DNA of 64,000 bases from Octopus sinensis (taxonomy: Eukaryota): NCBI RefSeq assembly GCF_006345805.1, contig NC_043000.1, forward strand, positions 143,716,001 to 143,780,000. The letters run 5' to 3'. Positions 1-64,000 of this stretch are shown here, in pieces. How positions within the stretch are numbered: position 1 is the stretch's first letter; each line of letters begins with the position of its first letter. A program made the translations under genes and the position numbers. The notes beneath the pieces were generated by a model. It saw nothing but the letters and a program-made list of their open reading frames with translations, ran no database searches and was not told the origin of the DNA.

Positions 1-9
1 ATATATACA

Positions 10-41
<32 letters not shown>

Positions 42-270
42 CATACACACACACGCACACATGGTATAAGTTAGTGGTGTTTAAACCCTCTTAGGGATAG
101 ATGTATCCAAAGGCACTCCTGATAATTACCTCAGTAATTGGTATAAGTTATACAGTAGCATAGTTCAATGTATATATAGACAACAAGAAAATGGAGGAAA
201 AACAACACTGAGAAGTGTATTTGGCGCTAAAGAGCGTTTATTTAATCAGTTAAGCAGTTAAGTCAGAGCG

Positions 271-349
271 AGTTTACAGCTGTTTCAGTGTAACATACTG
301 GGGTAAATATGTATTTACCTTGTTGCAAATGGTGGACATCATCAGATCT
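271..349 (-). ncRNA. Degenerate type-I hammerhead ribozyme motif in the pLTR
   Basis: Minus strand reads agat-CTGATGA-...-GAAAC-AGCT-GTA-aact: intact core, 2-bp helix III closed by the palindromic tetraloop AGCT, GUA cleavage triplet. Helices I and II are imperfect. Confidence 0.6.
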
Positions 350-697
350 AAGACGGCAGAGATAGACAAAGAGGAGAATAGAGCGAAAGATAGATGGAGA
401 AACCGGAACAGAAAATGTTCAATGATTCGAAAGTTTTAGATTTTAGTTAGGTTCAAAGTTCATTAAATCTATTCTGAGGTAGATGAAGAATAGAGGTTGG
501 TTGTATCTAAGGCCTCGTAGTTAGTTATTAGCATGACTTCCACGTTACTACCTGTCCGGCTAGTTGACCACCGGTGTAACCTGAGGGAGTTATCCTTAAT
601 GAGGGATATACGGTGTGGTTATTAGATCCTATGTGTGACTATCATATAGGTTGTAGGTAGTTCATATATTTAAGTAAGGGTAAATTTTATATATATA

Positions 698-928
698 TTT
701 CTTTACTACCCACAAGGGGCTAAACACAGAGGGGACAAACAAGGACAGACGAAGGGATTAAGTCGATTACATCGACCCCAGTGCGTAACTGGTACTTAAT
801 TTATCGACCCCGAAAGGATGAAAGGCAAAGTCGACCTCGGCGGAATTTGAACCCGGAACGTAACGACAGACGAAATACGGCTATGCATTTCGCCCGGCGT
901 GCTAACGTTTCTGCCAGTTCGCCGCCTT
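698..928 (-). mobile_element. tRNA-derived SINE family 1, tail variant b, full length
   Basis: Minus strand: aaggcggcgaactggcagaaacgttagcacgccgggcgaaatgc...gggttcaaattccgccgaggtcgactttgcctttcatcctttcggggtcgat...gccccttgtgggtagtaaagaaa. A/B-box-like head; ttttatatata on both sides may be a TSD; many copies in the window. Confidence 0.9.
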
Positions 929-1339
929 CATTTTATATATAGCATTTTTATATATAGCGTAAATTTTATATATAGCATCGGTACGATTTAGCGTGTAAAT
1001 AGACAAAGTATCTGAATAATATCTAGGTTTGAGGAGAGCAAAGAAAAGAAAAGGAAAAAGATAGGTAGGGGAAATTTGGCATATAAAAAGAGTTGGTAGT
1101 TCTCGACTGAATGAATTATTGGATAAAATTAGGCAAGCGTAGTATGTAGATTAGGTATATTAATTATTTATCGATAATGTGGGTTGGAGTACACTAGTGT
1201 AGAATATTAATTAGGCATATTAATTATTTATTTATAACGTGGGATGGATATGCGTAAGCTAGTTAAGGTATAGGTACATTAAAGGGAGTTAATACACTGA
1301 TAATTAGGTACTAATAATATTTACGCTAGGTGATATTGG

Positions 1340-2334
1340 TGTATACAGGAATGAGTGTGTTTAACAAAACTTAGAGAAGACGAATCTACTCTATTAGGTA
1401 GGGGTGATGTGACCATTAAAATTAGCAGACTTTCTGTTATATAGAATTCACATCGCTTATTGTTAATGCTATAGGACGAGGTTTTTGCTAGGATACGTCA
1501 TTCTAAACTATAGTTGATTTTTTGTCTTTTAATTCCCAAATGTTGCTAAGTCATGCAGAGTCTGCTTAACTTTTATTTCTAAAACTAGATTGGTGGGAAT
1601 TGTGTCTAAGTTTTATTTCGTTTTTCGTGCTTCGTATATAGGGTTTTGTCTGATTATATTCGAGTACATCGCATTGGTATATTACGTTTATTGTTTTACA
1701 TCTATTGGAGAACTGACACTTATTTCTCTCTTTGCAGCCTCATGAATTATTCAGTTTATCTGTGCTTGTGTTGTCTTGTAGGGGGTTATTATTTATCGGA
1801 TCCTTGACCGTGTTGTTTCAGGGCGAGTTATTAGGGATGAGATTTGTTCTATTTGACAGTTGGCTGTTAAGTTTTATGTTGCATTTTACCTAGTTTTTTA
1901 GAAGGTGTCTAGATTATTACTGTTGATCGAGGCTATGATGGTAGCTAGGTTACTAGTTAGGCTATGGCCAACTCTAATTTTATTCTTAAAGATTCATGAG
2001 TATTTGTTATTTAATTTCAAGTGCTTATCTATAATTCTCATTATGGAGTAACTATGTTAGCTTTAAGCTGTATCGCGAAGTGGGGTTATTAGCCAGATCT
2101 TATCGCTGTTTCGATTATTTTTAATATTATTATTTTTGGTGAAGGAACCGTCCTCAGCATTCGAGTAGAGTGTACAGTTGTTGTTATGATTATAATATTT
2201 CTTTCTATTTTAATTATTATTTTTATTATTGTTCGTGTTAGTTTTATTGGGGTTATTTCTGTACGGTTTATTTAAATTATATGGTTTGGCAATATCATTC
2301 TTAACTGCGGTTATATTGGTTATTTAGGGTTCGA

Positions 2335-2417
<83 letters not shown>

Positions 2418-3240
2418 TATTATTATCATTATTATTATTATTATTATTATTAACCGTGTTAGTATTCCTAATTTTATTATTTTTCACATTGTTGGTATTA
2501 CTTAGTTATCATTTTTAATGTTGTTAGTTATCTAAGTTTGAATCATATCATTATTTCCAATTTTCGTTTTTTTTATTATTGGTTTTAATCTTATGCTGTG
2601 CTTGTGTTGTTCTTCTTGTTGATGTGATTGTTATTTTTCTTTGGAGAGTGTTTAGTGTTGTGATAATTGTCTTGTGTATTTAATTCGTTCCGGTTATTTG
2701 AATAGTGCTCTAAGTCTAGTTATGTATTTTTGGTTTAAAACTTCTTCTTTTTAATGCGCTATTGTAGAGTCTCTTATACTTATTAAAGATATCTTGGCTG
2801 GAAGAGAGGAGTGAAATTCTTTTGCTGCTGCTATGTACAAGCCCTCTTTTAATAAAGTTCGGACCGTTACTTGATGCGCTTATTGATTTGATGTTTGTAT
2901 TAGGTTTTATGTAGAGTTCGTTGAATCCCGCGGTTAGGTTGCAGTTGGCGTCTAAGTAATTTATACAGCTCTATTCCTTTTCTATAGTAATATTTTGGCC
3001 GAATCTTTTTTAAAATTTGTATAATGTTTTCGTAATCAGTTCTTTTACTACGAATAGTGTGTCGTCCCTATATAGCCCACGCATCATTTCTGGGAATTCT
3101 CCCTGTAGGTGTGATAACAAAAAAATTGCCTACTAAGTCTGTTACCTGTACTGAATCTGGGGATCCCATGGTGATATCGAAGTTGTTAGGGGAGTCTTTA
3201 CTTATAATTCATTCACTCGAGATCTACCAACTATGTTTAC
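1340..3240 (-). pseudogene. Penelope-type reverse transcriptase C-terminal half + GIY-YIG endonuclease, with stops and frameshifts
   Basis: Hand translation of the minus strand: FDITMGSPDSVQVTDLVG and LLSHLQGEFPEMMRGLYRDDTLFVVK (~3180-3040); KRISLLSSSQDIFNKY (thumb); RIIDKHLKLNNKY; CQFSNRCKTINVIYQCDV...PYIRSTKNEIKLRHNSHQSSF...IWELKD...RILAKTSSYSINNKRCEFYITE (GIY-YIG region). An Asn-type (AAT)n linker lies at ~2330-2450. Confidence 0.88.
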
Positions 3241-3258
3241 ATGTTTAATTTCCAGTTT

Positions 3259-3888
3259 CTATCTTTTTCTTTTTCTCTTCTTTGCACTCCTCAAACCTAA
3301 ATATTAGTCTGATACTTTGTCCATTTGCAGGCTAAATCGTACCGATGATAAATATAAATTACCTTTATTTACGGCTTCCTTTGTTAATATACGTACCACC
3401 TACAACTTACATGTTACTGACACATAGGTCCTAATAACCTCACCGGATATCTCTAATTAAGGGTAACTCCCTCAGATTACACCGGCGGTCAACTAGCCGA
3501 ACAAGCAAACACGCGGAAGTCATGCTAATAACTAACAGCAAAAATTTAGAGTCAACCAACCTCTATTCTTTATCTGCCTCACAATGGGTTTAATGAACTT
3601 TGAACCTAACTAAAATATAAGACTTTCGAATCATTGGTCATTTTCTTTTCTGGTTTATCCCGATATCTTTCGCTCAATTTTCCTCTTTGTCTATCTCTGC
3701 CGTCTTCGTTCTGATGACGTCTACCATTTGCAACAAGGTAAATACATATATAACTCAGTATGGTACTCAGAAACTGCTGTAGACTCACTCTTACTCTCAC
3801 CGTGCTTGACTATTTAAATAATCGTTATTTTTGTACCAAGGACACACTTCTCATTGCTGTCTTTGCTCCATTTTCTTGTCGTCTATAT
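3259..3888 (+). repeat. Inverted pseudo-LTR arm of Penelope element 1
   Basis: Diverged reverse complement of 173-1064; lacks the SINE insertion. Confidence 0.85.
3708..3784 (+). ncRNA. Degenerate type-I hammerhead ribozyme motif in the inverted pLTR
   Basis: gtt-CTGATGA (3711-3717)...GAAAC-TGCT-GTA-gac (3770-3784); helix I gtt/gac can pair. Homologous to 271-349. Confidence 0.55.
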
Positions 3889-5036
3889 GTACGTATATAT
3901 ATATATATATACATAGATAGCTAGATACATACATCATAAATGCATACATATATATGTATGTATGTCTGAGGACTTAATTGCCATTGTTGAAATTCCTGTG
4001 CAAATTTTGTTTCTGATTTGGAAACCAGTTACTCGTGATTCGTTTGAAAAATAAAACCAAAAGGTACATAGATTCACATCCACAGACATAGAATTCCTGC
4101 TTAATAATCTACTTCCCTTATTAGAAATGTGGCAAATTGGTATTGTTTTCCAATACAGAGACACAATTATCAGTGCGAAACTGACTGGCTAATTGAACAC
4201 TTAACATGTCTGAAAACCTATAATCGAATGACAGAATGATATTTATTCTAATTTGCACAGTAAATTTTCCAGAATGTCGAACATTCAGAAAGCAGGCATG
4301 TGTCAGTTTGGAAAGAAAAAGAACGTGAGTAGGTAGTAAGAACGAGGAATAATTTCTTCAAATACACACGTGATAATTTCGACCAAACGCGTTTGAAACA
4401 ATCATTTCTGGAGTAGCTTCTCTGTTGCTTGGAAGAAATCATAAGCAACTAAAAGTTCCTAATGCACCCGACGCATCATTTGAGCTCTTATTAACTCTAC
4501 AATTATTTATACAATAATTAGCAATAATTATCATTTATTATTAGACGTTTCCCATTTATTATATGTATTATCAGCTTTGCAGCAGTAAGCATTCTTTGAC
4601 TTTGCATGTGGCACTTATTCTGAAATAGCACTTTTTAAATAAGCTTAACATTAAAATATCTGGAGATGCAGAAGTAATAGGCGTTGCTTTAGTTACGGTA
4701 TTAGATCATCTCCGACAAATATAGCCTGCTCTTTCATACATAAACAAATGTGTGTTGAGTCATGGAAAAGAAATAAGAAGACAAGTATAAACCGTCAGTT
4801 AGAAAACTTGTATCTAGACACACAAGATTTAATGTCAGCGGTATCTATATATGAAATCTTAAGAGCTACTCAATTTCATTCCAAAATGTTCAAAACAACT
4901 CCTCCAACAAAGAAAAATTTAGCGATTTTTATTGAGAAAAATGCCTCGACGCTGCCACACTTTGTTGTATGTAGTAGCCGAATCTGCATCGAATCGAGAC
5001 CCTCACACACGTGCGAGCAGGCACACGCACCCCCCA

Positions 5037-5083
<47 letters not shown>

Positions 5084-5596
5084 ACACACACACACAAATT
5101 GATATAGAAGCAGAAGATGATGAACTGATCACGTTTACAATGTATTTCAACGAGTGGTCCCTTCATTTATGCATAGTTTATGATTATGTATTTGGTTTGC
5201 AAAATTTCTTTTGTGCAATGATGTGTATGAAACAAATACTGTAACACTTAGGGAGGATTATTTTGCCAATAAAAAGACGCACTATTTATTTGATATTTAC
5301 TTTACCTTTACCAGTCTATTTGTCAGAGTACTTTTGTCACACAATTTGTAACCTCCTTCAATGACTGCCTGTTCTTCTTTTCTGTGGCTCCTCTTCACTC
5401 TTGCCAAGACGGAAGAGACAGGAAAAGACCAGAGGAGACACGAAGAGGTACTCGTTGATTAAGGCACAGAATCTCTACCGAAGAACTCTTACAAATAAGC
5501 AATAACTGCTAAAAATAATTAATAACAATTAGATAAAAGTGCATAGCTTTAAAATAATACTTGTTCCTCTTCAAAATATTTTGAATACACATCGAC

Positions 5597-5682
<86 letters not shown>

Positions 5683-5987
5683 ATGTATGTGTATGCTTGT
5701 ATAAATACATATGTATATATGTGTATATATAGAAAGAGAGAGAGAGACGTACACGTACATACATACACACGTATGTATGCAATCAGGTATGTGTATGTAT
5801 ACAAGTTCAATCAGTAAAAGAGAGCATTTATTAAAGATATGATTCCGTATAGTTGGATATCACAGCTCCAAATTCATTCGGACTAACATATATATAGCCT
5901 TGTGGGGAATCCATAATATGTTATATAGATAGAGACCCTTATAAATCATATGCAAGCATGCGCATGCAGATTTAAGGGATGCCACTC

Positions 5988-6445
5988 TAAGTTGCAATTG
6001 AAGGCATGTTCTGTATTACCACTATGGTGACTAGGACTTGCATATTTCACTATTTGATCTTCAAACCTAGTTTGACGCTTAATTTGCTCGAGATTAAGTA
6101 CCTGAATAAGAAAGTAAGCCATGATAAACAGTGTATTCGTGGTTTATGTAAATTTCCAGAAATAAAAATTAACAGGTGAAGAGAAAGTTGATATGTAAAG
6201 AGAATTTAATATATATATATATATTAAATTCTCTTTACATATCAACTTTCTCTTCACCTGTTAATTTTTATTTCTGGAAATTTACATAAACCACGAATAC
6301 ACTGTTTATCATGGCTTACTTTCTTATTCAGGTACTTAATCTCGAGCAAATTAAGCGTCAAACTAGGTTTGAAGATCAAATAGTGAAATATGCAAGTCCT
6401 AGTCACCATAGTGGTAATACAGAACATGCCTTCAATTGCAACTTA
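5988..6445. repeat. Perfect 458-bp palindrome centred in a (TA)n tract (centre 6216/6217)
   Basis: 5988-6216 is the exact reverse complement of 6217-6445 as far as checked by eye (taagttgcaattgaaggcatg ... catgccttcaattgcaactta). Confidence 0.95.
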
Positions 6446-6832
6446 ATTTTGAAAGGCTGTGAGATCTGGAAAGGTGCTATGTTTTAATTTAAACAGTTTT
6501 TTGGACGATGATCATAAAAGTCGCTATTAGGTTTCTTTGTGCATCTTTTTGTATTCTGCATTTTCTGCCTTGGTTTTATATCATCGCCACTATAAGCGTC
6601 AAGCCAAACTCATTTATCTATCTTTCTATGTATGTATGTATGTATGTATCTAAATATCTATCTATCTATCCATCTATCAATCTATCCATCTGTCTATCTA
6701 TCTATCTGTCTGTCTGTCTAATTATCTCATCTATTCTATCTGTCTATTTATCTATTTACCTATATGTGTGTATTAGTGCTTCTGTGAGCGTGCCAATGTA
6801 TAAACATTTGTATATGTATTTATACATAGTTT

Positions 6833-6868
<36 letters not shown>

Positions 6869-6980
6869 ATATATACATTATGTGCCGTTGTCTATCTACA
6901 TATATGTGTGTATGTATGTGTCTGCACTCACGCTTGTATCCCTCTGTGTGTGTAAATGCGTGTATGAATGCATGTACACT

Positions 6981-7024
<44 letters not shown>

Positions 7025-7409
7025 TATGTATAAATACATATACAAATGTTTATACATTGGCACGCTCACAGAAGCACTAATACACACATATAGGTAAATA
7101 GATAAATAGACAGATAGAATAGATGAGATAATTAGACAGACAGACAGATAGATAGATAGACAGATGGATAGATTGATAGATGGATAGATAGATAGATATT
7201 TAGATACATACATACATACATACATAGAAAGATAGATAAATGAGTTTGGCTTGACGCTTATAGTGGCGATGATATAAAACCAAGGCAGAAAATGCAGAAT
7301 ACAAAAAGATGCACAAAGAAACCTAATAGCGACTTTTATGATCATCGTCCAAAAAACTGTTTAAATTAAAACATAGCACCTTTCCAGATCTCACAGCCTT
7401 TCAAAATTA
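6444..7409. repeat. Apparently perfect inverted repeat, ~414-bp arms (6444-~6857 / ~6996-7409), ~140-bp spacer flanked by (TA)n
   Basis: The arms are reverse complements, including an irregular (CTAT)n tract. The ORF track gives the same N-terminal peptide (MIIKVAIRFLCASF...) on + from 6508 and on - from 7345. Confidence 0.95.
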
Positions 7410-7614
7410 TCACTATTCACTCAAACTGCCACAAACCCAAACAACGCATAAAGGAAACATTCCAAAATAGATCTTTGATACGAATACATTGTTTCCTTCT
7501 ACGTATGGACAAATCAAAAATTTTTAGAAAAAGGGATAATTTGTTATTCTCTAACATAGACTTGTCCCAAAATTCATCATGAGCTCCAGTTTTCATATCC
7601 TGATTTACTCTTGC

Positions 7615-7656
<42 letters not shown>

Positions 7657-8049
7657 CCATATGATATTCTATATATTCCTCCTACACTCTTTTTTCTAGT
7701 ATTCCTTTCCGAATCGCAGATTTTGTTCTATCTGTCAGTTGATATTTATTAGTTTTCTGATACTAGGGTGCTTTTATTTCCCATCATATTTCCACGTAGC
7801 AAAGTACTCAGAGTTTATTTATTTATTTATTTATTGTCATATATAACTGAGTGAAGCAGTATATTTGTAATAATATTTTCAAAGTACGTCAAAATTATTA
7901 TAGACACGGTTACACCATATTCAATGTATACTCATTATTATAGTAACTCATACAAGTGAATTAACAGAAATTGTGTGTAAAACCTGAATATAAACTAATA
8001 CATATTACGAAAATATGATGCATAAAAAAAAATTCATTTGTAACCTGAC

Positions 8050-8230
8050 ACCATCAAATCTGCTATTCCCATGAATGAAGTCTGATTGACATCATTACCT
8101 TGTTTACCATAATATGTGATGTACCCAACGTAAAGAAAATGTGACTTTGGATATATAATCATGAAGAATGTTACTAACTGTTCCGGTATCTAGACTGCAT
8201 CACGTGGATCTTCTAATCATTTCTTTCAGA
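8050..8230 (-). mobile_element. Mariner-type transposase remnant
   Basis: Minus-strand translation GTVSNILHDYISKVTFSLRWVHHIL resembles the mariner GxVxxILHxxLxxxKVxARWVPHxL segment. Confidence 0.45.
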
Positions 8231-8439
8231 AATTTCGGGAGAGGGTGATATCGACTACATCAAATTCAGCGATTAGCTGGTGTTATTTTATCGCCCCCGG
8301 AGGGATGTCCTCTGCACACTTTGAATATAAGTGTAAAGCTAAGCAAATTTTGCTGAGCGCTTTTTCCAGCAGGCTAACTATGCTGCCAGCTCACAGCCAC
8401 ATGTATTTAATAATATTCTTTCTAATATAGGCACTAAGA

Positions 8440-8605
8440 CTGAACTGTTTTGTCTTTTGGCGCCTGGGTGGATGGTCGTTTACATCAAACCCAATATCCA
8501 ACTGGTAATTATTCTACTGACCGAGAAATGATGAAATGTAAATCGACCTCGGCGGAATTAGAACCAAGAAGACAGAAGAAAAGTGGCAGAGCATTCTCTG
8601 CGTGA
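8440..8605 (-). mobile_element. Degenerate SINE family 1 copy
   Basis: caactggtaattattctactgaccgagaaatgatgaaatgtaaatcgacctcggcggaattagaac is a diverged match to the family 1 core. Confidence 0.65.
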
Positions 8606-9557
8606 CCCCCACCAAGTTGATCTAATAATATCAAGACTTTTGTTACTCAGATACCAAATTCAGCCGGCTGATATGAACTAATAAAAACTACTTAAATATC
8701 AATGCGTCAAAATGCTGAGAAAAACGCTTGTGCGTGTGTGTGTAGGGGTTCATCTGTATATATAATTACACGCAAACAAAGAAAAGGCACACATACACAC
8801 ATATAAAACAATAGGTGAAAACTCAAAATGCAAATCGTGATATATTTTATTGATCACAACAATACCTTCAACCCATCTTGCATCAGTCTCTCAGAGGGGA
8901 GATGCTGTACAACTGGTTATAGAGTATGTTTCGGTGCAGATGTGTCTCGTCAGGTGACTTTGCAAAAGATCCCTGGCTCAAAACCTCGGCTTTGTCCAGT
9001 TCAGTTCGGATGTGTTTCATTATTTACCTATAGCTAGTTGCATACAGTTTTCGTGGTTTAGAATGACATGGAATGGTGACAGTGCAATTTTTATTAAGAA
9101 CCGACGAAGAGTTAGTTACAAATAGAGCGTAAAATATCAGAAACCGATTATTTTCGTAAGTACACAATGTGCTGGTATTATTCTAGCCTTGATAAATCTA
9201 TCTCGTTAAATAATGTCATAGGATTATAAGACAATTACATGGGAGACGAACATACCAAGGACACCAGCACAATTTAGTGGTTAATTAAAATTTGGTAATT
9301 CGACTATGGCATTGTGTAGACACATTAGAACAACATTCGCTCCTCTCCCCTCCATTTTAGAGATATCCAGCTGTGGGGCTAAAATATAAATCCATATAAA
9401 CGACATAATCAGCCGGCCGTAGCAGCGGTTTTACGTAGATTTACTAGTTGACTTTTGCTGCCCCAGGCATGCGCTTCGCCCCTCAATACAGACAGACAGA
9501 AACACACACACATACACACACTCAAACACACACACGCACACATACACACACACACAT

Positions 9558-9620
<63 letters not shown>

Positions 9621-10695
9621 CATGTTCACGTAGGTACGCACATAGTGACAGGCGCACACACATACATGGCCTCGTGGACACACATACACGAATCACGTAG
9701 GAATACCGATAAAGGCAAGCATTCACACACACATATACATGTACACACATTTAGACATTGACATGCATACACATAAAGATAAACACACGCACTCAAACAT
9801 TTTTTCCTATCAAGTTACATCGAACATATTTGACTACAGTGGCGCATTTTTCTTTTAACTGGCAGCGCTACAAACATCTCCTTCTAGACGACTTAACGTA
9901 AAAATATATTAGTCTGTGAATAGGCCACATGCGATTCTACAATGTTACTCTCCATTTAAGAATAACAAATCTACATTGCACAGCAAGAATTAAATGATTC
10001 GTTTATATATTAGAACAGAAAACAGTACATTTGCTCTCGGGTGTGAAATATACTCAAAATATAATTACTTATGTAATGTTTCACGAAGCTGCGTAAAATA
10101 AAATATTTCCATATAAAGTCTCAGTCGAGGACATGCGTAAATGATAAAAATTTCGCTACAGAAATAGTCCGAGAAGAAGCGTATCCTAGATGACATGTGT
10201 GGAAACGCCTTTGGTTGTGAATGAAATTATTAGATCATGCGACGAATGCGTTTCTGCGTTTGCACACGTCATCAGCTAAGACATTCAAATCTGCTTCTTG
10301 CAGCTCAAAAATTAACGTGCCACATTTAAATACAGTGTGTGCACATACATTCAAAAAGGTTCGCTAACTGACGTTCTGAGAAAATAATGCTTGTGGATTT
10401 CCAAAGTTTAATTTTGTTTCCTACTGTCTTTTGTGAGCACATACATTCCATCCTCCTACCCGACACACTTGCAAATGAATGTTCTTATTTATAACAGTCA
10501 CAAACACACACAGTTGTACATTTATGTGAACTGTTTGTGATAACAGTTCTCTTTGCTGCAAATATTCAGTGAAATATTCTTAACAAGCAATGAATCCTAA
10601 AACGGAAGTAAGAGTAGAGTAAGCAAGCCCATATCATAGAACTTTAGCATAATTTTATATACGACTTGTTAAGATCACTACCTCATTATCATATT

Positions 10696-10904
10696 CTTTT
10701 CTATCTTAGGCACAAGGCCTGAAATTTGGGTGGAGGGAGGCAGTCGATTAGATCGACCCTAGTACGCAACTGGTACTTAATTTATCGACCCCGAAAGGAT
10801 GAAAGGCAAAGTCGACCTCGGCGGAATTTGAACTCAGAACATAGAGACGGAATACTGCTAAGCATCTCGCCCAGTATGCTACCGCTTCTGCCAGCTCACT
10901 GTTT
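10696..10904 (-). mobile_element. SINE family 1, tail variant a, with 17-bp TSD
   Basis: Family 1 core present; perfect direct repeat tacctcattatcatatt at 10679-10695 and 10905-10921. Confidence 0.92.
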
Positions 10905-10939
10905 TACCTCATTATCATATTATTATAACGAATATTACT

Positions 10940-11009
10940 ACTATTATCATTACGATTATTATTATTATTATTATCATTATTATTATTATTATTATTATTA
11001 TCATTATTA

Positions 11010-11040
<31 letters not shown>

Positions 11041-11050
11041 ATTATTATTA

Positions 11051-11102
<52 letters not shown>

Positions 11103-11115
11103 CATTATTATTATT
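10940..11115. repeat. (ATT)n microsatellite
   Basis: Direct reading of the sequence. Confidence 0.95.
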
Positions 11116-11550
11116 GAGAGAGCAGTGCATACCATCAGAGTGACACTGGGGTACAAATATAGGAAGCCCATTATACCCATCATGACTACCTGACTGAAAA
11201 ATGTACGCCAGACACTTGATTCATGACCAAATGTGCGCGACATGGGGATGGCATGGCCGCGTAAATGAAACTCAATTAGAATTTTGTTCCAATTGATTAG
11301 TCCTGCCCCGGAAAAAGGTCCTTGAATAAGGCTCGTTTAATGATCTTGAACAAAACACCCATGTTTTCAGAGGTGAATTATTCAAACCCGAAAGAATTCC
11401 TCTCAACACATGGCTATGATGCCCCCCACCCACCCAGGATTTCTGCTTGTGATTAGAGATGCGCATACCGTCAGCAACTAGGGACAGGTTCGACTGAATA
11501 TGGTCAAGCAACTCATCAGCAAATCTGTGATGTTCAGCAGAATATTTGCT
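11116..11550. mobile_element. Interspersed repeat 'family D' (truncated copy) embedded in (ATT)n
   Basis: Colinear with 41342-41864 (gtgacactggggta...tacccatcatgactac...cagaggtgaattattcaaacc...ctctcaacacatggctatgatg...gcagaatatttgct); ATT-type repeats on both sides. Orientation and class not determined. Confidence 0.8.
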
Positions 11551-12022
11551 CTATTGTTCTTGGTGTTATTCTTTATTATTATTATTATTATTATTATCGT
11601 TGTTGTTGTTGTTATTATTTTTTTCAATGGTATTATTATTTCTTCGAACTGAAAGCTTGAGAAATGCTACTAAAATTAGTATTACCATTCTAGTGATATT
11701 GCCACTGATGGTGTCGTTGTTGTTGACATTCATGTATAAGTTTAACAGTGACGTAAGATGCTACAGTTGATGGCATCGGCAATGATATGGTATTGATAAT
11801 CTGAAACGTACATCACTTTAATTAAAATTTTGCCATCTTAGTCAGCAATTTCGTGCTTGATGTTCATTCGCCGCTAGGGATCTGAAATGATTTATGCGAT
11901 CGTGTTATTAAAGTGATTGCTGAAGCAACCTAGACAGACCTCTTACAGTTTACAGTTTTCGGGGTATCTGCAAATAGCTTTCTTCAAACACATGTGAGAA
12001 AATGTGTACATATGTATGTATG

Positions 12023-12066
<44 letters not shown>

Positions 12067-12289
12067 AATATATATAAATATATATATATATATAAATATA
12101 TATATATATAATATATACACGCACATAAATGTATCATATGTCTAATATACATATATATATTCACATTTACAAGAGAATACGCTTGTAGCATGTTTGCATT
12201 AACAATCTCAACCCACATACAAATTTCTTACATGTATATAATTGTATATTACGTCAGGCACAATTAATACATACAACTGTGTTTATATA

Positions 12290-12364
<75 letters not shown>

Positions 12365-12380
12365 GCATATATATATATGA
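12290..12380. repeat. (TA)n microsatellite (representative; similar blocks at 14380-14480, 15400-15550, 16900-17210, 44660-44820, 56700-56895, 60270-60400)
   Basis: Direct reading of the sequence. Confidence 0.95.
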
Positions 12381-14070
12381 TGTAAAATACTCCTATTATA
12401 TATTATTTATCACACATATAATGCATTATATATAAGTAAATGTAGAAATAAGCAAGTTCGACAAATGAATATATAAAGTATATTAAATACATTAAATGCA
12501 AGTTATGTGTATATATTTACATACAAAGTGGTTGAAGAAAAGTGTTACAAATCCAAAAGCTTTTTGGGGTACTCGCTGCTCCAAGGCAATATTTATAGAT
12601 GGATTACATCGTAGGATGAGTGAGACGAACATCCATCTCCAGGACACAGATCTTACATCTGAGGATTTGAAGAAAAGAAGTTCAAAGAAGCTCCATCTTC
12701 ACAGTACAAGAATTAATGATTCGTGCGGAATAGACCAAATCACACCAAATACTTTTTATAGTGTCCGTATATATGAAATTAACTCTGGTTATCTTGTTCT
12801 GGCATAGACGCATATAGTGTATAAGAATGAAGTGAAATAATGTGATGATATTTTGAATACTGTTAATAGGTATATTTTAGATCATAGCGCTATATGTGAA
12901 AGGAAATTAGTCTGTCACGCAATACTTTCTTCAGTTAAAACATACGAAAGTAAGGCCAAATAGATGGAATTCATCCTTCAGAAATGGTGAAAACATTCTA
13001 TATCTTACTGGATGAGGAGAGTACGTTGCCAAAGCGGATAGAATATCAAAAGAGAGAGAAATAGAAGTGAAAGAGAGAGAAGGGATGGAGAGGGAGAAAA
13101 ATGACAGAATGTTATTAGTATTGTAGACATGCGAACAGAGGAAGCACGATAGTATTGGAACCTTATGAGAAGAGGAGAAGAGAAACGGCCAACTAAATAA
13201 CTATAAAATCGGAATCTCAAAGGGAATGTATTATGAAAGGATTTTGCAAATATTTGCTTAATTATATTATACGATTCATATGTACAAGATGCCATCAACC
13301 AATTGTATTTGATTCACTATTCTTTAAATGAGTTTTTTTATTTAGCCTTCAAAGAAATACATCTGGAGATCACATTGTTTCATATGTGATACATTAAAAA
13401 ACAAAAACAATCATATTACAACCCATACTTTTCTGAGAATCTAAGTTAATTTAATATATATTTAATCAACGAAAGAATTCTCATATTCATTAATTTGAAC
13501 TTGAAGTCCGGTCGATGAGTCATCTGGACGGAATCCTTGAATGAAATTGAAACTTCTAATGGACTATTTTTCCAAGAAATTCATTAACCGTAATTACCTG
13601 CTTTATGCCATTGATGTCTGAATGAAGCAAAAATTAATGAAGTAACCAATCAATTAATATTCACGTAAAATGCCAAAAATATTCCTAAATTTTAAAACTA
13701 GCATTAAGCATTCATACGATATGATACAGACATTACTAGAGTTACTAGGAATAGTTTGGAATTGCCAAAGTGTGTCACGTTTAAAATTGAGAAACAAATA
13801 TGAAATATGAATGATGGTATCAAGGCAATGAGACCACCGAAATACGGTGTCATGTGTAATTATAGTCAGAAGACGAGGTTGAACAGACACAGACAGCAGG
13901 CAAAACAGACACACACACAGAAAAAACCGAAAGGGATAAGAAGAGACTACTAAAAATTGGGAGGGTATCTATCTTTCTATCTATCTATAATATACACACA
14001 TATATTCATATATATATAGAGAGAGAGGGAGATACATACAATCACACACACACACACACACACTTATATA

Positions 14071-14345
14071 TATTCGTTTACTTGTTTCAGTCATTTGACT
14101 ACTGCCATGCTGAAGTGCGGCCCTCTTTACGATATATGTTTTTATGCCTTTATTCGGGTCGGTCATTAGATGGCATCCAAGATTGACCACTGCTGGGATT
14201 TAGTCGAACAAACCGACTTCAGGACTTATTTCTTAACCCTGGTGCTTATTCGATCGAAATATATTGCTGAGCCGCCATGTTACAGGGACGTAAACATGCC
14301 AAAACCGTTTGTCAACGATGGTGGGCGGCTAAACAGACACAAAGA
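14071..14345 (-). mobile_element. SINE family 2, 3' part
   Basis: tttacttgtttcagtcatttgact...gccatgctg...gggacgtaaacatgccaaaaccg...acagacacaaagacac matches the reverse complement of 47129-47535. Confidence 0.8.
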
Positions 14346-14375
14346 CACACACGCATAGATAAGTACATACATATA

Positions 14376-14487
<112 letters not shown>

Positions 14488-14539
14488 TATATGTACATAT
14501 ACATACATACATACACACACACATATATATAGTAGCTAT

Positions 14540-15200
14540 ACACATGACACAAAAGTATCTCAAATTATACAAAACCTTGGAAAAATTGTGCATCTACAAC
14601 GGGACCTCGACGCAATATCCAGGTGGGATGAGGACAACAACATTCAGTTTAATGTAGTAACATTCCAAGCCCTACGCTACCGACACACAAGGCTGAACGA
14701 CAACCAGACAGTATACACTGGCGCCGGACGAACTGCAAACCCTGAATCAGGATCAATGCGTGATAAGAGCATTGTCATATGCAATGATGCATCTTTCCAG
14801 TTCACTCTCACTAAGTTGGAAATAAAATGGGCACGGCTATCTGGATGGATCCTCCGCACTTTTAAACTGAGAGAAAACGAGATTATGAGAGGCCCTCGGA
14901 GGGCCTATGTCCTCAGCTGATTTGCACTACTGATCGCAACTATGGTTATTACGCAGTATATTAACGTCAGAACTCGAAGCAATCCAACGACGTTACATAA
15001 GGAAAATCGACTCAATGCAGCATATCAGCTACTGGTAAAGGCTGAACGAAGGCAGAACAGATATGAAGTGATATCCATCTGGAAAATCTTGGAAGGCTTT
15101 GTACCAAACTTTGGCATTGAAAGTTACACAAACAGCATAAAGGGGCAGCATTACATGGTTCAGAAGAGCGTACCTCACGGTAGGAAACACTGTTTAGAGC
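14540..15200 (+). mobile_element. CR1/L2-group non-LTR retrotransposon, RT C-terminal fragment
   Basis: ORF 14375-14920 tail HDTKVSQII...[20 protein letters not shown]...[13 protein letters not shown] matches the (FA)DDTK...LQxDLDxIxxWxxxNxMxFN...GWILRTF pattern; continues as ELEAIQRRYIRKI...RYEVISIWKILEGFVPNFGI. Confidence 0.85.
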
Positions 15201-15393
15201 AGCAGTAAGAATCATTCTCATTCAACAAATGCCACATATCAGTGGAAGTTTTAAATTATTGTGTAGCTCAGCAAACGGTGGCGATATACATGTATATAGG
15301 TATGGCTGCCTACAGGGAATGTGTTTACATAAATATATGTGTACATTGATACGAGTATATGTCATGTACAAATAAATCTACATATATATATAT

Positions 15394-15437
<44 letters not shown>

Positions 15438-15457
15438 CTATCATCATATCATGCGTG

Positions 15458-15554
<97 letters not shown>

Positions 15555-16087
15555 CACACACACATGCACTTATACACGTATAAATATCTATAATTCTCAG
15601 AGAATATATCTTTGTACTTTTATATATCTTTGAATGATTTAAGCATTTATTTTAACGGTTTTTAATAATAGATACCTTTTAAAAGTCTCGCTACCGAGAA
15701 GATTTATTATATTACAATGCAGTAATATTCTGAAAACGAGAAGATGTATGATATTTTGAACTCTGCGATGTCTCATATAAGTTACTTTCATCTCTTAGTG
15801 CCATTTAAATGTACTGGCTTTGCATGTCGTTTCAGCATTTTGCCATCCAGCATTAGTACTATTGGCCTTGATCTACGATATAACTATGATGCTATGGATG
15901 TGCATCTTACGCAGTTTGCAAAATGGGTTGGTTTTTATTTTTTATATTTTTCCCCCTTTCTTTCTTCTTTATACATATATACATACGTACACCTATATTT
16001 ATATATATGTGTGCATATATATATATATAGATATATGTTTATATTTATATCTATGTGTGCATACATGTATATATATGGGTGCGTGTG

Positions 16088-16143
<56 letters not shown>

Positions 16144-16207
16144 AATACATATTATATATGTATGCATATATATGTATGTGTGTATACATTATATATAATA
16201 TATATAA

Positions 16208-16243
<36 letters not shown>

Positions 16244-17068
16244 AGATAGATAAATATATACACACACATATATATATATATATATTTGTTCTATGAATAT
16301 CAAAGTAACATACGATTCCTTGAAAATATTAATCGCCATAAGATGAATACTTTAGATTTCGAGATGATTTAATATTTTTATTTTTATTTTCCCTATTCTC
16401 AGTTTCTAACATTGGGATAAAAGATTGCTTTATTTTTTTTTTTAATTCATTATGGAACGTCTTATGCGAGGCGAAACGATTTACTACACTCGAAGCTTTG
16501 TATTGTAGTTAGCCATATTTTTCGATGAATGTGCATATATGTCTCTATATATGCCGGAAATATAGCAACTTCTGATATTTAGAAAACGATAGAATGTATT
16601 CGAGGAGAGAAACAGAAAGAATGAGAAAGGAGACTAATGTAATTCCATACTGTAGATTTATATTAGAACATTAGTATATATAAATGTATTATGATAAATG
16701 AAAATTTTTTTAGAGAGATGTAATATGGCGTATGTAATATATATATGAAGCAAAATAGTAGAACGTAATCATATGCAATTGTACATTCAAGCATATACGT
16801 GTATGCATACACACACACACACACACACATATATATACATACATACATACATGGTGCTTATTCGTATATATACATGCGTGTGTATGCATGTGTGGTCGAA
16901 ATATATATATATATGTGTATATATATATGTATATGTATATGTATATGTATACATATATATATATATATTATATATATATATATATTATATATATATATAT
17001 GTATATATATATATTATATATATATATGCATATGTATATATATACATATATACGCATGTGTATATATA

Positions 17069-17143
<75 letters not shown>

Positions 17144-17158
17144 GTGTATATATATGTA

Positions 17159-17208
<50 letters not shown>

Positions 17209-17588
17209 TATACACATAAGACAGACATATCATCAAACACCTCCTGTAAGTATCGAACTCTGTAAGTGTTGCAAATCGCACTGCACGAACCACTTCATCA
17301 CTACTTTCCGCTACACATTAAATCATTTAACAAAGCAGCTACGGTTATTTAGTAGAGATTTACCATTTCAATTCTCACACTATCAAGTTCATTATAACAT
17401 AGGTACATTTTTACTAGTACAGGGCGTTTAGTACATTGGTATATCATATGAGCGTTGTAAATTATTTTTTTTATTTTAGGTAACTTGTTTGATATTATAC
17501 ATACTCGTCCATATCTGTATAATCTATATTTATTCATCTATTCATCCCAGATGTGAAATTCATTGTAATGAGTATTATCATATAACCG

Positions 17589-17681
<93 letters not shown>

Positions 17682-17793
17682 ATAGATAGATAGATATACA
17701 GTACTTTATATATTTTTATATATGTATATATATGTATATTGTGCATTATATATTTTTATATATGTATATGTATGTATGCATATATATGCATAT

Positions 17794-17837
<44 letters not shown>

Positions 17838-20800
17838 CACAGACACAATTGAAACATAGGATGCGTGCAATATTCAAATGAATAAAATGGAGCTCATAAT
17901 ATTAAAATCTCGATGAAAGTGCTCGATGAAATTGCATAAAAATATTTTGCATATAAGGATGTAAGCCACAGTTTATAATAGCATTGCTTACAGAAGATGA
18001 AACCTGTATAGTATGCGTATGCTCGCACCTAATTAAAAATTGCAATGTTGGATTATACACACGTTTATGTAGACACGTATATTTACGCATTGTTACTTAG
18101 ATATCTATATTTTTATATATGTTTGTGTAATCAGTGTAGGCATGGAAATACATTCACACCTCGCATTAATACACAAAGTGAGACACATTCTTATACAGAA
18201 ACATATATGTATGTATCCATTTGTGACTAGCTATAAACACACACTGTACAAGCACACCCACACACCCATGCACATCTACACACACACTCCGCGCGCACGC
18301 ACAGGACTTGTAACCCATTTATCTGTCTATCAATCTGTGTAACTATCTATTTTATATCTATTTTTATTCATTCTTTCAGATTTTTAAAAATTTTTAAAAA
18401 AATTGAAAAATTCTAAAACTTTTATAACATTTATATCCACGAACCTACATGTCATTTATATGCTTGATCGTTAAATTAGGACAATTATAATTAATTATGC
18501 TTATTACTGAATACTGGACCTCTTTGTACTCTGCTTTCTGTATTGTATTCTCAATTGTTTCACTATATCTTTTATTTCATTTCTCTACTTTATTGTCAGT
18601 TACCCTGTTTTATTTAATTTTACGTTATTCTATTTTTTATGTTTCTCCTTATTTTTTCCTACCTTTAATACTAACTGTTTTACCCTGTTATTTTACTAAG
18701 CACTTATTTATATATAAAGTATATTTGATTTAACTATCATGTGTAATTGCAAAGTGGAATTTATCTGCAGAATGTTATTTTGCAACAACTAAACAAAAAA
18801 CAAAAATTCAACTAACAAATCAGAGTTGTGCTTTAAAGTCATATAACTGGATTCCAATGAGCACAGGAGTCGATGTGATTGACTATACTGGTTCAACTTA
18901 TCATCCCAGTAGGGAACCAATCAGATAATTGTCACAGGCGTTACAAGCAAGGAAGTACAACTTGATGGCATGTACCATGCTTTTGCTAATTATCGAAGGT
19001 GCTTATGTAACATTGTGTACTCACGCACCTTCCATCCATCAGAACATTTACATGATATCTGGAGGCAGAGGAAGATGGAGAGACAGAGTGGAAAAGAAAC
19101 AGGAAGCATAATGGAAATAATAAAGAGAAAACTCTAATTACTTTTCAAAGGAAGCTCTATGTTATTAAATAAGCGATCAGCTATATATTTTTACTCAGTC
19201 ACCTTTAGACTTAATGCGAATGGATTAATTCTTAATTCACTTACACGTTTAGTACTAGCTCAAAATCGCATGTTTGTAAATATAGAACAATCCTCCGTAT
19301 AGTCTTCACTCACTATATTTTCCATAATTCTACAGTATCGTGTGTGTGTGAGTGTGTGTAAGTGTGCTATTCGTTGGATAGCCAATTCATATACTTCCAG
19401 TGGAGGGCCGATTCAACGAGCGTGTTTGGGGAAAACGTCACGCAAACCTCGGCGTCACGGCTAACACAAACTTTACATTAATTTTCACTTTCATTTTATT
19501 CTTAACTCGGATTTCCCTGACCACTAATTGTTCGATTAACATCATTAAACTTCCTTCATAACAATGAGACATAACGAAAGAATAATCAAGATGAAAAAAC
19601 AGCGACCAAGAAGGAACGGGATAATCTTCTAATCCTCCAGGTATTGTTCATCAGGAAATACATATAAAGGGTAGCCTAGATAGTATGGTGCATAGAACCA
19701 GGTAGTAAAATATATAAAAGAAAATAGGTGATGGATTGGAAACTGGCTAAACGTTCTGTTCTATTGAGCAAGATAATAAACAAAGAAGCAGCGGTTATAT
19801 GAGTGTACTAATCTGTGGAAGAGGACATAATGGGCGAGCTTGTTAGAGACGTGTGCAAAAGTAGAATTATAGCGAAGTTTTTTAAAGTTCATGTATAGAG
19901 TGTTAGTGTCTGTGTATAATCGATAGCTGAGTGCTGTGAAAGCAATTTTGTGAGAAAGTAAGAAAGAGTGAACGTGAGAAAAGAAATATAATGGCGAATC
20001 ACATATTTATATATATTTACAATGTAATATTACTCATACCTTTTCTTTGTGCCTATAAGGGCTATAATAAATTTAATAAAGCTCTTTGGGGTGCATTTTA
20101 CTTAAGTTTATCACTTAATTCTATATTGATTATGCTACGTTACAGAATGCTAGACACCCTGTTTGCTGGTTAAATATACCGTGTATATTGGATAATGGAC
20201 TGTATCTAATATCATGAATCTATAGACTACTTAAAGCTGTAGCTTGTTGGTTTAATATTGCTGATGCAAACGTTCTAATGCATTTCCTTATGAATTGTTT
20301 GTGAATGCTGTGAGATTTAGTCATTTAATATATTAGTGTTCATATCATGAATTTGCCATCATTTATATTAGGTAAGTGCATGTTACACTGAGAACACAAT
20401 ACAACTACCCTAAAGAAACTTTCGAGTGCTTTCACATGGATCTTTCTTTATTTTGATTCTCTTATCCACACTGCCAATGTTGAATGCAATAACTCACTGC
20501 CTCATTGACCATTTTTGATGATTCCCTGTACACATTATTTGCTATAGCTTACTTGAACTTTAATTGTTTGTTATCAGTAAATCGTAAATCTATGAATGAT
20601 TCGAGGTAGTAATTTCTGATGTCTGAAATGTGTCATTTGAAAAACGACTGAACAATATATTTCGGTTAGCAATTTATATAATGTTACAGATTTCTGTAAA
20701 GTCGTAAACGAATATAATGTTTTCTTTCCTTGTAATGCATCGTTATAAAGTTTCAAAGTATTACAGATAGTTTTTTTTATAAACTGGACACTCTGTTGCT

Positions 20801-22519
20801 GCTTAAGCAAATAACCAGCCTGAAAAATCCATAACCAACGGCACTACAGATATGATAACATGCTCTTCCGTCCCAAGGTTACCTCATCTGTTATTTGTAT
20901 TTTTTGTACATTCCAACACTATCTTAAGGCTTCTTTCTCCCTTTACGTAATAATAGGTATGCAAGTCCTTTGTGGAGTCTATAAGCACTTAATTATATGT
21001 ATTGACGATTCAATGTAGCTAAAATATATTTCGTCCTGGGGAACATTGAAAACGTGGTAATCGCTAGTATACTTTATTGTACTATCAAATACAGAGATTT
21101 ATTGTGATGGAATATGTGCGTGATACACTCAAAAAGTATCCTGCCCTTTGCAGATATAAAGTTTTGAATACTGTCATCATTTATGAAATTGCGATCAAGA
21201 GATGATACCAGCCACTTGGCAATTTTATGCATTTTCATTGTACTTCAATTACTTTGACTTACTTTATCACTGGCTGTATTGTCTAAGAATGTAGGAATGA
21301 TCCTGATGTGCGCGATACGCTTGCACAATTTGAAAACAAAACTCCTTAGACTAGTATTTGTGACTAGCGAGTAGGTCTGTATGGAATTTAATTCGATGAC
21401 GCCAGATTTAAGGGTCAAATCACCCTGTTGTCGAAGCAGGACATATTGCGCATATTCTACATTGAAATAGCATCGCTTCTATTAAATGCGATCCACAGAA
21501 AATGTTGCAAAACCAGAATTAATCCTCAATTTCTACTCCCGACGACGTTATCGTTCCTTGCGGAAGTGCTGCACATCCTGTCATGGCCACCGTTCCTTTC
21601 TGCTGCTTGAAAATTTTCCGAAATGCAATGACAGGTATTTTATTTTGGTTGTAGAGATATGACTCGTCTGCAACAATGAAATACAAACACTTCCGTAGGT
21701 TTGGCACAAGGAAGATATAGTATTGACAGAAACCTCAATGCTCTTCAACTTTAGCGCACTTCAATAGTTGATGTCATTGGCTGAAGTCATCGGCCTTATT
21801 AATTGTCATTAAATGAACATGATAGCCTGTACCATTCGCCTCTCCAAAAGATTTTCATAAGTTTGTCCTGAAACACCATATTTGCTCGGACCATTTGGTT
21901 AGTTTTTCTTTCAAGTATTTTGTGTACTATAAAGCATTCCTTTCATAATTTCCTAATAAATCTATTGGTTAAATAATTTGGGGATATGTATCACATACGC
22001 TGATGGAATTCGGGGAAATGTGTCCTGTGGTACACAAGACATGGAAATGCTTAAACGAAGTATTTGGTTTTCTTTTTCTCCTTTTATCTCATTATTCTTT
22101 AACTTACCTATATATTTATGAAGGTTGCTAAACAATCGAAAAGCTGCTTTTCCGAAAATATCTGTCAAGTATTCTAATATGTCATTATTCCCATGTCGAC
22201 TAATGAGTTCTTGAAATTTATCCGGTGAAATTATTTCTCGGATTTATTTCGTATCATTTTTGTAATTTTGTCATTAAGTGCTTCTTCGATTTTTCAGTTC
22301 AATAATATACAGGTACAATATTGTTACTTGTTCAAATATAACCGAGGCATTTTCGAATCCGTAAGATACATATTCATAGTATTGTGTCATCATGAAAATT
22401 TTTCACTGTACACAAATATGTGAAAATACACCAAGACAGTTCTCAGCGCCCTGCGTCTGCTTTTCCTCTCTCTGTTTCTGAGGAAGAGATGACCACTACA
22501 AATTGCATGCATGAAACCC

Positions 22520-22900
22520 TCCGTTCATCCTCATGAATCATATGAGAATGTGAAACTTTTATTTCATGTCATTGTATAGGAAAGATACTCATGGAAAATA
22601 TGTAGAGATTTAAAAGTTATTGGAATGTTAAAGGGAATGCAGTAAGGTTTCACATGATATCGTTGTTTTTTGTGTCTACGGAATAGTCGGGCAACTGACA
22701 GACATTATTCGGAATCAAACTGGCAGACAAGAACGTCATACCAGCCAGGACTGTCTTGCGTCAAGAATACACCTCTTGTAGATCCATGTAATGTCCTATG
22801 TCCCCCTTTCCACATAAAGCTTGGAATTTTGAAATAGTTTGTAAATTCGCTAGGGGAGAGATATGCCAGTGCGCTTTAGTAGAAGGGTTTCCCAAAATCA
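22520..22900 (+). mobile_element. DNA-transposase fragment, probably Chapaev-type
   Basis: Hand translation ESYENVKLL...WKICRDLKVIGMLKGMQ*GFT*YRCFLCLRNSRATDRHYSESNW...PGLSCVKNTPLVDPCNVLCPPFHIKLGILK*FVNSL matches the WKICGDLKV...PPLHIKLGLMKQFVKAL motif family. The Chapaev assignment is from recollection. Confidence 0.75.
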
Positions 22901-22951
22901 CACAGAAGTTCTCGGCAGTGCTCGTAACTGTATATTGTGTACATTTAAATA

Positions 22952-22988
<37 letters not shown>

Positions 22989-23699
22989 GGATGCTATTAT
23001 ATATGCATGCATCTACATACATGCTTCCACATACACATACATACACATTCACACACACACGCAAATGTATAATATATACATATATAAATGTATATGTGTG
23101 TGTGTTTGTGTGTGTGTATGCTGTTTGTGAGTTTGTGTGTTACGAATCTTTTCTCATTACGTTAACCTACTAATTTTTGTTTAATACTAACTGTTAATTT
23201 CCGACAAATAATAATTTATTTTTGTTGGTTTTTGCGAATAATTCCATTGACGACAACCTCCTACGTTTATGTAATTGTCATTAACTAATCACATTACTTG
23301 CTTGATTACGTATGGTGTGACCATTAGAATAATTATTTACAAAATATTTGTCAAAAAAGGAAACTCCACACATCGATGTACATTTTTTAATGTCCTTTGT
23401 TATTTAATTTATCGCTAGTGCTTGGCTAGACTTTACTTATATTTTTTGTGGCTAGTTTAACTTTGCAATTAGATAAAAGAATTCCATGAAGTTACAAACT
23501 CAAGGTGTATTATTTTTCATTATGTCAGATGTAGTAAAATTATACCAAAACTGAAAATTATAAACATGTGTAGTGATTACAATAATTGTGTTTCCACATA
23601 AAAGTAAGAATCATATAACGAAAGAAATATATGACTATTGGCTCATCCCATAAATAATTCATCTTTGTTTTACAATTGCAAGAACTAAAAGTCGAGGGG

Positions 23700-24110
23700 A
23701 ACGGGATAAACTTCCTGTTTCAACTTGCTATAAATGCAGATAGTGATCTTACCATGTCTTTATTCTTAGTGAAATTTTGAAGGGTGCAGTTCGATATAAC
23801 ATTTATATTTTCAAAGCTACAATGGAAGTGACAAAGGAACATATTCGGCATATTTTCCTTTATCAGTTCAATAAATGCAACAAGGCAACAGAAAATTCGA
23901 GGAATGTTAATGCAATATATGGGGGTCGGAAAGTAAGCAAAAGCCAGTGTGAACGGTAGTTCTAGAAATTCCGAAACGGAAACTGTCCTGAAAGATCTGT
24001 AGAGCACAACAAGGACGTTCTGCAAACCATGGTGAAGCAAAATACCATCTTAACTGTTGAGAAACTAGCAGAGAATCTTGGATTTGGTCATTCCAGCAGT
24101 CATTCAAGTC
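23700..24110 (+). mobile_element. Mariner transposase 5' fragment (HTH region)
   Basis: ATG at 23822: MEVTKEHIRHIFLYQFNKCNKATENSRNVNAIYGGRKVSKSQCER*F*KFRNGN...VLQTMVKQNTILTVEKLAENLGFGHSS, a typical mariner N-terminus with stops. Confidence 0.88.
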
Positions 24111-24164
24111 AGCGCTAGGAGAATGACCATTTTTAGTTTGGCCGCTTCTAACTGGTTGACCGTG

Positions 24165-24430
24165 TGTTGCGACGAAAAAGGTTCCAGTTAATCAGATCAG
24201 CAGAACAGCCTGCTCGTGACATTAACGTGCAAGTGGCTGAGAATCCTATAGACAAGCGTACCCTTAAAGTAGTTCTCAGGAAGATTCAGCGCCACACAGA
24301 ATGTAACAAGGTTAGGTGAACTGGAGCAATGTGAAATAAACTGTTTGCTCAAGGACAAGGTGCTTTCGGGAATCGAACTCCCGACCTTACAATCGTGAGC
24401 CGAATGCATATAGCTAGTGAGCCACGCGCC
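24165..24430 (-). mobile_element. tRNA-derived SINE family 3
   Basis: Minus strand: ggcgcgtggctcactag...gggagttcgattccc (B box)...ttgtccttgagcaaacagtttatttcacattgctccagt. Related degenerate pieces at ~33760-33830 and 63537-63680. Confidence 0.7.
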
Positions 24431-25218
24431 AATTTGGTTCTGAAACAAACAGCAAAATATAATAGGTCAAGCAAATACTTTTAAATTCTTACATGCCTTA
24501 GCCTTTCTAACTAGGTATTCGATAACGTGTGAAGTGATGCCAATCGATCGGTCTAACACTCTCTATCTCTCTGTCTCTCTCTCTCATACGCACGCACATA
24601 CACACACACAAATACATAAACACATACACACACACGCACACATACACTCGTAATATTTTGCTTTTCCTTTGCTACGTGGTGCGGAAACCTGTTTTTTTAT
24701 TCAAAATTTGGGCAATTTGGAGGCCAAGTAAAAGGGCTAGCATGGAACCCTATATACGACATGTTGACAAAGACAACTATGTATATAATGAAAGAGAGAG
24801 AGAGGGGGGAGAGAAAGTAAGAAAGATGGAGAAAGAAAGAAAGAGAAAGGGACACAGAAAGAAAGAGAAAGGGACAAAGAGAAGCAGTGAAACAGAAAGA
24901 GAGAGAGAGACACTTTGGAGAGAAAGCATCGAGTAATTTCCTGTGACATTCGGTGCTCAGAGTTTATATTACAAATAATGATTCATTGACTTTGATCATT
25001 TGGGTGGGATATATACATTGACACACCACACAGACACACACACATATACACACAGAGGTACACGCACACAGACATACACATACACACATATACATATATG
25101 TATACATTGATATATATGTATATATACATCTATATACATATATAGGCATATGCATCGATATGTACAGTCATATATCCTTATACATGTGTACACAGAACAC
25201 ATATATAACCATATACAA

Positions 25219-25265
<47 letters not shown>

Positions 25266-28200
25266 TATCTGTCTCTCTACGTATAAGTATATATGCACAC
25301 ACACTCAAACGTGCAATGATTATATATTTATATAATATTCTTTGTATCTTGGAAACGTGATTTTTGCAGAAACAAGAAATTAATTTTAAAAACGTTCACT
25401 ACAGCATCTAATATTTTATTCGCTCTTAAATTTCCCCAATAAAATAATTCAGACAGCGTAAGGGAATTAAGCTTCCATATTGTCATAACTCATAGAGAAA
25501 TGGAGACGAAGATTTCTTATAATTCGGAAAATTCCATGAAATAAAATCATCCAATTAAACTCCAAAATATTTCCTAATTAAGTTAAGAGAAAATTCTCCA
25601 TGAAAACAATTAGAAAGTAGTATCAAAAAACAATATAAGTAGAAGTCAAATACTGACAAAATCACAGAACATGTTATAATCATTGCTGAATTCTCCAAAA
25701 TGAAGATGGTGATTGATATAAAGCTAGAAGTGATAACGAAAATGAAATAACCAATCAAAAGAAAAACAAATAACGAAACGAAAATAAATGCTTAAGAATG
25801 AGGTGTTTTTTTAAATATATTTTTGAGAGGACTAACTAAATTGGTTCCAGTAATGAGGTTCTAGATGTAGGTTGTGCCGATTACTAGTTGTGAAACGTGT
25901 TTAATTAAAACCGTCATTAAATTAGAATCCCATATAATGAGGAGCCGTACCTATAGCCACAGTAATTACAACTGTGAGTAAAATACTTGAGCATAAGCTC
26001 TGAAACATGCTTTTGAGACAGCATTCACTTATTCGGTTTCAAAATGAGTAATTAACAGAGAGAAAGTAAAATATTAAGTATATTAAGAATTGACCCTTCA
26101 GACGTATTCAAATCTTTGGTGAGAATAAAAAATGTTTAATGATAGCATTGAAGTAGAATCTATGGCATCCAAATTCTTAACTACTTTATATTTGTCACGT
26201 TCATCCAAATGTGCATTCCTTCACGTGGAGTCACGTGCATATATGTATGCTTTTATCCAGTTTCATATGTATAGGTGATTATATAACATATATTTCTGAT
26301 GTATATTGGATGAGAGAATGATTTGTAATATTCAATCCATTACCAAACAGAAGCAGAATATCGCTTATTTTAAATTTACGATATCTAGTTACGAGCCCCC
26401 AAAATAATGCATGTTAAAGATATATTTTAAACCGTGTATCGTAGCTCCCATTCTCAAAATTATATGATCTGGGTACTTGATGCTATTCTCATAAAAGCAA
26501 TCATTTTAGTGCATTTCTACACTTATGTAGATTCACAAATTTTACTCCAAACTCAATTTAAATTGACTGCAAACTGAATGAAATATGGTAATAATACGGT
26601 TAAGTGATGCCAACCGCTCTTTGTTTGTACATTTTCTATAACCTGACATGCTGCATGTTAGTAAGCATAGAAACAGTGATATTATTACATCAAAGAATTA
26701 TACATGCAAATGTTTTATGTGTGAAAGAACGTATAATTACAGGGAGAATAATAAGTATGTATTTTCGTTTGAGAACAGATATATAAGATCGACAACACTG
26801 AAACGGTGATATCCAGAATCATTAATTTAGAATACATATCAGTGAAAAATCGATAGAGAAAAATAATGAACACTGCATTCAAGCCTTATTTACCCATGGT
26901 TTCTACGTTATGCCATATATTGCAGACGTAAAGGTTAAATGGCTGTGCTGAATTCTTTTTTTATTCCTTCGAAGAAAAATCTTTCTAACGTATGTACCTT
27001 AATGAGTAGTGAATTATATTGCAAAGGAAAATACTGTTCTAATGAAAATGTTTTATATAATTATTGTTGCTAGTGAATGTAATAGACAATTTATAAATTA
27101 GTAATGTAATAAGAAAGTTAGAAAATTGACTATACAGTTGGTGAGAAACAATCCATTTTTCATTTTAAGGAAATAAAATTTTCAAAATTACGTAGATAGC
27201 GAGTAACTCATCACAGCATTTTACGAAAATAAGATATTTTAATTAATCGAAAATATAGGATATGAAATTTCATACGGAAATAATATTAAAATAATTTTAG
27301 TAGAGAACAGATTTCTTACATCGTATTTCATATATTGCTGTTGCTTTTCTATATGAATTATATTTGTTAACCGTCTCCATGTTAAATAATCTGTTATTCA
27401 AACAGTTTAGGTCTGTGTTAATTCAGTGCAATATTTGGTAAAATTTAGACTTGGGGTGTTATTTATGATAATCACCCTTGTAACGATTATGAGAAATAGT
27501 TTAACGTATTTAATGAATCGTTGGGTTGAGTCATGTATTTATAAGCAAATGTCTTGCGCTTGAACTAACTCTTCATTATTGATATCTGGTATTTCTACAT
27601 CAATTGAATTTTCCTTAATACTCGTACTTCACCCTTTTACGCTGGCTCCACTGCATAAACGATTTATGGAGCCAATTTTCGAGTAGGATTACCAAAGTCC
27701 CAGTGATGAATCATTGTGAGTTGCTATTCTTGATGACCTTTGCTGATTAGCAAATTGTCTCGTAAAAATCTATAATACTTTTGTGTTATGTGAAAGGACT
27801 TAATATACAACCGTTATTATTTCTTTAGAATGCATCATATTTCTGTTTATGATTATTTTACGAAAGCAATCATAATTTCCTCCCCGCCTACAATCTTTTC
27901 TATATTTTCTTGTTTGTATGACTTTGTAATCATCAACAGTTACACATTGCATCTATATCAATTTCCAAAATTAATCCGGTGGAATCGATTGTAGCTGTGG
28001 CCTTTGTCGTTTCTAGCAGACTGGGTGAAACCAACATTACCATTTCTCTTGAGCATTTCCTTCTGGACGACAGAAGAAGAGGCACGTTCTAACGGACAGA
28101 TTTTCTTGGAAAAAATGAATTTGTTATTGAAAAGCAGTGAGTGGGCGGTTGGGAAGTATTTGTAATGCCAGTGAAGGGATGAAAATAGCATTTCTACTTA

Positions 28201-30519
28201 ATGGGCTCTGAGCTTCTCGGTGTGTAATATTAGATTGTGTCAGATGCGTGTGTACGTAACAGTATTGGTTAACTTAACTGCTAAGAGTATAACTTTGTGT
28301 ACATAACTAAAAAATTCTGGCTCCGAAGAATAAGGTTGGCCTTGCAACTGCAGTTTTAGTGATGTTGACGATGTACGTATGATAAAAGAAATCTTTAATC
28401 ATGTCGAACCTTAACATTTGAAAGGACATTGACCTTTCTTGTGTCATATGTTTTAAAGTAGAATTAGTGGTAAATAATAATTTTCTCAATACTTGTATTA
28501 TGCAGTGTAAGAAACTAGTCACGAAACTAGTGATCACTATTTCAGTATCAGTTTATATTAATCATGAGTTGTCGAGATTGCAAATAAAGAACTCATAGTT
28601 ATATGTTAATTGGGATAAAAAGTAGCATCAATGGTGTTGATGTTGGAGCCTTTAAGAGTTGGGGCAAATATTTATGTAATTTGTAGAAGACAATATAAAG
28701 AGAATAAAATAGAAACATGGAACACACAGAAGAATTATACTCAGCGAGAGGGTAAAAGACATAAAGAAAATTGCATCACTTCTTGATTGGTGTGATATGA
28801 ATGGAAGCTACTGGTGAAAGAATAAAATGGACGGATGGAGTAAATTGTCCGATAGTAATGGATTTCGATTTAGGACTGGTCCAGCAGCTTTAGAGGGTGG
28901 GGTTCAATCGCTAATACGCACAGACACAAATACATACATGCATGCTTGTATGCAGTCACATTTCGATATCCTTCCAATGCATTTCTCAGTTGTAATTATG
29001 AAAATCTTTACTTGACTGCTTGTTTACTTTGTTGTCTTTCACACTTCTGGCGTGTGATATTTGTTTACATGTAAACGTCACATTAATTTGATCTTTAACT
29101 TTGTAAGAGCTGTTATATATATATTTATGTAGTAATTATAATATATTTATACTACTATCATCTCAAAGCCACATGGTAATTTGTCACCATTTTCTGTACT
29201 ATGGAATACTTTGTGTTGACACGCTCCCTTTTTCAACACTCTGGGTAATAGCTTGACTTCATTATTTAGGTATGAATACATACTGTTAGTTGGAGCATAT
29301 TTATCGGGCCAATATTTATTTTAGAGTCTCTGCAATGTAATGGCAACTAAGAATGCTTTGCACAGTATTCATTTTCAAAATATGTATAACAATACTCTCT
29401 AATTCTGCTGTGCATTAAATAGCGATTTCGCTACACAACTTCATTTGTTCCAAGCATTTAGTTCCTAGAGGATATTCTATTTCATTTAACGCTTATAAAT
29501 TACTAAGTCAGACAATTTTTTTTTATTAATCTTAATGTTTCAAATTGTTCTTGGTATATTTGTTTTCAGATATTCCATTATCTATATAATAAATTGTTCG
29601 TTAGCATTTTCTCGAAGCAATTTTGAATCACATGTCATTGTATATTCCTGTGGAACTATCGTATGTAATGTTCAATATATTGAAACATGCTTATGCATAC
29701 AGACCGAAAATTAAGAAGTAATTAAGTCCCTCTAATTACAATGTGACAATTTATTCATATATTCGCTTACACATACACATAGGTAAATTGACTGAGTATA
29801 TGTGCATATTTTAATACTAATTATTAGAAGTTGTTAATATTAAAATTCAAAGATGAAAAGACAAATACGTTCGAAATATATTTCCAGGACCATCGATATG
29901 GAAACGTTTATATTTTCTAATCAACATCGTTATAAACATACAGCTATTCACGTGCACACACAGACGTATACACACATACGGACACACACACACACACATA
30001 CATTCCCACGCACAGACACACAGATTTCCGCAGAGACACGACAGACACTACTCTCTAACATTACTACAAAAGAACATATTTTTGGAGAAGTGTAATCCAT
30101 GAAGGTATGAAAATTATGTTTTGGATATATATTTGAGACAAGTACAGAAGATGAAAAACAAAGCAGATATCGATGAAAAACGAAAATACGAAATACGTAA
30201 ATAATAAACCATTATAACTTGTAACGATTTTCATATATTTGCACACACGCAGATATAGTGGCAGTGTATGTGTACACATCTATGTTGTACCTGAAACAAG
30301 AGCAACAACGACAACAAATAATAATAATACTGATGATGATGATGATGATGTCCTGTTTTAGTAGATTGACAATATCAAGCATTAAGGACTAATTCGATAA
30401 AAGCTAAGATGACAAAAACCAAGGAGATTCTCAATATAGGTTATGCAAATAAAAAGAGGTAAATGTTACTCATATGGTTAATGAAGAAGGTAGACACGAT
30501 ACCACAAGTAATTGGCAAA

Positions 30520-30830
30520 TTGTTCAAGAAGATTGGAAAAGGGATTTGTGATAAATTTGTGCAGTATACATTTTATGAAATGCAGAAATATCGTCAAAGT
30601 TATTGGTTTTATTAAAAAATACCAGAAAACTTTAAATTGAAGTCAAAATTAAAATTGAATATGAGCACATGAAAGCAGTAGTAAACGTTTGTGCGCTGTC
30701 AGGGACGATTTAAGTATCAGCACTGAACATAGCTAAAAATGATTTGTGCAAGTGTGAAAGCAGAACACCTACAAAAGTCGGCATTGCTTGGACCTGCAAG
30801 AATCCTTCGCAGGGTTCTCGAAGCATGACC
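30520..30830 (+). mobile_element. 3' coding end of an R4/Dong-like (RLE-type) non-LTR retrotransposon
   Basis: Remnant KYQKLKIEV, then EHLQKSALLGPARILRRVLEA* (~30763-30828), the canonical C-terminus of R2/R4-type RLE ORFs. Confidence 0.65.
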
Positions 30831-31814
30831 AGTAAGTAAGTATCTCAAGTGGCATGTGCGCGTATATTTCTATGCTGCTTTGCTATGACTGAGCATGTAG
30901 TTTGTTGACATTTTTCCTGTTATGTGCTTTTGCATTCCACGCTTAATGCTACCATGTATGTTAACAATAGGATTGGTTATGCGAAAATGTCTAATATGTG
31001 TATGTACTCATGCCATTTAAATGCGTTTGTGTGTGTGTGTATGTGTGTGTGTGTGTGTGCAGTGATTGCCATGCGTATAGAGATGTGGATATTTTATGAT
31101 GTAAATGTTAGTGACTGTATGCGAATATATGCAATGCGTGTGCTTTGTGATTGTATGATTATAGTGCATTCTGATATGACTATGTATGCATATGTGTTAC
31201 ATTTAAGTGAGGTGATAGTGTGTCGATTAAAGGAAAATGTTTTTAGTATTTGAGTCCGTGCAGAGTGGATACTTGAGGAATAAATTTGAGCTCCTGTTTA
31301 CACTGGAGTGGAGATTCGTACGACCCGCTGAATAGAACAACGTCGAAAATAGATTGATACCGAGCAGAGTGTTTCTTTGAGTGCTGCTTTCATTCAGTAG
31401 AGCAGCCAGATTAACGTCATTCAGTCTGGAACTGCAGAGCGATCATATTTAGCAATAAATGGCATCGTTTGCGGTCGTTGGCATGTGAAAGGAACAGTGG
31501 TGAGGTCCAGTGAAAAGGGTGGTGCTGAAAACTCAGAGGCAGGACTGTCGGCGGAGAAGAGAATAAGTGATTCAGGATGGGTTAAGATCACTATACAGAG
31601 GAAGGTTAAGTTTGAGGAACCGAAGGACAGATATATGTATATATGTATATAGTTTGATTTGAAAAAACCCACTAGAAGGGGAGAAAGCGCTAATGATCTA
31701 AGTGATATGATATATATATATAAAAAATGTAATATACAAATAAATATCTGTAAATATAAACCATCTGATCTTCTGAGTACCTCATTTCTTCTAATATATA
31801 TATATATATATTAT

Positions 31815-31916
<102 letters not shown>

Positions 31917-32099
31917 CATAGATAGATACATACATATATATATATATACATAGAGAAAGAGAGAGAATGAGAGAGATGGGGAAAGAGAGAAAGAGAGAGA
32001 GGGGGAAAGAGAGAAAGAGAGAGAGAGAGTGTGTGATAGTTGTGAGTTGTATGGGTTTCAGATATTCAAATTAAAGTAGTCAACAGCATGGGCTCACAA

Positions 32100-32293
32100 T
32101 GTGTTCAAGAAGATTAGAAAAGGAATTTGTGATAAATTTGTGCAGTATACATTTAATGAAATGATGAAATATCATCAAAGCTATTGGTGTTATTAAAAAT
32201 ACCAGTTTTCTGGTTTTTTTAATAAAATTAAATATGAGCAACACGAAAGCAGTAATAAACATTTGTGCGCTGACAGGGACGATTTATGGATCA
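32100..32293 (+). repeat. Second diverged copy of 30523-30720 (RLE-type LINE fragment)
   Basis: gttcaagaagatt.gaaaagg.atttgtgataaatttgtgcagtatacatt...tttgtgcgctg.cagggacgattta is shared by both positions. Confidence 0.8.
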
Positions 32294-32559
32294 GGGATAT
32301 TCAGAAACAACCCCAGAATATTGAATATGATGACTATACTTGGAATAATCCACACAAATTGTGACGTTCTTCGACTTCCACTGCAGACGAATCCTGGAGT
32401 AAGAGACTTGATTAGTTTCGTGGAATGTAAACGCAAAATATAAAAATATCTCCATAAGAAATGAATTGAAAATATAAAGCTAATCGAACGTATCATTTCT
32501 TGACTGATGTGAAAACGACTGTTATGACAGAGGTGACAAATGCCTTCATAAGGATGGGT

Positions 32560-32561
32560 TG

Positions 32562-32619
<58 letters not shown>

Positions 32620-32785
32620 TAAAAATAAAAATAAAACTTATAATAAAAATAATAATAATAATTAGAAGAAGAAGAAGGAGGAGGAGGATGAGAGGAAAAA
32701 GAAGGAGAAGAAGGAGAAGAAGAAGAAGAAGAAGAAGAAGAAGAAGAAGAAGAAGAAGAAGAAGAAGAAGAAGAAGAAGAAGAAT
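32560..32785. repeat. Compound (TAA)n-(GAA)n microsatellite
   Basis: Direct reading of the sequence. Confidence 0.95.
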
Positions 32786-33430
32786 GAAAAGTAGGCTTGC
32801 TGCAACGAAATAGCAAAGTATAGACAATGTGTTAGATGACAGGAGTACCGATACACTTGACCAGGCAATGTGGAAGTGGATACGAAACCAAAACCTAAAG
32901 GTCAGAGATGAACTGTTAATATGTGAGACACAAGAAGCAGCGGCAAGGAAGTACATAAACCGCCATAGCGATAAGAACGGTGACGTTGAATTATCTTTAT
33001 GTACTTCGGGGAAATGAAGGAGGAACCATTAATCACAGTGTAAGTATATGTAGCCCTCTTTCCACTAAGAGAATAAAAAAAATGTCAACATATATCTCAC
33101 TGGACTTTATGCGAGAAAGTAATTTGGACATAGCTAATATGTGGTGAAATATCAATCGAATGCGAGGAAGAAAATTAGAATATTAAGTTGTAAAATTTGA
33201 AGATTCAATACGAAGGAGGAGAGGCAAGTTATTGTCAATGTGAACAGGAAAAGTTATGGAACAACGGCTGAAATGCAATCTTTGTGTGATAACAGAATGT
33301 GGGGGAAAATAAACAAGGGCAAAAAAATATCAAGTTCTAAAGAGACTTCTAAGAATTGTGCAACATCAGTAAAGCTGAAATGGTGTTTGTCTGAGGACAC
33401 TAGAACTGAAATTCCAGCAGAACTGTTATA
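32785..33430 (+). mobile_element. R4/Dong-like non-LTR retrotransposon fragment (CCHC knuckle + restriction-like endonuclease)
   Basis: MWKWIRNQNLKVRDELLICETQEAA (cf. WxWLxxGxLKxETExLIxAAQEQA), GTINHxVSxC, HWTLC, EENxxIKL..KIQ and KKYQVLK remnants appear in the expected order. Confidence 0.75.
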
Positions 33431-34952
33431 GAAACAACAGTAACCTAATGAAGATACCCGAAGACTAAGTTTATAAAACACTATCATAATACTTTTGGTC
33501 ATTGGTTTTCAAAAGCGACAAAAGTCCTTCTTGCGACAGTGTCTATGAAAATATCTATTTATGATTGACATGGACAGGTTTTTAAATGTTGGTGTTCATA
33601 GTGAAAACAAACGATTGAGAAAATATGTCTGTGAATGTAAACACATTTCATTAAATTGCATATTGTTCAAAAGGTATCACCATTATCTATGGTCAATTAA
33701 ACCCCAGGGAACTGACTACCAAATGTTAGTTCTTTTACTTTAACTCCTAGCCTGCCGGTGCATGCTAAGAGTAGTGTCTTTCACTCGGGCCATAAGCAAC
33801 AATTTCACTTAAATCTGCTCCAGTCCTCGACTGTTTTTTTATTTATATCGCTCCCATTCTGTCACTCGTTTTATTTTGTATCTTTTACTTGTTTCAGTCG
33901 TTAGAATGCGTCTATACTGGGGCACAGTGTACGTTTTACCTTTAGTTGCATATTAAGTGTTTTGACACTTTTATTTGGCTAAACTACATTAAAGCCAGCG
34001 GTGAAATTTCTACAAAATGCTCGCTCCATATGTTAGAAATAACAGTCAAATCATTTCCCTATAACATCTTATCACGGACACCTTAGATTATGTAGATTTA
34101 TGGCATAGCTGAAATGCCATTGGTTGTAGGTGTGCTCGGTCAAGTGAGACCTAGAGTTAAACAGCTATAGTAGTACTAGATTGTGTAATTGTTATATATT
34201 GTCTTTGTTGTATCTATACCTTTTCTTTTAGAATGCAAGGGTGCAGTCTAAGGGAAATTTGGCTACTATTTCAAGCAGGCCGATCGACTAAGTTGAGTCG
34301 TCCCTTCTGGTTACTCTCGATACTGTTGTCTTTGCCGTTATGTTTGTCACTGCTGCTGATAGAGCTAATGACGATGATCATCATAGTGGTGACGGTGAAC
34401 ATAACACTAAGAACGGTAATGGCAGCGTATATGGTTATACTCTTCATATAAACATTTTGAAACGAAGCTCTAAACAGATAGTAGGCGGAGAATATTTACG
34501 TAAACATTGTCACGTAAACACAATTTCCCCAATTATAATATTACAGCCACTTTATTGTTTGCTGTAACAACAACGACACACTATATCATATTTACTTATC
34601 GACAATATAGACAGACACTACAGCTCCTAGTATTAAGTCATGAGCCAGTTAAAGATGCTCTCGGAATATATTCTAAATCGATATTAGATTCATTTTAATC
34701 AATTCGAAATAAAGCTGTCTGGATAATGGAAAATTACAGGCCAAACCTACTCGATTTCATTTTCATATATTTATATAACAACCTCCCCTCTCTCTCCATC
34801 CCACTCTCTCTCTCACCTTCTCTGTCTCTCTCTCTCAGTTTCAATATCTATCAATGCGTCCGCGTAATCAATATTTGTACATAATATAACTAGCAGCATA
34901 TATGCCGACTCCTATCTATCTGTCCTCTTATCTATTAATTGTATCTACCTGG

Positions 34953-35022
34953 CTGTCTTCCCTTATGCACCTTATCTACCTTACTGTCTTCCCTTATGCA
35001 CCTTATCTACCTTACTGTCTTC
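34953..35022 (+). repeat. 31-bp tandem repeat (~2.3 copies)
   Basis: ctgtcttcccttatgcaccttatctacctta repeated head to tail. Confidence 0.85.
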
Positions 35023-35930
35023 TATTTATATTGTCTATAAGTTTACCTATCTATCTTTTTGCCTATCTATCTATATATATATATCTATCTATGTATCTAT
35101 TTATCTATCAAACTCTCTATCTAAATATCTTTCACATCTATCCCTGCATATCCTACTCATATATATTCGTACTACCCACCTTACCTATATATCGTACCAT
35201 ATCTATTTGTCTAAGTATATATTTGTTTACCTACCTACCTTTCCATCCAAGTGATTGTTAATCTATATTTTTCTCTTCCTCTGTTCCTGTGTGTTTATGT
35301 GTCTTAATGTATTTCTTTTAACTTTGTGACTTATTCTCTTTATCACTCTCTCCCTCCACCCCCTCTCTCTCTCTCTTTTTACTGCTACAAATATTTGTCT
35401 GTCTTCGTCTGTATGGGTCGATGCGTGCATGAGTGTATCTCTGTATGAATGCATATTCTTATAGAAATTATTTGGCGGTGGGTGGATGAGAGGGTATCTA
35501 TCTACCTGTCTATTTTCCCTAACTTTCTCTATTTAAGTTTTTCAACATGTTTTTCTATAACTCTTTATTGCTTCCTATGTAAGACGAGGCTTGTTGACAA
35601 GTAACATAATATCAGCTGTTTGTTAAAAAAAAAAAATAAAGTTATTTAAATTTGAGCTTTGAATATTGAAGCTCGGCAAAAAATACACTGAACCTGAATG
35701 AATGTATGTGTTGTTTACATCAAGAAACCTGGATGAATAGACTTATGATTAAAGGCATTCCTGACTTGACTATCCGAAACTATTTAAAGTCATCTTCTAT
35801 CAAGGAATATTATATTTGATATGTTGATCTATTTCGTGAAATGTACGACATGTTTTATTGAATAAGAGCGCTATTTCTAGCGGAACGAACAAACGCGTAG
35901 ATCTTCATTGGTTGACTCTTCGTACGCATA

Positions 35931-36343
35931 CTCTTTACTCTTTACTCTTTTACTTGTTTCAGTCATTTGACTGCGGCCATGCTGGAGCACCGCCTTTAAT
36001 CGAGCATCTCGACCCCGGGACTTATTCTTTTGTAAGCCCAGTACTTATTATATCGGTATCTTTTGCCGAACCGCTAGGTAACAGGGACATAAACACACCA
36101 GCATCGGTTGTCAAGCAATGCTAGGAGGACAAACACAGACACACAAACACACACACGCATATATATATACATACATATATACGACGGGCTTCTTTCAGTT
36201 TCCGTCGACCAAATCCACTCACAAGGCTTTGATCGGCCCGAGGCTATAGTAGAAGACACTTGCCCAAGGTACCACGCAGTGGGACTGAGCCCGGAACCAT
36301 GTGGTTGGTAAACAAGCTACTTACCACACAGCCACTCCTGCGC
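35931..36343 (-). mobile_element. SINE family 2 (tRNA head, CORE-like segment, internal microsatellite), full length
   Basis: Reverse complement of 47129-47535; head gcgcaggagtggctgtgtggtaagtagc...gggctcagtcccac...ttgggcaagtgtcttctactatagcc; (CTCTTTTA)n tail. Confidence 0.9.
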
Positions 36344-36389
36344 ATGTATTGTTTTTCTTTTTGGATCCCTTTTTACCTTTTCAGATCTT

Positions 36390-36710
36390 TATTTTTTATC
36401 GTTTACTTGTTTCAATCGTTTGACTGCGGCCATACTGGGGCACCCCCTTGAGGAGATTTTTTCGAAACCGCCAAGACTTATCTTTTTAAATCTAAGTACT
36501 TATTCTATCGACATCTTTTGCCCATACTCTATGTTACGGGGACGTAAACACACCAACAGCGGTTTATCAATCGGTGGTGGGGGTCAAACACAATCACTGA
36601 GATACATACATATAATATATGTATATATATACGACGGTCTTCTTTCAGTGTCCATCTACTTAATCCGATCACAAAGATTTAGTCGGTCCGTGGTTATAGT
36701 AGAAAAAACC
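36390..36710 (-). mobile_element. SINE family 2, 5'-truncated diverged copy
   Basis: tttacttgtttcaatcgtttgactgcggccatactggggcacc...ggacgtaaacacaccaac...gacggtcttctttcagt follows the previous copy in tandem. Confidence 0.8.
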
Positions 36711-36798
36711 AACGGAAGTTGACATATATACACATACATACATACATACATACATACATACATACATACATACATACATACTTATATACATGTATCAT

Positions 36799-37003
36799 TT
36801 TTATACAAGCTCAAATCTTATGGCGTTCGCTGAGCAATGACTAAGGAAAGTAGACGAATAACGGGGAATATAAGCCCTCGACAGAAAAAAGAAGGGTTTC
36901 TTATCCGAGTGAGACACGAACCCGCATCCCTATGTTAACGTGACTAAGTGCGTTACCTTTACGGTAGTGAATTAGCCCCCCCTGCTTCTGTCAAATTTAA
37001 GAA
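36799..37003. repeat. Upstream diverged copy of the internal module of the fold-back element (copy 2 at 37119-37294)
   Basis: Shared gcaatgact.aggaaa...ataacgg.g.atataagccctcga...gtgag.cacgaaccc.catcc...gaattagc...ctgtcaaatttaagaa. Confidence 0.85.
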
Positions 37004-37039
37004 ATATATTAGTTCATATTTGTTTATGTAAATAAAACA

Positions 37040-37057
37040 GTTTTGTTATACGGTGCC

Positions 37058-37092
<35 letters not shown>

Positions 37093-37437
37093 AATCCTGT
37101 TAACAATAATAATGGTAATTTTATATAAGCTTAAAGCTTATGACGATCACCGTGCAATGACTGAGGAAAATAATCTAATAACGGAGCATATAAGCCCTCG
37201 AAAGAAAAAAGAAGTTTTTCCTTTCCGCGTGAGGCACGAACCCACATCCTTACTTTTACAGCAGCGAATTAGCAGCCTCTGTCAAATTTAAGAACTATCC
37301 AAGCGGGTAGGAAAGCCTTCTGTTTTTTTCTTTCCAGGTCTTATATGCCCCATTATTAGAATATTTTCCGGAGCTTATATAAAATTACCATTATTATTAT
37401 TTACAGGATTGTAAAATATGGCACCGTATAACAAAAC
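37040..37437. mobile_element. MITE/fold-back-like element with ~66-90-bp terminal inverted repeats
   Basis: 37040-37131 (gttttgttatacggtgcc...acaatcctgt...aataataatggtaattttatataagct) is the reverse complement of 37372-37437 apart from an (ATT)n expansion; a second inner inverted pair lies at 37176-37197 / 37338-37358. Confidence 0.75.
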
Positions 37438-38228
37438 CCTTCACACCGAAAGCATATATGCATACGCACACACACATAAACACACACAAACACACACACA
37501 CACACACACACCACACACACACACATACACATACACACACACACATACACACACACACACAAATAAGACAAGGTAGAAAATGGTAAATATCTTATAAGGA
37601 AGAACCTTTTAGTATCGGTTTTAGTATTTGCACCTTTTTTAACTTAGAGTAAAACATGAAAAACAATTAAACTATGGGAATATTAACTGAGATGTTTTTC
37701 AGAATACTTCTATAGTTTTCAAATGCAAGGGGCATTTTCGTTTTTTTTTCCTTTTTTGTGTCGGTTTCTTTCACTTTTTCTACTATTGTGGGGGCTTGGT
37801 AGCAGGTGGTAGGTAGAAGCAGTCCCAAAAGCGTATTTGATACGAGTTCTTGGTTTTGATTGTTTAGCCGAGGAGAGAGGCGGCGAAGACGAAGAAAGAA
37901 TCGATTTAAGTTGTAGTTTTTATACACCCTTTCTCTTTTCATGTTTCATTGATTTATTGTGAAACATGGGAAGATCTGTTTCAACGCTTTCCATTCTGAC
38001 TCTAACGGATAAGAGGAAACTTGTGCAAAGCTGTATCGGTGCAATTCCGTAGCATTGGAACGGAAGAGATGCATGCATTTGTAAATTTTATCCTTACTTA
38101 TTATTTTTTTTTTCTTTGCAGAAGCTGAGATTCTCCAAATGACATGATCAGCCTTCCTGTAAGATATTATACAATATATATATATTTGTTTTGATATGTA
38201 TATCTATATGTGGCTATCTACATATCAA

Positions 38229-38353
<125 letters not shown>

Positions 38354-38474
38354 TGCATGTGTGTATGTATTAGCACCCAATGTTTTCTCTTTGACTCCTC
38401 AAATATCAAATACTCTCTAAAATATATTTCTGTTCTTATTTCCAACTCAACTTACTATTCTTTCTATATATCTG

Positions 38475-38584
<110 letters not shown>

Positions 38585-40272
38585 ATATATATATTTAGTT
38601 TATATTTACAGTGTACTCGAACTCACATAATTAAGAAGCGAATTTCATAGCTGTACAAATATCCTTCCATATTACGACGTATAATTTGATATAATACGTA
38701 ATATAATTTACTGCTCATAGTTATTAACAAAGTTCCAATAACACTGGAATAATTGTAATGATTAAACTTTACCTTTTAAAAATTTGCAATAATCTGTATC
38801 ACCGCATTCCTATATTTTCCCACTTTAATTGTTCTTACAATATTGAAATTTTCGCTGCACAATTTGTTAATTCATATTAGATGCCGATAATATATATTAA
38901 TATAGTGGTTTATATGTGTGAATCTAAATGGTCGATATTACAACTTTCCTTGAAGTGATATCGCTCTACTTCATCTCATACAAATGATATGACATGTAAC
39001 ATAATATCATTACTATGGATTATTAACACGTTAAGGAGTACTGGCAATCACCGCGCTCTAACTGATAACAATTCCCTTTATGATCGTATGTTCCCTTTAT
39101 GAAATCATCAATCGACAATATGACTCCGTAGAAAGAAACTGAGATAGGATCAATTTATATATTCTATGTATTGCATGGTTTGTGAAATGATCAGTTCTCT
39201 ACTTCTAAATACACAATTGTGTGTAGATTCAAAGGCGGCGTTAATCGATGTATTGTATTCGTGGTTTTCTTTTTAACGTATATTTGATATTTCAATTGAA
39301 TTTTGAGATTAGCTCTATTTCTGGCACACATATTATGGTATTCTGTCGAAAATAATATGGTAGAGTATATGCAGATTTCTTTGAAGAAATCAGATTTAAT
39401 TTCGAGCATATCTGTGAAATACTTCATTATGTATGATATTTTGTAAATATTTTCTTTGGGAATTCAAGCGTAGTTCATTTTGTAAATTAGTCTTTAGGAT
39501 ATCCTGTTTATAAAACTATAAAATATATTATATGTGTCGCAGAATTAAATAATAGTTGTGTTAAATAGTGAGAAAAATATGAGTGGCATATGTAACATCC
39601 GCACTCTAGGAAACTATACACGAAAATATGAAATGGAGAAAACGCTGAGAAGTAAATGCATGGGTATCACCCGCAGAAGCACACCTGCTTATTTTATGCA
39701 GCATTTGCAACTACAGACTCACGAACCAAAGAATAAGTTTGTGTATTATACCTCAGATGAATATAGTTGTAATTCAAAGTTGGGTTCCATTAAGTCCTGT
39801 ATTTTCACTATAAAAAAAATTAATGCAAAAATTTACAAACTGCAATTTGTAGAAAATATCAAGAGGTTACCGATATAGCAATATCACTCCGAACCGTTAT
39901 ATATTTCAACCTTTGTCTACGCCAGTATGACTTTAACCATTGTTTGTTGGCAAAATAAAAATTAGCACATTGCGAAGTTCCCGTATAAAAGCATTCATGG
40001 AGTTTCGAGGAATACAATTAATTATTCTTGATGTGATGGCCGTATTTTAAAGTAATAAAAGAGTGGATTTGATTATTTCTATTATTATCAGCCAAAGATC
40101 TCGTATATCAAACCAGATGCTTTATCAAGGAGCCACAGCTCAGATATTTAACTTTTACATGTACTAAAGAAGATGACATTACAACGGCCGGGTGGCTTTT
40201 AGTCATAGTCTTGGTGATAAAATTTGACATGAAGCTAATCTACATCCTAAAGAAAACTCTCTGTGCAGAGAA

Positions 40273-40428
40273 TAAAATGTAAAATCCCAAACTGCTATAT
40301 TGAACGCCATTTATTAGACGACTGCATGATATATTCGCGTGATTAGTGATGTACTTAACTATGCAGATTCGCCGAATACATGCGATAGTACATGTCTGCT
40401 ATTAATTGCGCCAAGGTTTTCCTGCATT
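40273..40428 (+). repeat. 156-bp segment duplicated in inverted orientation at 42600-42755
   Basis: By-eye alignment gives 6 mismatches in 156 bp and no indels. Confidence 0.92.
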
Positions 40429-41222
40429 GCGTAAGTTACTGTTTCAAGGCTTATTGAAAGATCACATGAACAAAAATGTAACAGTAACATAAATAGTAAG
40501 GTGAACAAAAAAATCAGGTCATTGGCAGCATCGATAATTTCAACAGAAAAGATAATGAGGAAAATCAGAAGTTGTAAAGATGCCATACGCTTAAATACAA
40601 TATTCATAAAGAATACAAATAATATCAGCCTCATATATAGGGTAACCCAAAAGTCAATAAGGCGTTGCAATCTTTGATAATTCTTTTAGTTTTTTGACTT
40701 CATTTCTTGACAGGGATTTCAAGGACTTTTAAGAGAAATATAGTACCGCACAACGCATCAAAGTGGTGAAATTACTCTGTCTAAGCCAGAGGGCGATTAT
40801 TCAAACCCAGAGAACACCAGAGAGAATAGCAACCCATAACGAGTACAGTATGGTGCGCAATGACAGTTGATGGCATAATCAGGCCTTATTTCTTTGAGGA
40901 CGATGATGGGAATGCTGTCATTGGGATCGGTGTGTAGTACAGATACTTGATCGAGAACCTTTTTGCGCCCGGCCATTTAAAAGAGGCCTGATATGTAGTT
41001 CCAGCAAGATGAAGCAACGGCTCATACGACAAGAGAGAGAATACGGTTGCTGAGGCAATATTTTGGAGAAAGGATCATCTTTCGCTACTGCGATGGCAAC
41101 TGGTCATCGCTTTCCCCAGACTTGACAAATATAGACCTGTAGAGGTACGTCAAGGAGAAGGCTTATACATTATTTACATTATTTACATTTGACGGATATT
41201 TGTCCTCATCTTGTTTGTTCTT

Positions 41223-41268
41223 AACACAACGTTTCGGCTGATATACCCTCCAGCCTTCATCAGGTATC
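41223..41268 (-). ncRNA. Minimal (dimer-type) hammerhead ribozyme motif
   Basis: gatac-CTGATGA-A-GGCTG-gagggtatat-CAGCC-GAAAC-GTT-gtgtt: perfect 5-bp helix II, 5-bp helix I with two G-U pairs, loop-less palindromic helix III (AACGTT), GUU triplet. Confidence 0.75.
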
Positions 41269-41341
41269 TTGGGGAAATTTCGAACCTTGGTTCTCATCTT
41301 GAGATGTTGTTGTTGTTGTTATTATTATTATTATTATTATT

Positions 41342-41864
41342 AAAGTGACACTGGGGTAAAATATACGAAGCCCAATATACCCATCATGACTACCCGTCTG
41401 ATAAAGGTACACCAGGCACATGCATCACAACCATATGTGCGCGACATGGTGATCTCATATCAAGATAAACAGCACATGACCTTGCAGGTGGGGCCCAGTT
41501 AGAATTTTCTTCAGGTTGAGTAGCCCATCCCGCTCAAAAGGTCCCTGAATAAGGGTTGTTTAAGGATGTTGAAAGAACCACCCATGTTTCCAGAGGTGAA
41601 TTATTCAAACCCCATAGACTCCCTCTCAACACATGGCTATGATGCTCCCCACTACTTCTGCTCGTGATCAGAGATGCACATATCATCAGCCACTAAGGGA
41701 CATGCTCAACTGGTTATTGTCAAACAACTGACAAGCAAATCTGTGGTATTGAGCAGAATATTTGCTGTAGCCCATCTTTTATACCAAGACAAAACAATGT
41801 ACATGATAACACTTCCAATCAGTTAAGAACAGAAGCCATGAGAGCCACTGCCTGGTACTGCATC
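41342..41864. mobile_element. Interspersed repeat 'family D', longer copy, inserted in (ATT)n
   Basis: Colinear with 11116-11550; (ATT)n on both sides (41320-41341 and 41865-42070). Confidence 0.85.
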
Positions 41865-41939
<75 letters not shown>

Positions 41940-41962
41940 CATCATCATCATTATTATCATCA

Positions 41963-42039
<77 letters not shown>

Positions 42040-42571
42040 GTTATTATGATTATTATTAATATTATTATTATTCAGATCACTGCTCAGAATCGAATTCAGA
42101 ATCTTGGGGCTAGTAGCCCGCGCTCTTAACCACTGCGCCATACATGGAGCACTTGAAGGAGACTATCACTAGAAAAATGAAAGAACTGGACCTTGAAACC
42201 CTTACAGCTATCATGGAAAATATTTTGGAAAGGGCATGGATGTGAGTAGCTGAAAATGGATGCCATTTAAAAGATGTCATTTTGCAAATGTAATGCAGAT
42301 TTTTGATGAGTATGGTCTAATGCAAATTAATCTCCATCATCATTTCGTCTATATAGAATTAAAAGTCCACACTCTTATTTGTAAAACTGAACGAGTTATC
42401 AAGAATTGAATCCCTTCAGTGACTTTTGGGCCTCCCTATAATTATGGATTAGAGAGAGACGTGTAAAATCCTGCTTAATATATATTACCATATTTAGCAA
42501 TGCTAATAACAATGACTCAAATAGTTGCATACAAAGATCAGTATGAACATGTTACATACTTTCGTAACTCA

Positions 42572-42945
42572 TACAAGGGGTATCGAAATGTTCCTGGTAA
42601 ATGCAGGTAAACCTTGGCGCAATTAATAGCAGAAATGTATTATCGCATGTATTAGGCGAATCTGCATAGTTAAGTACATCACTAATCACACGAATATATC
42701 ATGCAGTCGTCTAATAAATGGCGTTCAATATTGCAGTTTGGGATTTTACATTTTAAGTGTGTCGGGAAAGGCCTGGTTGAAGGCCAAACATCCAAGTTTT
42801 TTTTACAAAGATAAGAAATTTTGAAAGACAGCTGCCATAAATGTGTGAATCTGAGAGGGGAATATGCTGAATAAAATGATAGTCAACTGAACCTCCTGTA
42901 CTTTGCTTTTCTCAAAAGTCAGGAACATTTCTGTTCCTCCACTCT
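42572..42945 (+). mobile_element. Mariner deletion derivative containing a captured local 156-bp segment
   Basis: Left end ta-caaggggtatcgaaatgttcctgg pairs with right caggaacatttc; C-terminal remnant AWLKAKHPSFF...HKCVNLRGEYAE* at ~42765-42875. Confidence 0.6.
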
Positions 42946-43871
42946 TTCTCTAACCGGGTACAATTTTGGAAAATATAAGTTACTGAAATTTTTAATACTG
43001 TATTATTGTATTATTGTTTATATACGTATAATGGACTTTGCTACATACTTGAGAGGAAAAAGTGTTCACGTATAATTGTTGAAGTAGCACCCTGAGGGTC
43101 ATTGGTCCGTCCAAACAAAATAGATCAGAGCTAACAAGACCGATAAAGCAGACAACGGGCGAGACTTCATAAAAACATAAAAAAGTATTAACGTCGATAA
43201 AAGCCACATTGCCGCAAAACAAAAGAAACAAAAGAAATACTATAAAGGTTATATCAATATAAAATCAACAGATGGAATTAAAAAATGTCTCAGTTGTTGT
43301 TGAAAATAAATGTATATAACTCACCGATATAACCTGGTGAGTATAACCGTGAGATAATCAACGAGAGAGACATTGGCAACGTTAAATAACCGAATTGTCA
43401 TGGACACAACTAATTAAAGGTAACAATTAGGTGATACAATATTTTGGACACTATATTGCGCTTATGCTTTTCTCTCTATCTCTCTTTGCTCCCCCCCCCA
43501 CCCGATACACATTGTAATATATTCAACTATTTCTTCAGTTATACTGATGCTATTATTATCATTATTGTCGTTATTATTATCACTATTGCTGCTGTTGTTG
43601 CTGTTACTACTACTAATACCACCACCACTACTACTACTACTGCTGCTGCTGTTGTTATTATTATTATTATTATTACTACTACTATTGTTATTTTTATTAT
43701 TAATTATATATTTGTTTGCCTTTGTTTTACATCTGTATTATTAATGTGTTCAATATTTATTGTAACACCCAAGGAAAATACAAATGAAATAGACAAAACA
43801 TAACCTATTCTTTAACAATTCAGCCATTTTGATAAAGTGCCAGTTATACATACATATGTACATATATATAC

Positions 43872-43915
<44 letters not shown>

Positions 43916-44193
43916 CGGTTATGTCCTTTGCTTTTTCTACCTTTGTCTCATCGTCTCTATTCGTTCGTTTTTTATCCCCATTGTTGCTCACATTTTCACC
44001 CGTTCAATAACTCACATTTACATATGTATAAACATACCTCCACTATTTTCCTTTTATCATTTCATTTATTCTTTCGTTCTAAAAGAATTAACATTATTAT
44101 TGCTTTTCATAAGCTTCAGAATATTTATAACTATATTTGGAAAGCATGAAATTATGCCAAAAGATCTCTCTATCTGTCTATCTATCTATCTAC

Positions 44194-44228
<35 letters not shown>

Positions 44229-44307
44229 ACTATTTGTTTATCTATCTATTTGTTTATCTATCTATTTGCTTATCTATCTATATTTATCTATATATGTATA
44301 CGCACAC

Positions 44308-44364
<57 letters not shown>

Positions 44365-44664
44365 TACATATCTATTTATATATCTAGTTGCCTGTCAGTC
44401 TATACGCACATACACACACACACATACACACACACACATACATATATATATACATATGTATACTTAAAGTATACATCTTCATGTTTATGTGTATCCCTTC
44501 CAATCTATCATATATTTTTTTCTATTTGTCCACTCACGCACACATTCACACACTTAGACAATCAGACACAAAACACACATATATATGTAGATACGTATGC
44601 ATATGTGTGTGTGTGTGTATACATGCATAAACACATGTACATACATGCGTTTGTATATACATAC

Positions 44665-44808
<144 letters not shown>

Positions 44809-46099
44809 ATATATATATGAATATACGTGTCCAATTGTTTATATTCCTGCGCATGTGTGATAAGAATATTCGTTTCTTTCAGAGTTGAATCGTTGCATAA
44901 ACATTGCTTACAAAAATCGGAATGTCAGATAATTTCATCTATCTTTGGAAATATTCCAAAATTCTTTAAAAAAAAAACGTCTTACGAACTTGATTTTCCT
45001 GCCGAAGTAAACGGAGAAAAATTCTTGAACTTGGCGTCTCTATACTACATCACTGCTGATGGTGATGATGATGGTGATGATGATGAGGAGGAGGAGGAGG
45101 AGGGGGAGGTGTAGGAGCAGGACGACGAAGACGACCATGATGATGTGAAAGACGTGCAGGATGATGCTGAAGTGCATGATTATTATGGTGATGATGAGGA
45201 TGATGAGGATGATGACAACATGGAGTTCAACGAGGGCGGTGAAGACGATGACGACGACGATGATGATTATGATGGTGATGGTGATGGTCTGTTAGCATTC
45301 ATGATTGCGTTGCTGTAAGTTACGGTCGGTGCTGGGTAAGGGAGAAAATGAAACAAAATAAATAATTCAAGGCAGAGGAAATTAAAGAAAGTTAAGTGAA
45401 TACATCATTTTGTTCATCCAATGGCATTGTACAGTTCCTAGCATGTCAACTCACCGCAATATATGAGGAGGTTCTTAATCTACTTAAAGTATCACATTTA
45501 TTTATGGATATTAGTATCGGTTTGGAACAGAATGATATGCTAGTAAAATAAATAAATTCTGTCTGAGAAGGACGTTAAGAGATCAGTTGAAGTATTTGAA
45601 TACTTTTTATATATTCGCACATATATTACTGCTATGCTGTATGCATTTTTATATACTTATGCATACATATATGTGTGTTCATGAGTGTGTTATATACGTG
45701 CGTGCATGTTTTTTTTTATCTATCTCTCCGTGGTGTATGTGGAATCCAGTATACATGTGTTTGTATACTTGTCTTCGTTGATGTTTCCACACACACATAC
45801 AAACAGACACCACACAAACATATTATGTAAATTCATAGAGAGACAAGTTCATAGAAAAATAGATATATTGTAGGGAATGCCTTTAATTAGCTACGTCAAT
45901 TCCTTTTGGACATAGAAATAGAGCAATCAATTATGAACTGAATATTTTATAAGCAACGATACGATCTCCCGGAATAGCTACGACTTGTACAACTTTGTGT
46001 TTTTCGCTGTTTGACGTATTATTTCCTTCGTATGTGCAGAAATTGTTGTAACCATTGAACGACCATCATAATGATAATTATTATGAGGGCGACAATGAT

Positions 46100-46460
46100 C
46101 ACACAAGATTTGTAGGACCCTATCTCTGGAAGTTTTAGTAGTCATTTGGAGCAAGCTAAGATAAGTATAGTGAATCTAGTATATGGTCTCAGTTTGGAGG
46201 GCAACTTGGAAAAGAAGTAATTTTGGCCTTGCTCGGGAAGACGGCTTGTCATTTATTTGAATCCACTGTTAAAATTACGTATGTTGGGTGAGGTCTATAA
46301 GCGGGTGGATTATCTAGGAAATATGTGTACCAGACATAGAAGAGATTTGTATTCATGTTGATGTCAATGAACTTTATTTCCAACAAAATTCCTCTAAGGC
46401 ATGAATGACCTATAGCTGTTAGAGTCGTGTGGCTCGGACTTCCGTACTGGTGGTAATTGT
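46100..46460 (+). mobile_element. Possible highly decayed L1/Tx1-type LINE fragment
   Basis: Pieces TWKRSN / LALLGKTACHLFES..TY and (G)LGLP resemble the post-RT WxxRxLSLxGK...GGLGLP region; frameshifts are needed. Confidence 0.3.
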
Positions 46461-47128
46461 GGAGTAAGAGAGTTCTTCAAAGTGATACAAAAATCTGCGT
46501 CACTTTTATTGTGTGTAGGGCGGCACGAAATTTGCTGAATGATGCATTTTTGAGGAATGCAACACACTGTAGCATACCTCCAAAGAAAAGGATATATCTT
46601 CAAAGAGAGAGAGAGATAGATAGGAGAGATAGACTGAGGCGAGAGAGATAGAGATGCGAATTGAAGTCTTTATTTTCTATAGATTCTAACTTTAGTGCAC
46701 ATATTTTGAGAGTATTTCAATGACATTATGAGGGTGGGTGGCTTGCTGCTTTCAAGCCACTGGAGTTGTTTACATACTTTGCATGCATGGCGAGTTTGTT
46801 TTGCGTTAATTAGCTTATTGTTGAGGAAAGAAAAAAATCCGATATAATTTGAATTGTATGTTGTTTTTTTCTGCAAAGGAGGTAGAAAAACGTATATTCA
46901 TATGCCTTCGCGCCAAGAATATTGTTTAGAGAAACATCATAGTTATGAAGTGCTGGAAACACAGTTTCTTAAAAGATCGTTTGGATTATTTTTGTCAATA
47001 AACCAAAAGAACTGGGTACTGTTTGTGAGACAGGAGTTTAAGACATGGTCAATCTGTATAAATATCGGATACGATCCATTTAATAGTCATCTAAGTGTTA
47101 GTTGTGTAAAAGCCATTAAAGTTTCATC

Positions 47129-47535
47129 AGGCGTAGGACTGGCTGTGTGGTAAGTAGCTTGCTAACCAACCACGTGGTTCCGGGTTCAGTCCCACTGCAT
47201 GGCATCTTGGGCAAGTGTCTTCTGCTATAGCCCCGGGCCGACCAATGCCTTGTGAGTGGATTTGGTAGACGGAAATTGAAAGAAGCCTGTCGTATATATG
47301 TATTTATGTGTATGTGTGTGTGTGTATGTCTGTGTTTGTCACCCTAGCATTGCTTGACAACCGATGCTGGCGTGTTTACGTCCCCGTCACTTAGCGGTTC
47401 GGCAAAAAGAGACCGATAGAATAAGTACTGGGCTTACAAAGAATAAGTCCCGGGGTCGATTTGCTCGACTAAAGGCGGTGGTCCAGCATGGCCGCAGTCA
47501 AATGACTGAAACAAGTAAAACAAAAGAAAAGAAAA
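47129..47535 (+). mobile_element. SINE family 2, full length
   Basis: Head aggcgtaggactggctgtgtggtaagtagc, B-box-like gggttcagtccc, CORE-like ttgggcaagtgtcttctgctatagcc, internal (TA/TG)n, 3' end gcagtcaaatgactgaaacaagtaaaa plus A-rich tail. Confidence 0.92.
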
Positions 47536-49242
47536 GTAGCGGTGCCGATTTACTAGTGTGTATGGGAAAGTATGTCCCGACGTTATGTCTAAATATAGCA
47601 ATAAGTGCACCCGAGTCCACGTGATGTTTTGTCTGGGATTGTGCAAGTACTTGTCTAAGAGCGGAAATATGTAACTTCAATCTACAAATTATGTATTAGC
47701 AATAGTATTTTATGTACAGATCATATTCGTTGAAAAGCGAGAAATTAATAAGCATAATATTATTTTAGAATTACACTGTCTACTAATTACATTGAAGACT
47801 AAGGCAGCGAGTTGAGAGAATTATTACCGCGCTGAGAAAAATGCTTAGCGGCACTTCTTTCGACTTGATGATCAAATGCTGTCCACGGTTATTTTGCCTG
47901 TCATAATTTTGGGGTAGATAAAATATGCACGATTTGAACACAAGGGCCGATGTAATCGAATTATCCCCTAAATTGCTAGCCATGTGCCAACAACTGAAAT
48001 AAACAATTACATTGAAGAATAAATATATATTTATTACATCTTTAAGCGAAATGTCAATTTTTTATATGATTAACGTACCATACACCATTGTAACACAAAG
48101 AATGAACCCGATATATTTGCGTTTTAATTGGCATAAAGTTATGCATTATATAACGTAATGCTACCTGTTTTCATTGGACTTGTCTTTCTTTTAAACGGCT
48201 CTGCTCTTATCTATCGGCGAGTTCAAAGACACTTTGATCGTTCCGAATGTAAGTTCTTTCAAGTCAAAATATCTGCAGAATTTTTATATCATTTTGTATA
48301 GACATTTGTATAGACTATTTGTATAGGGCATACATACCAATATTTACCATATTGTTACTAGTCGTACATAGTATGGCCACAGTCCGTAAGGTAAATCTTA
48401 TAAGACTAGTAACATCGTATCTCCATAGATATCATTGCACTAAGTTTAACGTGAATGAGATGCCCAAAGATAAATAGACTATCATATGGGATCCTCTCGT
48501 CTACTTTTTGACTGTAATGTACTGTGGACATATGTAATATGCCCTTTACACATTTTTCCATGGTATAGTGTGATTAGTATTCAAATTTGGTATTAAGTTT
48601 ATTTAGGTCCACCTAGCAGTCTAAGAATCGTTCATTTCCTAGTACAAAGAGGAAACCTTGCCGTTAAACCTGCCAAAATTCGAGAACTCCCGTGGTTTTC
48701 CAAACATAAATGTACATGATATTTATACCTTCTTTTTTAGAAATATTTTGGTTGTAATTCTGTGGCAGCTGTAAGCTACCGGTTTAGATGCGCGTTGTGC
48801 ACTGCGTTCAAATATTGTTTCTTTCGCTGTCGCTCTTTGGTTTACTCCGAAAGCTACGTTCAATGTCTTGTTGAGCATATTATTCGAACTTCATGAAATC
48901 ATAAGCTGACATCTGGAGTAATTTGGAACACATTATGCTAGAAAGAAATGTGGTGTGGTTATGGAGGTTATGCCAATGTCCATGCCTATTGGCTTGATCA
49001 AAGCTGATCAGAAGCTATAAAGCAACGAGGAAAACATCAGCAAATTCGTTATAATATGGACATTTCTTATTATTTCAGTGCTGTATGATAACGATTGGTT
49101 GAGTGAAGTCGCTAATCCATTGTAGATATAAAAGAAGTGAAAGTGAGAGAGAGAGAGAGAGAAAGGAGCGAGAGAAATAGATAGAGATTAGTAGAGAGAG
49201 AGAGAGTGAAAGAGAGACAGAGATTGAGAGAGAGATAGGAAA

Positions 49243-49311
<69 letters not shown>

Positions 49312-52300
49312 AATATATATATACAGAGAGAGAAAGAAAGATGGAGTGGATGAGCTAGTAAGTTATAACTATTGGGAGATTGACATTCAGAGTTTTCGCT
49401 AAGAACGTAAAATAACAGTTTGTTTATCATGACATGTGTTCGTGTCTTAATCTAAGCCTTCAATAAAATAAAACATTTTTAAGTGTCACGCTTTAAATGA
49501 GCTTAACTATTGAATGAAATCGAAGAGATAATTGAATGTTTTTTAAGATAATGAATCATGTTAAAGAACCACACTTACGACGATTATAATTGCGTAAAGA
49601 AATCAAGAGTTTAATCAAAATCTTTAATATAATGAAATGATGTTATAAAGAACTAAAAATTTCTGCATCCAATATACAAAGAACACTAATAAAATACTGT
49701 CTTCCCACGTGCACCACTAGTCTAGCGTAAATTTATTTTTTCAATTTATTGTATTCTCGAATTACCTCGTATTTTTACTTTGAGAATTGCTAACACCTAC
49801 ACAAAGACATTTTTTTTATTTGAATAAATTGTGTATTATCTGCATGTCATTCTGTACATCGTAATTAAACGTATATATTTTCATTAATTGGCTCTTTTGA
49901 GGGATTTTCTTTTGTCCATTTAATGTTTTAAACATTCAGTAGTAGAGATTAGGTATTTCTCTAGAAGCGATATGATATACTCAAATAGTACAATTTGGGC
50001 TAATATACACGTATATCAAGAAAGATTTAATTTAGTGATAGGTTTTAATTAACTGAGAGATATAACACCCACAACTAATAATTATCTTACATACAAAAGT
50101 CTGAAAGATTACACATTTCCGAAATATATAAGTTTTCTCCAATTGCAATTAAATATTCAATAATAATATATTTTAATATGGTAATGGTTATGCAGAAGTA
50201 ACATTAATATTGCTTGATTGAAGATTTAGTTTCGTCAAATATATTATGAAAATATTTTAATCTGTGATGCTATTTAGAATTGTCTGGTGGAACTCTGTCA
50301 AGGTTTGCAAATAGCATAAAACTTGAGAAAATCCAACAGACAATTAAGTTAAAGTTATTAAATGCTTAAAGGAACAGAGTATATTTCAAAACTGATAGTT
50401 TCAGATTTTGAGCATTTAAATTGATGTAAGGAATTAAGATTCATATAAAGAAATGAAATATATTTTGGTCGAGAATAAAATTGGAAATTTATATTAGTAC
50501 ATTAAAAATTGAAGTCAAACAACGAAAATAACAAACACATACAAATAACTGAAGCATAGAAATTTGATGTGATTCACCCAATACATAGCTTCAATGGGTA
50601 ATGCTATCATTTATTAATATCTCTATGTGTTGAAGATTAACAAATATTTTATATGATCATCCAGCCAACTCCAATCTCTTCCTCTCGTAAAAAATTCTTG
50701 TTCATCAAATTCTGTACAGCTGGCTTCCTTATTCTGCTGAGAGAGATTCAGTTTCATTTCTTTGATTTGGACTATGTTACCGCCCGTAAAGGAATAATAC
50801 TTAAATACTAAGGAAGCATACATTTTAAACAAATTGTGTTTCTCAAATGTAAATTGTTAAACTTGGTTCATAATATTATTTAACAGTACTGCCATGACTT
50901 GTTCAACTGCTTGGAAATAGATAGAAACGTGTCATATATCCTACACTGTATTTTCTTTTAAATATGTGCCTCTTAGCAAATTTCAGCTACCTTTATACAT
51001 AACGTCTGCTTATCACAGATCGTTGATTCGTTAATTTTTACATTCGTGGGGAAATATATTTTGCAAAGCTACAATTCGAAAATGTTCAAGGACTTACGTA
51101 TACCGTGCCTCATCTATTATGCTGTCATCCGCTCGAATTGTAAGACTATGTCTTGCGATAAATATATAAAGTGAAAGAATAAGTAGTCTTTCTTTCGTTT
51201 AATATTAAATTCCTGTCAAGATGATTTGAATTATCGAGAAACTAATGTAGTCCGAAGAACCAGAAGAGGAGGAGAAAAGAGATTGAGAACGCGGGAAAGA
51301 TGGGGAGGAAGAGAGAGAGAGAGGGTGAGATAAAGAGAGAGGGGCAGAGAGATACATAGAATGTGAAAGAAAAGTGAGACAAGTGAATAAATTTTTTTTT
51401 TATAAATTGCAGCTCCATGATATCTAGTAAGATCAAAGAGGAAAGAAAAACAGCATGATATCCACCATTGGTTCAAACATTTGTAAGGCCAAAACAAATA
51501 GGTCGATAACTATTCGCCAACCTCACAAGCGCAGCTTATATTTTCCCATGAAAACTTAACTCGAGTTAGACCAGTGGAAAGTAGTAGGAGTAAATAAGAA
51601 AAACCTAATTAGATAAATATGAAATATTGTTATAAACATCCGAACTAAAAACGAATACTTGATTGAAGTAAAAAAAATCGCGTTTCTAGATTCATGGCAC
51701 CATTTGCCCAAATTAGAATCCGTAATCCCACAAAACCCGACACGTAACTCTTGGATGCATTTGTCGGAGTCCTCTACGTTTGGCATCTGTTCGGGGCATG
51801 TCACCATCTTCAGAAAAATTAGAGGCATCATTTCGATTTATAGTATCATATCAGTTGTTATTTGTCGTTACAACTGATGTCGGGGAACACCCAATTACGC
51901 CCAGAGGAAGATGCAAAACTATACTATGATAGCTGATATCATACGAAATAGTATTTTGGTTGTATTATTTAAAGTGTTAGAAATCCAATCTGCAAATACG
52001 AGCCTATGGGGTATTTTTTTTCGTTCTATGTATTATGATAAACATAAATTTACTACAGGTACTCATCCTACAGGCCGGCGAAATTTGAATCACCTCTGAG
52101 GTTTATAATACTTAAGAGATGCATAACCTTATTCACACACATACACACACACACACACACATATATATACAGAGACATGTATACAGTCTAAACTCAGTCA
52201 GTGAAGAATTGCATTTTTGACAGTCTAATGCATAAGCATTTAAAGCATTCTCTTTTTTGATAAATTCGAAAGTCAATATGCAACTATACAAAATTTCGTA

Positions 52301-53682
52301 TTGCAAAGTCACTCGCTTGTATAGAACTCTCTTGTATGGAACTATCTTAATGGAACTGAAAAAATATATAGCCGCTCTTCTCACGTTAAATTAGTGTACA
52401 GATCACTAATTTCATTAGTGGAAGTTTCATTTTTTTTTTCTATTTACTTTGATTCTGCTTCGTGCTTCTATCAGTTAGTGTGTTATGATAAAATCAAACA
52501 GATTTCCAGACCTGCGTTATAAATTATAAATGATGATATAATGAAATTATTTCAAATAGGACACTCAACTAGAAGAGTGGAATTAAATAATATATATGCT
52601 TCTATTGGAATTAATTGGTAATATTGAAAATCAGATGCTATGTGCAGCTAACTGTAAAAAAAGAAATCAAATATTTTATTTTGATTATTTAGTTTTATTC
52701 GTGAGTCGATGAATTTTTAATGCAGACGAATGACAGACTAAAAATGTTAATGCATAAATGGTTATAATCGCTCATATATCATTTGGCACATATATATTTG
52801 ACGTCCTCTGTAATGCAAATCACCAGTTATCATATATTTCATATAAAATCATATTACGTTTTTGTACAATGAAATAAAAAAGAGGAGTTCAGGTCTCACT
52901 TATTGCACATATTCGTATACCACAAATATTAATATACATACAGAACGACAGTTGTTCATAGCTCGAAGGTCGTCATCATTTTAACGAAGAACAGGGAGTG
53001 TAACAGTTGTGGATTTCCAATCGTAAATTTAAGCTTATAAAAAATAATCTAACTAATGTATGCGTATGGGCCGATTCTTAATGGTTAGCTAAAAACAATC
53101 GCACGTGTAACTTACCATGGAATAAAAACAATGGCAACATTACAAATAAGTAAATGCTCACCCCTTTAAAACGGTCGCTACTTTAACTGAACCAGAATCA
53201 CCATCACACTACATCCAAACATTCAAAGTAGTTTTTCAATGTTTCTTCAGCAACAACACAGGTTGATAAACACAGTGGCAACTACTGGCTTCGGGCCATG
53301 ACAGATTCAGAGGATTTGAGCATACGGAGATAATATTTACATATCATCCGATGAAACACAACTAGATCTCATAATGCAGCGAAACGTTTGCATAATGCAC
53401 TACCTGTAGGCATGGAGGAATGCGTTGCGAAGAAACAATGGTAGTGAATGAAAAGAACTGTGTAACTGCACTAATTAATGACTCCAAATTCTTTGGATTA
53501 TAAGTGTGCGTGCATGTGTATATGTATAAAAAGAATTCATAAATATTACAACAGTGTAAAATGTCTCCTGAGTGAGCGAAAATTTATTTTAAAAAAGCTC
53601 CAGTAATCCTTCAGGTTAATGCTAAATTGCTTTCATATGAGACTTGAAATAAACACAAAAATTAGAATAAATGCCTGTGTTC

Positions 53683-53832
53683 GGGGGCAAATTGGCAAAA
53701 TTGTTGGCGCGCCAGGAAAGATGCTTATCGGCATTTCATCAGTCATTTCGTTGTGAGTACAAATCGTAACGAGGTCGACTTCGTCTATCATTCTTTTGGG
53801 GTCGAAACTGGGGACGGTATAATCGACTTAGC
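53683..53832 (+). mobile_element. Degenerate SINE family 1 copy
   Basis: atgcttatcggcatttc...gaggtcgacttcgtctatcattcttttggggtcga...tataatcgacttag. Confidence 0.65.
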
Positions 53833-54016
53833 TCCTTCAATGATCTCGTTGTCTTTTGGCCAAAATTCGATACTAATGTATGTTTGTACGTGCGTCTGTA
53901 TCTCTATATATGTTTATAGATATGTGTCTGTGTGTTTATATATATACATATATATATATATGTATGTATGTATGTGTTTGGGTGTGTGTGTGTGTGTGTG
54001 TGTGTTTGTGTATGTG

Positions 54017-54047
<31 letters not shown>

Positions 54048-54292
54048 ATACATGCTGCTTTGAAAGGCTGCATGAAAAAAAACTTTTCAATATGTACTTG
54101 AATTGTGGATTTTTTTTTTCTGTTTCCACATAACTTAAGCCCTCCTGCGATTGAACTTAATCAACTTTACTTATTGGTTTTTCTGAAAATATCTTTACTG
54201 CAAATCTCTGCCAGTAAGTTTCTTTGATTAAGCTTAGCTGCATGAAATCTTCCAGCATGAGATAACAGGGTCTTTACACCGTCATCGAATCT

Positions 54293-54337
54293 CACATTTC
54301 GCCTGACATGCTAAATTTTCTGCCAGCTCGCCACCTT
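54293..54337 (-). mobile_element. SINE family 1 head-only fragment
   Basis: Minus strand aaggtggcgagctggcagaaaatttagcatgtcaggcgaaatg. Confidence 0.65.
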
Positions 54338-55009
54338 AAAAACGCCGGTTTATTAGATTTTCATACTTAACACTACGCCAATGTTGATCGAACATACGCA
54401 TGATCGGAACACTTTGAAGAAGCTATACCTACACTATGTATATTATCGGTATGTTCTCTTTCTTTAAGAGAACATTTGATTACAGGGGCATTTTAACAGA
54501 TTATGACATTTTGTGGGTCAAGAGAAAGTATATATCAATGCCAGGGAGCCCAATGTTGAAACTACAATGATTAAAATTTGAGACATGTATAAGCGGTATT
54601 CGTGAGATACCGTTCTAGGTTAGATCGTGTGTTACTTAAATATTAAAGTTGTTCACCAAATGCATTTGCTTCTAGAATAATCTTGTATATAATGGGCCGA
54701 GGCTAAAAGAAATCATCCACGTAATCCCTAAATCTGCTAGACATAGCAGCTAAATTCTATCAGGGTATATTATATGGGTTTTTTGTCTGAAAACAGACGA
54801 ATTTGTTGTGCGTACATGGGACATGATACAAATGGTATGTCTTTGATTATATGGGAACACAGTCATAGATGAAAGAGAACCAATAACGAAAAACAACAAC
54901 AAAGCGATAGATTAGACACAACCACACTCGATACCCTTCACTTGAAAATAATGGTTTATTTATTGGTATGAAGAGAGTCACATACCTAAATCAGCAATAT
55001 TAAAATATT

Positions 55010-55222
55010 CTTTTCTACTCTTAGAACAAGGACCTAAATTTTGGGGGAGGGGGCAGTCGATTAGATCGACCCCAGAACGTAACTAGTACTTAATTTATCG
55101 ACCCCGAAAGGATGAAAGGCAAAGTCGACCCCGGCGGAATTTGAACTCAGAACGTAACGGCAGACGAAATACGGCTACGCATTTCGCCCGGTGCGCTAAC
55201 GTTTCTGCCAGCTCGCCGCCTT
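55010..55222 (-). mobile_element. SINE family 1, tail variant a, full length with TSD
   Basis: Intact head and core; near-perfect 17-bp direct repeat agcaatattaaaatatt (54993-55009) / agcagtgttaaaatatt (55223-55239). Confidence 0.92.
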
Positions 55223-56141
55223 AGCAGTGTTAAAATATTGTTTTAGAAAAATTTCGACTTTACCTAAATTGAAAATGCTAGTGACCTCGTTGTCCGGGAA
55301 AACTTGTCCAAATTGCCCAAAACATTTGTCTAGCTTCAGATCAAAATAATTATTGAAAGAGGTGCTAAATTAGTAGTAACTGTTTGAACTTACATATTAA
55401 TGCAACAAATAGGAATGAAACCGAACATTAGAATTATTACTACAAATCATACAGTTGTTTTATTCACTTGCAACGAATCTTGCTACAACAAAACTTTGAA
55501 CAAATAAAGCAGATGCATATACTATTGATTTTAAATTATGGAATATATTATTTTCCAGAAAAATGAAAATAAAAATGAAGCAAAAATACAATATAGCGTA
55601 AAATTATATAAAATTACTGCAATGGCAGCAGTAATTGGATGCATATAATATAGTTTGTGTGAAGTAGCGTGAAACAAATCAAGAATAAGAAAGAAAAAAA
55701 CTGTTAAAAATTGGTAACGAGATATACGAAAAAAGAATTTAAACTTACATTAACGAAATAACATTTGGAAGTCAACGAGAATAACATTGTGAAAAATATT
55801 CTACTATGAAATAAAAACGGAAGAATTAAAATAATGAATAACGTGCAATATAGAAACTTCAATTAGACGAAAACATCATGTGATGATATTCGCCCTGTGT
55901 TCAGCATCTTTTTAGTATATGCAGCATTAATATATATCTCAAAAAGTATGCATACACATGCAGTATATTTCTCTCTCTCTTCCTCTCCCTTTCTCTAAAT
56001 ATGTCTGTCTGTCTCACACACACTCTCTCTCTCTATCTCTTTCTAAACACATTCATATGCACATATATATGTGTATGTATGCATGTATGTATATATGTAT
56101 ATACACATAGATTCACACAGAAACGAAGATACATGTATATA

Positions 56142-56215
<74 letters not shown>

Positions 56216-56724
56216 TTGTGTGTATGCAGACTTTCATGAATATATTTTATGCTTCATGAATCTAGGTTCAGTGTTGCCGTTTATTAAAACGATTGTACTA
56301 AAAGAGCTTAAACATGTGTGCAAGAAAAATTTAATACGATTTCTCAATGTTGGCAAGAAAAATTAAATACGACTTCTCAATGGTAGAATGTTAGACCATG
56401 GCTGCCTAAATAGGAATCCCTCGAAACGAATGATCGGGCTAAATATGATATACTTTCGGTCTTTGCCGAAATTTTAAAGATAGTAGCTACAAGCATTGGT
56501 TTACGTTGTATGTAGCTAATTTATCATATCATGAACAATGGTCTCAAATGCAATATGAACCATGAATATAAAGTAACGTAATAGCAATAGTTTTCGCATG
56601 TATGTCCGCAAATCTTACACGTATTTAAGACTTGAAGGCAGCTAAATAATAATTGATATATAAATACATACACACGCAGAAACACACACATACGTATGAA
56701 TATATATATATATATATAATATAT

Positions 56725-56793
<69 letters not shown>

Positions 56794-56812
56794 TATATAT
56801 ACTATATATATA

Positions 56813-56901
<89 letters not shown>

Positions 56902-56976
56902 ACTTTTCTGTGATGGTAAGATCAAGAAAAAAGTGCGCCATCCGGCGAGAGATAAAATACACAATACATGATTATA

Positions 56977-57031
56977 TGTACTACAAATAGTTTCATATGT
57001 TGAAAAATACATCAAACGTTCATCAGGCACA
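56977..57031 (-). ncRNA. Type-I hammerhead ribozyme motif (inverted pLTR copy)
   Basis: tgtgc-CTGATGA-acgtttga..tcaacatat-GAAAC-tattt-GTA-gtaca: intact core, helix I 5 bp with one G-U, helix II partly decayed. Confidence 0.75.
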
Positions 57032-57438
57032 AAACATACATCATAACAAACTAAAAATTGGATGAGGGAAAAAAGGTGAAAAGGTGGAAGGTGTAACAAC
57101 GGGAAACGACGAAAGGAACACAAAAAAGTATAAACACTAGATATTTACCTACACTTGAATTCCTCCTCCTATAATCCATTACAGAAGACAAATGAAAAAC
57201 TCGCCTATATACATAAACAATCTAATCACCCTCGTCTAATTTTTAAAAGCCTTATATCTAATATTAATGACAGAGTGTCTAATCTCACTTCCTCAAAACA
57301 CATTTTTGAGATAGAAGCCTCCTACTATAACAATGCCCTATCCAATAGTTGCTTCAAAGGTAGATTTTAATATATAATCCCCCTAATAATAATCAGAATA
57401 ATAAATCTAGTTATACATAAATCCACTAATATTCGTTT

Positions 57439-57741
57439 CTAATCTAAGCACTGGTTCGCAACTGGTATTTAATTTATCGATCCCAAAAGGATGAAAGACA
57501 AACTCAATCTCGACATAATTTGAACTCAGAAAGTAAAGACAGACGAAATACCTATTTCTAATTCTTTACTACCCACAAGGAGCTAAATACAGAGGGAACA
57601 AACAAGGACAGACAAAGGGATTAAGTAGATTATATTGACCCCAGTGCGTAACTGGTACTTATTTAATCGACCCCGAAAGGATGAAAGGCAAAGTCGACTT
57701 GGCGGACTTTGAACTCAGAACATAACGGTAGACGAGATACC
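57439..57741 (-). mobile_element. Head-to-tail dimer of headless SINE family 1 units
   Basis: Two consecutive family 1 cores on the minus strand joined by gtagtaaagaattagaaataggtatttcgtctg (~57540-57570). Confidence 0.88.
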
Positions 57742-58239
57742 AACTAACCACCTAATAACTCCAGTAATATTAATCATAAATAATAATAGGTCTAAAGATA
57801 GGACAAGGAAAATATTTGGTTCCTCCTCCCTTTTGCATTAACATAAAAACTAACATAGTTAAAAGATTCCAATCTCTTCTAGACAAACCTTTCCGGTTAC
57901 TCACAGATGCATAAAAATATTTAATAGTCGTCCTGTGAAATTATCATATAGCTGCTGCCATAGTATGAAGTGTATCATTACACGAGTTCAATACTAAGAG
58001 CCTAAATCTAGGCTAAATTTTGGGATCTAGGATCCTGTCCACTTGACCAACGATGTATGATTAAATCTGTCATATATAAGACAGAAGTTATTCCAACGGT
58101 AGATGATACTACAAATAAGATGACCTATGTTTGATTATGTGAAGGAGAATGCCAAACACGTAGACTCAATCCAACATAAGAAAGAAGCTACTAAGTTCAC
58201 TAGCCACATATAAGGTTTGAAATCTAATGCTATGTGATT

Positions 58240-58811
58240 AAGGCGGCGTGCTGGCAGAAACGTTAGCACGCTGGGCGAAATGCGTAGACGATACGTTATG
58301 AGTTCAAATTCCGCCGAGGTCGACTTTGCCTTTCATCCTTTCGAGGTCGAAATATTAAGTACCAGTTGCGCACTGTACTCGATATAATCGACTTAATCCG
58401 TTTGTCTGTCCTTGTGTGTCCAGTCTGTGTTTAGCCCCTTGTGGGTAGTAAAGAAATAGGTGTTCCGTCTGCTGCTGCGTTCTGAGTTCAAATTCCGCCG
58501 AGGTCGACTTTGCCTGTCATCCTTTCGGGGTCAATTGAATAAGTACCAGTTACGCACTGGAGTCGATATAATCGACTTAATCCATGTGTCTGTCCTTGTT
58601 TGTCCCCTCTATGTTTAGCCCCTTGTGGGCAGTAAAGAAATAGGTGGTTCGTCTGTCTTACGCTCTGAGTTCAATATTCTGCAGAGGTCGACATTTGTCT
58701 TTCATCCATTCGGGGTCAATAAATTAAGTACCAGTTACGCGCTGAGGGTCGATCTAATCGACTGGCCCCCACCCCAAAACTTTCGGGCCTTGTGCCTAGA
58801 GTAGAAAAGGA
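58240..58811 (+). mobile_element. Head-to-tail trimer of SINE family 1 (headed b + headless b + headless a)
   Basis: Units 58240-58458, 58459-58642 and 58643-58811; junctions aaagaaataggtgttccgtctg and aaagaaataggtggttcgtctg. Confidence 0.92.
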
Positions 58812-59221
58812 TGGTATATGGGATCCAGGGGAAATGAATGGAGACATCTACACCTTATGTTAATGAATCAAATAAATGTAAGATATGTTTAGCTGAAAGA
58901 ACACAGATCATTTTCAGATCTAAGATCCCTTACTAGCTTCTGAACTCTAAGTATGAAATATTTAGCAGTTGTAACGATTTTTCTAATTACATTTTGAAGA
59001 ATTGTAAGATTCAGCTTATTCCTTATTAAGTTATTGAAATAATTCCAGCCTTAAATCTATAGTCTAAGGAGGATTGTTTTCTTTACAGCTTTTAATTTTA
59101 CTTTTTCGCTTCCCTTTTTCCGTTTTCAGTTTTCTAAGCTTTCAATCTTTCTATTGTGTTTCCTTTTCAACTTTGGCGATTCTTCTCTGACTCAATTTTT
59201 AGTTCGTTATAATATATGGTT

Positions 59222-59279
59222 TGTGCCTGATGAATATATCAGAGATATTTCACATTATAAGAAATTATCAGTAGCACAG
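59222..59279 (+). ncRNA. Type-I hammerhead ribozyme motif (3' pLTR copy)
   Basis: tgtgc-CTGATGA-atatatcag...ttataa-GAAAT-tatca-GTA-gcaca: perfect 5-bp helix I (tgtgc/gcaca), GUA triplet; helix II decayed. Confidence 0.72.
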
Positions 59280-59740
59280 AAAACATGTATTGTGTCTATT
59301 AAGTAGTAATGTTATATATATATATATATGTATTATGTATGTATGCATGTATGTATGTATATCAGGAGATACAGAGAGATAGACAGGAATATAAATGTAT
59401 ATACAAACACGCATGGGTGTATACCCTTATTTAAACACATACAAATACAAGACATAAGTGTGTTCATTTGCCGCTGTATTTATGTATGTGTGTGTGTGTT
59501 TGTGTGATGTGTATGTTCACAAGCCCACACACAAATGAATATGTGTGTGTGTGAGTGTGTGCTCAAGTGTAGCAGAATGAAATGCGTTTCGACCAAGGGC
59601 GTCTGTAGAAGTCTATATATTTGAAAAAGCGTCTAAGTAATCATAACGTATATGTGTGCATTTGGGTGTATACAAACATACTTGCAATATTTAAAATTCC
59701 TATCATTTATATTGTTTGCTATTACTGAAAACCAATACAG

Positions 59741-59796
<56 letters not shown>

Positions 59797-59884
59797 ATGT
59801 GGTGTGCACGCATGCGCACCAAGTATATAAATATCACTATGATAGTATTTATAAGTATATGGCTACGTATGTGTATATATATAA

Positions 59885-59955
<71 letters not shown>

Positions 59956-60281
59956 TTTGTGGAAACTTTTCTCCTGGGAGATACCTCACCGTAAGCTGTT
60001 AAATTCAAGCTCTATCACACAAGAGTCTTGAGCCGAGGGAAGTTTGTAGCTTTGTGTAATAAAACTGTCGTGAATGGCCATAAATGACTAGCTGGTGCTA
60101 TTGATTTATGTGTACGGCAAGCAGGTTGTGTGTAGAGGTCGACGGAGTTTCTCTAGAAACAGTAATAGGATGGAATCAACGATGGAATGGAAATAGACAA
60201 AGAGTGAAACAAATAGATGAGAGAAACAAAGCAACAGGGTGAAAGTAATAGATCTTATTCATATACATATATATATGTATG

Positions 60282-60323
<42 letters not shown>

Positions 60324-60359
60324 TATATATATATATATATATATATATAGATATATATA

Positions 60360-60636
60360 TATATATTATATATAATATATATATAAGTGTGTGTGTGTAT
60401 ATATATATATAAAACTATACACATATATGCAAATATCTATATATATCTATAAATAATATATATATATACATATATACATACATATATACATTGATACATA
60501 TAATATATATATATATGAGTGTGTGTATATATATATATATAACTATACACATATATAAAAATATCTATATATATCTATAAATAATATATATATATACATA
60601 TATACATACATTAATACATATAATATATATATATAA
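60360..60636 (+). repeat. ~128-bp tandem duplication of compound microsatellite sequence
   Basis: aactatacacatatat..aaatatctatatatatctataaataatatatatatatacatatatacataca starts at 60413 and again at 60541. Confidence 0.85.
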
Positions 60637-60968
60637 GCACAAACACAGAAAAGGTGAAAGAAAGGGATAGAATAAGAGACAAAGAGCGAGGCGATAGTAA
60701 TTGAGTGGGCAAGAAATAAACGCTTAAGCAGAGAGAGAGAGACTTAGAATTCCAAGATATATATTGAATGAAAACAAGGTGACTGGAATAAGTACCTATC
60801 TTTTACTACAAACGCCATTATTCACAATTTGCCCCGTGTTTTCCTCTATGAATTACCTAGATCGTTCAAAGTTCATTTTATACTGTAACTACTCCCAGAA
60901 ACGCTTGCGAAAACTTCTTTAGAAATACACTCACACACAGGGAACAACAATCATATGCATAGACACAC

Positions 60969-61006
<38 letters not shown>

Positions 61007-61014
<8 letters not shown>

Positions 61015-61963
61015 TAATAAATAAAACATATGCATATATATATATACATATATGTACGTACTTACATCTACATGTATATATACACGCATATATGAGTACA
61101 GGACAAAAAAAATCGTCGAACACGACGAGAAACGAAAACATAGACACAAACCCAAGGAACTGGACATTTTTCTTAAACAACAAAAAATAGAGTACATGAC
61201 AAATAACACAAGGAAAAAAACCCTTCTTCAGTCACCATGGTTTCATCTACTCTACGTTTCGAAGGTGAAGGCGAGACGTATCTTCGATAGAAACTTTCCT
61301 TCCTGCGAAAAGCAAATCAAATAAAAGTCGAGACCTTTTTGCAGAGGGGTAAAAATGGTAACAAAAACAGGACAGTAACGACACTACAAAATATAAGCAG
61401 TAAAAGACAGGACAATGAAATTAACAAGACAAGAAGGGCTGTTAAGCTGAACGAGAAAAAGTATTACGAACGCTATTTTTGAGAACAGCGAAAGAGCAAC
61501 AGAAAATGCCGTCTAGACTTCAAGGAAGTCAGGCCAGAAAGACAGTAGCAGAGTTCTCGTCGCGGGTCAACGACGGGAAGGAAGAGGAGGAGCAAGAGAA
61601 AGGGAGAGAAGAAAGGGGAATGGTTGTGAGGGAACCAGAAATAATGAAGAATGAGAGAGAGGGAGAGAGAGAGTGAAGAATGAGAGAGAGGGAGAGACAG
61701 TTAAGTAGAAGAAAAGGAAATCAAAGAATGAAGGCTGAGAAAGGGTTGGGACAGAAAGTTTAAGAGTGCCCATCAAAATTGATATCAAGAACAATCTTAC
61801 TTAGAAAAGGATACGTGCGTTCCGTCATATAATATATTAATAAATAAAACATATGCATATATATATACATATATGTACGTACCTACCTCTACATGTATAT
61901 ATACACGCATATATGAGGACAGGACACCGATAAAACGTCGAACTCAATGAGAAACGAAAACAT
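61007..61963 (+). repeat. ~135-bp direct repeats (61007-61142 and 61830-61963) flanking ~690 bp
   Basis: taatatattaataaataaaacatatgcatatatatatacatatatgtacgtac...cacgcatatatgag.acaggaca...cgtcgaac....gagaaacgaaaacata occurs at both positions. Confidence 0.88.
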
Positions 61964-62106
61964 ATATATATCCATGTACATATATGTGTTAAAACATACC
62001 TAAAACGAAACTTTAAATACCCTTCAGCCTGTTAGTTAACTAACTTTCTTAGCAATGTTGAAATTCCGTTCTTGAACACACTGGGATATCTCTCTCTCTC
62101 TCTCTC

Positions 62107-62170
<64 letters not shown>

Positions 62171-63536
62171 CGATGCAAGCCAATCCTTTTACTAAATATG
62201 TGTAGCAGCAAATTGAACAGAAAAAAATTACGAATAAACTCTATGCAAATGCCATTTTGCATACGGTCAGCAAGTGTCATTCTGTCTTTTTGTATACTCA
62301 GTTTAGTACACTCCAATTCAAAATGCTTCTTGTTCAGTTAGATTAGCATAGACACCTGTCTAGTGTCAATAGACGATGTACGTATACAATGGTTGAATCT
62401 TGTTTTCGCCTTTTACGTTTCATTCTTTTCTGTTCAGAAGAAATCGTCTACGATTCTGTCAGGAGAAAGATGATCTCCATGTGATTTAATATGACAAAGG
62501 TACGCCGTAGATATGAAAGTGTCCCTACCATTACATCAAGACATATGGGGCTTGGTACAACACCATGAAATTCCTTGAATCCCTGTCCATTGGTCCAAAG
62601 TGTTTAAAAGACCTACCTGTAATATACTTAAATACAGTTTATGGATACAAATTTTGAAATGGGTGATCTGACTTTGCATACATTAACCGGAATTAGCTGT
62701 AGAAACAAAATATTGGTGACATGGGCACGCTCCTCAGTAAGGTATTTCATTGGTATTTTCGATATGTGGCCATATCTAAAGTAACTTGGGTAATTTTTGC
62801 CTGAAAGTCGTGAAATGACCGTCTACGAATAGATATTTTGGTACATACAAACACGTTATTCAATGATTACCTTTGAGATTTATTGCTTGTCATGTCGAAA
62901 ATGACTTGCGAATGACTAAATGGGTTATAAGATTTCATTTTAATTATTAAATACCACGTTATCATAATGTACACCTTCTTTTACAACATCACCTGCAATT
63001 CTGCGCTTCTGTAAATCAATTATTCAAATGTCTGCGTGATAGCAACTTTATACCTATACCTATCAACAAATGAATTCCCAGTTTCCAATTATTTACTGCT
63101 AGCATTAAAGATTCACAAGGAATCCTTGACGTTAAGAATTTAAAAGTGGAAAAGTTTAATGATTCGTGAGAGTTCTTTTCAGGTACAAAGCAGTGACTTT
63201 GTACGACACAGAACAGTTTCAGTAGATCTGTTTCTTCAAGTACTTAATAAGTTTCAAGTTGTTAAAATATATATTTCTGGCTAGAGGCATCAATACAAAA
63301 TATTTGAAGCTGGATTGTTGCTCTCTCTGTAATTTATTAAAATATCGAAATCAGTTTTTGAAATTTCTTTTCTGCTTTTTACTTCGTATCAGTATAGAAT
63401 ATAGTTTCCATTATCTAGGTTGCTTAAACACTCTGTATGTAGTCGTGAAAATCAAGAGCCGATGCTTAACATTGCTGGCACCCAATAGTTCTCTGCTCCT
63501 TAAGTGTCCATACAACGCGCTCTCGTGTGTATTTGT

Positions 63537-63680
63537 GTGGACGCGCGTTACTTGGTGGTTAGAGTGATACTTTTATGTTCTTGAGGAAAGCATTTCATTT
63601 CAAGTTGGTCTAGTCCACACAACTTGCAAAAATGAGGAATCCTGTGACAGAGAAGGGTCCCATCCGCAGGGGTGGGGCGT
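63537..63680 (+). mobile_element. Degenerate SINE family 3 copy
   Basis: ggacgcgcgttacttggtggttagagtg head remnant, then cttgaggaaagcatttcattttcaagttggtctagtccacacaacttgcaaaaatgag, similar to 24165-24430. Confidence 0.45.
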
Positions 63681-63848
63681 AAGGCAGAGAATCCAGGAAA
63701 TTCGTCTTAAGAATCAGTAGCTCGAATTGCCGAATAGTGGTTTTATTTCTAATATAATATATATTTATACTGTGAAATTTGATTTAATCTTAAATCTAAT
63801 TTTCTCTGTTTATTTTGATTTACTCCCTAATATTATTATTATTATCAT

Positions 63849-63893
<45 letters not shown>

Positions 63894-63902
63894 ATATATT
63901 TA

Positions 63903-63934
<32 letters not shown>

Positions 63935-64000
63935 GTGTGGGTGTGGGTGTGGGTGGAGGAGAAGAGAGAGAGAGAGAGTTTTTGTCTTGGGATATGCAAC

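What the first reader, a model, noticed from the sequence alone, without database searches (positions are those of the whole stretch)
5988..7409. Perfect double palindrome that resolves as an inverted, circularly permuted copy of its own flanks inserted at a (TA)n tract
Seen: the order is A-(TA)n-A'-B-(TA)n-S-(TA)n-B', with arms identical even across unstable (CTAT)n repeats. Deleting 6217-~6857 restores a plain A-(TA)n-S-(TA)n-B' locus. The A'/B junction (6444-6445) is exactly the reverse complement of joining the far end of B' (caaaatTA, 7409) to the start of A (TAagttg, 5988) through a 2-bp TA microhomology. Inference: a ~0.8-kb local circle, opened at the self-complementary (TA)n, was put back in reverse orientation. 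This is either genuine eccDNA re-integration or multi-step template switching, or a chimeric circularised library fragment stitched in by the assembler. If real, it would extrude cruciforms or yield two long perfect hairpin RNAs.
Basis: partly seen in the sequence, partly recalled or inferred. Interest (0 to 1): 0.7.

Follow-up and report, generated by a model that had tools for sequence, protein, structure and literature searches.

The report
Two adjacent perfect palindromes at (TA)n tracts
A 641-base insert made of backward copies of the DNA on both sides of a short TA repeat, most likely a scar of break repair in which each broken end folded back and copied itself; whether it is in the animal or only in the assembly cannot be decided without reads.

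Summary
5988-6445 is a 458-nt perfect palindrome centred in (TA)7. 6444-6857 and 6996-7409 are 414-nt perfectly complementary arms around a 138-nt spacer. They are the only long near-identical non-simple repeats in the 64 kb.

The "circular permutation" junction is not independent evidence for a circle. Any two adjacent perfect inverted repeats have that property. The only extra fact is a 2-nt TA overlap, and random joins in this window reach 2 nt or more 18% of the time.

A simpler model reproduces the sequence base for base:
- one break in the left (TA)n tract;
- each resected 3' tail ending in self-complementary TA folds back, the left on itself and the right on the next (TA)n, leaving S as the loop;
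- each tail copies its own flank, 229 and 414 nt;
- the two new ends join at TA.

This is fold-back or snap-back templated repair, known from yeast and Drosophila, but here on both ends and with unusually long tracts.

I could not get reads or another copy of the locus, so an in-vitro or assembly chimera remains a serious rival at about 0.3. The region has no genes, adapters or transposon features. Interest is modest.

The parts
5988..6209 (+). A: unique left flank, the template of the left fold-back copy. Its first two bases (TA, 5988-5989) are the mirror of the junction TA.
   Evidence: Single copy in the window apart from its inverted twin.
6210..6223 (.). (TA)7, centre of palindrome 1 (symmetry axis between 6216 and 6217). 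Proposed site of the break and of self-priming by the left 3' tail.
   Evidence: The fold puts a 4-nt loop here.
6224..6445 (-). A': perfect reverse complement of A, the newly made copy in the model. It ends at the position that mirrors 5988.
   Evidence: 100% over the 458-nt palindrome.
6444..6445 (.). TA shared by the outer ends of both inverted repeats: a 2-nt self-complementary microhomology at the only junction that is not in a (TA)n tract.
   Evidence: Random joins in this window reach 2 nt or more in 18% of trials.
6444..6857 (-). B: perfect reverse complement of B' (the newly made copy in the model). It includes the interrupted (TATC)n array 6615-6763 and ends in (AT)12 at 6834-6857.
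6858..6875 (.). (TA)9, out of phase with the preceding (AT)12 (TT at 6857/6858). [quoted passage not shown]
   Evidence: The model requires the phase break to be ancestral. A similar (TA)n-T-(TA)m tract lies at 5601-5642, and a TA array at 38549-38595 has a phase-broken consensus unit.
6876..6982 (+). S: 107-nt single-copy core of the spacer, present once and in forward orientation. It is the loop of the right-hand fold-back.
6983..7020 (.). (TA)19, the second tract. The right-hand 3' tail is proposed to have annealed here. 12 of its units lie inside the arm and 7 in the spacer.
6996..7409 (+). B': right flank and template of the right fold-back copy. It ends in TA (7408-7409).

Best explanation
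A 641-bp templated, inverted insertion made in one repair event at a broken or stalled (TA)n tract. It is a structural scar, not a gene or a mobile element.

Inferred ancestral locus: X - A - TTTAA(TA)m T(TA)9 - S - (TA)19 - B' - Y.

Steps, all inferred:
1. A double-strand break, or a collapsed fork, falls in the left TA tract. Such tracts form hairpins and cruciforms and are cut by structure-specific nucleases.
2. Both ends are resected, leaving 3' tails that end in self-complementary TA.
3. The left tail folds back on its own TA and is extended along A for 229 nt, making A'.
4. The right tail, on the bottom strand, anneals to the next TA tract 138 nt away, leaving S as the loop. It is extended along B for 414 nt, making the second copy.
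5. The two new 3' ends (...CAACTTA and ...CAAAATTA) pair through TA and are filled in and ligated.

The product is X-A-t-A'-B-t-S-t-B'-Y, exactly as observed. A replication version, with three template switches at TA, TA and (TA)n, gives the same product and cannot be told apart from it here.

Consequences, shown only as predicted folding energy: two very stable hairpin or cruciform-forming units. If transcribed, they would give long perfect hairpin RNAs.
For: - The model reproduces 5900-7500 base for base for 78 combinations of tract partition.
- The inner boundaries of both inverted repeats lie in (TA)n, and the spacer carries TA tracts at both of its ends. Such tracts cover only 3.4% of the window. 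The chance that two independent boundaries fall in them is about 1e-3.
- S is single copy and forward, as expected if it was the loop.
- The one junction outside TA tracts has 2 nt of microhomology. That matches the median 2 bp seen when fold-back products are captured by the other end in yeast (PMC11724301).
- Precedents: snap-back SD-MMEJ (PMC5728401, PMC2943611); fold-back inverted insertions of 2 to about 150 bp with a 41-nt loop, dependent on Pol delta (PMC11724301); fold-back priming at resected inverted repeats (PMC10622511); cleavage of AT/TA repeat structures (PMC12972899, PMC9890227).
- A and B are unique sequence with no other copy in the window. No significant protein-family matches to the ORFs tested in and next to the structure.
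- No adapter sequence was found.
- Only this locus among 57 TA tracts shows the pattern, so it is not a systematic assembler habit at TA tracts.
- Human PATRRs of about 190-600 bp show that palindromes of this size persist in germlines (PMC1851657).
Against: - No read, second assembly or orthologue could be obtained. So neither the physical existence of the structure nor the ancestral state is shown.
- The copied tracts (229 and 414 nt) are longer than any documented snap-back insertion (up to about 150 bp).
- Two-sided fold-back at one break has not, to my knowledge, been described.
- The model needs the extra T in the left tract to be ancestral.
- A spacer-free 458-bp palindrome is expected to be unstable, so it must be young. 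Zero differences in 643 paired sites give an age below roughly 2e5 to 2e6 generations. Zero divergence is also what an artefact would show.
Confidence: 0.5

Rival explanations
1. The structure is an artefact that is not in the animal's genome. Three routes are possible. (a) A chimeric molecule made by polymerase template switching in vitro (whole-genome amplification or PCR-based low-input library) was taken into the consensus or used by a gap-filler. (b) A real 781-bp tandem duplication was mis-traversed at the self-complementary (TA)n hubs of an assembly graph, with the B'A node walked backwards and one S dropped. (c) A polishing or local-reassembly step created it.
For: MDA chimeras are 85% inverted, local, intramolecular and primed at 2-21 nt of complementarity (PMC1855051). 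Amplified long reads are rich in artificial palindromes (bioRxiv 10.1101/173872, Pacasus). The arms are perfectly identical even across microsatellites. TA tracts are self-complementary graph hubs. No independent support for the locus was found.
Against: Known fold-back read artefacts are whole-read palindromes with the break in the middle of the read: about 0.6% of ONT gDNA reads and virtually none in HiFi (PMC12338684). Here the arms stop after 229 and 414 nt, and unique flanks run on for 6 kb and 56 kb. Three junctions within 1.4 kb is far above the MDA rate of one per 10-22 kb (PMC1855051). A single odd molecule is normally outvoted in consensus. A graph alone cannot create the A'|B join, which shares only 2 nt. 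The tracts are short (14-45 nt), while the same assembly crosses TA arrays of up to 375 nt without gaps. No adapters were found. No other such structure occurs at 57 TA tracts or anywhere else in the 64 kb.
Confidence: 0.3
2. A roughly 0.8-kb extrachromosomal circle (A-S-B' closed at TA) re-entered the chromosome in inverted orientation by pairing at the self-complementary (TA)n.
For: The segment from the start of A to the end of B' would be 781 bp. The A'|B junction has the sequence a closed circle would have. (TA)n permits pairing in either orientation.
Against: The junction identity follows automatically from two abutting perfect inverted repeats, so it adds no evidence. A single crossover of an inverted circle gives X-A-t-A'-B-t-S'-t-S-t-B'-Y. 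The inverted S is absent, so an additional precise deletion is needed. This route takes more steps than the fold-back route for the same product.
Confidence: 0.05
3. Two fold-back or MITE-like mobile elements (E1 = 5990-6443, E2 = 6446-7407), each flanked by a TA target duplication, sit side by side. Alternatively, one element has DIRS-like geometry, with an internal region complementary to the joined termini.
For: TA is present at all three boundaries: 5988-5989, 6444-6445 and 7408-7409. The joined flanks would read CACTC-TA-TCACT, a plausible empty site. The internal complementary region of DIRS elements has the same geometry (my own knowledge).
Against: There is no second copy of A, B or S in 64 kb, although a SINE-like repeat occurs at least six times. 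Cut-and-paste elements do not regenerate arm identity, so 0 mismatches in 643 nt across microsatellites is unexpected. All inner arm boundaries fall in (TA)n, which this model leaves to chance (about 1e-3). There are no recognisable terminal repeats shared by E1 and E2. No significant protein-family matches to the ORFs tested in and next to the structure, and no inverted terminal repeats between A and B'. The three TAs are one coincidence, not three, because of the symmetry.
Confidence: 0.07
4. Several separate in-vivo events in sequence: a tandem duplication of the 781-bp segment at TA microhomology, then inversion of the B'A segment between (TA)n tracts, then loss of one S by slippage between TA tracts.
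For: Each step is a common mutation type, and the end product matches. I reasoned this out from the anatomy.
Against: Three independent events would have to happen without a single base or microsatellite-unit difference accumulating between the copies. This is less parsimonious than a one-step origin.
Confidence: 0.05

Closest known systems
Fold-back (snap-back) templated inverted insertions at double-strand breaks: SD-MMEJ in Drosophila (PMC2943611, PMC5728401) and Pol delta-dependent local fold-back inversions in yeast (PMC11724301)
   Same: A 3' tail anneals to an inverted microhomology next to the break, copies its own flank, unwinds and is joined to the other end with 0-5 bp of microhomology. 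The result is a longer perfect inverted repeat. A loop of tens of nucleotides is tolerated (41 nt in yeast, 138 nt here).
   Different: The documented tracts are 2 to about 150 bp and one-sided. Here both ends would have done it, copying 229 and 414 nt, and the primer is a microsatellite rather than a 4-10 nt inverted repeat. No enzyme dependence can be tested.
Template-switch mutations in replication (four-point model; PMC5453318, PMC10710096)
   Same: A single event writes a reverse-complement copy of nearby sequence and creates perfect hairpins from unstructured DNA. It has been proposed as a source of new hairpin RNA genes.
   Different: Those events are tens of bases long with one excursion (two switches). 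This one needs three switches and 641 nt.
Fold-back priming that gives hairpin-capped ends and large inverted duplications (PMC10622511, PMC3907307)
   Same: Resection exposes short inverted repeats, intrastrand annealing follows, and fill-in synthesis makes an inverted duplication with a short spacer.
   Different: There the hairpin is sealed, and a dicentric chromosome with a terminal deletion follows. Here both ends are rejoined locally and nothing is lost.
Human palindromic AT-rich repeats (PATRR11, PATRR17, PATRR22; PMC1851657)
   Same: Near-perfect palindromes of several hundred bp with an AT-rich centre, carried in the germline and prone to cruciform extrusion.
   Different: PATRRs are AT-rich throughout, polymorphic and old. 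Their origin is not established. Here the arms are ordinary unique sequence at 31-32% GC.
Chimeric palindromes from whole-genome amplification and fold-back long reads (PMC1855051, PMC12338684, bioRxiv 10.1101/173872)
   Same: Inverted, local and microhomology-primed junctions with perfectly identical arms.
   Different: Those are single junctions per molecule or whole-read palindromes. This is three junctions within 1.4 kb, embedded in long unique flanks.

Membership tests
Fold-back / snap-back templated inverted insertion at a DSB | The inserted bases are the exact reverse complement of sequence directly adjoining the insertion | tested here: met
   A' = rc(A) and B = rc(B') at 100% identity, each abutting its template through a TA tract.
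Fold-back / snap-back templated inverted insertion at a DSB | An inverted (self-complementary) primer repeat lies at the turning point | tested here: met
   (TA)7 at 6210-6223. (AT)12/(TA)9 at 6834-6875 pairs with (TA)19 at 6983-7020. Chance of such boundaries is about 1e-3.
Fold-back / snap-back templated inverted insertion at a DSB | The distal junction is joined with little or no microhomology (0-5 bp) | tested here: met
   2-nt TA at 6444-6445. Not above chance on its own.
Fold-back / snap-back templated inverted insertion at a DSB | A pre-event allele exists that lacks the insertion | not testable with these tools
   No reads, second assembly or orthologue could be retrieved.
Fold-back / snap-back templated inverted insertion at a DSB | Tract length lies within the documented range (2 to about 150 bp, one-sided) | tested here: not met
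   229 and 414 nt, on both sides (against PMC11724301). So this works like the family but lies outside its described range.
eccDNA re-integration | The whole content of the circle is present at the insertion | tested here: not met
   An inverted copy of S is absent. S occurs once, in forward orientation.
eccDNA re-integration | The circle junction is independent evidence of circularisation | tested here: inconclusive
   The junction is present, but it is implied by two adjacent perfect inverted repeats.
DIRS-like retrotransposon | ORFs for reverse transcriptase, RNase H and tyrosine recombinase | tested here: not met
   Only short or low-complexity ORFs occur in 5850-7560, and there is no Pfam match.
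DIRS-like retrotransposon | Inverted terminal repeats, plus an internal region complementary to the joined termini | tested here: not met
   The internal complementary geometry is present. But A and B' are not inverted repeats of each other beyond microsatellite, and A abuts A' with no room for a body.
MITE / fold-back transposon with TA target duplication | A multicopy family | tested here: inconclusive
   No other copy in 64 kb. The rest of the genome is not available.
MITE / fold-back transposon with TA target duplication | Direct TA duplication at both ends | tested here: inconclusive
   TA occurs at 5988-5989, 6444-6445 and 7408-7409. By symmetry this is a single coincidence (P about 0.18).
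Fold-back read artefact (long reads) | Whole-read palindrome with the break near the middle of the read; adapter possibly at the centre | tested here: not met
   The arms end after 229 and 414 nt while unique flanks continue. No SMRTbell, ONT, Nextera or TruSeq adapter within 5800-7600. Read-level data are not available.
MDA / amplification chimera | The library was made by amplification, and the junction is seen in one molecule only | not testable with these tools
   The source and method of the assembly are unknown.

The most novel reading that the evidence does not exclude
The structure is real and germline. A single recent repair event at a (TA)n break, with long-tract fold-back synthesis at both ends, turned 0.8 kb of ordinary unique DNA into two abutting perfect palindromes with 229- and 414-bp arms. 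That would be a natural one-step birth of a PATRR-like cruciform site, and of two long hairpin-RNA templates. It would also extend snap-back repair by about threefold in tract length and to both ends of one break.
Probability: 0.45. Interest if true: 0.5.

Novelty: new member of a known kind. Interest (0 to 1): 0.3.

Why it matters
If it is real, it is a clean natural example of how microsatellite (TA)n tracts seed long perfect palindromes in one step. That bears on the unexplained origin of palindromic AT-rich repeats, on how new long-hairpin (endo-siRNA or miRNA-type) loci arise, and on how far fold-back synthesis can run in an animal germline.

If it is an artefact, it is a useful test case. 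Its junction pattern (three switches inside 1.4 kb, no adapters) is one that current fold-back and chimera filters, which look for whole-read palindromes, would not flag.

Either way it affects no gene that I could recognise.

Tried and rejected
- **Independent copies of the locus.** Exact look-ups of five window ORFs found nothing. These ORFs span the X/A, A'/B, B/S and S/B' junctions and the Y flank. Two exact-pattern scans of metagenome contigs with unique 31-33-mers of A and B' also found nothing.
- **Identifying the organism.** There were no tRNA or Rfam hits. A reverse-transcriptase-like fragment gave one weak hit. A literature search for the SINE core 20-mer found nothing. The window is a eukaryote at 33% GC, rich in microsatellites. 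From memory, the SINE-like repeat resembles the abundant octopus SINE; this is not verified.
- **Coding or RNA gene in the structure.** Rejected. It holds only short or low-complexity ORFs with no Pfam match, and there was no Rfam hit.
- **Dispersed repeat or transposon.** No other copy in the window at word size 9.
- **DIRS-type geometry.** Considered and rejected; see the membership table.
- **Recurrent process or assembler habit at TA tracts.** I compared the flanks of all 57 merged (TA)6-or-longer tracts for inverted similarity. Only the three tracts of this locus exceed the control.
- **Adapter or linker at the junctions.** None found.
- **TA microhomology as evidence.** Not significant.
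- **Shared motif in the two outer termini (TTGAAGGC and TTGAAAGGC).** Judged compatible with chance; this is a by-eye estimate and was not computed.

Full report
**1. What is there**

- 5988-6445 is a 458-nt sequence identical to its own reverse complement. Its axis lies between 6216 and 6217, in the middle of TTTAA(TA)7TTAAA. The symmetry breaks at the very next base outward.
- 6444-6857 and 6996-7409 are 414-nt arms, 100% complementary and separated by 138 nt. They also break at the next base on both the inner and the outer side.
- The arms include a 149-nt interrupted (TATC)n array that is identical in both (6615-6763 and 7090-7238).
- The two inverted repeats overlap by the dinucleotide TA at 6444-6445.
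- The inner end of B is TTTT(AT)12. It is followed out of phase by (TA)9 CATT, then 107 nt of single-copy sequence (S), then TTG(TA)19 AAAC, which leads into B'.

**2. Is it more than chance, and is it a repeat family?**

A self-BLAST of the 64 kb finds no other repeat of at least 60 nt and at least 97% identity outside simple sequence. A, the unique part of B, S and both outer flanks have no other copy in the window, even at word size 9. As single strands the two units fold at -268.7 and -492.8 kcal/mol, 56 and 67 standard deviations beyond shuffles. ORFs inside the structure are short or low-complexity and match no Pfam family. There is no Rfam or tRNA hit in the window.

The window itself is eukaryotic: 33% GC, no N, and dense in (TA)n, (TG)n, (TAT)n and (TATC)n arrays of up to 375 nt. 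It carries a SINE-like repeat in at least six copies. I could not identify the organism. From memory the SINE resembles that of octopuses; this is unverified.

**3. The 'circular permutation' is a tautology**

Write the structure as A t A' B t S t B', with A' = rc(A) and B' = rc(B). The junction end(A')+start(B) is then necessarily rc(end(B')+start(A)). So the exact match adds nothing beyond the fact that two perfect inverted repeats abut.

The only independent datum at that junction is the 2-nt overlap. In 20,000 random joins within this window, 18% had at least 2 nt of microhomology. For the same reason the three TA dinucleotides at 5988, 6444 and 7408 are one coincidence, not three.

**4. 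A one-break model that reproduces the sequence**

Assume the plain locus X-A-TTTAA(TA)m T(TA)9-S-(TA)19-B'-Y. It measures 781 nt from the start of A to the end of B'.
- A break falls in the left tract and both ends are resected, leaving two 3' tails that end in TA repeats, which are self-complementary.
- The left tail folds on itself and copies A back to position 5988.
- The right tail, on the bottom strand, anneals to the next TA tract, leaving 7 TA units + S + (TA)9 as a 138-nt loop. It copies B' out to 7409.
- The two new 3' ends, ...CAACTTA-3' and ...CAAAATTA-3', pair through TA and are filled in and ligated.

A script that carries out these steps gives 5900-7500 exactly, for all 78 ways of dividing the TA units between tail, pairing and copying.

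The model explains four things:
- why the inner boundaries of both inverted repeats lie in TA tracts and why the spacer carries TA tracts at both of its ends. Tracts of (TA)6 or longer cover 3.4% of the window, so two independent boundaries falling in them by chance is about 1e-3;
- why the left unit has no spacer and the right one has S;
- why S is single copy and forward;
- why the remaining junction shows only minimal microhomology.

It needs one assumption: the out-of-phase T at 6858 was already in the ancestral tract. A similar (TA)n-T-(TA)m tract is seen at 5601-5642, and the TA array at 38549-38595 has a phase-broken consensus unit.

A replication version, with three template switches, gives the same product. 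I cannot separate the two.

**5. Precedent**

- The snap-back branch of SD-MMEJ is defined as annealing of inverted repeats within a resected strand, priming of synthesis, unwinding, and annealing to the other end (PMC5728401, PMC2943611).
- In yeast, local fold-back inversions at an HO break use a 10-nt inverted microhomology with a 41-nt loop. They need Pol32 (Pol delta) and run from 2 to about 150 bp. The other end captures them with a median of 2 bp of microhomology (PMC11724301).
- Fold-back priming at resected inverted repeats also gives hairpin-capped ends and large inverted duplications (PMC10622511).
- AT/TA repeats form hairpins and cruciforms that structure-selective nucleases cut (PMC12972899, PMC9890227).
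- Template-switch mutations are known to write perfect hairpins in one event (PMC5453318, PMC10710096).
- Human PATRRs of about 190-600 bp show that palindromes of this size can live in a germline (PMC1851657).

What is unusual here is the length of the copied tracts (229 and 414 nt) and that both ends would have folded back.

**6. The artefact question**

I could not obtain reads or any second copy of the locus. Five exact protein look-ups across the diagnostic junctions and two metagenome scans were empty.

Arguments against an artefact:
- Known fold-back read artefacts are whole-read palindromes with the break in the middle of the read. They make up about 0.6% of ONT gDNA reads and essentially none of HiFi (PMC12338684). 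Here the arms stop after 229 and 414 nt, and unique flanks continue for 6 and 56 kb.
- MDA chimeras are inverted, local and microhomology-primed, but occur about once per 10-22 kb (PMC1855051). This structure has three junctions in 1.4 kb.
- No adapter is present.
- An assembly graph cannot invent the A'|B join, which shares only 2 nt.
- None of the other 54 TA tracts shows anything similar.

Arguments for an artefact:
- Zero divergence.
- The known instability of spacer-free palindromes.
- A single chimeric molecule could be built in by a gap-filler and then made perfect by polishing.
- A real 781-bp tandem duplication could be mis-walked at TA hubs.

I put the artefact class at about 0.3.

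**7. Other readings**

- **Circle re-integration.** It needs an extra loss of an inverted S, and its main evidence is the tautology above (0.05).
- **Two TA-flanked fold-back elements, or a DIRS-like unit.** These are disfavoured by single-copy status, perfect arm identity across microsatellites, TA-tract boundaries left to chance, and the absence of ORFs and terminal repeats (0.07).
- **A three-step sequential history.** It would need three events with no divergence between the copies (0.05).

**8. Age and consequences**

If the structure is real, no difference in 643 paired sites bounds its age at roughly 2e5 to 2e6 generations, for mutation rates of 1e-8 to 1e-9 per site. Gene conversion between the arms would loosen this bound. 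Predicted consequences are cruciform extrusion, local fragility and, if transcribed, two long perfect hairpin RNAs. None of these could be tested here.

**9. Verdict**

- The best explanation is a two-sided fold-back (snap-back) repair or template-switch scar at a (TA)n tract, at confidence 0.5, with an artefact as the main rival.
- It is a new, unusually large member of a known kind of mutation. It is not a new kind of element.
- Interest is modest until reads decide whether it exists.

Noticed in passing
window 170-1119 and 3204-3892: An older inverted pair. 170-670 matches 3892-3386 at 83% identity, and 965-1119 matches 3358-3204 at 85%. The spacer is about 2.1 kb and contains (TAT)n at 2335-2452. 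The left arm is interrupted by a SINE-like insert (about 690-935) that the right arm lacks. The right arm's outer end abuts a TA-rich microsatellite (3895-3965). There is no other copy in the window. It is either a diverged local inverted duplication or two inverted copies of a dispersed repeat.
   Followed up: partly
window 690-931, 10685-10897, 54999-55222, 57460-57740, 58292-58763: A SINE-like repeat of about 200 nt in at least six copies, including a 2.6-copy tandem of period 184 at 58292-58763. The conserved core is ...GTTCAAATTCCGCCGAGGTCGACTTTGCCTTTCATCCTTTCGGGGTCGAT.... There is no tRNA or Rfam hit. From memory it resembles the abundant octopus SINE, which would make the window cephalopod; this is not verified.
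   Followed up: partly
window 14543-15205 (+): A degenerate ORF that looks like the tail of a LINE-type reverse transcriptase, with an in-frame stop at 14918-14920. It gave one weak database hit that carries PF00078 (E = 1e-10, 37% identity), but no Pfam hit of its own.
   Followed up: partly
window 15994-16285, 16901-17212, 17592-17834, 56700-56895, 60261-60635: Very long imperfect (TA)n arrays of 196-375 nt, assembled without gaps. Several are self-complementary over 100-350 nt simply because they are TA arrays. They are stronger cruciform candidates by length than the tracts at the finding, yet show no flanking inverted duplication.
   Followed up: partly
window 30001-34000: A strong positive GC skew (0.22-0.28) over 4 kb. 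It coincides with long (AG)n and (AGA)n/(ATA)n arrays at 31862-32029 and 32562-32784.
   Followed up: no
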